NCBI GenBank assembly: GCA_029260815.1
Contig: JAJDCN010000339.1
Span: forward strand, 1 to 39,819
Length of the DNA stretch: 39,819 nucleotides
DNA from: Planctomycetota bacterium
Lineage (GTDB): Bacteria > Planctomycetota > B129-G9 > JAJDCN01
Reading direction: 5' to 3'
In this document: one piece after another, positions 1 to 39,819 of the stretch
How the letters are laid out: each line of letters begins with the position of its first letter
Position numbering within the stretch: the stretch's first letter is position 1
Notes under the pieces: generated by a model
Databases searched by the model: none
What the model was told of the DNA's origin: nothing
The model's input: the letters and a program-made list of their open reading frames with translations, nothing else
Translations under genes and position numbers: made by a program

Positions 1-90
1 CGACAGGCGTGCCCTCCGGCTTGGCGAGGTAGGGGACGCACCGCAGGAGGCCGCCGGAGGGCCGAGGAGCAGCAACGGAATGCAGAGAAG

Positions 91-140
91 AGTGGTGGGC
101 GTTACTGGACTCGAACCAGTGACCCCCAGCTTGTCGAGCT
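91..140. repeat. Distal att junction: duplicated 3' half of tRNA-Val (anticodon arm to CCA, minus strand)
   Basis: AGTGGTGGGCGTTACTGGACTCGAACCAGTGACCCCCAGCTTGTCGAGCT is identical to 39652-39701; identity ends 3 bp past the anticodon loop. Confidence 0.96.
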
Positions 141-197
141 CGCCGTCAGCTATGCGAGGACCGCAAGATACTGGGGTTGGAGGGCAGCGCCGAGAGC

Positions 198-221
198 TGC
201 TTGGGCACATGCTTGTCAATC
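198..221 (+). promoter_or_regulatory. Putative integrase arm-type binding sites (12-bp tandem repeat)
   Basis: TGCTTGGGCACA-TGCTTGTCAATC, about 60 bp inside the att core; near-identical tandem at 39504-39527 and 14144-14167. Confidence 0.7.
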
Positions 222-358
222 GAAGTCTAGATCACAACACGATCCAACTCGCCGTGGATCTCCTCCAAGCCTCCGAGACGGCCGGAAACCCGAGCACGCT
301 AGTTCGTGCGGCAGCGGTGCTTCTCGTGGGGAAGCTGGGCCCGCACGACGGGGGGTAG
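209..358 (+). CDS. Small att-adjacent ORF (49 aa from ATG 209); also the in-frame C-terminal extension of the integrase in the excised circle
   Basis: MLVNRSLDHNTIQLAVDLLQASETAGNPSTLVRAAAV aligns ungapped with the ORF at 14155-14289 (14/37 identical, 10 of these with different codons). Start is uncertain. Confidence 0.5.
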   Translation: MLVNRSLDHNTIQLAVDLLQASETAGNPSTLVRAAAVLLVGKLGPHDGG

Positions 359-892
359 CTGCCGCACGCCACCGCAAGTGCATGAACTCCGGCTTGACAG
401 GCCGGAGCGCCCGCTGCGCACGTGGCGGCGGGGGCGTTGGTTGCGATCCGAGCGCGATCCGATGTTGACGTGGATTGCACTGTTCCTGAGCCCGCCACTG
501 CACGACCTCGCAGGAACGACTCCCATTAGCAGGACTTGCGACGCGCCGCGGGAAGGCCGTCAGAGTCAGGGCCAGCGCACACAGCTTCCCCGTCAGGCGA
601 CGACGCTGCACCGTGTGCCCGCCATGTTGCGTGAGGCGGCAGTGTGTCTCCATCCAGGCCGCGCGCGCCACGGCGGGCTTCACGGGTGCCTGCGTCTCGA
701 AGTCCAGCACCTTTGAGGAGATCGGCGCCTGCCCGTGCTGCGCCTGCATAGCGCGGCCTGAGTTGATTCGCGAGTCCGTCGTTGTTCGTGGGGGAGGTTC
801 GCCTTCTGCGCTGCGGAAGTTGCTCAATCGGTCCTACCCGTGCTCCGAAACGGCCGGTCAAGGTCGTGGGCCGCGACCGAGAGGACTAGCCA

Positions 893-1378
893 CTAGTCCC
901 TACGTAAGTCCGGATGGACCCACACACTGATGATGTCCTCCGGTCGCAGTTCGGCGTCTGACGGACCATGTGGCTGAAGGGCCTGCGTGAATGCGGCGAA
1001 CGACGTGTGAAGCGGGGCCAGCGCGCGATCCGCAACTTCCTCATGGTCCCAAAACAGCACGGCTCCTGTGCGAATGTCCACGCACACCAGGTTTCCACCT
1101 TCTGCTTCCGCCACGGGAAGCAACTCATCTCCGAATTCCTTTCGCATCCCCGCGCGCCTCGCAAGCATCTCCACAGATCCAAGAAACACTTGGACTCCCG
1201 AGTCGTTCTGCTGGGATGCAATCTGGAAGATGTTGCCTTCGGGCGTCGCGCCGTTGCATCGCCTCAGGAACTCGAGCAGGTCACGCGGAAGTGCGCGTCC
1301 CAGTCCTCTCTCCAGTGAGGACAGCTCCTCTCCGGTGATGCCTCGATTCTCCTTGATGAGCTTCAGTGCCATGGGCAT
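893..1378 (-). CDS. SMI1/KNR4 (SUKH) family immunity protein
   Basis: LERGLGRALPRDLLEFLRRCNG, LLPVAEAEGGNLVCVD, GAVLFWDHE and SFAAF motifs typical of SUKH; starts 3 bp after the Rhs toxin stop. Confidence 0.93.
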   Translation of the reverse strand: MPMALKLIKENRGITGEELSSLERGLGRALPRDLLEFLRRCNGATPEGNIFQIASQQNDSGVQVFLGSVEMLARRAGMRKEFGDELLPVAEAEGGNLVCVDIRTGAVLFWDHEEVADRALAPLHTSFAAFTQALQPHGPSDAELRPEDIISVWVHPDLRRD

Positions 1379-1381
1379 GCG

Positions 1382-4300
1382 CTACTTCCCCTTCAGTTTC
1401 TTTCGCTCCCGAAGAACCGCCGCGCCGCCAGTGTGTCTTGCCTCGTCGTGGATCCTCTTCGGCAGGAGGAGCATCGTCTCGCCGTCCTCGACGTGATGCC
1501 AAGTGAATCCCTCGGGCGTACATGGGAGACCCGCTGCCGCGTTGGCCTTCGCGGCATCTGTTTTGTTGCGTCCCGTAAGCCCCCGAAGCCGGACTCTCGC
1601 GCGCGCGAATGGCCGGAAGTGGGGGAACCCCTCGGAAGTGAAGTACACGCCCGACGGGTGCCGGCGCCCCGCGAACTTGTAATTGATCGGACGGCGGCCG
1701 TTCACTAGACGAAGACCGGGAGACGTTCCTGAGCCGGGAATCGTGGCGGTACGCGCACCCGCGGCAATGCTCGAGGCAGTCTTGCCATGCCGCAGCGCCT
1801 TTGCCAGCGTTACGCCTCCTCCGACGAGCTCAGCAGCTGCCGCGACCCCTCTTCCCGCCGCAGCAGCAGTGCTGAAGGTCTTGTCGTTCGTGAATAGGTG
1901 CGGTAGTAGGCCCCCGCCAGTGACTTGATCAAGCGCTCCCCATACACCTCCGCCTGCGACCTTGCCTAGCTCGGCAAGATCTCCGTCTGCCCACGCCTCT
2001 GCGGCAGTGACTGCGCTCTTCGCCGCAGCCTCCGCCGAGTGCACGGCGGCCTCTCCGGCCGCCTTCACGTAGGGAGAGGCGGCCCGTCCAAGTCTCACGT
2101 ACCCTTGGATCATCGGGTCTTCCCGAAAAGTCCTGCCGACGGACGCTTCGAAGAGGAGCCCCGGCACGTGCTTCGCCATGCTCAGGAGCTTCTTCCACCA
2201 CGGATCGTCACCATCCAATCCAAACGGATCTGTCCAGTTGGTGGGGGAGCTTGAGACGTACTGATAGAGGTTTGGCCCAGGCGCGTAGCCGAGGGGATCG
2301 CGCTGAAGGAAGCGCCCGATGGCCGCGGAGTAGTACCTCGAGCGGTAGTACTCTAGTCCGCTCTCCTCGTCGTGGAATCGACCCGTGTACATCCACGGGT
2401 TGCCGAGTGGGTCGCTCGACTGTGTCGTCGAGTTGCGCGTGATCGTCACCGAGCCGTAGGGGTCGTAGCGGTAGCTCACCACCACGGCCTCGTTCATGTC
2501 CGTGATAGCCATCACGGACCCGAGTGCGTTGCGGTGATAGAAGCTCCGCGTGGACTCCGTGGTGTTGGCGTCGGAGTCGAAGTCCAGGACATCGGCCTGC
2601 TTGAGCATCAGGACTTCGTCGATGACCTGGCCGAATACGAACTCGCGTACCAAGACGTTCGAGCCGTCGTACACGGCGACGGTCTCGTTGCCCGAGTGGA
2701 TGTAGCGCTCGACGTTGGTCTGATCGTCCTTTTCGACCCGGCGGCCCAAGGCGTCGTACTCGTACTCGGCGATCGTCGTTGAGGCCTGCTTGATGCGAAC
2801 GATCTGGTTCTTGTAGTCGTACTCGTACTTCTGGCTGCCGTCGTCCGTCAGATTGCCGTTCTTGTCGTGGACGTAGGTGTAGCTGCCTACGGCTGTGTAC
2901 TGGTTCAGGTTGTTGTCCGTGTAGGTCGTCGTCGTCGCGCTCTGGCCGTACGGCGTCACCTTCACGGAGGAGCGGTTGCCGTCGTCGTCCAGCGTGTATT
3001 CGACCTTCTTGGTGTACGAGTTGCTCGACGGCGCTGTCACGTCCGTCGAACCCACCCAGGCTGTGGTGAGGCGCCGGGCCGCGTCGTAGTCGAAGGCGTC
3101 ACCCGCTGAGCCCGCCCCGCCGAAGCGTTCGTAGAGCCGATCGTGGTTGTCGTCGTAGGCGTACTGGAGGTCCACGAGCGTCGCTGCGCCCGAAGACTGA
3201 TGATGGATGCGTTCGACCTCGCCACGGAATCCTGTGTAGCTGACGTTGGCCTTAGCTCCGTTCTGGAACGTGACGCGGTTCACGCGCGTTCCGGTGTAGT
3301 CGTACGACGCGATCGTGTTCGTGCCGTCCGTCACGGTCGAGAGGCGGTCGATGTCGTTCCACGTGCGGTCGAGATCCAGGCCCGAGGGGTAGAGCTCCGT
3401 GATCACGTTGCCGACGGCGTCGTAGGTCTTCTTCACCGTCTTCGTGTAGGCCGTGCCGCCCACATAGGACTGCTTCTCCTCGTACACGCCCGAGGACAGT
3501 CCGATCACGCCGTAGGTGAACTCAACCTTGTAGTCGTTGTCTTCCGCCTTCGTCATGCGGCCAGCGCCGTCGTACGTAAAGGTCTCGCTGGTCGTGCCGA
3601 GGAAGCCCGTCGCCCTCGTCACCGTGCGCGACGTGCGCTGGTTGTTGTCGTCGTAGACATCGTCGATGACGTTCCCAGCCGCGTCCGTAGTCTTGGTGAT
3701 GTTGTCAGCGTCGTCGTAGACGTACGTGATCTTCTCCAGGTCCGGGTACTTGAGCTCTGTCACCCGGTCCAACGCATCGAACGTGTACGTCGACGTGTTG
3801 CCCGCATCGTCCTTGTGGGTCGTCATCCGGTCGTTCTTGTCGAAGCCCCACTCGGTTACGACCGCCGAGGTGAAGTCCTCGATCGTGGTTCCCGTGGCCA
3901 GCGCCACCTCCTTCTTGGTCATTCGACCTGCGGCGTCGAACGTCCAGCGCGTCGGGTCGCCCTCCGCGTTCACTCTCCAGAGGAGGTTGCCTCTGCTGTC
4001 GTAGCCGTACTGGACTTCGAGTCTGTTGAGGCTGTCGTTGCGATCGATCTCGACGTAGCTCGTCCGGCGATTCAGTTCGTCGTAGCCGGCCTCGTACTCG
4101 TGCGTCACGGACGTCATGCCCACGACCTCTTCGATGGACCACGCCGTCGGGTTGCCGTTCTTGTCCAGCGTCCAGGTCGTCTTGTTGCCCAGCGCGTCCG
4201 TCACCTTCGTCCGGCGCCAGGCGTTGTCGTACTCGTACGTCGTATCCTTGCCTCGGGCGTTGGTGATCGTCTTCACGTGACCCGTCTTGAATCGCTCGAC

Positions 4301-6565
4301 CTCCGTTACCGCGTTCGAGTAGGTCGTGCCGGGGTCCTTGTGGACGTCGGAGATCTCCCAGAGCCGCCCGCGCTCGTCGTAGTCGTAGTTGCGCTCCTGG
4401 AGGAGTACGTCTGCGCTGTCGTAGCGGCGCAATCTCGTTACGCGCCCGTTCTTGTTGAGTGAGACTTCGGCGTAGTGGCCGATCGGGTCGGTGGCCTTCG
4501 TGCGTCGGTCGAAGAGGTCGTAGGTGTGGTCGGTGTCCTTGTCCCGGCCATTCGTCACGGTGATCAGATTGCCGTTGGCGTCGTAGGCAAACTCCGCCTC
4601 CGACGCCTCGGTCGCCGTCTCCCCGCGTGTGATCTTGCTGATGTAGTCTCGCTCATCGAAGTCCCACTTGACCTTGTTGCCTTCAGGCTTGGTGACGCGG
4701 ATGCGGTTACCACCCACGTCGTAGGCCAAGGTCGTCGTTCGTGTAGTCGAGACGTCGATCTCTTCGACGACCGTTAGGAGCTCGTCCTCGTCCGTGTACG
4801 TGAAGCTTGTCGTGATCCACGGATTGGCCGTGACCGTGTCGCCGTCCTCGTCCTTGTTCTGAATCTCGACCTTGGTCAGGTTGCCGTTGGCGTCGTACTC
4901 GTACTTCGTCTCGTCGGATAGGGGTGTGGGCGCTGTGCGCTTCGTCAGGCGCCGGAGGTTGTCCCATTGGAGGGAGGTGGCGTTGCCGCGCGCGTCCGTG
5001 ATCGACGTGATGTTGCCGGCAGAGTCGTAGGCAAACGAGGTCTCTAGGTCCAGTCCCGTCGAGTCCACCTCGATCTTCTCGAGCAGGCCCCAAGTCGAGC
5101 CGGTCGTCGCAATGTAGTGGTACTTGGTGACCTTCTCTTCCTCGTCGGTCACCTGGGTGATCTGCCCGTAGGTGTTGTAGGTGATGTCCTTGTCGGCTGT
5201 TTGCGTTGCGGGATCCGTCACCGTCGGATAGGCGATCTTCGTGACGTTGCCGTCGCTGTCTCTTGTGAAGCTTGTCTGGTCGCCCATGGGGTTCGTGTAC
5301 GTCACCATGAAGTTGCTGGTGTAGGTCCACGTGTGGACGATGTCCGATGCGTCGGTCGAGGCCGTGTCTGTCGTCTTGTGGCGCCGCTCAGTGAGGTTGT
5401 CGCTGCCGTCCCACGTGTAGTCGATGCGATTGCCGCGCGGGAACACCACGGTGACGACCTGGCCGCCAGAGTAGGTGTACTCCGTCGCGTACTTGGCGAC
5501 CGAGCTCACGTACATGTCGGTCTTCGTGATGTTGGCGCCAGTGTGATGGGCGCGGTGGATGTTGCCGTTGCGATCCGTGCGGTCGGTGCGACCGCTCACA
5601 AGCGTGTACTCAACGTCGGCGCCATCGATGGTCACCTTGTCGATCTTCGCCGTCGATCCGACCCAGGTGTACTCGTTGACCGTGTTGCCGCGCCCATCCT
5701 CGATGCTGGAGATTCGATCGGAGGCGTCGTAGGAGATCGTGGTCGTGATGCCGCTGACCTGCTGTGCGGTTGCGGGCGTGTCGATCGTCTCCAGGTTGCC
5801 GTTCGTGTCGTAGCCAAACTCCCACTTCTGACCAGAGGGGATCTCGATCTCGCTGAGGAAGCCGTCGGCGTTGTGGTCGAAGCTGAACGATCCCCCGCGT
5901 GTGTCCGTCAGGCCGGTGATCTGGTAGCTGCTGTTGTAGGTGAAGTCGAGTTCGTTGCCGTTGCGGTCGGTGTACTTGTCCGGCATGCCGTTGGCGTCGA
6001 AGAGCATCTCGGCGCCGTACTTGTCGGTCAGCTTGTAGATTCCCGAGCTAGGGGACGTCAGGGTGTGGTGCACGCTGCAGTCTTGTGTCGAGTAGTCCGT
6101 GCCGTCCCAGTCGTAGGTCACAACGAGACCAGAGGAGTCGCGCCAGTGAATCTGGTGCCCACCGTTTCCGTCGGGATCCTCGGGATCTAGCTCGTCGTAC
6201 TCGACGGTGTGTTCGAACGAGAGGATGAAGCCGTTGCCGACCTGTGTCATGCCGGATCGGTAGCTGCGCCACGAGAGGGAGATCGGGAAGTCTCCGCCGA
6301 CGCCCCGCAGGCGGCACAGGTCGTACGTGAACACGAGCTCGGTGGTGACCCAGTTCACGTTCTCGGCTGACCACAGCGCCGGCCGGGGGCACGGGGGGCA
6401 CCAGCAACCAGCACACTCCTGCTGGGGCGACGTGTTGCTCCAGAAGGGCGAGGAGTACGTGGTCGCTTCAGCGACACGGGGCGCGGGAACAAGCAGCGCG
6501 GCTACGCCCACGAGCACCGCAAGGACAACGACGAACGGACCATAGCGACGGATCTGGCGTGCCAT
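1382..6565 (-). CDS. Rhs/YD-repeat polymorphic toxin with Sec-type signal peptide and C-terminal WHH (HNH/EndoVII-fold) nuclease
   Basis: Many YD repeats; core end RFLQRDPLG...NLYQYVSSSPTNWTDPFGL; tip GFPHF...GFTWHHVED...IHDEARHTGG. Start placed at ATG 6565 (GGGAG 6 nt upstream), giving MARQIRRYGPFVVVLAVLVGVAALLVPAPRVAEA. Confidence 0.93.
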   Translation of the reverse strand: MARQIRRYGPFVVVLAVLVGVAALLVPAPRVAEATTYSSPFWSNTSPQQECAGCWCPPCPRPALWSAENVNWVTTELVFTYDLCRLRGVGGDFPISLSWRSYRSGMTQVGNGFILSFEHTVEYDELDPEDPDGNGGHQIHWRDSSGLVVTYDWDGTDYSTQDCSVHHTLTSPSSGIYKLTDKYGAEMLFDANGMPDKYTDRNGNELDFTYNSSYQITGLTDTRGGSFSFDHNADGFLSEIEIPSGQKWEFGYDTNGNLETIDTPATAQQVSGITTTISYDASDRISSIEDGRGNTVNEYTWVGSTAKIDKVTIDGADVEYTLVSGRTDRTDRNGNIHRAHHTGANITKTDMYVSSVAKYATEYTYSGGQVVTVVFPRGNRIDYTWDGSDNLTERRHKTTDTASTDASDIVHTWTYTSNFMVTYTNPMGDQTSFTRDSDGNVTKIAYPTVTDPATQTADKDITYNTYGQITQVTDEEEKVTKYHYIATTGSTWGLLEKIEVDSTGLDLETSFAYDSAGNITSITDARGNATSLQWDNLRRLTKRTAPTPLSDETKYEYDANGNLTKVEIQNKDEDGDTVTANPWITTSFTYTDEDELLTVVEEIDVSTTRTTTLAYDVGGNRIRVTKPEGNKVKWDFDERDYISKITRGETATEASEAEFAYDANGNLITVTNGRDKDTDHTYDLFDRRTKATDPIGHYAEVSLNKNGRVTRLRRYDSADVLLQERNYDYDERGRLWEISDVHKDPGTTYSNAVTEVERFKTGHVKTITNARGKDTTYEYDNAWRRTKVTDALGNKTTWTLDKNGNPTAWSIEEVVGMTSVTHEYEAGYDELNRRTSYVEIDRNDSLNRLEVQYGYDSRGNLLWRVNAEGDPTRWTFDAAGRMTKKEVALATGTTIEDFTSAVVTEWGFDKNDRMTTHKDDAGNTSTYTFDALDRVTELKYPDLEKITYVYDDADNITKTTDAAGNVIDDVYDDNNQRTSRTVTRATGFLGTTSETFTYDGAGRMTKAEDNDYKVEFTYGVIGLSSGVYEEKQSYVGGTAYTKTVKKTYDAVGNVITELYPSGLDLDRTWNDIDRLSTVTDGTNTIASYDYTGTRVNRVTFQNGAKANVSYTGFRGEVERIHHQSSGAATLVDLQYAYDDNHDRLYERFGGAGSAGDAFDYDAARRLTTAWVGSTDVTAPSSNSYTKKVEYTLDDDGNRSSVKVTPYGQSATTTTYTDNNLNQYTAVGSYTYVHDKNGNLTDDGSQKYEYDYKNQIVRIKQASTTIAEYEYDALGRRVEKDDQTNVERYIHSGNETVAVYDGSNVLVREFVFGQVIDEVLMLKQADVLDFDSDANTTESTRSFYHRNALGSVMAITDMNEAVVVSYRYDPYGSVTITRNSTTQSSDPLGNPWMYTGRFHDEESGLEYYRSRYYSAAIGRFLQRDPLGYAPGPNLYQYVSSSPTNWTDPFGLDGDDPWWKKLLSMAKHVPGLLFEASVGRTFREDPMIQGYVRLGRAASPYVKAAGEAAVHSAEAAAKSAVTAAEAWADGDLAELGKVAGGGVWGALDQVTGGGLLPHLFTNDKTFSTAAAAGRGVAAAAELVGGGVTLAKALRHGKTASSIAAGARTATIPGSGTSPGLRLVNGRRPINYKFAGRRHPSGVYFTSEGFPHFRPFARARVRLRGLTGRNKTDAAKANAAAGLPCTPEGFTWHHVEDGETMLLLPKRIHDEARHTGGAAVLRERKKLKGK

Positions 6566-6845
6566 GAGCATCTCCCTCGCGCGCCACTGGGAAGGACTCT
6601 GGGCGCGACCAATGCTCCGGTTCTGCCTGAGGTGAGGGCCCAGCTTCAATCGCCGCGTACGAATGTAATTCAAATGAAAGACACGAGTCGGCCGTCTCCA
6701 AGGGGAGTCCGGCGTCCCTGTCGAGCGGCGGCCGCACCAGGGTTTCTCCCGACGGCGGGGCGTAGCGCATGTCCGCCCAGCGTCACGCTGGTTGTCAGGC
6801 CTGCACGAGGCACTACCCTGGTTGGACCTGTCGGGGAGACACGGA

Positions 6846-7550
6846 ATGAGCGGGGAGAGGATCCTCATAATCCATCGGCGTCAGCGCGTGCGTGATCGCA
6901 TCCGGCGCTACCTGAAGGCTGCGCCCGGCGGGCTCAGCGTGAATCGCCTTTCTGATGATGAGTTGGCGCTCTCCCGTCTCCAGGTCCTTCGTCCTCACGT
7001 AGTGGTGCTTGGCTGTCGGTTCGACAGCGACGTTGATTGTTGGCGTCTCTGTCGTTCGATCCGCAGGCGCCATCCCCGACGTGAGTTGGGCATCCTCGCA
7101 GTCGTCTCCTGCCTCGAGGACGGGTACGAGTCGCGCGCTCTACTTGAGGGGGCCGATCTCTGTCTCCATGCAGAGCGCCTGAGTCGGGACGTCGTGCAGA
7201 CGAATGTGGCAGGTCTCGTGCAGCGGGTCGGTCGGCGTCGGGACCGCCGCCTGCGTCTGGGCGCCCTGACTCTTGTTTCACAAGGACGGTGGATGCGGGT
7301 GCGGGGGCGCAAGGTGCAACTCACGCCAACGCAGTTCAGCGTCCTCTGGCGCCTCGCCCAGGCTCCTGAGCGGCTCCATTCGGCGCGGGCGGTCATTGGG
7401 TACGGTGACTCTGTGCCACCGGAGAAGGCTGAGCAACTGGCGTACATCCACATCCACAGGCTCCGTAAGCGCCTCGGAGAGGACTCAGGGCTGATCAGGA
7501 GCGTGAGGGGCATTGGCTACGGCCTAGACCTCAAGTGGCAGGCTGGCTAG
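6846..7550 (+). CDS. OmpR/PhoB-family transcriptional regulator with degenerate (pseudo) receiver domain
   Basis: C-terminal wHTH LTPTQFSVLWRLA...YIHIHRLRKRL...IRSVRGIGY; receiver-like N-terminus RILII...PHVVVLG...ALLEGAD lacks the acidic pocket and phospho-Asp. Confidence 0.85.
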   Translation: MSGERILIIHRRQRVRDRIRRYLKAAPGGLSVNRLSDDELALSRLQVLRPHVVVLGCRFDSDVDCWRLCRSIRRRHPRRELGILAVVSCLEDGYESRALLEGADLCLHAERLSRDVVQTNVAGLVQRVGRRRDRRLRLGALTLVSQGRWMRVRGRKVQLTPTQFSVLWRLAQAPERLHSARAVIGYGDSVPPEKAEQLAYIHIHRLRKRLGEDSGLIRSVRGIGYGLDLKWQAG

Positions 7551-7583
7551 GTGCGATCGCGTGCTCTGTGCCTCATGCCGGCA

Positions 7584-7943
7584 CTAGTTGATGGTCGAAT
7601 CGCCGTCTTCCTTCTCGTCGTCGTTCGCGAACAGCCCGGCGCGCTCGATACGGTCCATGACGAAATCGTCGACGTCGCCAACCACCTGGAATCGGAGCTG
7701 CCCATGCTTCACGGCCACCCTGATGAGGCCGGCCATGACCAAGTGCATCACGCCGCGGGTGCTCTGGAAATCGGTCAGCCAGTCGATCGCTACGGCTTGT
7801 TCCGCCTCGGACCCGTCGGCAAGGTGTTCGAGGAATGCCCGTCGTTCGGCCTTCTCAAGCTCTGGCGTGACGGACGTGTAGGACGCGAGATTCGGGTCCA
7901 TGGCTCCTCTCGTGCATGTGTCGGAGCTGAAGCGTCCCACCAT
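7584..7943 (-). CDS. Small acidic hypothetical protein
   Basis: ATG-started ORF with protein-like composition, fills the gap convergent with the regulator; no motif recognised. Confidence 0.45.
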   Translation of the reverse strand: MVGRFSSDTCTRGAMDPNLASYTSVTPELEKAERRAFLEHLADGSEAEQAVAIDWLTDFQSTRGVMHLVMAGLIRVAVKHGQLRFQVVGDVDDFVMDRIERAGLFANDDEKEDGDSTIN

Positions 7944-8254
7944 GGCGTACTCAGCCCCTCATGCGCAACCCCCTGCCGAACGGTCTCACGGGCCTTTGCC
8001 GCTTGAGTACTTCAGCGGCGGCGCTCTCTAGGGCTCTGAGGTGAGTACGGCGACCGCTGAGGCAAGCAGCAGGAGAACCAGAACGAAGTTCCCCCCTCGA
8101 AGCGAGGCGCGGATTGTGCGCGGGTGGGGCATGTCGCGAGCATAGCACTCCTCAGAGTCCACGTGCGATGTGGCCCCTTGATGGCGCTGACAACTCGCCA
8201 TAGGCTCGGGGATGTGGAATCGCCAATCGGACGGATTGGCTGGAGGAGTGGGAC

Positions 8255-8446
8255 ATGCCGAGGGTGTTCTCTCTCGCGTCGTGGAACGTCGAGCATTTCA
8301 ATGGGAAGCGCAGGCGCACGGATCGCGTCGTGGACTTCCTCATGGACAAAGGGCTGCAGGAGTTCGATGCGTCGCACTCCCTGGCGGCGTGGCTCCGGGA
8401 CTTCGCCAGGACGGAGAAGCGGGGCGTCGCGGAGATGCTCGAGTGA
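8255..8446 (+). pseudogene. Truncated endonuclease/exonuclease/phosphatase (EEP) family gene remnant
   Basis: Strong GGAGGAG RBS; N-terminus FSLASWNVEHF matches the EEP first-strand SWNV motif, but the ORF stops at 63 aa without later catalytic motifs. Confidence 0.55.
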
Positions 8447-8552
8447 GTGCAGGGGAGCATCAAGGCCGCCGCGCCTTGCTAGCGAGCCCGGGACACTTGG
8501 GCCATGTGCTTAGCCCTAGGTGCAGACGATGACGTCGTGAGGAGAGGTGGAC

Positions 8553-10310
8553 ATGCGGGTATCAGCCAAGAAGGAAGGCTTCTCTGTGCACGCAATCTCG
8601 GGCACTCGTGCGGTCATCTTGGCCATGAACGCCCGGGAAGACGCTCTTCAGGACTTCCTCGGGTTCGGGATCGGCATTCGTTCGCCAGGCGATGGCGCGA
8701 TTCGCTGGCTACGAGGGTTCAAGTGTTTCGCGACGTTGGAGCCCACTCCGACGCGCGGCCAGCGGTTCGAGACCGTCGAACATCCCATTCAAGGCTTTAT
8801 GTGGGGACACTACTGGGCAGACCCCGATCAGGAGTATCGATACGTCGTACGTCCGCTGTTCTTGCCAGCGAGCGGCAAGTTGGACGACCTCAGGCACGGC
8901 GCGGATCTTGAGGTGACGATTCGCACCGAGAAGGAGGACTCCGGTACGCACTCCATCTACTTCAATCGCGGCGCGATCGTGAGCCAGGCGTACGCGGAGA
9001 AGTTCCAGAATGACAACAACCTGACCGCCGCCGAGCTGAAGGCCGAACTCAACGACAAGGATGCTGAGAGGACCAAGTGGCTCTCGCGCGGCCTGCTGGA
9101 GGGGGCACTGGGCTTCATTGCACAGGCGAAGTCGAGTCGATTCTCGCTGCACTGCTGCTTCTACGAGCTGACGTACCCTCCCATTCTGAAGGCGCTTGCT
9201 GATGCGGCCGCGGCGGGCGCCGAGGTGCAGGTCACCTTCGACGCCGACCACTTCAAGCGCAGCCGTAACCGCCGCGAAGAGTCCGCGCAGGGGAAGCGCA
9301 ACCGCGAAGCGATTGAAGCGTTCAAGGGGCGGCCGCGCTTGCACTTCAAGGAGCGGATCCACTACATCTCGCTGACGCACAACAAGTTCATGGTGCTGCT
9401 GGACAATGGGCGGCCCGTGCAGGTCTGGACGGGCTCCACCAACATCACCCCCTCCGGCTTCTGTGGTCAGTCGAACACGGGTCACGTCGTCCGCAATGAG
9501 GCCGTCGCGAAGCAGTTTGAGGACTACTTCACCCTGCTGGCTCGTGACGAACAGCGTGAGGCCCTAAAGGTGTTCACTGGCGCGGCCTCGCCCAACCCTC
9601 CCGACAGTTTGCCCCCAAACAGCATCACGACCCTGTTCAGCCCTCGTCGTGGCGAGTCGATGATGGATTGGTACGGGGGGCGCGTTGAGGGCGCCAAGCA
9701 GACGGTCATCCTCACCTCGGCGTTCGGCGTGACCACGAAGCTGGCGAAGTACTTCGACAATGACCGTGACTACCTGCGCTACATCCTGATGGAGCAGAAG
9801 AGCCGTGGGGCTGGCGCGCAAGCGATGATCGAGCGCGACAAGGACACGCGGATCGTCCTTGGCCAGGGCCTTGGCTACACAGGCTCCATGGGAAACTGGC
9901 GGAAGGTGCCAGGCTTCAAGCTTGAGGAGTGGATGTGGCGCGAGCATCACTACCGCAGCTCCGGGCACGTGTTCTTCATCCACACCAAGTACATGGGCAT
10001 CGATGTGCTTACTGATGACCCGATCGTGTTCACCGGCTCGGCCAACTTCTCGCCGAACTCCCTCACATCCAACGACGAGAACATGCTCCTGATCCGAGGA
10101 GACACTGGCGTAGCGGACGTGTACCTGACGGAGTTCTTCCGGCTGTTGAACCACTTCTACTTCCGCCAGGTCGCGAACCGGAGGGCGAGGGACGGAAAGA
10201 GCGATTCCGGCGTGCGTTGGCTGGCGGAGGACGACAGCTGGGTGTGGGGCCACTATCAGCCCAGCTACTACCGATCAAAGCGCCGGGAGTTGTTTGGCGT
10301 GCCAGCCTAG
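8553..10310 (+). CDS. Phospholipase D-superfamily protein (two HKD motifs), cytoplasmic
   Basis: HNKFMVLLD...WTGSTN and HTKYMGID...FTGSANFS...NDEN; GGAGAGG RBS before ATG 8553; no signal peptide seen. Confidence 0.9.
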   Translation: MRVSAKKEGFSVHAISGTRAVILAMNAREDALQDFLGFGIGIRSPGDGAIRWLRGFKCFATLEPTPTRGQRFETVEHPIQGFMWGHYWADPDQEYRYVVRPLFLPASGKLDDLRHGADLEVTIRTEKEDSGTHSIYFNRGAIVSQAYAEKFQNDNNLTAAELKAELNDKDAERTKWLSRGLLEGALGFIAQAKSSRFSLHCCFYELTYPPILKALADAAAAGAEVQVTFDADHFKRSRNRREESAQGKRNREAIEAFKGRPRLHFKERIHYISLTHNKFMVLLDNGRPVQVWTGSTNITPSGFCGQSNTGHVVRNEAVAKQFEDYFTLLARDEQREALKVFTGAASPNPPDSLPPNSITTLFSPRRGESMMDWYGGRVEGAKQTVILTSAFGVTTKLAKYFDNDRDYLRYILMEQKSRGAGAQAMIERDKDTRIVLGQGLGYTGSMGNWRKVPGFKLEEWMWREHHYRSSGHVFFIHTKYMGIDVLTDDPIVFTGSANFSPNSLTSNDENMLLIRGDTGVADVYLTEFFRLLNHFYFRQVANRRARDGKSDSGVRWLAEDDSWVWGHYQPSYYRSKRRELFGVPA

Positions 10311-10446
10311 TCGCTGCCGTGCGCCTGATAGGGCGCCGCCCACGCGGCTTGCCTGCTGCTAACCGCCCGCTACGCGGGCCTTCCGCGCGCGAGACTTCTC
10401 GCGTGTGTGAGGCAGCGACGGGAACGGTGGCCACAATGGTCGCAAG

Positions 10447-10532
10447 TGACCTGCCCCCAATGAAACGGTCCAGCTACAGGGGGGCAGGTCCCCAAACCCC
10501 AAGACCTGGACTGACATTCGAGGATCAGGTCA
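10447..10532. mobile_element. Miniature IS3-family (IS407-like) remnant consisting of terminal inverted repeats only
   Basis: Left TGACCTGCCCCCAATGAAACGGTCCAG versus reverse complement of right end TGACCTGATCCTCGAATGTCAGTCCAG (16/27 identical, TG...CA ends); internal GGGGGCAGGTC copy; no target duplication seen. Confidence 0.5.
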
Positions 10533-10679
10533 AGAGCCCACAACGCGCTACACTGATGAGTGTGGAATATCTGAGAATCAAACGGGCGCTCCTCTTGACG
10601 GGGCATTGTCGCCAGTCCCCGCGATCGACGGTGCGGCCATTGCCGTCCGCGAACGAATCACATCAGTGGGAGGAGTGAC

Positions 10680-13010
10680 GTGGGCGCCTTCGAACAAATC
10701 CACCATGACGCCGGGCGCTACTCGCCCGCTGCCGCGGCCGAGCGCTATGTTCTGCCGCCCACGGGCATGCCCTCTCCGGATCAGAACTACCTGATCATTG
10801 GACCCAGGGGCGCCGGCAAGACAATCATGTTGAAGACGATGTTCTCGCGGTGGTCCGCGCGAGGCGATCTCCTGCCAGCGTACATCGAGCTTGACCGCTG
10901 GATTCAGGGCTGCGCAAGTGAGGTGGGCCGCGAAGAGGAGTCCGTAACACCGCGTGTCAGAGTAATGACGGATTGTCTCCGCCTCGCTACAGCGATGGGC
11001 TTGATTCATGGCGTCGCCAAGGCGGCCGAAGCGCTGATTGGCCAAGACCTTGCAACTCAGATCGTTGTGCCAGCCTTGCAGTACTCGAATCTCAGCACCA
11101 ACGTTGAGGAGGCGGTTGGTTCGGTCCGCAAGACGATCAGGCGCTGCATCACCGGCTCTGACTCCGGCGCGCCGGAGCCCCCCCATATACCCGCAGTAGC
11201 CGAGATACTCGGTGAACAGGCTCGGGCGGTCGGCGGGCGTGAGCTAGTTCTGCTTGTCGATCAGATAGACCAAGCCCCGTCCAGGGTGTTCGGTCCGGTC
11301 ATCTCTCTCCTTCGTCGGCACACTCACTGCATCGCCATTCTAGCGACTCGTCCGTGTCCCACGGCTCCTCAGCCTGCATTCCTGCCAGGGGACTGTGTGG
11401 CTGGAGACTCGTACCAGGCATGGAATCTGGATAGAGAGTCATTGGGGGATCCGTGGCAGCGCTTCCTGGGTGAAGTGCTGGCCAAGCTCCCTCTCGATGG
11501 CGTCCAGTCCAGACTCCAGGAGAGTGTCGGCGTGCTAGCGAATCTGACCTGGCCGTCACTCCGATCCGCCATCCGGATTGCGAAGGCTACAGCGCGCATG
11601 GCACCAGCAAGCAGCTTCGACGTTGCATGGCAGCAAGCACTCGCCGACGAAGCGGCCAGTCACGAGAATCTCGTGGAGTCCGCCCTGAGCGCCTGGTGCG
11701 ATCCACATGCGGTTCTACGCGACTGGCGCAAACGGGCAGTCAAGAACGCTGAGGCACCCGAGGACATTCGGTCTGGGAAGGTGAGTATCCGGGCATTCAC
11801 TCGGTTGAAGCTCCAAGCAGATGTTCTGTTTGAGGTTGCGCCAACGCCCGCATCCAGGCTGATACGCGTGGCCCTCCAGGCCGGCGTACTATCACCGACG
11901 AGAGATGCGCCATATGTACTGGACCACATTCCCCGGCGGCTTGAGGTCTCGCCGCTGCTCTTTTACCCAATCCTGCCTGGTGTGCCGACGACCGCACGCA
12001 CCACACAAGCCGTGTGGGATACGACGAAGGAGCAACTGAAGCCGCTAATGCGCGCCGGATTTGCACCCAAGGCGCCGAGACTGAAGCGCCTCTTCGTCTC
12101 ACACTGGATGAGTGATTGGGGCGGAGACAGCCCTGAGCTGTTTGCGTCTCTGTCAAATGCACTGCATGGCGTGATCGACGTTCGAACGGGTGCCTCCGTC
12201 GACGGGAACTTGTCCACAACCATCCTCAGCCAACTCAAGGAGTGTGACGCGGTTGTGTGTGACTTTGGAACGCCTAGGAGAGAGGTGTATGTCGAGTACG
12301 GATGGGCGATTGGTAACGAAATGCCCGTCCTTCACGTTGTGGTAGACGAAGACTGCATCGAACGCCTTCCCCATTGGCTCGCCCATCTGACAGTCCGGCC
12401 GTATGGGAGAGAGACCGAGAGAGAGGCACTGGCAGCGCGTGTACGGGCACTTCTGAGCCGGCGCCTTAGCACGGAGGAGCAGTTCAAGTCTCTTGGACCA
12501 ACCACTCTCAGGCGCACGCCGGAACCAAACGTAGTCAGTGTCCTGACGTCGGCGGAGACGGAGAAGTCAGTGTTGCAACGCTGCCGGCCTCTCATCGAGG
12601 AACATGGCTTCGTAATGCGACACCTAGTGATCAACAGTAACGACCCGGGAATGCTTGCACAGACGATCCTGGCGGCTCGGTGCGCTGGTAGCCTTGTCAT
12701 CGCGCTAGATGGCTCGGAGCACGACTACCTCGGGCTGGTCGCCGCGGCCATACTCCACGCTCGACCGAGCATGCGGACTACGAAGGCTGCTCGAACGAGG
12801 CCCAAGGCGCGAAAGAAGGTCCAGTACTCAACCAAGCTCAGGACGGTGTTCGTTCTTCCAACAGAACCCAGCCTCGGACTGCCAAAGCTACTCACCGGGC
12901 ATCCACGGACTGTGGTGACTGCCGACTATTCGGAACTCAGAACAAAGCTCGGTCTGCGAATCGCAGAGCTTTCGAAGTGGTTGCGAGCTGCGGGCAGAAA
13001 GACAACATAG
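10680..13010 (+). CDS. ORC/CDC6-like (STAND-related) P-loop ATPase fused to C-terminal NDT/TIR-like Rossmannoid domain(s)
   Basis: Walker A LIIGPRGAGKT, Walker B LVLLVDQID, later LRSAIR; C-terminal LFVSHW...ILSQLKECDAVVCDFG...EVYVEYGWAIGNEMPVLHV resembles NDT/TIR-like folds; GGAGGAG RBS before GTG. Confidence 0.8.
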   Translation: MGAFEQIHHDAGRYSPAAAAERYVLPPTGMPSPDQNYLIIGPRGAGKTIMLKTMFSRWSARGDLLPAYIELDRWIQGCASEVGREEESVTPRVRVMTDCLRLATAMGLIHGVAKAAEALIGQDLATQIVVPALQYSNLSTNVEEAVGSVRKTIRRCITGSDSGAPEPPHIPAVAEILGEQARAVGGRELVLLVDQIDQAPSRVFGPVISLLRRHTHCIAILATRPCPTAPQPAFLPGDCVAGDSYQAWNLDRESLGDPWQRFLGEVLAKLPLDGVQSRLQESVGVLANLTWPSLRSAIRIAKATARMAPASSFDVAWQQALADEAASHENLVESALSAWCDPHAVLRDWRKRAVKNAEAPEDIRSGKVSIRAFTRLKLQADVLFEVAPTPASRLIRVALQAGVLSPTRDAPYVLDHIPRRLEVSPLLFYPILPGVPTTARTTQAVWDTTKEQLKPLMRAGFAPKAPRLKRLFVSHWMSDWGGDSPELFASLSNALHGVIDVRTGASVDGNLSTTILSQLKECDAVVCDFGTPRREVYVEYGWAIGNEMPVLHVVVDEDCIERLPHWLAHLTVRPYGRETEREALAARVRALLSRRLSTEEQFKSLGPTTLRRTPEPNVVSVLTSAETEKSVLQRCRPLIEEHGFVMRHLVINSNDPGMLAQTILAARCAGSLVIALDGSEHDYLGLVAAAILHARPSMRTTKAARTRPKARKKVQYSTKLRTVFVLPTEPSLGLPKLLTGHPRTVVTADYSELRTKLGLRIAELSKWLRAAGRKTT

Positions 13011-13994
13011 ATGTCGGCTGCGACCACCATGAGTAACTTCGTGGCCTCTAGGCCGAACTTGACCGGTCCGTTGTACTGGCTTGGTGCGGCAAGCTTTGAA
13101 GAGCGGTGCCTGGGCAGTGCGCGAGTACTCGCGGAATTCGGCGGGTCACTCGAAGCAGGGCTCATTGTCGACTACGCAACAAAGATAGAGCCGGGCGGCG
13201 CTGGACAGGAGCTTAGAGCCAAGTACCGGAAGGCACTGTTTGACAGCTTGCCTGCGCGGGACCTGCCTCTTCAAGCGTATCGCTTCGGTCCGATGATCGG
13301 GGCACTGGAGTCTATTGAGAGGTCATGGGGTGGCAATCGCGCCACTACGCTGGTTGTCGATGCCACATGCTTCACCAAGATCCACTCGGTAGCACTCGGG
13401 TACTGGCTTGCGACCCAGCGTTGCGTCAAGGATGTCCTGGTCGCGTACACTCGTCCAATTGAGTACGGCACAGAGGTAACGAACGTGCAGGCGCGTGGAA
13501 GGTGGGTAGAGACCATCGTTGCACCTCTGGGTTTCGACCCACAGCTCACGAGCGGCGAAACGACAGGACTACTCCTTCTAGGTCACGAGGGTAGCAGGTT
13601 GCGGCTCGCGGTTGATGCGCTTGAGCCCGACGGTGGTCTGGCAATCCTCGCAGGCGCTGAGGACAGCGCCCTCACTCGGATCTCGGAGTGGAAGAACGGG
13701 TGGTTGCTTGGGCAAGCTGCGGAGGATGGGATCGACCTTGAGACGGTCGACTTCTTCTCTGCGCAGGCAATGCGCAAGTCGGTCTCAGGCGTCGCCGCGC
13801 AGGCACGGGCCGCGAACGCTCGGATGGTCATCTATCCCTTCGGACCGAAGCCGCACGTGATTGCGGCGTCGTTCTACGCCGCAGTCCTGGCACCGCGGCG
13901 ATCCTGGATCAGCTACCCCGTACCCAAGTCGTACTCGTTGACGTACACGTCAGGGGTGGGGCTGACGTACTGGGCGAGCATTCGACTCAGTTAG
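13011..13994 (+). CDS. Putative tandem CARF-like Rossmann protein coupled to the ATPase
   Basis: ATG immediately follows the ATPase TAG. Two repeats: WLGAASFEER...LVVDATCFTK...VLVAYTRP and LLLLGHEGSR...LEPD...IYPFGPKP...ISYPVP. The ORF is solid; the fold call is an inference. Confidence 0.65.
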   Translation: MSAATTMSNFVASRPNLTGPLYWLGAASFEERCLGSARVLAEFGGSLEAGLIVDYATKIEPGGAGQELRAKYRKALFDSLPARDLPLQAYRFGPMIGALESIERSWGGNRATTLVVDATCFTKIHSVALGYWLATQRCVKDVLVAYTRPIEYGTEVTNVQARGRWVETIVAPLGFDPQLTSGETTGLLLLGHEGSRLRLAVDALEPDGGLAILAGAEDSALTRISEWKNGWLLGQAAEDGIDLETVDFFSAQAMRKSVSGVAAQARAANARMVIYPFGPKPHVIAASFYAAVLAPRRSWISYPVPKSYSLTYTSGVGLTYWASIRLS

Positions 13995-14074
13995 ACGCGT
14001 GTAGTTCACGTGTCGTTGAGCTTCCCCCGGTCTGGTGGACACCTACCCCGTGTGGATCTCAGTTGCCGCGAGCG

Positions 14075-14167
14075 CAGCCTGTCGAGCTGGGGGTCACTAC
14101 ATGGCGGGCGCCACGGATGGGGCTTCCCGAGGGGCCGCAGGGATGCTTGGGCGCATGCTTGTACACG
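14075..14167 (+). repeat. Cryptic internal att-like junction (core half-site plus arm repeats)
   Basis: CAGC-CTGTCGA-GCTGGGGGTCACT: 6/7 match to the anticodon-loop overlap TTGTCGA, then the exact reverse complement of core arm AGTGACCCCCAGC; arm tandem TGCTTGGGCGCA-TGCTTGTACACG starts 59 nt after the overlap (61 nt at the left end). Confidence 0.75.
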
Positions 14168-14289
14168 AATCGCGGCCGGAGGATTTCGTGATGCTATCGG
14201 TCGAGCTGTTGCTTGCGTCGAGGGATTCCACGAACTCACGAATGCTCATCTTCGCCGGGAGGGTGACCATGCAGAGCTCGCACGAGTGA
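14155..14289 (+). CDS. Small att-adjacent ORF, homolog of 209-358
   Basis: MLVHESRPEDFVMLSVELLLASRDSTNSRMLIFAGRV; same position relative to arm repeats as ORF 209-358. Could be a decayed copy. Confidence 0.45.
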   Translation: MLVHESRPEDFVMLSVELLLASRDSTNSRMLIFAGRVTMQSSHE

Positions 14290-14449
14290 CCTAGGTAGCT
14301 GGGGCAGGTCACTGGGCCAGTACAGGCTTCCCACCAGGTTGCCCAAGACCCCGTTCAGGTCCATGCCGTGCTTCGCTCTCGCGATGACTGGCACTCAGCG
14401 GACTTGGACCTCATGACAAGGTTGGCCAGGCGCGGTAGGTTGACGCGCT

Positions 14450-17400
14450 GTGGGGAAACGCTACGCCGTCATCGCCTTGATGCTCTTGGCCGGAATCGGG
14501 GCATGGCTTTGGCCCATGGCGGAGGATGAGGACCCCTGGGCATTCTCCATCGATGTCCCGTACACGGATGAGACCAACCCCTTCACGGAGGAGCGGCTGA
14601 GGGCGCGGCTCGCGCGAATCACTCCGCTCGTGGAAGAGGTCGTGGGGCAGGCGATTCGGACGGACGAGCTGCGGATCACCATCGCGGACGGTTTCGTGGC
14701 CGCGCACCGGGAGCTTCAAGAGGCCTACCCGCACCTGCTCGATCCGACCGGGCCTGATTACGCCTTCGTGCCACTCTTCCTGACGTACCTGAACTTGCAG
14801 GAACAGTGGGCTTCCCTGCTCGGCCGGTATGTGCCGCAAGCGAAGACGATCGAGTTCTACCCATTCATGTTCGAAGCCATCGAGCCCGAGGACCTGGACG
14901 CCCTGATCGACGTGATCCTTGCGCATGAGCTTGCCCACGTCTGGCAGGACCAGAGGTTCGGCGCGTTCGAGCACGAGGGCGTGGAAGACACGACGGAGAC
15001 CGCTCTCGCACGGGCTGCCGTCGTGGAGGGCACGGCCGAGTTCGTCTCGCGGGAGGTTGCCAAGCGCCTGGACGCTGTCTCTTCCTTCGACCTGGTGGCG
15101 TCCAAACGAGACGAGCAGACGGAGAAGAGGACCGGGACGCCGACGCAGCGGGCCATCGCAAGGTGGCAGCGTTGGGCCTACGGGGAGGGCCTGCGGTTTG
15201 TCGAGACGGTGCATGCCGAGCTTGGGGCCCCGGCGACCTGGCAGCGGTTGTTCGGCGCGATGCCGTCGAGCGTTTGGAGCATCGAGCATCCGAAGGCGTG
15301 GGCTGAGCGCCCTGGCACACCGAGCGCCGACCTGGATGCTTGGGCAAGCCGCCTGCTCTCGATCCTGGAGGCCCATCGGCCGAGGTTCGACTCGCAGCGC
15401 AAGTGGGGGCATCGACCGCTGATCCGGGAAGACGTCGTTGAGCGTCTGGGCTCGGCCGGCCTGTCGATGGTGTCAGGTCCCTGGGAACGACTCCAAGGAG
15501 GCGTCCTCTTTGCCGGCACTCCGAAGCGCGGTCCTCTGGCTGGAACCAGCTTCCTGCTTCGGGCATGGCGGTTCCCCACGGACGGCGATGCGCTCGAAGC
15601 ACGCGCGGCACTTGAGGGTGCCTTCGCGAGACTCGGCCCCCGGGCCTGGGCGGGCAAGGACGTCGAACAGACTCTTGGAGCGACACGTGTACGCGTGGGG
15701 CCGAACGGCGCCGTCGTGCGTTCATCGCTTGTCTTCGATGACGCTCCCTTGCACGCCCACGAGGGGGCGTGGGGTCTGCACGGACACGGGTCGATGGTGT
15801 TCGAGGTCATCGGTTGGCGCGATGGAATCGGACCTGCGCTCCTGGACATCTTGGACGCGGCCGTCAGGGCCGTGACGGATGGGGAAGCGATCGACCTCGC
15901 GATCGGCGGTGTCGCCACGGCGGAAAGTCCCTACGTCAAGCTGGGGGAACTGCGAGGCGGCTCGTCCGCAGGGCCGGCGCCCTTGGGTGCAGAGACGCTC
16001 GCAGCCCTCCGTGACGAGTGGATCGCTCGCGTCCTAGCCGGCAACACGGGCGAACGCGCACTTCTCCAGTGGCTTCAAGCAGAGCCAAGGCCGCCCGCAG
16101 CGTGGATGACCGCTGTTGGCCCGGCCGCTGGTGAGGAGGAGCTGGAGGGAGTCGAGAGGGGCCGCCTCCTTCTGGCCGCCCTCCTGCACGAGGATGCCGA
16201 GCTCAGGCGGTTTGCCCTCGGTGCTATTGCGGAGCGGCGTTGTCGCCTGCCCCCGTGGAGTGCGGATGTCGTAGCTCGGATCGCCCTTCTGACCGGCGAC
16301 GAGGACCCCTGGGTGCGGGCCGTGGCCGTTCGAGCGGCCGAGGCCATGGCCAAGCAGAAGCCGTTGGGTGAAGCTCGGATCGATGCCTTGGCGTCAGATG
16401 CTTCCCCGGCGGTGCGCGCAAGCCTGGCCGTGAGTCGGGGGGTGCTGAAGACGCGTAGGCGCTCGGTGCTTGCGCAACTCGCAGCGGACTCTCACCTGGC
16501 CGTGAAGCGAGCAGCAGATGCCGAAGATCCTGACCAGGGGAAGGGGACAGGGGCCTTCGTGGATCGGGTGTTGGAGATCTCCCGGCGGAAGGACGGAGAG
16601 GCGCCTGCTCCGCGTGAGGACGGCCCGGTCGATCCGACCGCCGCGTTCAACGTCATGTTCGAGGCGATGCTGACGAACTCCATGGGCAAGAACCAGGAGG
16701 AGTTGGAGCGCCGCATTCGCCGATTCCTCGTGGAGGGCGATGCCTCTGTCCGCGTCATGGCACTCCAAGCCATCCAGTTCATGGGAGGCGCCCGCCAGCG
16801 CTTCCTCCCCGAGCTCGTGCGAGCCTTCGATGTGGCTCTTCCCCGCCACGGGGCGTCGATGACGCTCTGCAAAGGTGGTCTTGACCTGACCCCTGCGCGA
16901 CGTCACCTGCTTGCCATGGTGGCCCACCCGTGGTGGCGGGTACATGTGCTCCGCGCGATCGCCGCGAACGAGCTCGACCTGCCGGAGGACGTCTCCAAGC
17001 AGGTGACCGACTGGATGGGCTCTCGCGACCTGCTGTTGCGCGCTGCGTCCGCTCTGCTTGTCTTGCGGCTGGATGCCGATGACGCGAAGCCCCTGAAGGT
17101 GCTCGAAGGTGCCTGGGCGGCGCTTCCCTCCGACTGGCGCGTGCAGGCCCTCGAGGCTGTGAGGACGCACCGACCCGGGAGCAGCGCGGCTGCCCGGCTT
17201 GAGCAACGGGCGCTGTACTCGGGCTTCCGCGAGGAGAGAAACGTCGTGTTCGACGCGCACAGGGACGGGACGTTCGACGAGCCGTACGTGCGGGCGCTCC
17301 TGGACGGCATGGCCCGTTCCAGTCCCGAGGTCGTGGAGGAGTACTGGTCGCACATCCTGGACAAGGCGTGGGATCCGGGCGACGAGGAACTGCAGCTGAT

Positions 17401-18046
17401 CCGACGGTTGCTTGCTGAGTACCTCCGGCGGTGGCGGACCGGTGGAGGGCTGCCGAAGATCGCTAGCTCGGGCCTGTTTCGATCCTCCTGGCCTGATCTC
17501 GGCAAGTCGAAGCCGTTCGTCGAAGAGGTCGATCGGTGTCTTCTGGACGAGCGCCCGTCCAATCTGAAGTTCGCGCTCGCGATGATTCGGTCCCTTGCAG
17601 AGGCGGAGGCCTATCCCGAGTCGCGCGAGGTGCGCGATGCGGTGAACCGTCTCCTCTCCCTGCAAGACGCCCCTGCCGACTTCCCACGACATGTGGAGGA
17701 CGACTTCGTACAGGTGCTCGGGGAGCGAGAGGGAGTCGATGCGACGGCCGTCAAGGCGGTGCTGCGTCGTTTCGCGTGGTCGGGATCGAGTGACGAGTCC
17801 TACATCGACGTCGAGGACTTCATCAAGGGCCACGCCGATCGCATGACCGCAGCCGTCGAGTTGGTGCCGGAGCTTCTCGACACGGGGACCGAACGAAGTG
17901 TAGAGGCAGCCCTCGAGGTTTTGAACATCGTCGGTCCGAAGGCCAGGCACCTGCTGCCGCGACTTCGTGGGCTGTCGAGGAGGGCCCTTCCCACGTGGCG
18001 CGAACGGCTCCAAGATGCCATCTTGTCGATTGAGGAGGACGACTAG
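14450..18046 (+). CDS. Exported/membrane-anchored zincin metallopeptidase-like protein with C-terminal HEAT-like repeats
   Basis: N-terminal hydrophobic segment; ILAHELAHVWQDQ (HExxH) with downstream VVEGTAE third-ligand motif; HEAT-like repeats DEDPWVRAVAVRA, DASPAVRASLA, DASVRVMALQAI. Confidence 0.85.
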   Translation: MGKRYAVIALMLLAGIGAWLWPMAEDEDPWAFSIDVPYTDETNPFTEERLRARLARITPLVEEVVGQAIRTDELRITIADGFVAAHRELQEAYPHLLDPTGPDYAFVPLFLTYLNLQEQWASLLGRYVPQAKTIEFYPFMFEAIEPEDLDALIDVILAHELAHVWQDQRFGAFEHEGVEDTTETALARAAVVEGTAEFVSREVAKRLDAVSSFDLVASKRDEQTEKRTGTPTQRAIARWQRWAYGEGLRFVETVHAELGAPATWQRLFGAMPSSVWSIEHPKAWAERPGTPSADLDAWASRLLSILEAHRPRFDSQRKWGHRPLIREDVVERLGSAGLSMVSGPWERLQGGVLFAGTPKRGPLAGTSFLLRAWRFPTDGDALEARAALEGAFARLGPRAWAGKDVEQTLGATRVRVGPNGAVVRSSLVFDDAPLHAHEGAWGLHGHGSMVFEVIGWRDGIGPALLDILDAAVRAVTDGEAIDLAIGGVATAESPYVKLGELRGGSSAGPAPLGAETLAALRDEWIARVLAGNTGERALLQWLQAEPRPPAAWMTAVGPAAGEEELEGVERGRLLLAALLHEDAELRRFALGAIAERRCRLPPWSADVVARIALLTGDEDPWVRAVAVRAAEAMAKQKPLGEARIDALASDASPAVRASLAVSRGVLKTRRRSVLAQLAADSHLAVKRAADAEDPDQGKGTGAFVDRVLEISRRKDGEAPAPREDGPVDPTAAFNVMFEAMLTNSMGKNQEELERRIRRFLVEGDASVRVMALQAIQFMGGARQRFLPELVRAFDVALPRHGASMTLCKGGLDLTPARRHLLAMVAHPWWRVHVLRAIAANELDLPEDVSKQVTDWMGSRDLLLRAASALLVLRLDADDAKPLKVLEGAWAALPSDWRVQALEAVRTHRPGSSAAARLEQRALYSGFREERNVVFDAHRDGTFDEPYVRALLDGMARSSPEVVEEYWSHILDKAWDPGDEELQLIRRLLAEYLRRWRTGGGLPKIASSGLFRSSWPDLGKSKPFVEEVDRCLLDERPSNLKFALAMIRSLAEAEAYPESREVRDAVNRLLSLQDAPADFPRHVEDDFVQVLGEREGVDATAVKAVLRRFAWSGSSDESYIDVEDFIKGHADRMTAAVELVPELLDTGTERSVEAALEVLNIVGPKARHLLPRLRGLSRRALPTWRERLQDAILSIEEDD

Positions 18047-18200
18047 CCCACTGCGTGCACCCTGGCCGCGTCATGGAACTCGTCCAGTCTCTCGTCGAGA
18101 CCAAGGTCTAGCATCCGGCCCGGTACGCAGGTGCGGGTCCTTCCGGGTGGACGCGAAGTCGTCACGCTGGCAGAGTCCTATCGTCGGTGGAGTGTGGACC

Positions 18201-21200
18201 GTGCAGAGAGTTGCCGCAGCGATCGCCCCTCTTGTCATTGCAGCATGCGTTGTGTGCCTGCCCTGCGTCATGGCGGAGGACGACGCATCCGGTGGGGCGC
18301 GCTCCTCGCTCGTCCACATTCGCGTCATGGACGGAACGGTGCCCGCGCGTGCACAAGTCGAGGTGCGACGGCTCTCAGACGTAGCCCTACCGAGAATCGG
18401 GTTGGAGCCTGTGACGGGCGCCCCGGTGGTGAAGTCGCAGAGCGACGCGCGCGGGCTCTGTGAGTTGAAGGGGTTGCTTGCGGGCCGGTACCAGATCCGA
18501 GCGGCCCTTGAGGGGCATGCGCCGATCTACGCAACGATCCGCGTGCCTAGCGCGGACGCACGGGTCGAGCTTCGAATGAGCAGACCAAGCGGAGACCACA
18601 AGCTGAGGGGGCGTGTGGTATGGGACGACGGCAAGCCCTTTGAGGGCGTCGTCGAACTGACCACAAGCGTGTGGTTCTCGACGGCCGACGCTTGGTGCGA
18701 CGGGGCCAGCTACGCCAAGACAGCGAAGGACGGTTCCTTCCAGTTCGAGGGATTGGCCGCCGGGGAGTGCTTCGTCAACGTCTCCCAGCCTGGGCGTTTC
18801 CGGCACCCTCATGGCTGGGCCCTGCGCATTCCAATGGATGGTCCCTGCTTGCTCGTCGCAGACGACGAGCTTCGCCGACGCACGCTGCGAGTGGTGCAGG
18901 CGTCGGACGACGCGCCGGTAGCGCGCGCCAATACCACCTCGCTGCAGTGGGGATGGCCGTTCGCCAAGGGCGAGACGGACTCCACCGGGCTAGTCACCGT
19001 CTACGGTGCGTACGGCGAGGCTACCGTTTCGATCTCGAAGCCCGGCCTTGAGGCTGCACGGGTGAACCTTGGGGAGTCCGCCGCGGAGCTGAAGGTCGCG
19101 CTTGGGCGCGGCGGGACAGTCGAGGGTGCGGTTCAGGGCGACGATGGCACGCCTGTGAAGGGCGTCCAAGTGGCGGCTGTTCGGGAGGATCCGGACGCAG
19201 GTGACGGGCAGATTCTGACCGCGACCACGAATGATGAGGGGCGCTACCACATCAAAGGCTTGGCCGAGGGCCCCTGGCTCTTCGTCGCCGTGGGGGCGGG
19301 CCAGATGAGCGTCGATCAGCGCCTTTGGACCGAGGCGGGTCGCGCGGCCAGCGTCCTCGAAGTACCCAAGGGCAAGACCCTGAAGCACGCCATGGTCGTG
19401 CGTCCGGCAGGCACGCTTGAGGTGCGTGTGACGGACGCGGATGGCAAGCCGGTCAGGGACTGCGCAGTCAGGGTGGAGCCCAAGCAGGCGGGCACGTACT
19501 ACGGCTTCTGGAGCCAGGCGCCCTTGGGAGAACTGCTCTCCGGCCGCACCGATGCCAAGGGGGTTGCTCGCTTCGACACGTTGGTTCCGGGGCTTGCCTA
19601 CTGGATCGAGGCTCAGGTCCTGCATACGTCTCAGCGTGTGGCCTCCACACCGCTGAGCGCGTCCAAGACCAGTGTGGCTTCCGTCACCGTCCCTGCAGTG
19701 AAGTCCCTGGAGGTCAGGGCCGTCGATGCCGAGAGCGGAGCACCCGTCGCGGGTGCCTTGGTCACGGTGTACGAGAGCCGGTCCGGCCTCGACACGCGTT
19801 GGAGCACGGACAGGGAGGGCCGAGCGCATATCCAGATTCGGACCGACGAGGACCTCCTGGTGGAGTGCGAGAAGCTCGGCTACTTCGATCCCGAGCCTGT
19901 GGAGCTGCTTGAGGGCAAGCCGGCCGTCGTGCGCCTCAAGGCGAGCAGTTCGATCAAGGGCCGCGTGCTCGCGCCTGTGGGCATGGGCGCGAGGCTCGTG
20001 CACGTGAAGACCGACCTGGGCTTACCGGCGGGTCAAGGATCCCCCGGCCGATCCTCGGCGTGCAACGTGCCGGCCGGGCAGACATTCGAGCTCCTTGGGC
20101 TGCAGCGCGGCTCGTACAAGGTCGTGGCCGAGATCTCATGGCGGGGGAGGAAGTACAGAGCGGAGGCGCTAGCGGAGACAGGCGCTGTGAACGTGCGCCT
20201 TACGCTCTCTCCTCACAAGGAGGACCCAGGGCTGCGTGTTCGCGTGCTCGACCCAAGCGGGAAGCCCGTTCCTCACGCGAGCGCGTCGCTGTACGCCCAA
20301 GGACCGAGCCTGAACCTCGCGCCGGAAACGGGGAAGGTCACGGAGGGCCTGTACCGGGCCAAGATCCCCGAAGGGACCACGCGACTCTGGCTCGAGTTCC
20401 ACAGTGCACGCGACGAGGCCGGAAGGAGCCTTGACCTCGGACCGTTCTTTGTCGGGCCCATCGCACCCTCCGAAGTGCCCGCGCAGGTGAGTCTTGCTCC
20501 AGGTCTGCGGCTCGCCGGACGCGTCGTGGACGGGCAGGGCAAGGGTGTCCCCGGCGTTCGGCTATCCGCACACCTCATGCGTGAGGGGCACGAACGGGTC
20601 GGGTACGGATACGCCGGGCCCGCCCATGCCGAAGCGACGACGAGCGAAAGCGGCGGCTACGTGTTCGAGGGGCTCGGCAAGTGGCGCTATCAGATCGAGG
20701 TGCAGAAGGCCGAGGGGTTCTCAGCCGCGGACCCCTTGCAGGGCGTGAAGCCGGGCGCTCGCGTACCCGACCTGTCTATCCGAAGGGCCATCCGCGTGAA
20801 GCTGCAAGTCGTCGACTCAGGGAGCAAGCCCGTGCGCGGAGCGCGGGTCGTACTCTGGTGGAACACGAGGCAGGGCTTCCCGCGGGGGCACCGCTCCGCG
20901 ATGCAAGCGCATCTGACGGACGCTGGGGGAGCGATCTCCTTCGACGACCTTCATCCCAAGCGAACGTACCGCATGCAGATCTCTGCACCCGACCGTCGGC
21001 CTGGACTGCGTGGGATCACGATCGAGCGCTGGACGCCGAAGGATCAGACGTTTCGGTTCGAGCCGGCACTGGAGATCAGCGGGACGGTGAAGGACCAAAC
21101 CGGGCGCCCTCTCGAGGGCATCCGAGTCGGTCGGCTCACCGGGCCGCGTCCCTGGTTTGTAGCGAGAACGGATGCAGAGGGGCGGTACCGCTTCACCGAC

Positions 21201-21839
21201 CTGCGCGCCGGGGAGTACGAGATCGCGCTGCATGACAACCTGGGGCGGACGGCCCAACCGCTCCCCAAGAGAACAGTCGCAGCCGGGGCGAACTCCGTCG
21301 ACTTCAAGATCGACACGCGGCGCGTGCTCCGCCTTCGGCTGATTCCCACCGAGGTCTCGTCCCAGCCTGTCTCGCTCATCCTGGCCGTGAGGGGGCCTGG
21401 CTCCTCGCCTAGGCCTGTGTCGGTCGATAGGCAGGGGATCTCCTACGTGCTGGACCTGGATCCTGCTCAGGAGTACACGCTGTTCAGTGGCCCCACCCGG
21501 GAGGGCCGGTGCTTCTACAGGACTGGCGTGAAGCCCGGGGGGGATGTGCTTGAGGTAAAGCGGAGCAAGGGCGTGGTCGCGCAGGGGCGGCTTGAGCTCC
21601 CCGAGGGGACGCACTTCGTCGGCCTCGTCGGGCGGGCGACGATGGGACCCTTCGCTGCACCGGTCAAGGTCTCTGCCGGAGGCGCCTGGATTCTTGCCGG
21701 AGTGCCTGCAGGCACCACGTGGCAGGTCCAGATCACGGGCATCGGCGGCGGGCGGCACTACTCCGCTCGGGGGAAGGTCACGGCTGGTGCGAAGGACGCT
21801 CCCAGGCTGGTCATGAAGGAGCGGCGGCCTGGCAAGTAG
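18201..21839 (+). CDS. Exported protein with multiple carboxypeptidase-regulatory-like (transthyretin/Cna-B type) beta-sandwich repeats
   Basis: Repeated G-x-V-x-D-x2-G-x-P-V-x-G-x2-V...TDxxGxYxFxGLxxGxY units; signal-like QRVAAAIAPLVIAACVVCLPCVMA after GTG 18201 with GGAG upstream. Confidence 0.85.
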   Translation: MQRVAAAIAPLVIAACVVCLPCVMAEDDASGGARSSLVHIRVMDGTVPARAQVEVRRLSDVALPRIGLEPVTGAPVVKSQSDARGLCELKGLLAGRYQIRAALEGHAPIYATIRVPSADARVELRMSRPSGDHKLRGRVVWDDGKPFEGVVELTTSVWFSTADAWCDGASYAKTAKDGSFQFEGLAAGECFVNVSQPGRFRHPHGWALRIPMDGPCLLVADDELRRRTLRVVQASDDAPVARANTTSLQWGWPFAKGETDSTGLVTVYGAYGEATVSISKPGLEAARVNLGESAAELKVALGRGGTVEGAVQGDDGTPVKGVQVAAVREDPDAGDGQILTATTNDEGRYHIKGLAEGPWLFVAVGAGQMSVDQRLWTEAGRAASVLEVPKGKTLKHAMVVRPAGTLEVRVTDADGKPVRDCAVRVEPKQAGTYYGFWSQAPLGELLSGRTDAKGVARFDTLVPGLAYWIEAQVLHTSQRVASTPLSASKTSVASVTVPAVKSLEVRAVDAESGAPVAGALVTVYESRSGLDTRWSTDREGRAHIQIRTDEDLLVECEKLGYFDPEPVELLEGKPAVVRLKASSSIKGRVLAPVGMGARLVHVKTDLGLPAGQGSPGRSSACNVPAGQTFELLGLQRGSYKVVAEISWRGRKYRAEALAETGAVNVRLTLSPHKEDPGLRVRVLDPSGKPVPHASASLYAQGPSLNLAPETGKVTEGLYRAKIPEGTTRLWLEFHSARDEAGRSLDLGPFFVGPIAPSEVPAQVSLAPGLRLAGRVVDGQGKGVPGVRLSAHLMREGHERVGYGYAGPAHAEATTSESGGYVFEGLGKWRYQIEVQKAEGFSAADPLQGVKPGARVPDLSIRRAIRVKLQVVDSGSKPVRGARVVLWWNTRQGFPRGHRSAMQAHLTDAGGAISFDDLHPKRTYRMQISAPDRRPGLRGITIERWTPKDQTFRFEPALEISGTVKDQTGRPLEGIRVGRLTGPRPWFVARTDAEGRYRFTDLRAGEYEIALHDNLGRTAQPLPKRTVAAGANSVDFKIDTRRVLRLRLIPTEVSSQPVSLILAVRGPGSSPRPVSVDRQGISYVLDLDPAQEYTLFSGPTREGRCFYRTGVKPGGDVLEVKRSKGVVAQGRLELPEGTHFVGLVGRATMGPFAAPVKVSAGGAWILAGVPAGTTWQVQITGIGGGRHYSARGKVTAGAKDAPRLVMKERRPGK

Positions 21840-21985
21840 GAGGCTGGGGCTCGGGCCCTCTGGGATCACGCTGCAACTTCGAGCTGCAGGCATCAAGCAC
21901 TCCGCGGCCGAGCCTGATGAGTTAGCCCCCGAGACGTGCACGGGGGGGTGTTGACTGCATGGTGCAGTCTTCCGATGATCGCAGC

Positions 21986-23560
21986 ATGTGGAGATTCCCG
22001 GCTCTGTTGACGGTGCTGCTTGGTGTTCTGCCCATCTGCAGCGACGCGGTCGCGGATGAAGCCGACGCTCCGAAGAAGCTGAGTCTCGCGGCCCTGCACA
22101 AGCGCACTCTTCCTTCTGTGGTCCAGGTCATGACCGATCGAGGGAGCGGAACGGGATTCTTCGTCAGCTCGGACGGGGCGGTCCTCACGAACTGTCACGT
22201 TGTTGCCGGAGCCAAGCGTATCGAGATCGCACTGCACGATGGGAAGAAGGTGAAGTGCGAGGGCGTCCTGGCGCTCGATCAGGACCACGACTTGGCTCTG
22301 CTGAGCACAGCCGGGAAGGGGTATCCAGCTCTGAAGCTGAAGGGATCACCACAGCCGCCCCCCGGGACTCCCATCGCAGTCATCGGCAATCCGAAGGGAC
22401 TGAGAGGATCGGTGACCGAGGGAATCGTCTCGGCCAACCGCACCCTCGGGGGCGTGAGGGTTGTCCAGATCACGGCTGCCATCTCGCCCGGATCGAGTGG
22501 ATCCCCGGTAATCGACATGCAGGGCGCTGTCGTTGGGATCGCTGTGTACTCGCTGCGGGGAGGGCAGTCACTCAACTTCGCTGTACCGGCGAGCTTCGGC
22601 GCCACCCTGGACACCGAAGGCGACCTCAAGCCGATATCAGTGGTTGCCGATCTCGCGCCCAGCAGCAGATTCTTCGGGTCGAAGGTCGCCACGGCGATGA
22701 TCGCTGCAGAGCGCGCCAAGGACTTCGGCAAGATGATGAAGCTCGGTCTAAAGGCAACGCGAGCCTACGAGGATGACGCGAATGCCTGGTGGGGACTGGG
22801 GTTGGCTTACGCTCATCTCAAGTTCACCGCCGAGGCAGTGAGCGCGTTCAAGAAGGCCGTAGCACTGGACTCTGAGCACGTCGCCGCATGGCATGCGCTG
22901 GGGCTTGAACTCATGCTGGCCAAGAAGCCGCGCCAGGCGCTTGCCGTAATGAAGCAGGTCACACGCTTGGAACCCCGCGAGCGCAAGTACTGGTCGCTCA
23001 TGGCTGTCCTCCAGATCGACTTGGATGATCTCGACGGAGCGCTCGCTAGCACCAAGAAGGCAATCTCCCGCGGCGGAACGGCCGGGGACTTCCTACGCTT
23101 GGCTCGCCTGCAATACTCCCGCAAGGCCTACGATGACGTAGTTGTCGCGTTGCGGGAGGTACGGCGACTAGATCCCGATGACGCCGATGTGTGGCTGATG
23201 TTCTCGCAGGTGCATCTGGCCAGGGGGCGGCACGACTGGGCAGTGCGAGCGTACAAGGGCTACTTGAAGATGAAGCCCAAGGATGCTGATGTCTGGAGCC
23301 GGCTTGGGCAGAGCTACTTGGAGCTGAAGCGCAGGCCAGAGGCCCAGGCCGCGTTCGCACGTGCTGCGACGCTTGATCCAAGCAACTCGCTGGCCTGGAT
23401 GGCTCTCGTGAAGCTCCACTTGCGGCGTGGCGACTACCCGCGAGCCTATGGTGCAGTGAGGCGCCTCTACAAGGTCGACTACGATGCTGCCGTGGTAGCG
23501 CATGACCTAGTTGACTCGCGGGCTCCCAGAATCATCCGACGCCTATACGGCATTCGGTGA
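21986..23560 (+). CDS. Exported trypsin-like (S1C/HtrA-type) serine protease with C-terminal TPR repeats
   Basis: GSGTGFF, LTNCHVV (His), HDLALL (Asp), ISPGSSGSP (Ser); TPRs such as NAWWGLGLAY and DVWSRLGQSY; signal peptide MWRFPALLTVLLGVLPICSDAVA. Confidence 0.92.
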   Translation: MWRFPALLTVLLGVLPICSDAVADEADAPKKLSLAALHKRTLPSVVQVMTDRGSGTGFFVSSDGAVLTNCHVVAGAKRIEIALHDGKKVKCEGVLALDQDHDLALLSTAGKGYPALKLKGSPQPPPGTPIAVIGNPKGLRGSVTEGIVSANRTLGGVRVVQITAAISPGSSGSPVIDMQGAVVGIAVYSLRGGQSLNFAVPASFGATLDTEGDLKPISVVADLAPSSRFFGSKVATAMIAAERAKDFGKMMKLGLKATRAYEDDANAWWGLGLAYAHLKFTAEAVSAFKKAVALDSEHVAAWHALGLELMLAKKPRQALAVMKQVTRLEPRERKYWSLMAVLQIDLDDLDGALASTKKAISRGGTAGDFLRLARLQYSRKAYDDVVVALREVRRLDPDDADVWLMFSQVHLARGRHDWAVRAYKGYLKMKPKDADVWSRLGQSYLELKRRPEAQAAFARAATLDPSNSLAWMALVKLHLRRGDYPRAYGAVRRLYKVDYDAAVVAHDLVDSRAPRIIRRLYGIR

Positions 23561-23679
23561 CGGCTTCGAGGTCGCTGCGTCCGCTGCGATGGACCTGCGG
23601 GATGCCGCGGGGCAGGAGAAGGACTCATCGTGCCCCCGAGTAGGGGTGAAGCTAGACTCGGGCGACTTGAGGGAGGTGG

Positions 23680-25191
23680 ATGATGGCTATGTCGCGGTGG
23701 ACCGGCATCTCAGTGCTCATCGGAGCGCTGCTCGTACTGCTCTTCCTCGGCGGGTACCCGAATGCCAACGCTGAAGATGGCGCGGACGCGGGCTCTCAGG
23801 CATTCGAGGAGCATCTAGCCTACTGCCGCTGGGCCGACGCCTCCGCCACGGCCAAGACGGGCGAGCAGCGTGAGCGGGTTATCAGGGAGGCGAAGGACCC
23901 ACACCTCGACTACGCCTGCCTGACGTCCTTCACCCGCTCCGGCGACGATCGATACGTGCGCTGGCAGGTCCGGTTCGTCACGCGCCCGAAGATCATCGCC
24001 TCTTGCCGCATCAACATCTACCTGGTTACGGACACCCGGATCCAGCGCATGACCAGCCGCTGGATCCAGGACGTCATGCGGGGTGAGCACATCGCAAACT
24101 TCGCTTTCGACAAGGCATGGAAGAGTGCCGAGGGCATGCCCGTCGCCGCACGCGTTGAGCTCTGCTACCGAGGGCGTGCCGTGGATGTCATGACCAGCGG
24201 CAAGCTGTTGACCGCAGAGTGGTGGAAGCGGGACATCTCGGGCGGCTTTCTCTGGTGGGGCAAGAACGGCGAGGTTGGCCCGGAGAGCAAGTCCTTCCGC
24301 ATTGTGAGTACCGACCGGAAGAAGTGGAGCCTGACCACGGTCCGCAACTCGTTCCGGCGCAACGACCGACGGCCGCCGCGCCCCGGTCTGGAAGGTACCG
24401 ACGTGCTGCCCAAGAACGAGGGGAGCATGCCGTCCCTTCCCAAGCCCCACGGAGCTTGGGTCCCGCCCACGAAGCGGCCCGTCGACGCTGCATCAGCCAA
24501 GGCCAATATCCAGCGTGGCACAGCGGAACAGTTCGAGGAACTGGCGAAGAAGCTCAACGCGGCCGAGAGGATGCTGCCGTACGGACCTGATCAGCGGGTG
24601 CTCTCTCAACTCAAGTCCGTTGAGCGCGCGGCGAGGAAGCTGGGCTTCGACACCATCCTGGCGCGTGCGCTCGTCACGGAGGCGCAGGTTGCCAGGCAGA
24701 AGAAGTCCGGGCTGCGCAAGAGGCTGAAGATCAAGCGCTTGGACATTGGCAAGCCCACCGCAGATACCGAGGGGTACTGGCTCGCGACCATCTACTTCCA
24801 GGCGCCCAAGGAAGTACGCGAACTCGTCAGACTCAACATCTACACGCTGACGAAGTCCGGGAAGCTCTACGGCAGCTACATGGTGACGAAGCTCGCCTGG
24901 GAGAAGGGCTCCCAGGAGTTTGCGCAGGTGTTCCTGATCGACAGTGCAGACATCACATCAACGGACCCGCTCGTGAAATGGCGGGCAGAGATCGGCTTGC
25001 GCGGCATCTGCTGTGATTCAGAGGAAACGTCCGGGCGGGCGGAGAAGTCGTGGTGGCTAGCGCCGGTGGTGGCTGCGCACAGAAGCCGCGACGCCAGGGC
25101 CGACTCCACGGGCATCCATCGGATGCAGCACTGGGGCCGGATCCGTGAGAGCGAAGCCGGCGATCGGCTTCAAGCACCGGCGAAGAAGTAG
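23680..25191 (+). CDS. Exported hypothetical protein with an internally duplicated beta-rich domain
   Basis: Signal peptide ending ANA; RINIYLVT...PVAARVELCYRG...AEWWK is repeated as RLNIYTLT...LVKWRAEIGLRG...KSWWL. Confidence 0.75.
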   Translation: MMAMSRWTGISVLIGALLVLLFLGGYPNANAEDGADAGSQAFEEHLAYCRWADASATAKTGEQRERVIREAKDPHLDYACLTSFTRSGDDRYVRWQVRFVTRPKIIASCRINIYLVTDTRIQRMTSRWIQDVMRGEHIANFAFDKAWKSAEGMPVAARVELCYRGRAVDVMTSGKLLTAEWWKRDISGGFLWWGKNGEVGPESKSFRIVSTDRKKWSLTTVRNSFRRNDRRPPRPGLEGTDVLPKNEGSMPSLPKPHGAWVPPTKRPVDAASAKANIQRGTAEQFEELAKKLNAAERMLPYGPDQRVLSQLKSVERAARKLGFDTILARALVTEAQVARQKKSGLRKRLKIKRLDIGKPTADTEGYWLATIYFQAPKEVRELVRLNIYTLTKSGKLYGSYMVTKLAWEKGSQEFAQVFLIDSADITSTDPLVKWRAEIGLRGICCDSEETSGRAEKSWWLAPVVAAHRSRDARADSTGIHRMQHWGRIRESEAGDRLQAPAKK

Positions 25192-25312
25192 CCGATCACC
25201 GACGTGCCCGAGGGCAGCGCTGTCCAGTGGCCGTGCCATCAAGCGGCGAGGTCTTCACGCTGCTCTGGATGCGCCGCACGCCTCCAGCGGGGCCAGGGCC
25301 ATGGCGTCGTGG

Positions 25313-27352
25313 CTAGGGGCCCGAGGGGCGTCTACGCCAATGGCCGCTGACCCACATGCCGGAACGAGTGCGCTGCGGCGGCACCCATACCCGACCGCGG
25401 CTGTAAGGAACCACGTCGACCGCGCGGCGGTTCGAGATCGCGGACTTCTTCTTCTTCTCCTTCGTGCCGCCACTGCCAGCCGCATGGACAACTGCCCTCA
25501 GGGGCTTGCCGAGTGCCTTGTCGCCGGACGCGATCGTCGGCTCATGTCGGTAGGTGATGGCTCGCCCATCAAGGAACCGCACGCGACCGAGGCGGATCGC
25601 CGTATGTCGGTCCAGGTCCTTCATCGCCACCTTGCGGAGCCAGTTCCCCTGCTCCCTTGTGATCGTCGCCTCCGGCACATGGACTTCAACCTTCTGGGTC
25701 TGCGTCTCGCCCGGTCGCAAGGGGATGCTTCGGACCGGGAACGTCATCTCGCCAGTGGTAGCTCCGGCAGAGAACACAATCTCACCTGTGAGACCCATGA
25801 CGCCAGACGGAACGTCAACAGCGGTGACCCGGATGTACAGCGTGACGATCTCTCCGTCTCTGTTCCGTCGGTAGCGCGTCCAGCGACGTCCCCACGGATC
25901 CGTCCAGATGTACTTCTTCTTGACCCAGTTCACCTTGGCGACCTTGTTCGTCACGCGAAGGCCGAACACGGGTCGGTCAAGTTGGGCTGCGTCCTGCTCC
26001 GTGGGCTTCCCCCATGCCTTGGCGCTGGGCCACTTCGCCTTGTCCGAAGTAGCTCCAGCGTCAGGCTTGGACACGTCTAGCCCGTCAGGAACATCTTCAA
26101 GCTCTGCGAACTCGGGGACCGGAGGCTTGAGAAACTGGCGGATCTCATCTGCGAGTCCGCGAGCAAGCGCGAGACTGTGTTCTGCATCTTCGATGTAGCG
26201 AGAGAGCAGGCTGGCCACGTCGTCAGCGTCACCGGTGAGGAGCCGCGACGCGGCCGAAAGACTATGCTGCGCCTCAGCTACTGCGGACAGGCCAGCTGAA
26301 AAGAGCTTGAGGGCGTCAGCGAGAGGCGGCCCATCCAGGCTTGAGGAGCGGACCATCTGTCGCAGATCCGCCAGTTCATCCTCGATGCGATCTGCCTCGG
26401 ACTCGGCAGCTTGGATCGCCTTGCTCTCGGCGCTCTCGAGCTCTCCCGCGGCGGGCTTGATGCTCGATGTCTCTTCCGCGACCGGCAGCGCTCGTGCAAG
26501 CAGGTCATGGCACCGTCGAGAGCGGCTCAGGTAGGTACGCCACGCTCGCACTAGATCTGCAAGCTTCCCCTCGGCAACAGCCCTCTCGCCTCGGGTGCGC
26601 GCGCGTTTGGCCATGCTCTTGTGAACACGCCAGCCAGCTGGAGCGAATCCCACGCCTCCTCCGGCCTCGAATGCGGCCGTGGGAATGGCCCACGTCGTGG
26701 GATCCGCCGGGTCTACATCCCGCAACCCACGACTAAGCGTTGCGATGGCCTCCTTGAGTCGACTGGTGTCCAGGTCATGCGCCGTAGCCTCTGCTACGTC
26801 AGCTCGAAGCCGCTCGATCGCATCTGCAGTGCTGCGGCGGAACTCCAAGCGGAGCCGCTCGGCTGTCTGCGCTGCCTGATCGACAGGGGTGTGCGGTGCC
26901 TCGGGCGGAACAGCAGGGTCTCGGATCGGGGGGGACGCCTTGGTACCGCCGTCAGCGGGCTCCTTTGTGCTCGCCTCTCCGACCGTCGGCGGCGCGTCAC
27001 GGAACGGGACACTATTGATGGCCCAGACCGCAGCCACGAGTACGAGAGAGGCGACGAGGAGCGGGGCGACGAGCGAGAGCTTGCTCGAAGGCGGGCCCGT
27101 GCGAGTTCTTGTCCTTCGGGCGGGCGAACGCGTGGGACGCACAGGAGCAGGGGGCTCCTGGGATGCCGGAGCGGGAGAGAGGGGGAACAGATGGGGAAGC
27201 GATGTCCCAGCTGTCCAGAACTCGCCGTCGCTGGAGTACCACATGTCGGGACGTGCTCGTCCCTCAGCGATGTAGCGTCTGACGCGCGCCTCGTCGTACG
27301 GGCCCTGAATCGTCCCATCACGCTGGCGGATGTAGTACTCATCCCAGCCCAT
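25313..27352 (-). CDS. GYF_2 (DUF4339)-like domain single-pass membrane protein
   Basis: N-terminal YYIRQRDGTIQGPYD...IAEGR; Pro-rich linker; TM helix LVAPLLVASLVLVAAVWAI; helical then beta-rich exterior region; tail VWVPPQRTRSGMWVSGHWRR. Confidence 0.8.
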   Translation of the reverse strand: MGWDEYYIRQRDGTIQGPYDEARVRRYIAEGRARPDMWYSSDGEFWTAGTSLPHLFPLSPAPASQEPPAPVRPTRSPARRTRTRTGPPSSKLSLVAPLLVASLVLVAAVWAINSVPFRDAPPTVGEASTKEPADGGTKASPPIRDPAVPPEAPHTPVDQAAQTAERLRLEFRRSTADAIERLRADVAEATAHDLDTSRLKEAIATLSRGLRDVDPADPTTWAIPTAAFEAGGGVGFAPAGWRVHKSMAKRARTRGERAVAEGKLADLVRAWRTYLSRSRRCHDLLARALPVAEETSSIKPAAGELESAESKAIQAAESEADRIEDELADLRQMVRSSSLDGPPLADALKLFSAGLSAVAEAQHSLSAASRLLTGDADDVASLLSRYIEDAEHSLALARGLADEIRQFLKPPVPEFAELEDVPDGLDVSKPDAGATSDKAKWPSAKAWGKPTEQDAAQLDRPVFGLRVTNKVAKVNWVKKKYIWTDPWGRRWTRYRRNRDGEIVTLYIRVTAVDVPSGVMGLTGEIVFSAGATTGEMTFPVRSIPLRPGETQTQKVEVHVPEATITREQGNWLRKVAMKDLDRHTAIRLGRVRFLDGRAITYRHEPTIASGDKALGKPLRAVVHAAGSGGTKEKKKKSAISNRRAVDVVPYSRGRVWVPPQRTRSGMWVSGHWRRRPSGP

Positions 27353-27484
27353 GCGCCGACTCTATCACATCGGGCGACCGAGCTCCGGCCACAACGTGCT
27401 GCGGGGAGGGTCCCGCTAGCCGGGCAGACTAGTGAGCAGAGAAGCGCTGGGGCATGCAGGGCACAGCGAACTCAGCACTCACTG

Positions 27485-27808
27485 TCACCCCCGAATGATG
27501 TCCACGGCCGCTCTCACGTCGTAGTACTCACAGCGACGTGCTGGTTCGCCTACCCAGTGACCCTCACATGAACCAAGCCGATCAAGTGCTGCTCGCGCGA
27601 CGCGCTGGGTACAGCCCGAGAGCTGGGCTACTTCCGGCACAGCACGCGAGATCGGGAGCAATCCTCGCGCTTCAGCGTCCCTGGCACCATGGCTCAGGTG
27701 GCCCGTGTTCGCATGAGTTGGGTAGATGCGACTGGGCCTCGGGCCACTGCTGCTCCCCGGGTGATGGATGTGGCGACGCTTCGGCACGCGGACTCCCTGC
27801 ACCTTCAT
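27485..27808 (-). CDS. Small hypothetical protein (possibly mobile-element derived)
   Basis: ORF from ATG 27808 with a protein-like C-terminal half (ARDAEARGLLPISRAV...CTQRVARAAL...CEYYDV); start uncertain. Confidence 0.35.
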   Translation of the reverse strand: MKVQGVRVPKRRHIHHPGSSSGPRPSRIYPTHANTGHLSHGARDAEARGLLPISRAVPEVAQLSGCTQRVARAALDRLGSCEGHWVGEPARRCEYYDVRAAVDIIRG

Positions 27809-28038
27809 CGGCCACCGCAGACTTGCGGCTTGAGTGGCCCGGCTTACGGCGGTGGTCGCCGCGCTACCGCACGGCGTCGCCCGAGGCTTGGGTTCCTCTG
27901 CTGGCGTTGATTCGGTCTTGCGGGGATCTACGAGTGGGGATCTCCACGGCCGTGAGCGTAGCCTGGCGAGCTGGGGGCGGCTCACCCATGCCGGTGCCCG
28001 GCGCCCAAGACGCCTGGCGAATCGGCTATGCGACTTGA

Positions 28039-30045
28039 CTACGCAAGCCTGAGGCTCGCGAGCACGTCACGGAGTCGGGCGTCCATCCACTCCGAGAATC
28101 CGCGAACGGCGCGGAGCTGCTCTCGCCAATGATGTACGTCTTCCGCAAACTTGTGTCGTTGGGGTCCGGTCAGTACGCGTCGAATGGCGCTCTTGGTACC
28201 GCTGGAGAGACTGCTGAAGACAGTCAGCGCGAATAGCGAGTCGCGCCGTTCATCGTCATCAGCGTGCGCCTCCGCGGCCATGGCCAGGAAGTGTGGAAAG
28301 TGAATGTCCCAATCGCCCCGCTCTCTGACTTGAACCTCGACCAATGCGTCAAACAGCAACGCAAGGCACTCAATCGAAGTCCCGGCAAGAACGCGCGCTC
28401 TCCACTCTGAGGATGACAGCAACGTCCAAAGGCCCCCTGCCAGCTCCGGAGCGGCTCCGTAGGCGTGCGCTCGAATGCCGCTGACCACGAAGTTGTCGTG
28501 CATCTCTTCGCCGCGAGCAATCTCCTTGAGCATCTCCAGAGCGGACTCAACTGCTTCCATCCTGCCCACGGCTTCGAGGAACACCTGCAGTTTCTTGCTG
28601 TAGTCCTCCTCCGTGCTGGCTTCTACGGCACTCTCGATAACATCTCGTAGCGGAAGTGCCAGGGTGTACGGGAGCACGGAACTCCCCTCCGCGATCGCCG
28701 ACATGCTGACGAAGTGGTCAAGCGCAGCGTCTCTGATCACTTCTTGGACGTCGTCCGGAGCCGTGTCGTTATCTGCGAAGTACATGGGGTCAGAGAGCTG
28801 GGCGAGCAACGCTAGGCCCCACATGGCGCCAGAGTCATGTGTCGCGAACCGCAGGAGAGAGGGCTCAAGAACGGGGTGCATCAACTCCCAGGTGACGTTC
28901 GCTATTCTGGAGACCTCGCTGAGGTTCTTCTCGCGCACCTGCCGCAGCACCTCCTCCTCGTGGCCGAAGGCAGTGGCCACGCGCTCAGAGACCCACCACG
29001 CAAGAGCAGTCACGCCTTCGCTTGAAGTCCCGGGAAAGAGGCACATGAGGTGCTTCGAGTAGTGACGCGCCAGTGCATGGCGGAGATGCCATGCCTGCGG
29101 ACGGCGATGTGCTGAGTCTCCGTCACCCAAGGGCGCTAGCACCCATCGCAGTCTCGTCAGGAGCTCACCGAACTTCGTCGGAGGTACTTGATCTGGCAGG
29201 TACACGAAGACCTGGCAGGCGTGATACTGCGCCAAGGGGCTTCGCCCTTCGTCTGCCCAACGCCAGACTTCACCCCAGATGTCGAGGCTCTCTCCGCCAC
29301 CGTCAAGGAACCGAGACACCAACGCTCCAGCTGACAACTCGCCGTCCAGCGGCAAGTGACCAAGTCGCTCGAAGTATCCCTGCAGAAGGGACTCCAGACC
29401 CTGGGCTTCGGATTGGAGTCCAGACAGAAACTCCAGGCACTCATCTTGCTTGGGGAGGGGAGTGACCGCCCCGAATAGGGACCTCGCCGACTCCTCAGTA
29501 GGCGCGAAAACTGCCCTGATGAACTCTCGGAATCCGAGATTGAATGTGACAGCGAGGCATTGCCGGACGCCGGCCAGGTTCAGGAGGAAGTCGCCCTTGA
29601 TTGCGTCGTGGAGAGCTAGTCCGATCGCTTTCCACTCGTCCCCATCTCCAATGAGCTGGGAGGATCCATCTACTGCCTGGCCATGAGTGGACGCCAGGAC
29701 CGACTGCGGTTCTTCCGAGGCTGTTTCGCCCAGCGCCTCTAGCGCGTGTGTACGTTCAGCCGACGTCAATCCCAGGACGCCATCTCGCAAGCGCTGAACC
29801 TTCTTCGCGTCGCCCACGCCATAGACGATCAGAGGCCCCCTCACTCCGCCGAGCCATGACCACTCCTCCGGAGTGTCGACGATCGTTGCCTCCACGTAGT
29901 CCGTACGAGAGATGAGTCCCCCGCGCTCCAGGATCACCGCGTTCTTCGACTCAAGTTGCTCCGCCTCACCAAGCGAGTAGCCCACGAGGCGCGACCGCAG
30001 CGCCCTCATTGCCTGTGCGACTTCCTCCGGGCTGTACTTAGGCAT
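28039..30045 (-). CDS. Uncharacterised ~668-aa mostly helical protein, translationally coupled to the hydrolase-TPR-PIN gene
   Basis: Long ORF; ATG 30045 overlaps the upstream stop (ATGCCTAA) with GGAG 10 nt upstream; no motif recognised. Confidence 0.8.
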   Translation of the reverse strand: MPKYSPEEVAQAMRALRSRLVGYSLGEAEQLESKNAVILERGGLISRTDYVEATIVDTPEEWSWLGGVRGPLIVYGVGDAKKVQRLRDGVLGLTSAERTHALEALGETASEEPQSVLASTHGQAVDGSSQLIGDGDEWKAIGLALHDAIKGDFLLNLAGVRQCLAVTFNLGFREFIRAVFAPTEESARSLFGAVTPLPKQDECLEFLSGLQSEAQGLESLLQGYFERLGHLPLDGELSAGALVSRFLDGGGESLDIWGEVWRWADEGRSPLAQYHACQVFVYLPDQVPPTKFGELLTRLRWVLAPLGDGDSAHRRPQAWHLRHALARHYSKHLMCLFPGTSSEGVTALAWWVSERVATAFGHEEEVLRQVREKNLSEVSRIANVTWELMHPVLEPSLLRFATHDSGAMWGLALLAQLSDPMYFADNDTAPDDVQEVIRDAALDHFVSMSAIAEGSSVLPYTLALPLRDVIESAVEASTEEDYSKKLQVFLEAVGRMEAVESALEMLKEIARGEEMHDNFVVSGIRAHAYGAAPELAGGLWTLLSSSEWRARVLAGTSIECLALLFDALVEVQVRERGDWDIHFPHFLAMAAEAHADDDERRDSLFALTVFSSLSSGTKSAIRRVLTGPQRHKFAEDVHHWREQLRAVRGFSEWMDARLRDVLASLRLA

Positions 30046-33000
30046 CGCCGACGATCTCCAGCATGAGATCGACCGCATCCTCCCTTGCCATGGCAAGGGA
30101 CTCGTATGTCGTGCTTGCTGCTCGATGACCGATCGCTGGATCAACGCGTTGCGCGGAGAGGGACAGCAAGAGATGCGTTAGAAGCATCTTGTTGTTCAGC
30201 TTCGCTACAACGCGTCCGTTCACGCCCATGTTACGGGGTGGCGACGGTAGCAGTTCGGACACGATCCAGTCTGTGAGTGAGGTTGCTGCCTCCTGTGGGA
30301 ACTGCCCTTCGGCCCAGACGAGAGCGATGAACTCCGCCGCCTCCTGGACCCACGCTTGGTAGAAGCTCGTGGCGACAAGCCGTGGTGGCTCAGTAGGCTC
30401 CGGGCCAGTAAAGAGCCCAGGGTCGCGCATGCAGTCATGCACATAGGCGGCCACATCTCTAAGTTCTACGCCGGGGAGATTCTCTGCGTACTTTGCTGCA
30501 AGTCTGTAGAGCACTGCTGCTGGAACAACCAAGAACCGATAGCGCCACCGAACCAGCTGCAGAACGGCGTCTGCGAACGCGTCCTGTGTTATCGCGCCGT
30601 GTGCGGCCATAGCAGCCAACAGCGCGTCTGAGCCAAACGATTGGTCCCTTAGATGCCGCCGTGAGTTGAGAATCTGTCCTTGGCAGAACCGATCATCAGC
30701 GAGCAGTGGGAGATTGAGTCTGTCGGCAAGGAGCGTGGCGCCGACCGAGAGATCGAAGTCAGACTTCTCGTCGCCGTCTTCCTGCCCAGCGAACAACTGT
30801 CCTCTGACGCGTGTGATCCGAGCGTCGCTTCGAACTGCCTCGCGCAGATCTGTCAGTCGTTCTCTGACGCCATCTCTGAACTCGTACCCGGCGTATTCTC
30901 GTCGGAATGTCTCACGCTCAGCGCTGTCCATGTGTACTTGGAAGTTGCCTAGCACCGACTCCATTACGCCGAACTGGTGTAGTGCCTTCAGGGACAGATA
31001 ATCCGCGCGGAGCGGTTGCCCGAGTTGGATTGCTGACGCATGGGCGTGCCCATTCTCTCGTCGCGACAATCTACCTACCTCGTCCCGGCGCGCTGCGTCC
31101 ACTACTCCAGCGTCCGCCAGCTTCTCGACAACATCTGCGGCCTTCAGGCTGCCATCCTTCGTGTCGTACTCCGCCAAGAGAGGGTGATCTCCCGGGTCAT
31201 TGAGCTCTCGCGCAATCAGCGTCCCATCGTCGAGGGCCGCTCTAATCGCGTCGAGTGCTTGCCGCTGGGAGGGCTGAAAGTCAAAGAGCCTCCCCAAGTG
31301 TTGAAAGAGGTGACCGGAGTAGTCTGCTGGAACGGACACACCTCCTAAGAACGTCAAGGCTTCATCCAGAAGTCGGAGTCGATGTAGGGTGATGAGCGCT
31401 GAGAGATCGCTGACAACCGCGGTGCCTTCACTTGGCATGCCGACACGTGCGAGATCAGTAGCTCCAGTCTCATTCTGTCGGACGTAGAAGGAGTTCGATG
31501 CGTAGAGGTTGAGGTGACCCCAAGCGTCTGGCTCTTCTGCGACCCAATCAACCTCCTGCGTTCTGATCTCGTGCCCCAGATACGGCGTGTTCCCTCGGAG
31601 AAGCTCCACAAGCGTCCACGGTATCTTCCCGTGGAGGTACTCGCGGTGTCTGGCCTTGTCTTGCTGCCTCGACTCCTCCATGAACGTGACAAGGTCCTCC
31701 AACTTCTTGGGCTGGACAATCTCTCGCTCCGCTCGGCCCGACTCCTGGAGAGCTTGGATCTGCGAGAGCGCATCGGGCGCATTCGCGTCATTCCCGGAGG
31801 CATACGCGAGACTCATGAACAGTTGGAGGTAGTCGATGTTCTCCCATTGAGCATCCCGGAATGGTTCAATCGAGGAGAAGGCCAGTTCCGCTCTGCCTAG
31901 GGCCAGGAGTAGCTTCGCTCGGTCCAGGATGACTCCGATCGTCGGATCCCCCCGGGCGATGAGTGCGTCCAGGATGTGGAGAGCCTCTTCCTCCCTGTCG
32001 GCCTTCAGCAGTGCGGCGGCCTGGTTCTGCAGGTGCTCGGGCTTCGTCGGCTCAAGCTCCGCCAACTTGGCGAACTGGACTGCCGCCTCCTCGTACTCGT
32101 CACGTTGCCATCGAGCGTGTGCGAGATTCCGGACCGGACGCACGTCGCGAGGTGTCAAGGAAACCAACTTCTCGAGCGCAGGAATGAGGATTCCCAACTT
32201 GTCCTGGGCGATTGCCTCCTCTGCCACTGCACGGAGTAGGTTGGGATGAGCGAGTCGCTCGCTTGCGGCCACAAGAGCGGTGAGAGCCTCTTCGTCCTCT
32301 CCCGCGAACTTGTGGGCACGTGCTCTTAGTTGCAGCCAGTCCGCGTCGTTATCGTCTCGGAGTTCCTCAAGTTGATCGAGAGCCTGCTTGGTCTTGTTTG
32401 TCGAGAAGAGCCTCTGAACCTCCTTCATCCTGACAATCCGGTCATGGCCTTCGAGCAGCCTCGGCTCAAGCTTGCGAACGGCGCTTTGTGCGCTTGCACC
32501 CAGCGTGGTGGCCAGTTCGCTGAGGTAACCCCAGATCTGGAGCCGCTCCTCTCGATCCGTTGCCGACTCTGCAAGCTCGAGAATCCGCGTGAATGCACTT
32601 TCTGGGCGTTCTAGAGACGTCTCCTCAATCTGTGCGGCGAGGAGCTTTGCATCGATCGAATCCGGGTGCTCTTCAAGCAGTCGGTTCACATGCTCGGCCG
32701 ATGCGGTGCCCATTCCTCTAAGAAGCGTTCGGGCTAGTTCAAGAGGAATAGGAGTCCGAGTGGACATCAGTGGGATCAGCGCCTCGCATGCCTCTCGCTC
32801 GCCCAGGAGGAACAACGTCGTCGCATTCCTCGAAACTACTAGCGCCTCGTCGTCTGAGTCGATGAGTCCTCGCGCTAGTATCAACTCTACAGAAGGCTGC
32901 AATCGACTCTTCACCTCAAGCAGCGCATTGCGCTCGTCGTCGGTGAGATTGGCGGGAGTCAGCCCGGACGTTCCGTCGCGCTGCTTGATCAGCCGTACCA

Positions 33001-33937
33001 GAAGGGCATTTGCAAGTGCGACTTGAGCGCGGCGAGAAAGGGATGGATCGTCGAGTCCTTCAGCTTGGACGACGAGTTCTCTAGCGGTGTCGATGTTCCC
33101 TATGCGAGTCTGCTCGGAAATCCCATCGACTAGCCAGTGTGACTTCTCCTGCTCTTCCGTCACGTCTCGGTCGGCGACGGATAGTGCATCTTCGATCCAA
33201 CTTAGCACTTGAGCGTAGCCATCCGCCGACTTGGACTTCGGTTTGACAATGGCCTTGTGAGATCCAGGGATCGTGCGAGTTTGGTCCCGAGGCATGGCTA
33301 GGCAGGCACTCAGGCGATCCACCCAGAAGTCGTGACCCGCTACGAGGGCCCATGTCCGAATCGTGCGCCTGTTCTCCGCATCCTCGTGCGAAATGTGGCT
33401 AGCAAGGGCCTCGTTGACCTCAGTAATGAGGGGGTTGTGGGTCCTTAGGACACCAAGGTCTTGCCCCACAAACGGAATCCAGCGCAACAGCCAATGTGAC
33501 CCAGCTTGGGGCGTGGCAAGCAGGAGGATGGCCCTCAGCTTCGCGAGTGCGCGCTCCTTGTTGCCGTCAAGCATGCTTCTCACTGCGCACTTCAGAAGCA
33601 CACCCCCGAGGCTATGCCCGACAAGCACAACTCGCTCGTGCTCTAGGGCGTCGATGGTATCTGCCAGTATTCGAGCCTGGACTGTCAACTCGGTTGAGCG
33701 AAACGGCCTCCGGTACCACAGTGTGTCGTACTGAAACAGCCCGACATCGCAGCCGACATCTTCGAAGATGAACTCGGGCAGGCGACCCCATGTCGCATAT
33801 CGTCTCCCGGCAAGGCCGTGCGCGAAGAGTATGAGGGACGTGCCGTCGCCACCTCGCGGTCGATGGACGACAAGCCCTTCCCGATCCGCAGTCCCGCGGG
33901 GCAGAGGTTTGAACTCGTCCTGTACCTCTAGGTGCAT
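30038..33937 (-). CDS. Alpha/beta-hydrolase - TPR repeats - tandem PIN-like domain protein (candidate defence protein)
   Basis: LFAHGLAG, VGHSLGG, HDFWV and GSHKAIVKP give a complete lipase-type triad; central TPRs; PIN-like VVSDLSALITL and LRADYLSL...LPLLADDRF. Confidence 0.82.
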   Translation of the reverse strand: MHLEVQDEFKPLPRGTADREGLVVHRPRGGDGTSLILFAHGLAGRRYATWGRLPEFIFEDVGCDVGLFQYDTLWYRRPFRSTELTVQARILADTIDALEHERVVLVGHSLGGVLLKCAVRSMLDGNKERALAKLRAILLLATPQAGSHWLLRWIPFVGQDLGVLRTHNPLITEVNEALASHISHEDAENRRTIRTWALVAGHDFWVDRLSACLAMPRDQTRTIPGSHKAIVKPKSKSADGYAQVLSWIEDALSVADRDVTEEQEKSHWLVDGISEQTRIGNIDTARELVVQAEGLDDPSLSRRAQVALANALLVRLIKQRDGTSGLTPANLTDDERNALLEVKSRLQPSVELILARGLIDSDDEALVVSRNATTLFLLGEREACEALIPLMSTRTPIPLELARTLLRGMGTASAEHVNRLLEEHPDSIDAKLLAAQIEETSLERPESAFTRILELAESATDREERLQIWGYLSELATTLGASAQSAVRKLEPRLLEGHDRIVRMKEVQRLFSTNKTKQALDQLEELRDDNDADWLQLRARAHKFAGEDEEALTALVAASERLAHPNLLRAVAEEAIAQDKLGILIPALEKLVSLTPRDVRPVRNLAHARWQRDEYEEAAVQFAKLAELEPTKPEHLQNQAAALLKADREEEALHILDALIARGDPTIGVILDRAKLLLALGRAELAFSSIEPFRDAQWENIDYLQLFMSLAYASGNDANAPDALSQIQALQESGRAEREIVQPKKLEDLVTFMEESRQQDKARHREYLHGKIPWTLVELLRGNTPYLGHEIRTQEVDWVAEEPDAWGHLNLYASNSFYVRQNETGATDLARVGMPSEGTAVVSDLSALITLHRLRLLDEALTFLGGVSVPADYSGHLFQHLGRLFDFQPSQRQALDAIRAALDDGTLIARELNDPGDHPLLAEYDTKDGSLKAADVVEKLADAGVVDAARRDEVGRLSRRENGHAHASAIQLGQPLRADYLSLKALHQFGVMESVLGNFQVHMDSAERETFRREYAGYEFRDGVRERLTDLREAVRSDARITRVRGQLFAGQEDGDEKSDFDLSVGATLLADRLNLPLLADDRFCQGQILNSRRHLRDQSFGSDALLAAMAAHGAITQDAFADAVLQLVRWRYRFLVVPAAVLYRLAAKYAENLPGVELRDVAAYVHDCMRDPGLFTGPEPTEPPRLVATSFYQAWVQEAAEFIALVWAEGQFPQEAATSLTDWIVSELLPSPPRNMGVNGRVVAKLNNKMLLTHLLLSLSAQRVDPAIGHRAASTTYESLAMAREDAVDLMLEIVGDA

Positions 33938-34231
33938 TCCGCAGCATCTCCGTCGTCAGAGCCTACTCCACTTCCACGACTCAGGTGATGCGCTTGAGGG
34001 CCGCGTTGTGCGTCGACCGACACCCCCCCAACTCTGTGCCGTTCGGAAGTCGGCCACATGCTCGGTTCGCTCTGGGTGGTCCGCAAAGGTGCTGCGTTTC
34101 ATGCCCCCGGGGTGCGAAGCTGCCCGACCAGCCCTGGCCAAGTCGAGATCCGCCGTTTGCAGCTAGTAGGGCTAGGATCTTCACCCCTAGGGCATGCCTC
34201 CCCGGTCGGGGTCTGGAAGCGCAAACGCTCA

Positions 34232-34245
34232 TTTGATCGGTCAAA
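34232..34245. promoter_or_regulatory. Near-palindromic putative operator upstream of the hydrolase-TPR-PIN operon
   Basis: TTTGATCGGTCAAA, an AT-rich dyad in a non-coding gap about 300 bp upstream of the start. Confidence 0.3.
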
Positions 34246-34558
34246 CGGTCGAGGTGCGTCCCGTCTTCGCCATTCCCCCCGCTTTGAGTTCCCTCGTGGG
34301 GGTTTCAGGACGCCGAAGATGGTCCCGAGTCGGTTCAGGGTGACGGCTACGAACGACATCGAGTGAGCATCCGAGTGAGCACCCGGTGTCCCGGAGGACG
34401 GTGTCCTTCGGATGCCCCCTAGGGTCCAGCCCCACCCTTCCCCGAGGTTCTTCACCGACTCCTAGGGGAGTGTGCTCAAGCACCAAACGAAGCCTCACGG
34501 CTTTGCTTCATGGCTTCCCTGCTCCGCCTTCCTCGACGTCTTGTGGCGAAGTGCAAAG

Positions 34559-34935
34559 TGGAGTTGACCCGTTTCGGTGGACACCTACGCAGTGGGGATC
34601 TCAGGGGCCGCCAGGGCAGCCTGTTCGTACTTGATCGGTGACTTGTAGTCGAGGGCGGAGTGCCTCCGACGCGGGTTGTAGAAGCCTTCGATGGACTCGA
34701 AGATGGCCATCTCGGCCTGCGCCCTGGTCTTGAACCTGTGGCGGCGAGTCAGCTCATGCTTGAGCGTCGCGAAGAAGCTCTCGCACATCGCGTTGTCGTA
34801 GGAGTCGCCCACCGAGCCCGTAGAGGGGCGCAGCCCCGCGGCGCCGCAACGGTGCCCGAACGCGAGCGAGGTGTACTGGCAGCCCTTGTCGCTGTGATGG
34901 ATCACGCCCACGGGCTGGCGCTGGCGTACCGCCAT
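34559..34935 (-). mobile_element. IS3-family remnant: 3' part of the orfB transposase (rve core) plus right terminal repeat
   Basis: IHHSDKGCQYTS, DSYDNAMCESFFATLKHE, FYNPRRRHSALDYKSP; minus-strand end TGTCCACCGAAACGGGTCAACTCCA at 34559-34583; 5' part missing. Confidence 0.92.
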
Positions 34936-35461
34936 GTCGTGGGGGGGGTACTCGCGCTCGTGGGACTCCTCAGCCTGCTATCGGACGAGGCACGGGAGGC
35001 CCTCTGGCAGTTCCTCGCGGCGCCTTGGCTGTAGCGACTCGCTTCTCGGCCAGCCTGGCCTGTCCCTCGGAAACTTGTTAGTTGTGCGGGCAGGCCATCC
35101 ACAGTCTCTCAACAGGTTGTTCACTAGGTTGAGTTCCGCCCGAGCCCCAGAGTTGGGCCCGAAGCGGGGACTACACAAGATTAGCACTCGCGCTGGGACT
35201 GACGTAACCCATGCGCAAATAGTGACTTGTGTTTGCGGAGACGCTAGCCGCAAGTATCGTCTCGCCCGGTTGCGCGCCGCCGGCGCGCAGCGTGCTTCAG
35301 CTGGCTTCAGCAGGAGTTCTTGGGGCCCCGCGTCGGTTGGACGACGCGGGGCCCGCTTCATGTCGTACGCAACTCGTACGGTCCCAGCACAAGAACTGCA
35401 ACTAACGCTGAAATGGCGGAGTCGTCCAACCGGCTGCGCCGAGTCCGGAAAGGACAGCCGC

Positions 35462-36094
35462 ATGAGCCGCAAGACCGCAGCCGCGCCCAAGAGGCGACTC
35501 TCATTGACTGACTTCGTTGACATCGTGTCGAAGAAGGGGCGCCCGAAGGCGACCAAAGTGCGCCAAGTCTCTACTCGGGATGAATACCACCCGGCACACG
35601 ACTACTACCGGACGACTCGGGAGAAGCTGATTGAGCACGCACGAGGACTCGTCGGCGATGCCCATCTCGATCTGTTCGCCGCATCCGTGCCTCTCAACAA
35701 GCAAGAGAATGTAGCGAGGATTGTCTCGGGATACCGTCGCTGGCGGGGCCGCAAGCGCGTGCGCTGGTTCGATCCGGCGGTTGGCCCCTTCATCGCGGAC
35801 GGCATTGAGATCTCGGTGAATCCCGAGATGGGCGTGGTCGTAGGAGGCACGTCGCACGTCGTGAAGCTGTACTTCAAGTCAGAGAAACTGAAGAAGCTGG
35901 ACATCGATGTCATTCATCACCTGATGGAACGGACCCTTCGGAAGCAGAGCCCTCGAGGTGCAGTGATGTGCATTCTCGACGTGCGCCATGGCAAGTTGAT
36001 TGTCCCGACGAAGAAGATCCCGGAGTTGGGGCAGATGCTTCGCGCTGAGATTGCGTACATCGCGCAGATGTGGGGACCTCAGCGCGGGCCGTAG
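35462..36094 (+). CDS. Basic hypothetical protein (210 aa)
   Basis: Protein-like segment of a longer open frame beginning MSRKTAAAPKRRLSLTDFVDIVSK; motifs YHPAHDYY, SVNPEMG, VKLYFK, ILDVR. Confidence 0.75.
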   Translation: MSRKTAAAPKRRLSLTDFVDIVSKKGRPKATKVRQVSTRDEYHPAHDYYRTTREKLIEHARGLVGDAHLDLFAASVPLNKQENVARIVSGYRRWRGRKRVRWFDPAVGPFIADGIEISVNPEMGVVVGGTSHVVKLYFKSEKLKKLDIDVIHHLMERTLRKQSPRGAVMCILDVRHGKLIVPTKKIPELGQMLRAEIAYIAQMWGPQRGP

Positions 36095-36548
36095 CCTGCT
36101 CGCTGACTTGGCACCGAAAGCTGAGCCAGTTCGTTGGGGGGCAACTCAGGCAAGGACTGTCGTGGAGGCACCCCAGGCGGGAAGCCCGATGTGGGTCCCT
36201 AGATGCTAAGGAACGAACGTGAGGCGCAGCGGGATGGCGGGCTTCGCCACCGGTCAATGTTCCCGACAGGTCCAGGCCTGGCGCATCTGCGGCTCCAGGC
36301 TTCCGCCGCCGCGTGTCAGATCACGCCGCGCGTTCGAAGCAGTCGGGTGAAACTCCCGCCACTCGCCTGGGGCGCCAGTGCCCAGGGGCCCGGTGTAGTT
36401 CCGTCGTTCGTGTCACGATCCGCGCCGAGCCGCACAACCCATTGACCCTGCGTGACTTGCCAACGCACGGGCAGGCTGGTCGCCCTCCGTGTAGACGGAT
36501 CCGGTACTCGGCGGTGCAGGTACCCGTGCGCCGGCCCGGACGCTCCCG

Positions 36549-37406
36549 CTACGTGAGGAGGTGCGATACGTCAGGGAGCCCTGCGCCCGGGACCTCCTCC
36601 AGGGTGACAGGGCGTACTTCCACCCTTCGCGACCAAGCAACGAACACTGGATTGTCGACCGTGGATCGGATCCACGAGATGGCTTCGCCGAACCGGGGCA
36701 GCGCTCGGGACGCCAAGAACGGCGTCGTGGTTGAGCCTGTCAGCCCGAAGAATTCGCCAGGGACCGGGATCCAACGGAGCACGCTCCGGTCAGTCCAGAA
36801 GGCTCCGATGAGGCGGGAGGCTCGCTCCGCCGAGCGCTTGCGCCATCGGCGGCTCATGGGCCGCAGATCGGCTTCCGAGGCGTAGCGGGAGCTTCGGCAC
36901 AGGACGGCGCTCCAGTGGCCAGGAGGCGGGTCTTCCCCGCAGAAGACGTCCTCGAAGGCGAACGGGTTCTTCGAGGCGTACGCGCGGCCACATGGAGTGC
37001 GGAGCACCTGCTCGCCGCGGCTCAGGTAGGGGGCCATGATCGCGTAGAGCCCGTAGCGTGGCAGGACCGCGGCCGCCCCACGTGTTCCTAGTGCCGTTCG
37101 CCTCGGCGGTCTCGCCGGTGCCTTGGATGTGCGGTGCTGGCGGATCCATGTCTCCTGCGACATCCCTGTCAGGGAGCGCACCCAGCCGTCGATGTCCTCG
37201 GCCGTGAAGAAGACCGGGCGTCCTTGCACACCGCCACCACGAACGGGCAAGACGTTCCGTCGGCGACGGATCTCCAGGGCATTTGCCGTGACATCGATGC
37301 CGATCATCTGCAAGTAGCCGGCAAGGCCGTTCCACCCTTCGACGCGTGAGGGGCGGAGCAGCGGGCCGAGCTCGATGTCAGCGTGGCGGTCGTCAGGGAG
37401 CTTCAT
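36549..37406 (-). CDS. Hypothetical protein with N-terminal Xis/MerR-like HTH
   Basis: GWNGLAGYL...VTANALEIRRRRNVLPV...PVFFTAEDIDGWV resembles an Xis-type HTH; divergent from the xis-int block; start at ATG 37406 is a guess. Confidence 0.5.
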   Translation of the reverse strand: MKLPDDRHADIELGPLLRPSRVEGWNGLAGYLQMIGIDVTANALEIRRRRNVLPVRGGGVQGRPVFFTAEDIDGWVRSLTGMSQETWIRQHRTSKAPARPPRRTALGTRGAAAVLPRYGLYAIMAPYLSRGEQVLRTPCGRAYASKNPFAFEDVFCGEDPPPGHWSAVLCRSSRYASEADLRPMSRRWRKRSAERASRLIGAFWTDRSVLRWIPVPGEFFGLTGSTTTPFLASRALPRFGEAISWIRSTVDNPVFVAWSRRVEVRPVTLEEVPGAGLPDVSHLLT

Positions 37407-37658
37407 GGTCTGAAGCCTAGTGCCCCGGAGCGCGCAGCGGCGATCGCGCCACCGTTTCCTCGGCCGCCAAGCCGGAGGTGCGGGGGGGGTAATGGTGGCG
37501 ATCTGCCCACCAAGGAGGGGTTCCGGTGCAGGATGCGATCGTCGATGGTGCACAAGGTGCGCCGCGACCCGGCGTGCAAGTCGCTCGTCGGAACTCACCA
37601 CTAGTGAGGTGCCCGTCGTTCGGCGGGTTGGGCATACCTCGCTGAGCGGAGATTACCT

Positions 37659-37925
37659 ATGTCTCAAGAGGATCGCTTCCTCGTCCTCAGCGAAGCTGCT
37701 GAAGATCTCGAACTCTCAGTCGCCGAGGTACGTCGCCTCGTCGAAGAGGGTGAACTCGAAGGCCATCGCGACGAGCCCACCGGCCCGTTGTTGATCACCA
37801 AGGAAAGCGTCGATGACTACGCCGATGAGGCGGATGACGACGCTGACGAGGATGCCTTCGACCGCGGCTACAACGAAGGTCACGCCGATGGCCTCGCTGA
37901 AGCCGACCACCAAGAGGACGACTAG
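37659..37925 (+). CDS. Acidic excisionase-like HTH protein
   Basis: FLVLSEAAEDLELSVAEVRRLVEEGEL...LLITKESVDDY fits the HTH_17 pattern; GGAG RBS; D/E-rich tail. Confidence 0.75.
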   Translation: MSQEDRFLVLSEAAEDLELSVAEVRRLVEEGELEGHRDEPTGPLLITKESVDDYADEADDDADEDAFDRGYNEGHADGLAEADHQEDD

Positions 37926-37937
37926 TCGTCCTCTCGT

Positions 37938-37966
37938 CGGGGCGGCCCTCTCTGAGGGCCGCCCCG
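37938..37966. terminator. Perfect 13-bp GC stem-loop between the two xis-like genes
   Basis: CGGGGCGGCCCTC-TCT-GAGGGCCGCCCCG; no clear U-tract, so terminator function is uncertain. Confidence 0.5.
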
Positions 37967-37983
37967 GTTCTGAGAGGCCAAGC

Positions 37984-38208
37984 ATGGCCAAGGAAGAACC
38001 CCAGAAGGCAGGCGTCGCAGGTCTGCCGCAGCTCCTGAAGGTCGCCGAGGTGTCGACGATCTTGAACGTCGATCAGCGAACGCTGCGCGCCTGGATCGCA
38101 GCCCGGAAGATCGGCGTCGTGCGCCTGTCTAGCCGCTGCCTGCGCATTCCGTCAGGCGAGCTCGAGCGTTTCATCGAAGAGCGTCTCGATGGGCCGAAGA
38201 CGCGCTGA
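37984..38208 (+). CDS. xis: Excisionase / recombination directionality factor (HTH_17)
   Basis: LLKVAEVSTILNVDQRTLRAWIAARKIGVVRL...LRIPSGELERFI directly upstream of the integrase. Confidence 0.82.
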   Translation: MAKEEPQKAGVAGLPQLLKVAEVSTILNVDQRTLRAWIAARKIGVVRLSSRCLRIPSGELERFIEERLDGPKTR

Positions 38209-38278
38209 ACGAGGTCCAGGACGCTCGGCCTCTTGGGGTCACCACAACTCGTTAGAATGGGGACGTTGGAGGTATGCC

Positions 38279-39724
38279 ATGCGTGTGTTTCGCCCTACAT
38301 GGAAGCGGGACGGCAAGACCCGCGAGGGAACCGTCTACTGGGTCTCAGCGACGGTCAACGGTTCGCGTCTGCGCAAGACGACCGGCTGCCGCGACAAGCG
38401 CGCAGCCGAAGAGCGTGCGCGCGAGATCGTCCGTCATGCCGAGCGCAAGGCTGCCGGACTGATCGATCCGTGGCAGGAGCAGCAAGAGCGTCCGCTTGCC
38501 GAGCACGTGGCGGACTTCGAAACCACGCTTCGGGCCCGAAACCTCTGCGCTCAGCACATCGCCGATCGCACGAGCTGCCTCCAGAAGTTCGTAGACACAT
38601 CGAAGGCGAGACGGCTCTCTGACCTCGATGAGGTGAAGGCGAGCCGTTGGTTGGAGCAGGAACGCCTCTCGGGCCTCGCCGCGCGCACCGTGAACCGTCG
38701 CTACCAGGCCTTGCGTCAGTTCGGCCGTTGGCTGACGAAGACCAAGCGCGTTGCGTCCGATCCGTTCGAGGGGCTCTGCCCGCTCAACGAGGCGGCCGAT
38801 CGGCGCCACGTGCGGCGGGCGCTCAATGCGGACGAGTTGTCCCGCCTGCTGGAAGCTGCGGAGCGCAGGCCGCTTGAGAATGCGCGAGCGCAGCGTACGA
38901 CCTGCGGGGTGACGCCGGTCGAAGAAGCCCGCCTGAAGGCGCTCGGAGCCTCCAGGGCACTGCTCTACGACCTTGCCGCCGGCACGGGGCTGCGCAAGGG
39001 AGAGCTCAAGCGCTGCTGCTGGCGCGACCTCGACTTCGAGCGACGCTGGGTCACGGTGCCTGCCGCCTCGGCCAAGTCGCGCAAGCTGCAGGGTGTGCCG
39101 CTGCGCCAGGATCTCGTCATCAGGTTGCAGGCGCATCGTCCGAAGGACGCGGTGGGGGGCGACCTCGTCTTCCCGGGCGCGTCGTTCCCGTCGCTGCGCG
39201 CATTCAAGCGCGACCTCGTCGCCGCGGGGCTGGCCCTGGTCGAGCGCCGGACGTTCGATGAGAGCGGTGAGCGCTACAAACAGCCGCGCGAGATCTTCGA
39301 CACGGAAGACGACTCGGGCCGGCGCATCGACTTCCACTCGCTGCGCTACACCTTCGTCACGAGGCTTGCCCAGGCTGGCGTGCACCCGCGCGCCGCGCAG
39401 GAGCTCGCACGCCACGCCAAGATCGAAACCACGATGGAGATCTACACGGACCTGAGTCTGTTGGATCTTCACGGCGCGGTGGAGCAAGCCGCCGGGCCGG
39501 ATCTGCTTGGTCACATGCTTGGTCAAAAACCTGCCAGCACAACCGACAACGCTTCATCACGTCGCACCAAGCGCGTTCGGCGGTGGGCACGCAAGGCGGC
39601 GCGCAAACGCGCAACGAATCGGCCCCCGGCGCGAGAAGTGGGGAGGGAAGAAGTGGTGGGCGTTACTGGACTCGAACCAGTGACCCCCAGCTTGTCGAGC
39701 TGGTGCTCTAGCCAACTGAGCTAA
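38279..39724 (+). CDS. int: Tyrosine recombinase / phage-type integrase
   Basis: GGAGGT RBS; arm-binding N-terminus YWVS...RLRKTTG; catalytic TGLRKGE, AKSRK, FHSLRYTF, LARH, TTMEIY; frame stays open through the att core to TAA 39722-39724. Confidence 0.96.
   Translation: MRVFRPTWKRDGKTREGTVYWVSATVNGSRLRKTTGCRDKRAAEERAREIVRHAERKAAGLIDPWQEQQERPLAEHVADFETTLRARNLCAQHIADRTSCLQKFVDTSKARRLSDLDEVKASRWLEQERLSGLAARTVNRRYQALRQFGRWLTKTKRVASDPFEGLCPLNEAADRRHVRRALNADELSRLLEAAERRPLENARAQRTTCGVTPVEEARLKALGASRALLYDLAAGTGLRKGELKRCCWRDLDFERRWVTVPAASAKSRKLQGVPLRQDLVIRLQAHRPKDAVGGDLVFPGASFPSLRAFKRDLVAAGLALVERRTFDESGERYKQPREIFDTEDDSGRRIDFHSLRYTFVTRLAQAGVHPRAAQELARHAKIETTMEIYTDLSLLDLHGAVEQAAGPDLLGHMLGQKPASTTDNASSRRTKRVRRWARKAARKRATNRPPAREVGREEVVGVTGLEPVTPSLSSWCSSQLS
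39504..39527 (+). promoter_or_regulatory. Putative integrase arm-type binding sites (12-bp tandem repeat)
   Basis: TGCTTGGTCACA-TGCTTGGTCAAA inside the int 3' tail; matches 198-221 and 14144-14167. Confidence 0.7.
39652..39701. repeat. tRNA-proximal att junction
   Basis: 50-bp identity with 91-140. Confidence 0.96.
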
Positions 39725-39730
39725 ACGCCC
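39654..39730 (-). tRNA. tRNA-Val (anticodon GAC)
   Basis: Reverse complement folds as GGGCGTT-TA-GCTC AGTTGGCTA GAGC-A-CCAGC TCGACAA GCTGG-GGGTC-ACTGG TTCGAGT CCAGT-AACGCCC-A-CCA (77 nt, encoded CCA). Confidence 0.97.
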
Positions 39731-39748
39731 ACGCGTGCGCGGGGGCAG

Positions 39749-39776
39749 GTTGTACCACCGCCCCGGGGAGGAGCAA
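39749..39776 (-). promoter_or_regulatory. Putative sigma70-type promoter of the tRNA gene
   Basis: Minus strand TTGCTC-16 nt-TACAAC with a TGn extension, followed by a GC-rich discriminator. Confidence 0.4.
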
Positions 39777-39819
39777 TATCGCGCGCGGGGCGGGATCCGG
39801 GGCGGCAGCGGTCCCCGTG

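Follow-up and report, generated by a model that had tools for sequence, protein, structure and literature searches.

What does the small ORF at 209-358 encode, given that it lies just inside the left attachment junction of a mobile island and has a partner resembling it at 14155-14289? From the letters of this 39,819-nt stretch of DNA (hereafter the window), the two ORFs had been taken for a conserved micro-protein that is present twice, being either a small helical protein or a swappable integrase tail. The evidence assembled here makes it probable that ORF 209-358 is the detached 3′ part of the integrase gene (int) carried by the island itself, which spans the attachment site, and that the encoded tail is carried by the enzyme only in the excised circle.

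An island integrated in a tRNA-Val gene

The window is the whole of one contig (C267) of a 3.5-Mb metagenome-assembled genome. A repeat search of the window returned a perfect direct repeat of 50 nt (91-140 and 39652-39701), the right copy of which is the 3′ part of a tRNA-Val(GAC) gene on the minus strand. The window is therefore a single 39.6-kb island integrated in tRNA-Val, with the following ends:

91-140, no strand: attL core, i.e. the displaced 3′ part of tRNA-Val; left end of the island, matching 39652-39701 perfectly
39652-39701, no strand: attR core, within the intact tRNA-Val gene; right end of the island
39654-39730, minus strand: tRNA-Val(GAC), the integration target (ARAGORN)

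This anatomy is observed directly, and on the attL side independent contigs of the sequencing runs X1 and X2 span 111-929 and 111-643, respectively, with zero differences.

Four DNA runs of one study (X1-X4) also bear on how the site is occupied. Island contigs have a depth of about 3-6, whereas for the chromosomal flank (1-120) X2 gives 37.6 and X3 gives 12.3; loose contig ends at 140 run on into an intact tRNA-Val 5′ half. An unoccupied attB appears to coexist with the occupied site, with the proviso that the flank depth may partly stem from other organisms sharing this tRNA-Val. On that reading, the island would be polymorphic and has probably moved in the recent past. The attP junction was absent among the loose ends listed when the contigs of the four runs were mapped onto 1-3000, a reference that could not carry both island ends. 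A contig joint seen in X2 and X3, which passes from 140 to 91 and thus goes back 50 nt, was set aside as evidence: its short side comprises only 30-32 letters, and it may derive from tandem tRNA-Val genes of other organisms. In X2, moreover, a contig of depth 45 matches 22 nt at 197-218, skips 161 nt and resumes at 380, with unrelated sequence before 197; it may belong to another organism or element with the same arm motif.

A Pfam scan of 20 large window ORFs revealed no virion genes. Part of the cargo, at 893-6868 on the minus strand, is an Rhs-repeat protein of 1828 aa with a C-terminal WHH/colicin-DNase nuclease tip, next after whose gene comes a SUKH (SMI1/KNR4) immunity-type gene (893-1378); judged by these domains, the region 893-6868 is a polymorphic toxin cassette carried on the island. 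On the plus strand, 8547-13994 holds a PLD-like nuclease (8547-10310) and an ORC/Cdc6-like AAA ATPase (10680-13010) that translationally abuts a 327-aa ORF without a Pfam match. A fragment of an IS3-type transposase with rve_3/rve_2 matches is found at 34585-34935 on the minus strand.

The integrase gene reads through the core into the tRNA

At the right end of the island, the genes of interest are:

38189-39724, plus strand: tyrosine integrase gene int in its integrated form, comparable to IntX of phage Mx8 (Pfam Phage_integrase, E 5.4e-19)
37813-38208, plus strand: excisionase-family HTH_17 gene (Pfam HTH_17, E 3.1e-10, 40.6 bits vs a cut-off of 27)
37659-37925, plus strand: second small HTH_17-like ORF (HTH_17, E 1.8e-5, 25.4 bits, under the Pfam cut-off of 27)

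The match of int to PF00589 covers residues 250-422 and scores 69 bits (cut-off 27.1). R256, K296, H383, R386, H409 and Y419 are invariant in an alignment of 15 homologs, and we read these columns as the presumptive catalytic R-K-H-R-H-Y set; for an arm-binding domain, residues 1-137 gave no Pfam match. The HTH_17 gene at 37813-38208 lies directly upstream of int, overlaps its start and is a candidate directionality factor.

Instead of ending within the island, int crosses the P arm and the att core. It contains no stop before the core, reads VVGVTGLEPVTPSLSS over 39652-39701 and meets its stop within the tRNA gene after seven further codons (39722-39724), so that the last seven residues of the integrated form, WCSSQLS, are tRNA-antisense sequence.

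Reading into the tRNA is the rule in this integrase clade. Among 21 int homologs with a convergent tRNA downstream, 19 have no stop in this frame between the catalytic Tyr and a point 20 nt into the tRNA, while the other two frames are open in 5/21 and 3/21 (202-347 nt tested, GC 0.46-0.73). Open frames come cheap in GC-rich DNA, where they arise by chance, and weight was therefore put on these control frames and on low-GC relatives; three of the 19 tRNA-reading genes lie in DNA of only 46-49% GC. Two of the 21 stop before the tRNA (L067, L091), as does G329, which is outside that set. The closest relative of int (G183:C8, L064; 60% identity) also sits beside a tRNA-Val GAC and reads through it in another frame (...GGRYWTRTSDPQLVELVL), meaning that the crossing phase is not fixed even among near relatives. 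As to sequence features of the clade, the int linkers often carry ATGT(D/A/E)G some 25-35 residues past the catalytic Tyr (L076-L079, L085, L090), and the int of contig G000:C58, which does not reach a tRNA, ends in ...TSATG.

The left-end ORF continues the integrase frame

The left end of the island carries the counterpart of this open-ended gene:

92-358, plus strand: tail ORF, the continuation of the int frame past the core, reading VVGVTGLEPVTPSLSS in int's frame; homologs are P0003 and a copy in G030:C26
209-358, plus strand: the ORF first noticed, which is the distal part of the tail ORF; translation MLVNRSLDHNTIQLAVDLLQASETAGNPSTLVRAAAVLLVGKLGPHDGG followed by a stop
236-328, plus strand: conserved two-helix module NTIQLAVDLLQASETAGNPSTLVRAAAVLLV

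Frame continuity is thus observed on both sides of the core: over 91-140, ORF 80-358 encodes the same residues that int encodes over 39652-39701, and then continues for about 73 more. The frame spanning 1-468 is also open besides that of 80-358. A circle would arise by recombination between the cores, and int would therefore continue into the tail without a break. One metagenome protein of 109 aa, P0003, aligns with ORF 80-358 at 43% identity over 86 residues, and its match takes in the tRNA-Val-antisense residues VGVTGLEPVTPSLSS.

The life cycle that we propose follows from joining the two ends. In the attP circle, int would be read from the catalytic domain through a linker with the arm-type motif into the 50-nt core, taken in the tRNA-antisense sense, and beyond it through a second copy of the motif into a tail of about 70 residues ending in the conserved two-helix module. 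Integration would cut int at the core, whereupon the integrated gene would obtain its WCSSQLS ending from the tRNA gene and the tail-coding piece would stay behind at the opposite island end, immediately inward of attL, as the ORF first noticed. The tail would then by its presence mark an enzyme made in the excised state. Both the production of a fused protein, deduced from the two island ends, and the role of its tail are inferences. By analogy with IntP and IntX of Mx8, full-length and truncated Int may differ in activity or site preference; such a difference would bias the circle to integration and stabilise the integrated island, with the HTH_17 protein giving directionality to excision.

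The arrangement recurs in relatives

To what extent is this layout found elsewhere? A tail profile built from five sequences, one of them the second window copy at 14140-14289, gives matches at E<=0.01 in 18/401 genomes of the phylum, the window's own counted; a six-frame search of relatives had located the copy in G030:C26 and a weak match in contig C58 of the window's own genome. In protein space, 1.84 billion representatives yielded 39 matches to the profile at E<=1e-3, mostly small proteins (36 with 43-211 aa). The three larger ones are P0006 and P0024, known by match only (10 and 4 matched stretches, respectively), and P0027, a repeat protein without integrase features.

Homologs beside tRNA att sites, which had been named as a check on the original prediction, do exist: an antisense T-loop precedes the module by 90-151 nt in 14/22 module loci, with a spacing of 128-151 nt in 13 of these 14. 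In 15/18 tail loci, ARAGORN found tRNA fragments only and no intact tRNA, and these loci are therefore attL-type ends. At least one tail locus, L049, has the mirror arrangement, in which the ORF crosses an intact tRNA in the sense direction. From the module, the frame is open back to the antisense T-loop in 13/14 loci vs 5/14 and 3/14 for the other frames; the exception, L032, has a stop between T-loop and module.

Complete islands allow both halves to be compared, and five further ones show an int-phase continuation. On the 7.7-kb island of G166, inserted at a tRNA-Ala, the displaced core is followed by an open frame in the phase of int that contains the same module. Counted from the start of the repeat, the int-phase frame stays open for 67 codons in G038 (other frames 17 and 13), 97 in G170 (25 and 5), 80 in G269 (13 and 24) and 28 in G073 (13 and 0). 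Where tail and int lie on one contig, they have the same orientation, with the tail at the far end (window, G166:C7, G308:C8, G245:C585). G000:C58 differs from this layout in that its tail lies 3.5 kb downstream of an int (46-48% identity) that ends at its own stop. This tail (L029, 3811-4113) is the second copy in the genome and comes after tRNA-Asp-like sequence, which ARAGORN calls as a 72-nt tRNA; further tRNA-like fragments extend up to the contig end.

Fused form or separate gene

The excised state would be most directly visible as a fused gene, for which several collections were searched. None of the 39 module proteins found at E<=1e-3 among the 1.84 billion representatives is a fusion of integrase length (P0006 and P0024 being judged by match only), and 522 candidates among longer homologous proteins include none at E<=0.01. 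Viral contigs gave two pattern matches to the fused form, neither of them confirmed; genome contigs gave one locus, without fusion; and two scans of metagenome contigs gave zero loci and then one (L093), which is another attL end. A tblastn search of the tail against phages produced matches at chance level only (E 0.1-4), and the ESM Atlas gave no usable match for the fused form. A complex prediction for Int and tail, both entered as alignments and with controls not included, scored 0.00 vs a mark of 0.32.

The absence of a fused form from every database searched is what would be expected of a stand-alone micro-protein, translated from a separate start while the island is integrated and active in trans, e.g. 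on Int or Xis, with the continuity into the tRNA being incidental. Such a gene would also fit the 36 small module proteins of 43-211 aa predicted by gene callers, the ATGs at 209 and 14155 and the start of P0007 at the same MLV as the window ORF. Yet no start is conserved in position: only 7/22 loci have an in-frame ATG in the 45 or so codons preceding the module, its distance varying between 1 and 39 codons, and where the window ORF has the proposed initiator Met, P0003, P0009, P0012 and the copy in G030 show V, L or G. Nor does a gene starting downstream need the frame to be open all the way back to the T-loop, as it is in 13/14 loci, or the phase of int to equal that of the tail, as it does in the window and in G166. 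Upstream of the integrated island lies unrelated chromosomal flank, so no conserved promoter can travel with the element. We consider a separate micro-protein distinctly unlikely on these grounds, and of the two alternatives offered at the outset the swappable integrase tail is favoured by the continuity of int and tail, whereas a peptide starting at the arm-repeat ATG is not.

Two copies in the window, one of them a relic

The comparison that had first drawn attention to this locus stands as described. ORF 14155-14289, which translates as MLVHESRPEDFVMLSVELLLASRDSTNSRMLIFAGRVTMQSSHE followed by a stop, aligns without gaps to ORF 209-358 and shares 14 of the first 37 residues; ten of these identities use different codons and four the same. 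When the MLV encoded by the arm motif is left out, 11/34 identities remain, for which P is about 1.25e-4 against random 34-mers from the window's real proteins, 2.4e-4 against any open frame and 1e-5 upon shuffling of residues.

The claim that the peptide is present twice at an att junction needs to be qualified on both counts. There are two copies, but the second is a decayed relic and the first is probably a working half of a gene. Likewise, the junction is borne out at 209-358 by the 50-nt repeat and tRNA-Val but not at 14140, which instead adjoins the remnant of an IS3-like end:

14140-14289, plus strand: relic copy of motif and tail (profile E 2.1e-22, being itself among the five sequences used to build the profile)
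14026-14082, no strand: IS3-like end remnant abutting the relic, with 82% identity to 34568-34624, the end of the transposase fragment at 34585-34935 (minus strand)

Within the relic, the module (14182-14274) is altered at conserved positions (NS for NP, AGR for AAR, TM for LL), and its frame is out of register by one base with the core-like sequence that precedes it (spacing of 70 nt vs 69). The IS3 homology of 14026-14082 ends at CAGCCTGT, a look-alike of the tRNA-Val anticodon-loop region, past which the sequence runs on as CGAGCTGG, again like the tRNA-Val anticodon region; a third, partial copy of the relic junction occupies 27934-27977. On the simplest reading, 14140-14289 would be a relic attL-type junction, left when a related element recombined at a look-alike site in the IS.

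The IS3-like ends of the window form a set of three related copies (14026-14093, 27934-27977 and 34568-34635), only the third of which lies in a recognisable transposase fragment. Common to the first two is an additional stretch, GCCTGKCGAGCTGGGGG..., similar to the anticodon region of tRNA-Val, which gives both the look of old recombination junctions. Reading the minus strand at 14097-14312 as the decayed C-terminus of an rve transposase was considered and dropped: it has no Pfam support at E<=10, and only 14026-14093 is IS-like.

Selection acts on the peptide

Which strand is under selection cannot be told from the window pair by itself because antisense frame -1 scores similarly, with 12/46 identities between the copies; the wider family does name the coding strand. 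When 21 homologous module DNAs are compared in pairs, mean identity amounts to 0.613 at the first codon position, 0.628 at the second and 0.375 at the third, for which composition alone predicts 0.325. Of the codon differences, the share that is synonymous is 0.354 in the tail frame, 0.263 in the best antisense frame and 0.07-0.12 in the others. Two loci of one genus, L032 and L035, differ at four sites, and all four differences are synonymous third-position changes. Selection on the peptide, first proposed from the codon usage of two ORFs, is confirmed by these figures.

Little speaks for a gene on the opposite strand, in which 216-827 or 232-498 and 14097-14312 (all minus strand) would be coding and the plus-strand similarity their shadow. 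The 12/46 identities and the second-highest synonymous share are what such a gene would predict, but the share of the plus frame is higher, a stop interrupts the antisense frame within the module ±45 nt in 9/22 loci, and five antisense ORFs tested gave no Pfam match at E<=10. This reading is hardly credible.

An arm motif that varies and a module that persists

The start codons themselves belong to a DNA motif. As originally stated, the ATGs at 209 and 14155 both lie inside repeated arm sequence, namely the 18-nt motif TGCTTGGNCRCATGCTTG, which occurs in the window at positions 198, 14144 and 39504 only (three matches were reached in 0/100 shuffles):

198-215, plus strand: 18-nt tandem heptamer motif of the P′ arm, read as LLGHML
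39504-39521, plus strand: P-arm copy of this motif, lying within the int ORF and translated in its frame as LLGHML

It is thus present once per arm in direct orientation, plus once in the relic, and all three copies read (L/M)LG(H/R)ML. Its placement makes it a candidate arm-type binding site for Int. The element on C58, which targets tRNA-Asp in the same genome, has another tandem heptamer, TGTCACC, at the equivalent place and keeps the peptide module. We take the motif to be a DNA-level feature that varies with the integrase, and the module downstream of it to be the part that is conserved as a protein. For the G166 island, no exact 8-mer shared between P and P′ arms was found.

Alternatively, the constraint might lie in the DNA throughout, with P′ arm sites for Int, Xis or a bending protein giving rise to peptide conservation as a by-product and with no translation at all. 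The first residues of the ORF, LLGHML, indeed come from the motif that recurs in both arms and the relic, comparable LLGxxLG runs occur in P arms where int has a different tRNA target (L086, L090), and the distance between T-loop and module varies little (128-151 nt in 13/14 loci). Past the motif, however, conservation tracks codons, with position 3 near the value expected from composition, and G000:C58 retains the peptide module despite its different motif and different tRNA. A constraint on DNA only is accordingly very improbable, and the tail of a split integrase remains our preferred reading of the ORF.

The tail is predicted to be a helical hairpin

The family module comprises 31 residues with the consensus DPxALAxxLLxxAExAxDPxPLIxAAxALL. 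The helical fold anticipated for the peptide is supported by AlphaFold2 (AF2), which, given the family alignment, places helices at residues 2-27 and 33-48 (mean pLDDT 79); confidence rises to 95-96 across the module, with pLDDT values of 96 and 95 for residues 21-40 of 194-355. The tail is accordingly modelled as a plain helical hairpin. Pfam returned no family for ORF 80-358 at E<=10, which includes the HTH_17/winged-helix families that a directionality factor of that type would match; for the region of the relic ORF (14035-14289), the only hit was DUF6113 (E 0.039, below its cut-off). The module is previously unnamed and strongly conserved.

Many tails end in ...A(T/A)G before the stop, as in QEATG, DKATG, QAAAG and QSATG (P0003, P0015-P0017, P0019, P0022, P0030; L033, L034). 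Resemblances outside integrases include P0027, a non-integrase protein of 460 aa with three module-like repeats (LATELLQxAQxSTDPxxxxxLIQAAxDLMGG), and a HEAT-repeat protein matched by L045. The module may be distantly HEAT-like, or such matches may reflect chance among Ala/Leu-rich helices.

Comparison with known recombination systems

Some tyrosine recombinases regulate catalysis through C-terminal tails, such as the lambda Int tail, Cre helix N and the XerD C-terminus, in which a short helical stretch comes after the catalytic Tyr. Those tails lie within about 15-25 residues of the Tyr and form a permanent part of the enzyme. The helical segment after the catalytic Tyr is the likeness on which our proposed mode of action is based; unlike in these enzymes, about 150 residues would separate Tyr and module here, and the module would be present in only one att state. 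Excisionases and HTH_17 directionality factors are, like the tail, small att-proximal proteins, and they set the direction of recombination. The tail differs from them in its lack of a Pfam match at E<=10 and its predicted plain hairpin, and the island already has an HTH_17 gene at 37813-38208.

In the SSV-type Sulfolobus integrases, the split removes a larger part of the gene and the integrated copy is inactive, whereas the island int keeps the whole catalytic domain with all six catalytic residues. What is shared with these fuselloviruses is an att site within int and a partitioning of the gene upon integration (PMC4383910).

The closest precedent is the integrase pair IntP/IntX of Myxococcus phage Mx8, whose target is tRNA-Asp. 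A review and the Islander paper describe an attP inside the Mx8 int gene and a new 3′ end that int receives through integration (PMC6070905, PMC4383910); the new end is said in the review to alter the specificity of the enzyme rather than to inactivate it (PMC6070905), and the integrases of both Mx8 and SSV are described as extending across attP (PMC4383910). Mx8 int (AF396866, 5208-6809) encodes the catalytic Tyr, a linker, ARSTGLEPV and then about 110 residues. Both systems hence have a tyrosine integrase ORF that crosses the core in the tRNA-antisense sense (...ARSTGLEPV... in Mx8, ...VVGVTGLEPV... here), a tail of about 70-110 residues past the core and an excisionase-type gene directly upstream of int that overlaps its start (uoi in the Mx8 annotation, HTH_17 here). 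They differ in that Mx8 is a phage, whereas the 20 large island ORFs scanned include no virion genes. In addition, the effect of the swap was tested in Mx8, according to the review (PMC6070905); for the island, a corresponding effect is predicted by analogy.

At the level of protein families, the two do not appear to be related. A tblastn search with the window Int matched 13 of 50,697 phage records, Mx8 not among them, and hhalign compared the tail family with Mx8 IntP at a probability of 0.13% (E 0.43). Int and tail of the window accordingly stand outside the Mx8 IntP family and appear to represent the same kind of device in another integrase clade and with an unrelated tail.

Meaning of a gene probably divided by its own product

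An int gene that spans attP was already known from Mx8, the one phage in which this layout has been studied; here it appears to be the rule in a widespread clade (19/21 genes read into their tRNA), and it comes with an unnamed conserved tail module. A gene that is cut and rejoined by the reaction of its own product would provide the element with a memory of its state without any dedicated regulator. The regulatory role in excision or integration suggested for the peptide remains putative, and its principle is already known from Mx8. For annotation, an over-long int ORF running over a tRNA gene and a small orphan ORF at the opposite island end can be understood as two halves of one gene rather than as annotation noise; together they mark the island ends and let attP be deduced. 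If its effect is confirmed, a removable tail that changes directionality would also be useful for integrase engineering.

A further-reaching proposal, which we regard as conceivable but on balance doubtful, is that the two-helix module serves a large clade of integrative elements of this phylum as a portable tag of the excised state, in that tailed Int comes from the circle only and the tail licenses the attP x attB synapsis or blocks the attL x attR one. Read-in transcription might in addition allow low-level translation of the orphan tail ORF at attL, the product of which would serve as a decoy in trans and keep the tail-less Int of the integrated island inactive. If true, this would place a directionality switch in the topology of a gene rather than in a separate regulator, and it would explain the purifying selection on the tail while it is detached from int, the only state observed here.

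Finally, the metagenome island L093 (4387-8148) carries the same tail at its tRNA end, adjoined by an HTH_17 excisionase-type gene and an ORF of 766 aa. By eye, the latter resembles a primase-helicase; if so, some of these elements can replicate.

Follow-up and report, generated by a model that had tools for sequence, protein, structure and literature searches.

Does a pair of abutting genes on a planctomycetal contig form a defence system and, if so, how might its two proteins work together? The window, by which we mean the whole stretch of 39,819 nucleotides analysed, carries both genes on its forward strand. The original prediction had read them as an undescribed two-gene system, in which an ORC/CDC6-like ATPase fused to an NDT/TIR-like domain is accompanied by a tandem CARF-like protein. 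The observation on the gene pair was confirmed when ORFs and motifs were re-read in the window: the ATG of gene B at 13011 comes immediately after the TAG of gene A (13008-13010), and the A translation contains every motif listed for it, GPRGAGKT (Walker A, residues 41-48), FVSH (472-475), CDAVVCD (522-528), VYVEYGWAIG (536-545) and PV (549-550). The features of the pair are as follows.

10668..10675, + strand: Shine-Dalgarno-like GGGAGGAG, 4 nt 5' of the gene A GTG, read from the sequence
10680..13010, + strand: gene A (ORF A), 776 aa, GTG start; ORC/Cdc6-like ATPase with NDT/TIR-like and flavodoxin-like domains
10680..12044, + strand: A residues 1-455, ORC-CDC6-like module (AAA+ core, helical lid, winged-helix-like region)
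12072..12479, + strand: A residues 465-600, NDT/DNPH1/MilB/TIR-like Rossmannoid domain, predicted N-glycosidase effector
12501..13007, + strand: A residues 608-776, flavodoxin/REC-like Rossmannoid domain, D682 conserved
13011..13994, + strand: gene B (ORF B), 327 aa; single-chain tandem CARF protein of CARF6 type, without effector domain
13053..13526, + strand: B residues 15-172, N-terminal CARF half, from model secondary structure and invariant columns
13548..13991, + strand: B residues 180-327, C-terminal CARF half, from model and invariant columns

The A and B genes are always adjacent and co-inherited, as the prediction required, and in most cases the stop codon of A overlaps or abuts the start codon of B. 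Searches returned 20 relatives of B besides B itself and 125 representative relatives of A at E<=1e-3 (78 of them at E<=1e-10), the latter mostly 730-780 aa long and aligned over their full length. In 19/23 loci with a B relative, the gene immediately preceding it in the same orientation was an A-family ORF; the remaining four have at most 172 nt of upstream DNA or only a fragment there at a contig end. Seventeen of the 19 A-B loci are distinct, the proteins of L005, L006 and L007 being identical. The gap between the genes was 0 or -4 nt in 7/12 loci, and the identity matrices of A and B correlated with r=0.95, a value reached by 0/2000 permutations. The 19 A-B loci held no third conserved gene. 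No A-B fusion protein was found, which is weak evidence.

We examined the A protein by domain, using an AlphaFold model (pLDDT 88.5, pTM 0.83). The ATPase module resembled, in VIA structural comparisons, PAB2304 (2qen_A; Z 16.8, 314 aligned, residues 5-432), SSO1545 (2fna_B; Z 16.1) and Cdc6/Orc1 (2qby_B; Z 13.9), the last of which was also the top match in Foldseek, and NLRs and Avs5 were among the fold matches (Z 10.8-12.1). Pfam PF24389 (ORC-CDC6-like) matched 49/66 A-family members, which together with these folds bears out the proposed ATPase type. The AAA+ core carries Walker A at G41-T48 and Walker B at D194/D197; a helical and winged-helix-like region (257-460) had been missed in the original prediction. 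Across 12 loci whose overall identity to the window's copies of A and B was only 17-37%, K47, D194, E539 and G541 of A were identical in 12/12. The window's A protein itself lies below curated Pfam cut-offs, scoring 16.6 bits against the ORC-CDC6-like model with its cut-off of 27.

The second domain of A, with key residues F472, G504, D528, R533, E539 and G541, matched MilB (4ohr; VIA Z 13.7, rmsd 2.8, 132 aligned), the SfSTING TIR domain (Z 12.7), NDTs (Z 11-11.8), RCL (Z 10.5) and further TIR domains (Z 10.5-11.4, with ThsB at 10.5). When the A family profile was compared with the PDB, DNPH1/Rcl was found at E 1.8e-5 and E539 was aligned to the Glu of GYELG, which we take to be the catalytic residue of Rcl. 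This glutamate was kept in 63/66 A-family members and G541 in 66/66, and the predicted NDT/TIR-like domain with a conserved Glu was recovered both by fold and by profile. The PADLOC TIR effector model matched 29/66 A-family members and Pfam Nuc_deoxyrib_tr (PF05014) matched 23/66; the window's A copy gave no PF05014 match at E<=0.1. The C-terminal domain (608-776), also missed originally, was found in all related loci and matched REC and flavodoxin-like folds (VIA Z 10.3-10.8). It is possibly a degenerate second TIR-like domain: in the atlas features its nearest TIR_2 clusters lay at 0.84-0.88, below the 0.9 line and hence a lead only, and hhalign against the NDT-like domain was not significant (E 0.012).

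The B protein is a tandem CARF pseudo-dimer with canonical ligand-pocket residues kept in both halves. Its model (pLDDT 88.7, pTM 0.91) consists of two six-stranded Rossmann-like halves, and the best VIA match, Can1 (6sce_A; Z 14.9, rmsd 3.2, 229 aligned), extends over both of them (residues 20-307); the 30 VIA matches after Can1 are mostly CARF or SAVED proteins, and the CARF domains of Can2, Cam1 and Csa3 align to residues 182-309 (Z 10.5-12.3). PADLOC CARF6 models matched B at E 2.5e-10 and 16/19 B-family members overall (best 1.9e-20). In the N-terminal half, S28/E30/R32 follow strand 1 and D117-x-T119-x3-K123, with C120 and H125, follows strand 4; in the C-terminal half, G191-H192-E193..R196 follow strand 1' and G278-P-K280 follows strand 4'. 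The placement of S28 and D117-x-T-x3-K123 agrees with the CARF signature [DN]X[ST]XXX[RK], as given in Makarova 2014. The motif pairs on which the tandem reading had been based were also present, as D117-A-T-C-F-T-K123 with Y146..P149 and as P275-F-G-P-K280 with Y302-P-V-P305, the latter elements fitting the predicted downstream Y-x1-2-P. The claim that B contains two repeats was upheld by the model, its two six-stranded halves and the fold matches, but not by comparing the halves in sequence, where hhalign placed them in the predicted register without significance (E 0.02, probability 2%). Of 21 tabulated B residues, 19 were identical in 12/12 loci and the other two in 11/12. The invariant polar residues are unusually many (S, E, R, D, T, C, K, H, H, E, R, N, K), a set that, judged from the alignment, is as compatible with an enzyme as with a sensor.

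The claim that the system is undescribed held only in part. CARF6, a name that reportedly comes from Makarova et al. in 2020, occurred at nine places in eight other genomes of the phylum sample, and a PF24389 ATPase gene lay directly upstream in 9/9. The effectors of these cassettes were a TIR_2 fusion (2), a kinase fusion (2), HD-CE (2) and PRTase-CE (1); the remaining two cassettes had an N-terminal domain of unknown kind and an IS-broken copy. Profile comparison shows homology of A and B to the ATPase+CARF6 core that these cassettes have in common, while their third component varies: hhalign related the ATPase module of A to PF24389 proteins with a probability of 98.5% (E 2.7e-15, positions 10-455) and B to the CARF6 partners with a probability of 99.9% (E 1e-34). 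Gene order is likewise shared, the ATPase being directly upstream of CARF6, and the effectors of the cassettes can include a TIR-like domain; the effector-domain HMM of A also matched the N-terminal TIR_2 of the ATPase at L034 (E 1e-4, 617 ORFs). The A-B pair differs in that its effector is C-terminal to the ATPase, rather than N-terminal or encoded by a separate gene, is nearer to NDT/DNPH1 than to Pfam TIR_2, and is followed by the flavodoxin-like domain. The A-B branch also drops the DNA methyltransferase that usually accompanies the PF24389+CARF6 cassettes, whose effectors include HD-CE (PF24391) and PRTase-CE (PF24390); a DNA methylase adjoins 7/9 sibling cassettes and at most 2/16 loci of the A-B branch. 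In an unrooted tree, the B partners of the A-B branch were split from seven canonical CARF6 partners by one branch (99/96). Because Pfam and PADLOC already contain models for the core of ATPase and tandem CARF, and this core is met again alongside other effectors and methylases, the pair is a branch of a catalogued family. B matches existing PADLOC models, but the family, although catalogued, is unnamed. What stands of the novelty claim is that A-B is a distinct, rare and rearranged two-gene branch of this family of probable anti-phage systems.

The distribution of the pair is patchy and rare, with a strong B-subfamily match in 1/401 genomes of the phylum sample and one locus in a species-level genome collection. 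The expected defence or mobile-element neighbourhood was found in 9/16 loci with scanned neighbours, where the flanking genes included restriction-modification, TIR+SNase, VapB, integrase, transposase and conjugation genes; in the other 7/16, neither a defence nor a mobility gene was recognised in the flanks. Within the window, a PLD nuclease adjoins the pair; the window also contains an RHS-WHH toxin as well as an integrase at tRNA-Val. A search of the window's own genome (89.4% complete) for SMODS (CD-NTase) and Cas10 palm domains gave neither, and no conserved neighbour enzyme able to make a ligand for B was found at the loci.

The pair can be compared with several characterized systems. 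Can1 (PDB 6SCE) is a cA4-activated tandem-CARF DNA nuclease of type III CRISPR; B shares its pseudo-dimer of two CARF domains in one chain, but has no nuclease domains and only 11% identity, and Cas10 was not found in the window's genome. The CBASS SAVED sensors (Cap4, Cap5, TIR-SAVED) resemble the pair in coupling a fused double-CARF-like sensor to a TIR-type nucleotide-cleaving effector (B against SAVED domains, VIA Z 7.0-9.6), whereas in the A-B pair sensor and effector are on separate proteins with an AAA+ ATPase between them, and no CD-NTase was found. Function without a dedicated cyclase has a precedent in a cyclase-independent TIR-SAVED that, according to a preprint (10.1101/2025.06.19.660554), reads host c-di-AMP. 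DNPH1/Rcl, MilB and the nucleoside 2-deoxyribosyltransferases share the fold and the motif D-x-T...E-x-G-x-A-x-G-K-P with A, but are small, free-standing dimers of nucleotide catabolism, antibiotic biosynthesis or salvage, whereas in A the domain forms one part of an ATPase of 776 aa. In STAND/NLR-type TIR proteins (plant TNLs, bacterial Avs, TIR-STING-type), the NTPase oligomerises on cue and thereby activates the TIR-like domain through proximity; RtcR is an AAA+ ATPase gated by a CARF domain. By analogy, the A-B pair may follow the same logic, although its ATPase is of the ORC/Cdc6 and archaeal-ATPase type without a repeat-type sensor domain and its CARF is a separate tandem protein.

A role of the pair in conflict or defence is, in our judgement, very probable, and the balance leans modestly towards a self-contained, horizontally mobile two-gene conflict module, anti-phage or anti-plasmid. 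From folds and context we infer the roles of all its parts: the ATPase and the CARF protein would together be the core that senses and regulates, with the NDT/TIR-like domain as a good candidate for the effector, gated, we infer, by the CARF protein. The likely mechanism is that ATPase/CARF sensing switches on the cleavage of a nucleotide or NAD+. Spelled out in full, the chain is tentative, and we would give it somewhat less than an even chance. Infection would lead B to bind a nucleotide-type ligand. This ligand would not be made by the effector, because the CARF6 pocket residues are constant across cassettes with chemically unrelated effectors; a product of Cas10 or of a CD-NTase is also improbable, as searches of the window's genome found no such enzyme. 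Alternatively or in addition, the ORC-like module may bind invader DNA. Either trigger would permit ATP-dependent oligomerisation of A, whose NDT/TIR-like domains would jointly build active sites; these would break the N-glycosidic bond in an essential nucleotide, either NAD+ or one of (d)NMP/(d)NTP type, and so abort infection.

Because B is a ligand-binding fold without an effector domain of its own, its ligand must be supplied, and with no cyclase found, a Thoeris-like arrangement might provide the source. The NDT/TIR-like domain of A, after A senses infection, would make a messenger such as an ADP-ribose isomer, and B would be its receptor, acting on the ATPase of A or on an unlinked host effector. 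The TIR fold matches are good (SfSTING TIR and ThsB, above), the PADLOC TIR effector model matched 29/66 A-family members, and both Thoeris (ThsB TIR with ThsA) and the A-B pair combine a TIR-like domain with a nucleotide-binding Rossmannoid partner. However, the CARF6 pocket (S-x-E-x-R, D-x-[ST], G-x-K) is also kept in cassettes whose third component is a kinase, HD or PRTase and not a TIR, so the ligand is unlikely to be the product of the variable domain; moreover, the CARF partner lacks an output domain, and the 19 loci have no third conserved gene. The pair also differs from Thoeris itself in having no ThsA-type SIR2, Macro or SLOG effector and in the fusion of its TIR-like domain to the ATPase. 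We regard the Thoeris-like reading, as a whole, as quite unlikely. It is unlikely too, if less so, that B acts as an enzyme and not as a passive sensor. B could then process a nucleic-acid end, with A alone sensing and executing, or be a phosphodiesterase of ring-nuclease type that degrades a cyclic or linear oligonucleotide, either to switch the response off or to sense phage sponges. Stand-alone CARF and SAVED ring nucleases are indeed among its matches (viral SAVED 9r8s, Z 9.9, 187 aligned; Sso2081, Z 9.0; Csx1-Crn2, Z 10.9), and invariant residues of catalytic type include H125, H192, E193, C120 and K123. Catalysis does not follow from fold similarity, however; in Can1 and in most other matches the CARF pocket serves for binding, and a messenger synthase was found neither in the window's genome nor at the loci.

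The least probable of the readings, which we consider very unlikely, takes the pair out of immunity altogether, either as a mobile-element addiction or stabilisation module in which B restrains a toxic nucleotide hydrolase, or as a regulated enzyme pair of nucleotide salvage or housekeeping. In favour, the pair adjoins integrases, transposases and conjugation genes, its NDT and DNPH1 relatives have salvage or catabolic roles, and seven of the 16 loci have no defence gene nearby. Against both stand the patchy, rare distribution and the homologous cassettes, which use TIR, kinase, HD and PRTase components and mostly adjoin a methylase. Nor would one expect a salvage enzyme to carry a 455-residue ORC-like ATPase.

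The two abutting ORFs on which the original prediction was built are present, and both are real genes:

10680..13010, forward strand: ORF A, 776 aa
13011..13994, forward strand: ORF B, 327 aa

The GTG start of A lies 4 nt downstream of GGGAGGAG (10668-10675), and its TAG stop (13008-13010) directly abuts the ATG of B. GC content over the pair is 0.59-0.62, slightly below the 0.66-0.68 of the 15-22 kb stretch, and a promoter/terminator scan of 10200-14500 gave nothing above shuffled controls. The motifs listed in the original prediction were found in A as GPRGAGKT (residues 41-48), FVSH (472-475), CDAVVCD (522-528) and VYVEYGWAIG (536-545), and in B as D117-A-T-C-F-T-K123 and P275-F-G-P-K280, both with a Y-x-(x)-P pattern downstream.

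A word-indexed search with A returned a single relative at 33% identity; an exhaustive HMMER search raised this to 125 representatives at E<=1e-3, 78 of them at E<=1e-10, and the majority are 730-780 aa long and align end to end. Across an alignment of 66 full-length relatives (A2), conservation extended over G41, G44, G46 and K47 of Walker A, D194/D197 and R224, and in the C-terminal part over F472, G504, D528, E539, G541, P564, W566 and D682. The AlphaFold model built on this alignment was confident (pLDDT 88.5, pTM 0.83) and comprised five parts:

residues 1-250: P-loop core
residues 257-365: helical region
residues 368-460: small alpha/beta region
residues 469-593: Rossmannoid domain
residues 615-773: second Rossmannoid domain

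In a structural alignment search (VIA), residues 5-432 aligned with two archaeal AAA+ proteins that carry a winged helix, PAB2304 (Z 16.8 over 314 residues) and SSO1545 (Z 16.1), and the ATPase module also matched TnsC, MalT/NLR-type NTPases and Cdc6/Orc1 (Z 13.9), the last being the first-ranked Foldseek match. The Pfam ORC-CDC6-like family (PF24389) scored 16.6 bits against window A (E 0.0035, residues 32-54 only), below its gathering cut-off of 27, and A is therefore filed, by sequence, as a divergent homologue and not a member of this family. PF24389 matched 49 of the 66 A family members (best E 5.8e-11), and hhalign of A2 against eight PF24389 proteins gave a probability of 98.5% (E 2.7e-15) over 431 columns covering A residues 10-455, a region homologous to their whole ATPase/lid/winged-helix module. 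Other Pfam matches among the 66 were to AAA_16 (60/66) and nSTAND_NTPase5 (26/66). The ORC/CDC6-like ATPase assignment is thus borne out by both fold and whole-module homology.

The domain at A residues 467-602 aligned with MilB (Z 13.7, rmsd 2.8, 132 aligned, 17% identity), with TIR domains (SfSTING Z 12.7, others Z 10.5-11.4), with several nucleoside 2-deoxyribosyltransferases (Z 11-11.8) and with Rcl/DNPH1 (Z 10.5), so that TIR folds (Z 10.5-12.7) and NDT-type folds were tied as matches to residues 465-600. The A family profile found DNPH1/Rcl chains (E 1.8e-5), the DNPH1 chains being deposited as '5-hydroxymethyl-dUMP N-hydrolase', and the NDT 2a0k (E 1e-3). When aligned to Rcl, E539 falls opposite the Glu of GYELG and D528 opposite the Glu of AEVT. 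The Glu of the E-x-G motif is the catalytic nucleophile position in NDT/DNPH1 enzymes; E539 is kept in 63/66 A members and 12/12 loci. PF05014 (Nuc_deoxyrib_tr) gave no match to window A at E<=0.1 and matched 23 of the 66 relatives (best E 1.8e-5), the PADLOC TIR effector model matched window A weakly (E 0.026) and 29 relatives (best 1e-7), and Pfam TIR_2 matched one. The proposed NDT/TIR-like domain with its conserved Glu is supported by these fold and profile matches, and we predict that the effector of A is an N-glycosidase-type domain. The last domain of A (616-775) resembled flavodoxin/REC-like folds (Z 10.3-10.8). Its language-model features were nearest to TIR clusters at 0.84-0.88, under the 0.9 line for such similarity, making TIR kinship only a lead, and its profile comparison with the NDT-like domain of A was not significant (E 0.012).

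Besides B itself, 20 B relatives were found. An alignment of 19 B relatives (A1) contained 22 invariant columns, among them S28, E30, R32, D117, C120, T122, H125, G191, H192, E193, R196, N229, G278 and K280, with T119 and K123 nearly invariant. The model of B was confident (pLDDT 88.7, pTM 0.91) and consisted of two six-stranded Rossmann-like halves with a terminal hairpin in each:

first half, modelled strands: residues 20-27, 46-54, 82-86, 113-117, 141-147, 165-172
second half, modelled strands: residues 184-190, 208-215, 241-247, 271-276, 298-305, 319-326

Makarova 2014 defines the CARF domain by a Rossmann-like core of six strands, the fifth and sixth forming a hairpin, a polar S/T ending strand 1 and a basic residue past strand 4, often within [DN]X[ST]XXX[RK]. 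In the first half of B, S28 lies past strand 1 and D117-A-T119-C-F-T-K123 past strand 4; the second half has K280 past strand 4', but its strand 1' ends in G191-H192. Judged by its model, B is a CARF protein under the definition of Makarova et al. and is predicted to bind a nucleotide-derived ligand. The top VIA match was Can1 (Z 14.9, with an alignment of 229 residues that spans both halves), and CARF domains aligned to one or both halves at Z 9-14.9; further matches were Can2, Cam1, Card1, Csx1-Crn2, Csa3, Csm6, a viral SAVED ring nuclease, SAVED-CHAT, Cap5 and Cap4. Tandem USP and KCC C-terminal domains, the top Foldseek-PDB matches (TM 0.24-0.27), were set aside given the dominance of CARF/SAVED in VIA, and Foldseek against BFVD gave generic Rossmann matches only. 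Comparison of the two halves by sequence for an internal duplication was not significant (E 0.02), and the search found no fused or longer forms of B, which is weak evidence. Pfam gave no match to B, and HFX_2341_N matched 1/19 relatives. The PADLOC 'CARF6--CARF_CARF_CARF' models, which lack a curated cut-off, matched B (best PDLC01923, E 2.5e-10; PDLC01917, E 1.8e-7, residues 20-324 against profile positions 15-302 of 308) and 16/19 relatives (best 1.9e-20), and hhalign of B against seven CARF6 partners gave a full-length match (probability 99.9%, E 1e-34). The two-half model, the Can1 alignment and the CARF6 matches together uphold the tandem-CARF call.

Loci were sought by pattern scans with the B alignment, and their A and B ORFs were then called with HMMs from A2 and A1. 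One B-pattern locus came from the species-level genome collection (L001, a Blastocatellia MAG) and 22 from metagenomes; the pattern scan of viral contigs yielded no relative of B. A neighbourhood survey had been suggested as a check on co-conservation, and in 19/23 loci an A-family ORF indeed immediately precedes B in the same orientation; the remaining four have <=172 nt of upstream DNA (L010, L018, L023) or are a contig-edge fragment (L022). Independent cases are fewer than 19, because the proteins of L005, L006 and L007 are identical and those of L002-L004 are 80-90% identical to each other. The A-B gap was 0 or -4 nt in 7 of the 12 loci with both genes complete. All 12 loci retain K47, D194, D197, E539 and G541 as well as almost every invariant B residue, and G41, G44, G46, K47, T48, D194 and D197 are intact in window A and in the same number of loci, save for S48 in L020. 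Pairwise identities among the A proteins closely track those among the B proteins (matrix correlation r=0.95, 0/2000 permutations as high), which shows joint inheritance of A and B, not co-evolution as such. Two loci carry additional or altered copies of A. In L012, a 5'-truncated A-like ORF (3-989, forward strand) directly upstream of full-length A covers the ATPase and helical part alone (profile positions 129-449) and then stops, and is an effector-less paralogue in tandem; L021 (1365-3568) holds a damaged copy with A split into two overlapping ORFs.

Related cassettes were found with PDLC01917 at nine places in 8/400 other genomes of the window's phylum and read from ~6 kb on each side of every CARF6 place. 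A PF24389 gene lies directly upstream of CARF6 in 9/9 places (E 1e-28 to 3e-108), one copy being IS-broken. The third components were as follows:

L034, L038: N-terminal TIR_2 fusion
L040, L041: N-terminal protein-kinase fusion
L035, L042: separate HD-CE gene
L039: PRTase-CE gene
L036: unassigned N-terminal domain

L037 (7016-9036) is a damaged copy, with a truncated PF24389 ATPase adjoining a DDE transposase. ThyX was present in 2/9 places (following in L035 and L037), and a C5 cytosine methylase fused to an HhH-GPD/EndoIII-like glycosylase was observed in L034 (5191-6972) and L035 (4473-6269); the Dcm-glycosylase fusions and ThyX hint that base modification may be a theme of the ATPase+CARF6 family as a whole. 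An HMM of the A effector domain picked up the TIR_2 domain at the N-terminus of the L034 ATPase (E 1e-4 among 617 ORFs). TIR_2 is fused N-terminally to the ATPase in these siblings, whereas the TIR-like effector of A sits at the opposite end. Domain shuffling is thereby documented: this ATPase can carry a TIR-like effector N-terminally or C-terminally, which favours viewing the ATPase+CARF pair as a portable sensor core. Of the nine sibling places, seven have a DNA methylase next to them, whereas the window pair has two genes and no methylase. An unrooted tree split 12 B proteins from seven canonical CARF6 partners by one branch (support 99/96), and the B profile, run over 401 phylum-sample genomes, gave a strong match in the window's genome only (E 1.7e-117), with weak canonical CARF6 matches in four others.

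The original prediction of an undescribed two-gene system therefore stands in part: the pair forms a distinct, rare two-gene branch, but the ATPase+CARF6 family is already catalogued (PF24389, PADLOC CARF6). As read from sequence, the A-B pair, with its predicted function, represents a variant of that catalogued, unnamed family that is made up of two genes, rare, rearranged and without a methylase. PADLOC matched no named system for A or the window's other large ORFs, and its matches to the window's trypsin-TPR protein were weak protease matches. The name CARF6 reportedly originates with Makarova et al. 2020. Full-text literature searches found no relevant paper using the term, no named or tested ATPase+CARF6 system (Makarova et al. 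2020 may list the architecture) and no experiments on any ORC-CDC6-like ATPase + CARF6 member. MADS was considered and rejected: 2/66 A relatives weakly match mad8, but the abstract on MADS presents MAD3-MAD4 as an OLD-like ATPase-nuclease module and mentions no CARF.

Nearness to defence genes, which the original prediction also raised, was seen in some of the loci. Defence or mobility genes occurred within the 6-7 kb flanks of 9/16 loci with scanned neighbours, and in the other seven the flanks held neither, leaving room for the rival view that the A-B pair has a non-immune role. Flanking genes included:

L001: type I R-M + integrase
L002: endonuclease + methylase
L003, L015, L021: transposases
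L004: D12 methylase with DUF7687/7690
L016: TraG, relaxase and integrase genes
L017: VapB
L020: TIR_2, SNase, HsdM

SAVED/CBASS proteins have a CD-NTase (SMODS) partner and an effector fusion, whereas neither was found for B; no SMODS match was detected among 65 scanned neighbour proteins from the 16 loci. Type III CRISPR CARF effectors, by contrast with the window pair, are tied to Cas10/cas genes: no Cas10 palm2 match was found in the window's genome and no cas genes in the flanks of scanned loci. In L002 alone, a gene at 7431-8228 (forward strand), ~1.6 kb downstream of the pair, encodes a 266-aa GGDEF-type protein matching the Cas10/Cmr2 second palm (E 9e-6), a possible nucleotide cyclase.

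The analysis establishes the domain identities, the conservation of catalytic-type and pocket residues, the obligatory adjacency of A and B and, in the sibling cassettes, a modular position of the effector. We infer that sensing falls to the constant ATPase+CARF6 pair and that the variable module acts as effector. NDT/DNPH1 enzymes act as dimers and TIR enzymes as oligomers; our proposal is accordingly that the ORC-like module of A, when licensed by B and/or DNA binding, would oligomerise in an ATP-dependent manner and so render the NDT/TIR-like domain active by proximity. CARF6 pocket residues are unchanged across cassettes with chemically unrelated effectors, which makes it unlikely that the effector makes the CARF6 ligand. 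Since neither SMODS nor Cas10 was found in the window's own genome (89.4% complete), the ligand of B probably stems from the infection or is a host nucleotide. A TIR-SAVED protein without a cyclase is reported in a preprint (10.1101/2025.06.19.660554) to read host c-di-AMP. Less probably, B is an enzyme, ring-nuclease-like; a viral SAVED ring nuclease figures among its structural matches.

NAD+ and (d)NMP-type nucleotides are both candidate substrates of the effector, and the in silico evidence favours neither. The TIR-like domain of A might be a signal generator, as in Thoeris, and TIR folds match it as well as NDT-type folds do; Thoeris, however, combines a ThsA-type SIR2 or Macro/SLOG effector with a TIR protein, and no such gene is conserved beside the pair in the loci examined. 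We give a slim chance to the idea that the effector is no suicidal NADase but a DNPH1/MilB-type hydrolase of phage 5-modified pyrimidine nucleotides (hydroxymethyl-dUMP/-dCMP type), with B sensing them. It draws on MilB and DNPH1, the top fold and profile matches, both of which act on 5-hydroxymethyl pyrimidine nucleotides, and on the ThyX and Dcm-HhH-GPD genes of sibling cassettes. If true, defence would be non-abortive, starving hypermodified-DNA phages of precursors, and the methylase-linked siblings with ThyX and Dcm-glycosylase fusions would share its base-modification theme. Of the versions encountered in this analysis, the A-B branch is the smallest (two genes, no methylase, one effector domain, a single predicted catalytic Glu) and so offers a clean entry point to three questions: which ligand CARF6 binds without Cas10 or a CD-NTase, how a CARF protein controls an ORC-like ATPase, and whether the NDT/TIR-like domain depletes NAD+ or (modified) nucleotides.

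The window, which is the entire contig of a MAG, contains further genes of note:

1382-6868, reverse strand: RHS-repeat protein, 1828 aa, a polymorphic toxin with a C-terminal WHH/colicin-DNase nuclease tip
8547-10310, forward strand: PLD-family nuclease-like protein, 587 aa, two PLD-like regions, directly upstream of A
38189-39724, forward strand: tyrosine integrase, running into the tRNA-Val gene at the contig end
39654-39730, reverse strand: tRNA-Val, at the contig end

The PLD protein matches PLDc_2 (E 2e-23), with weak similarity to DrmC, NucT and ZacB, and is probably a separate defence-type gene, as no PLD gene lies beside the pair in other scanned loci. Downstream of the RHS toxin gene, a 203-aa ORF (216-827, reverse strand) with no family match could be the immunity gene of the RHS-WHH toxin. 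Two large overlapping ORFs (28039-33937, reverse strand) occupy the window's lowest-GC stretch (0.59-0.61), one of 701 aa with no family match and one of 1299 aa with an N-terminal alpha/beta-hydrolase match only. Given the integrase at tRNA-Val, the contig may in part be an integrated island.
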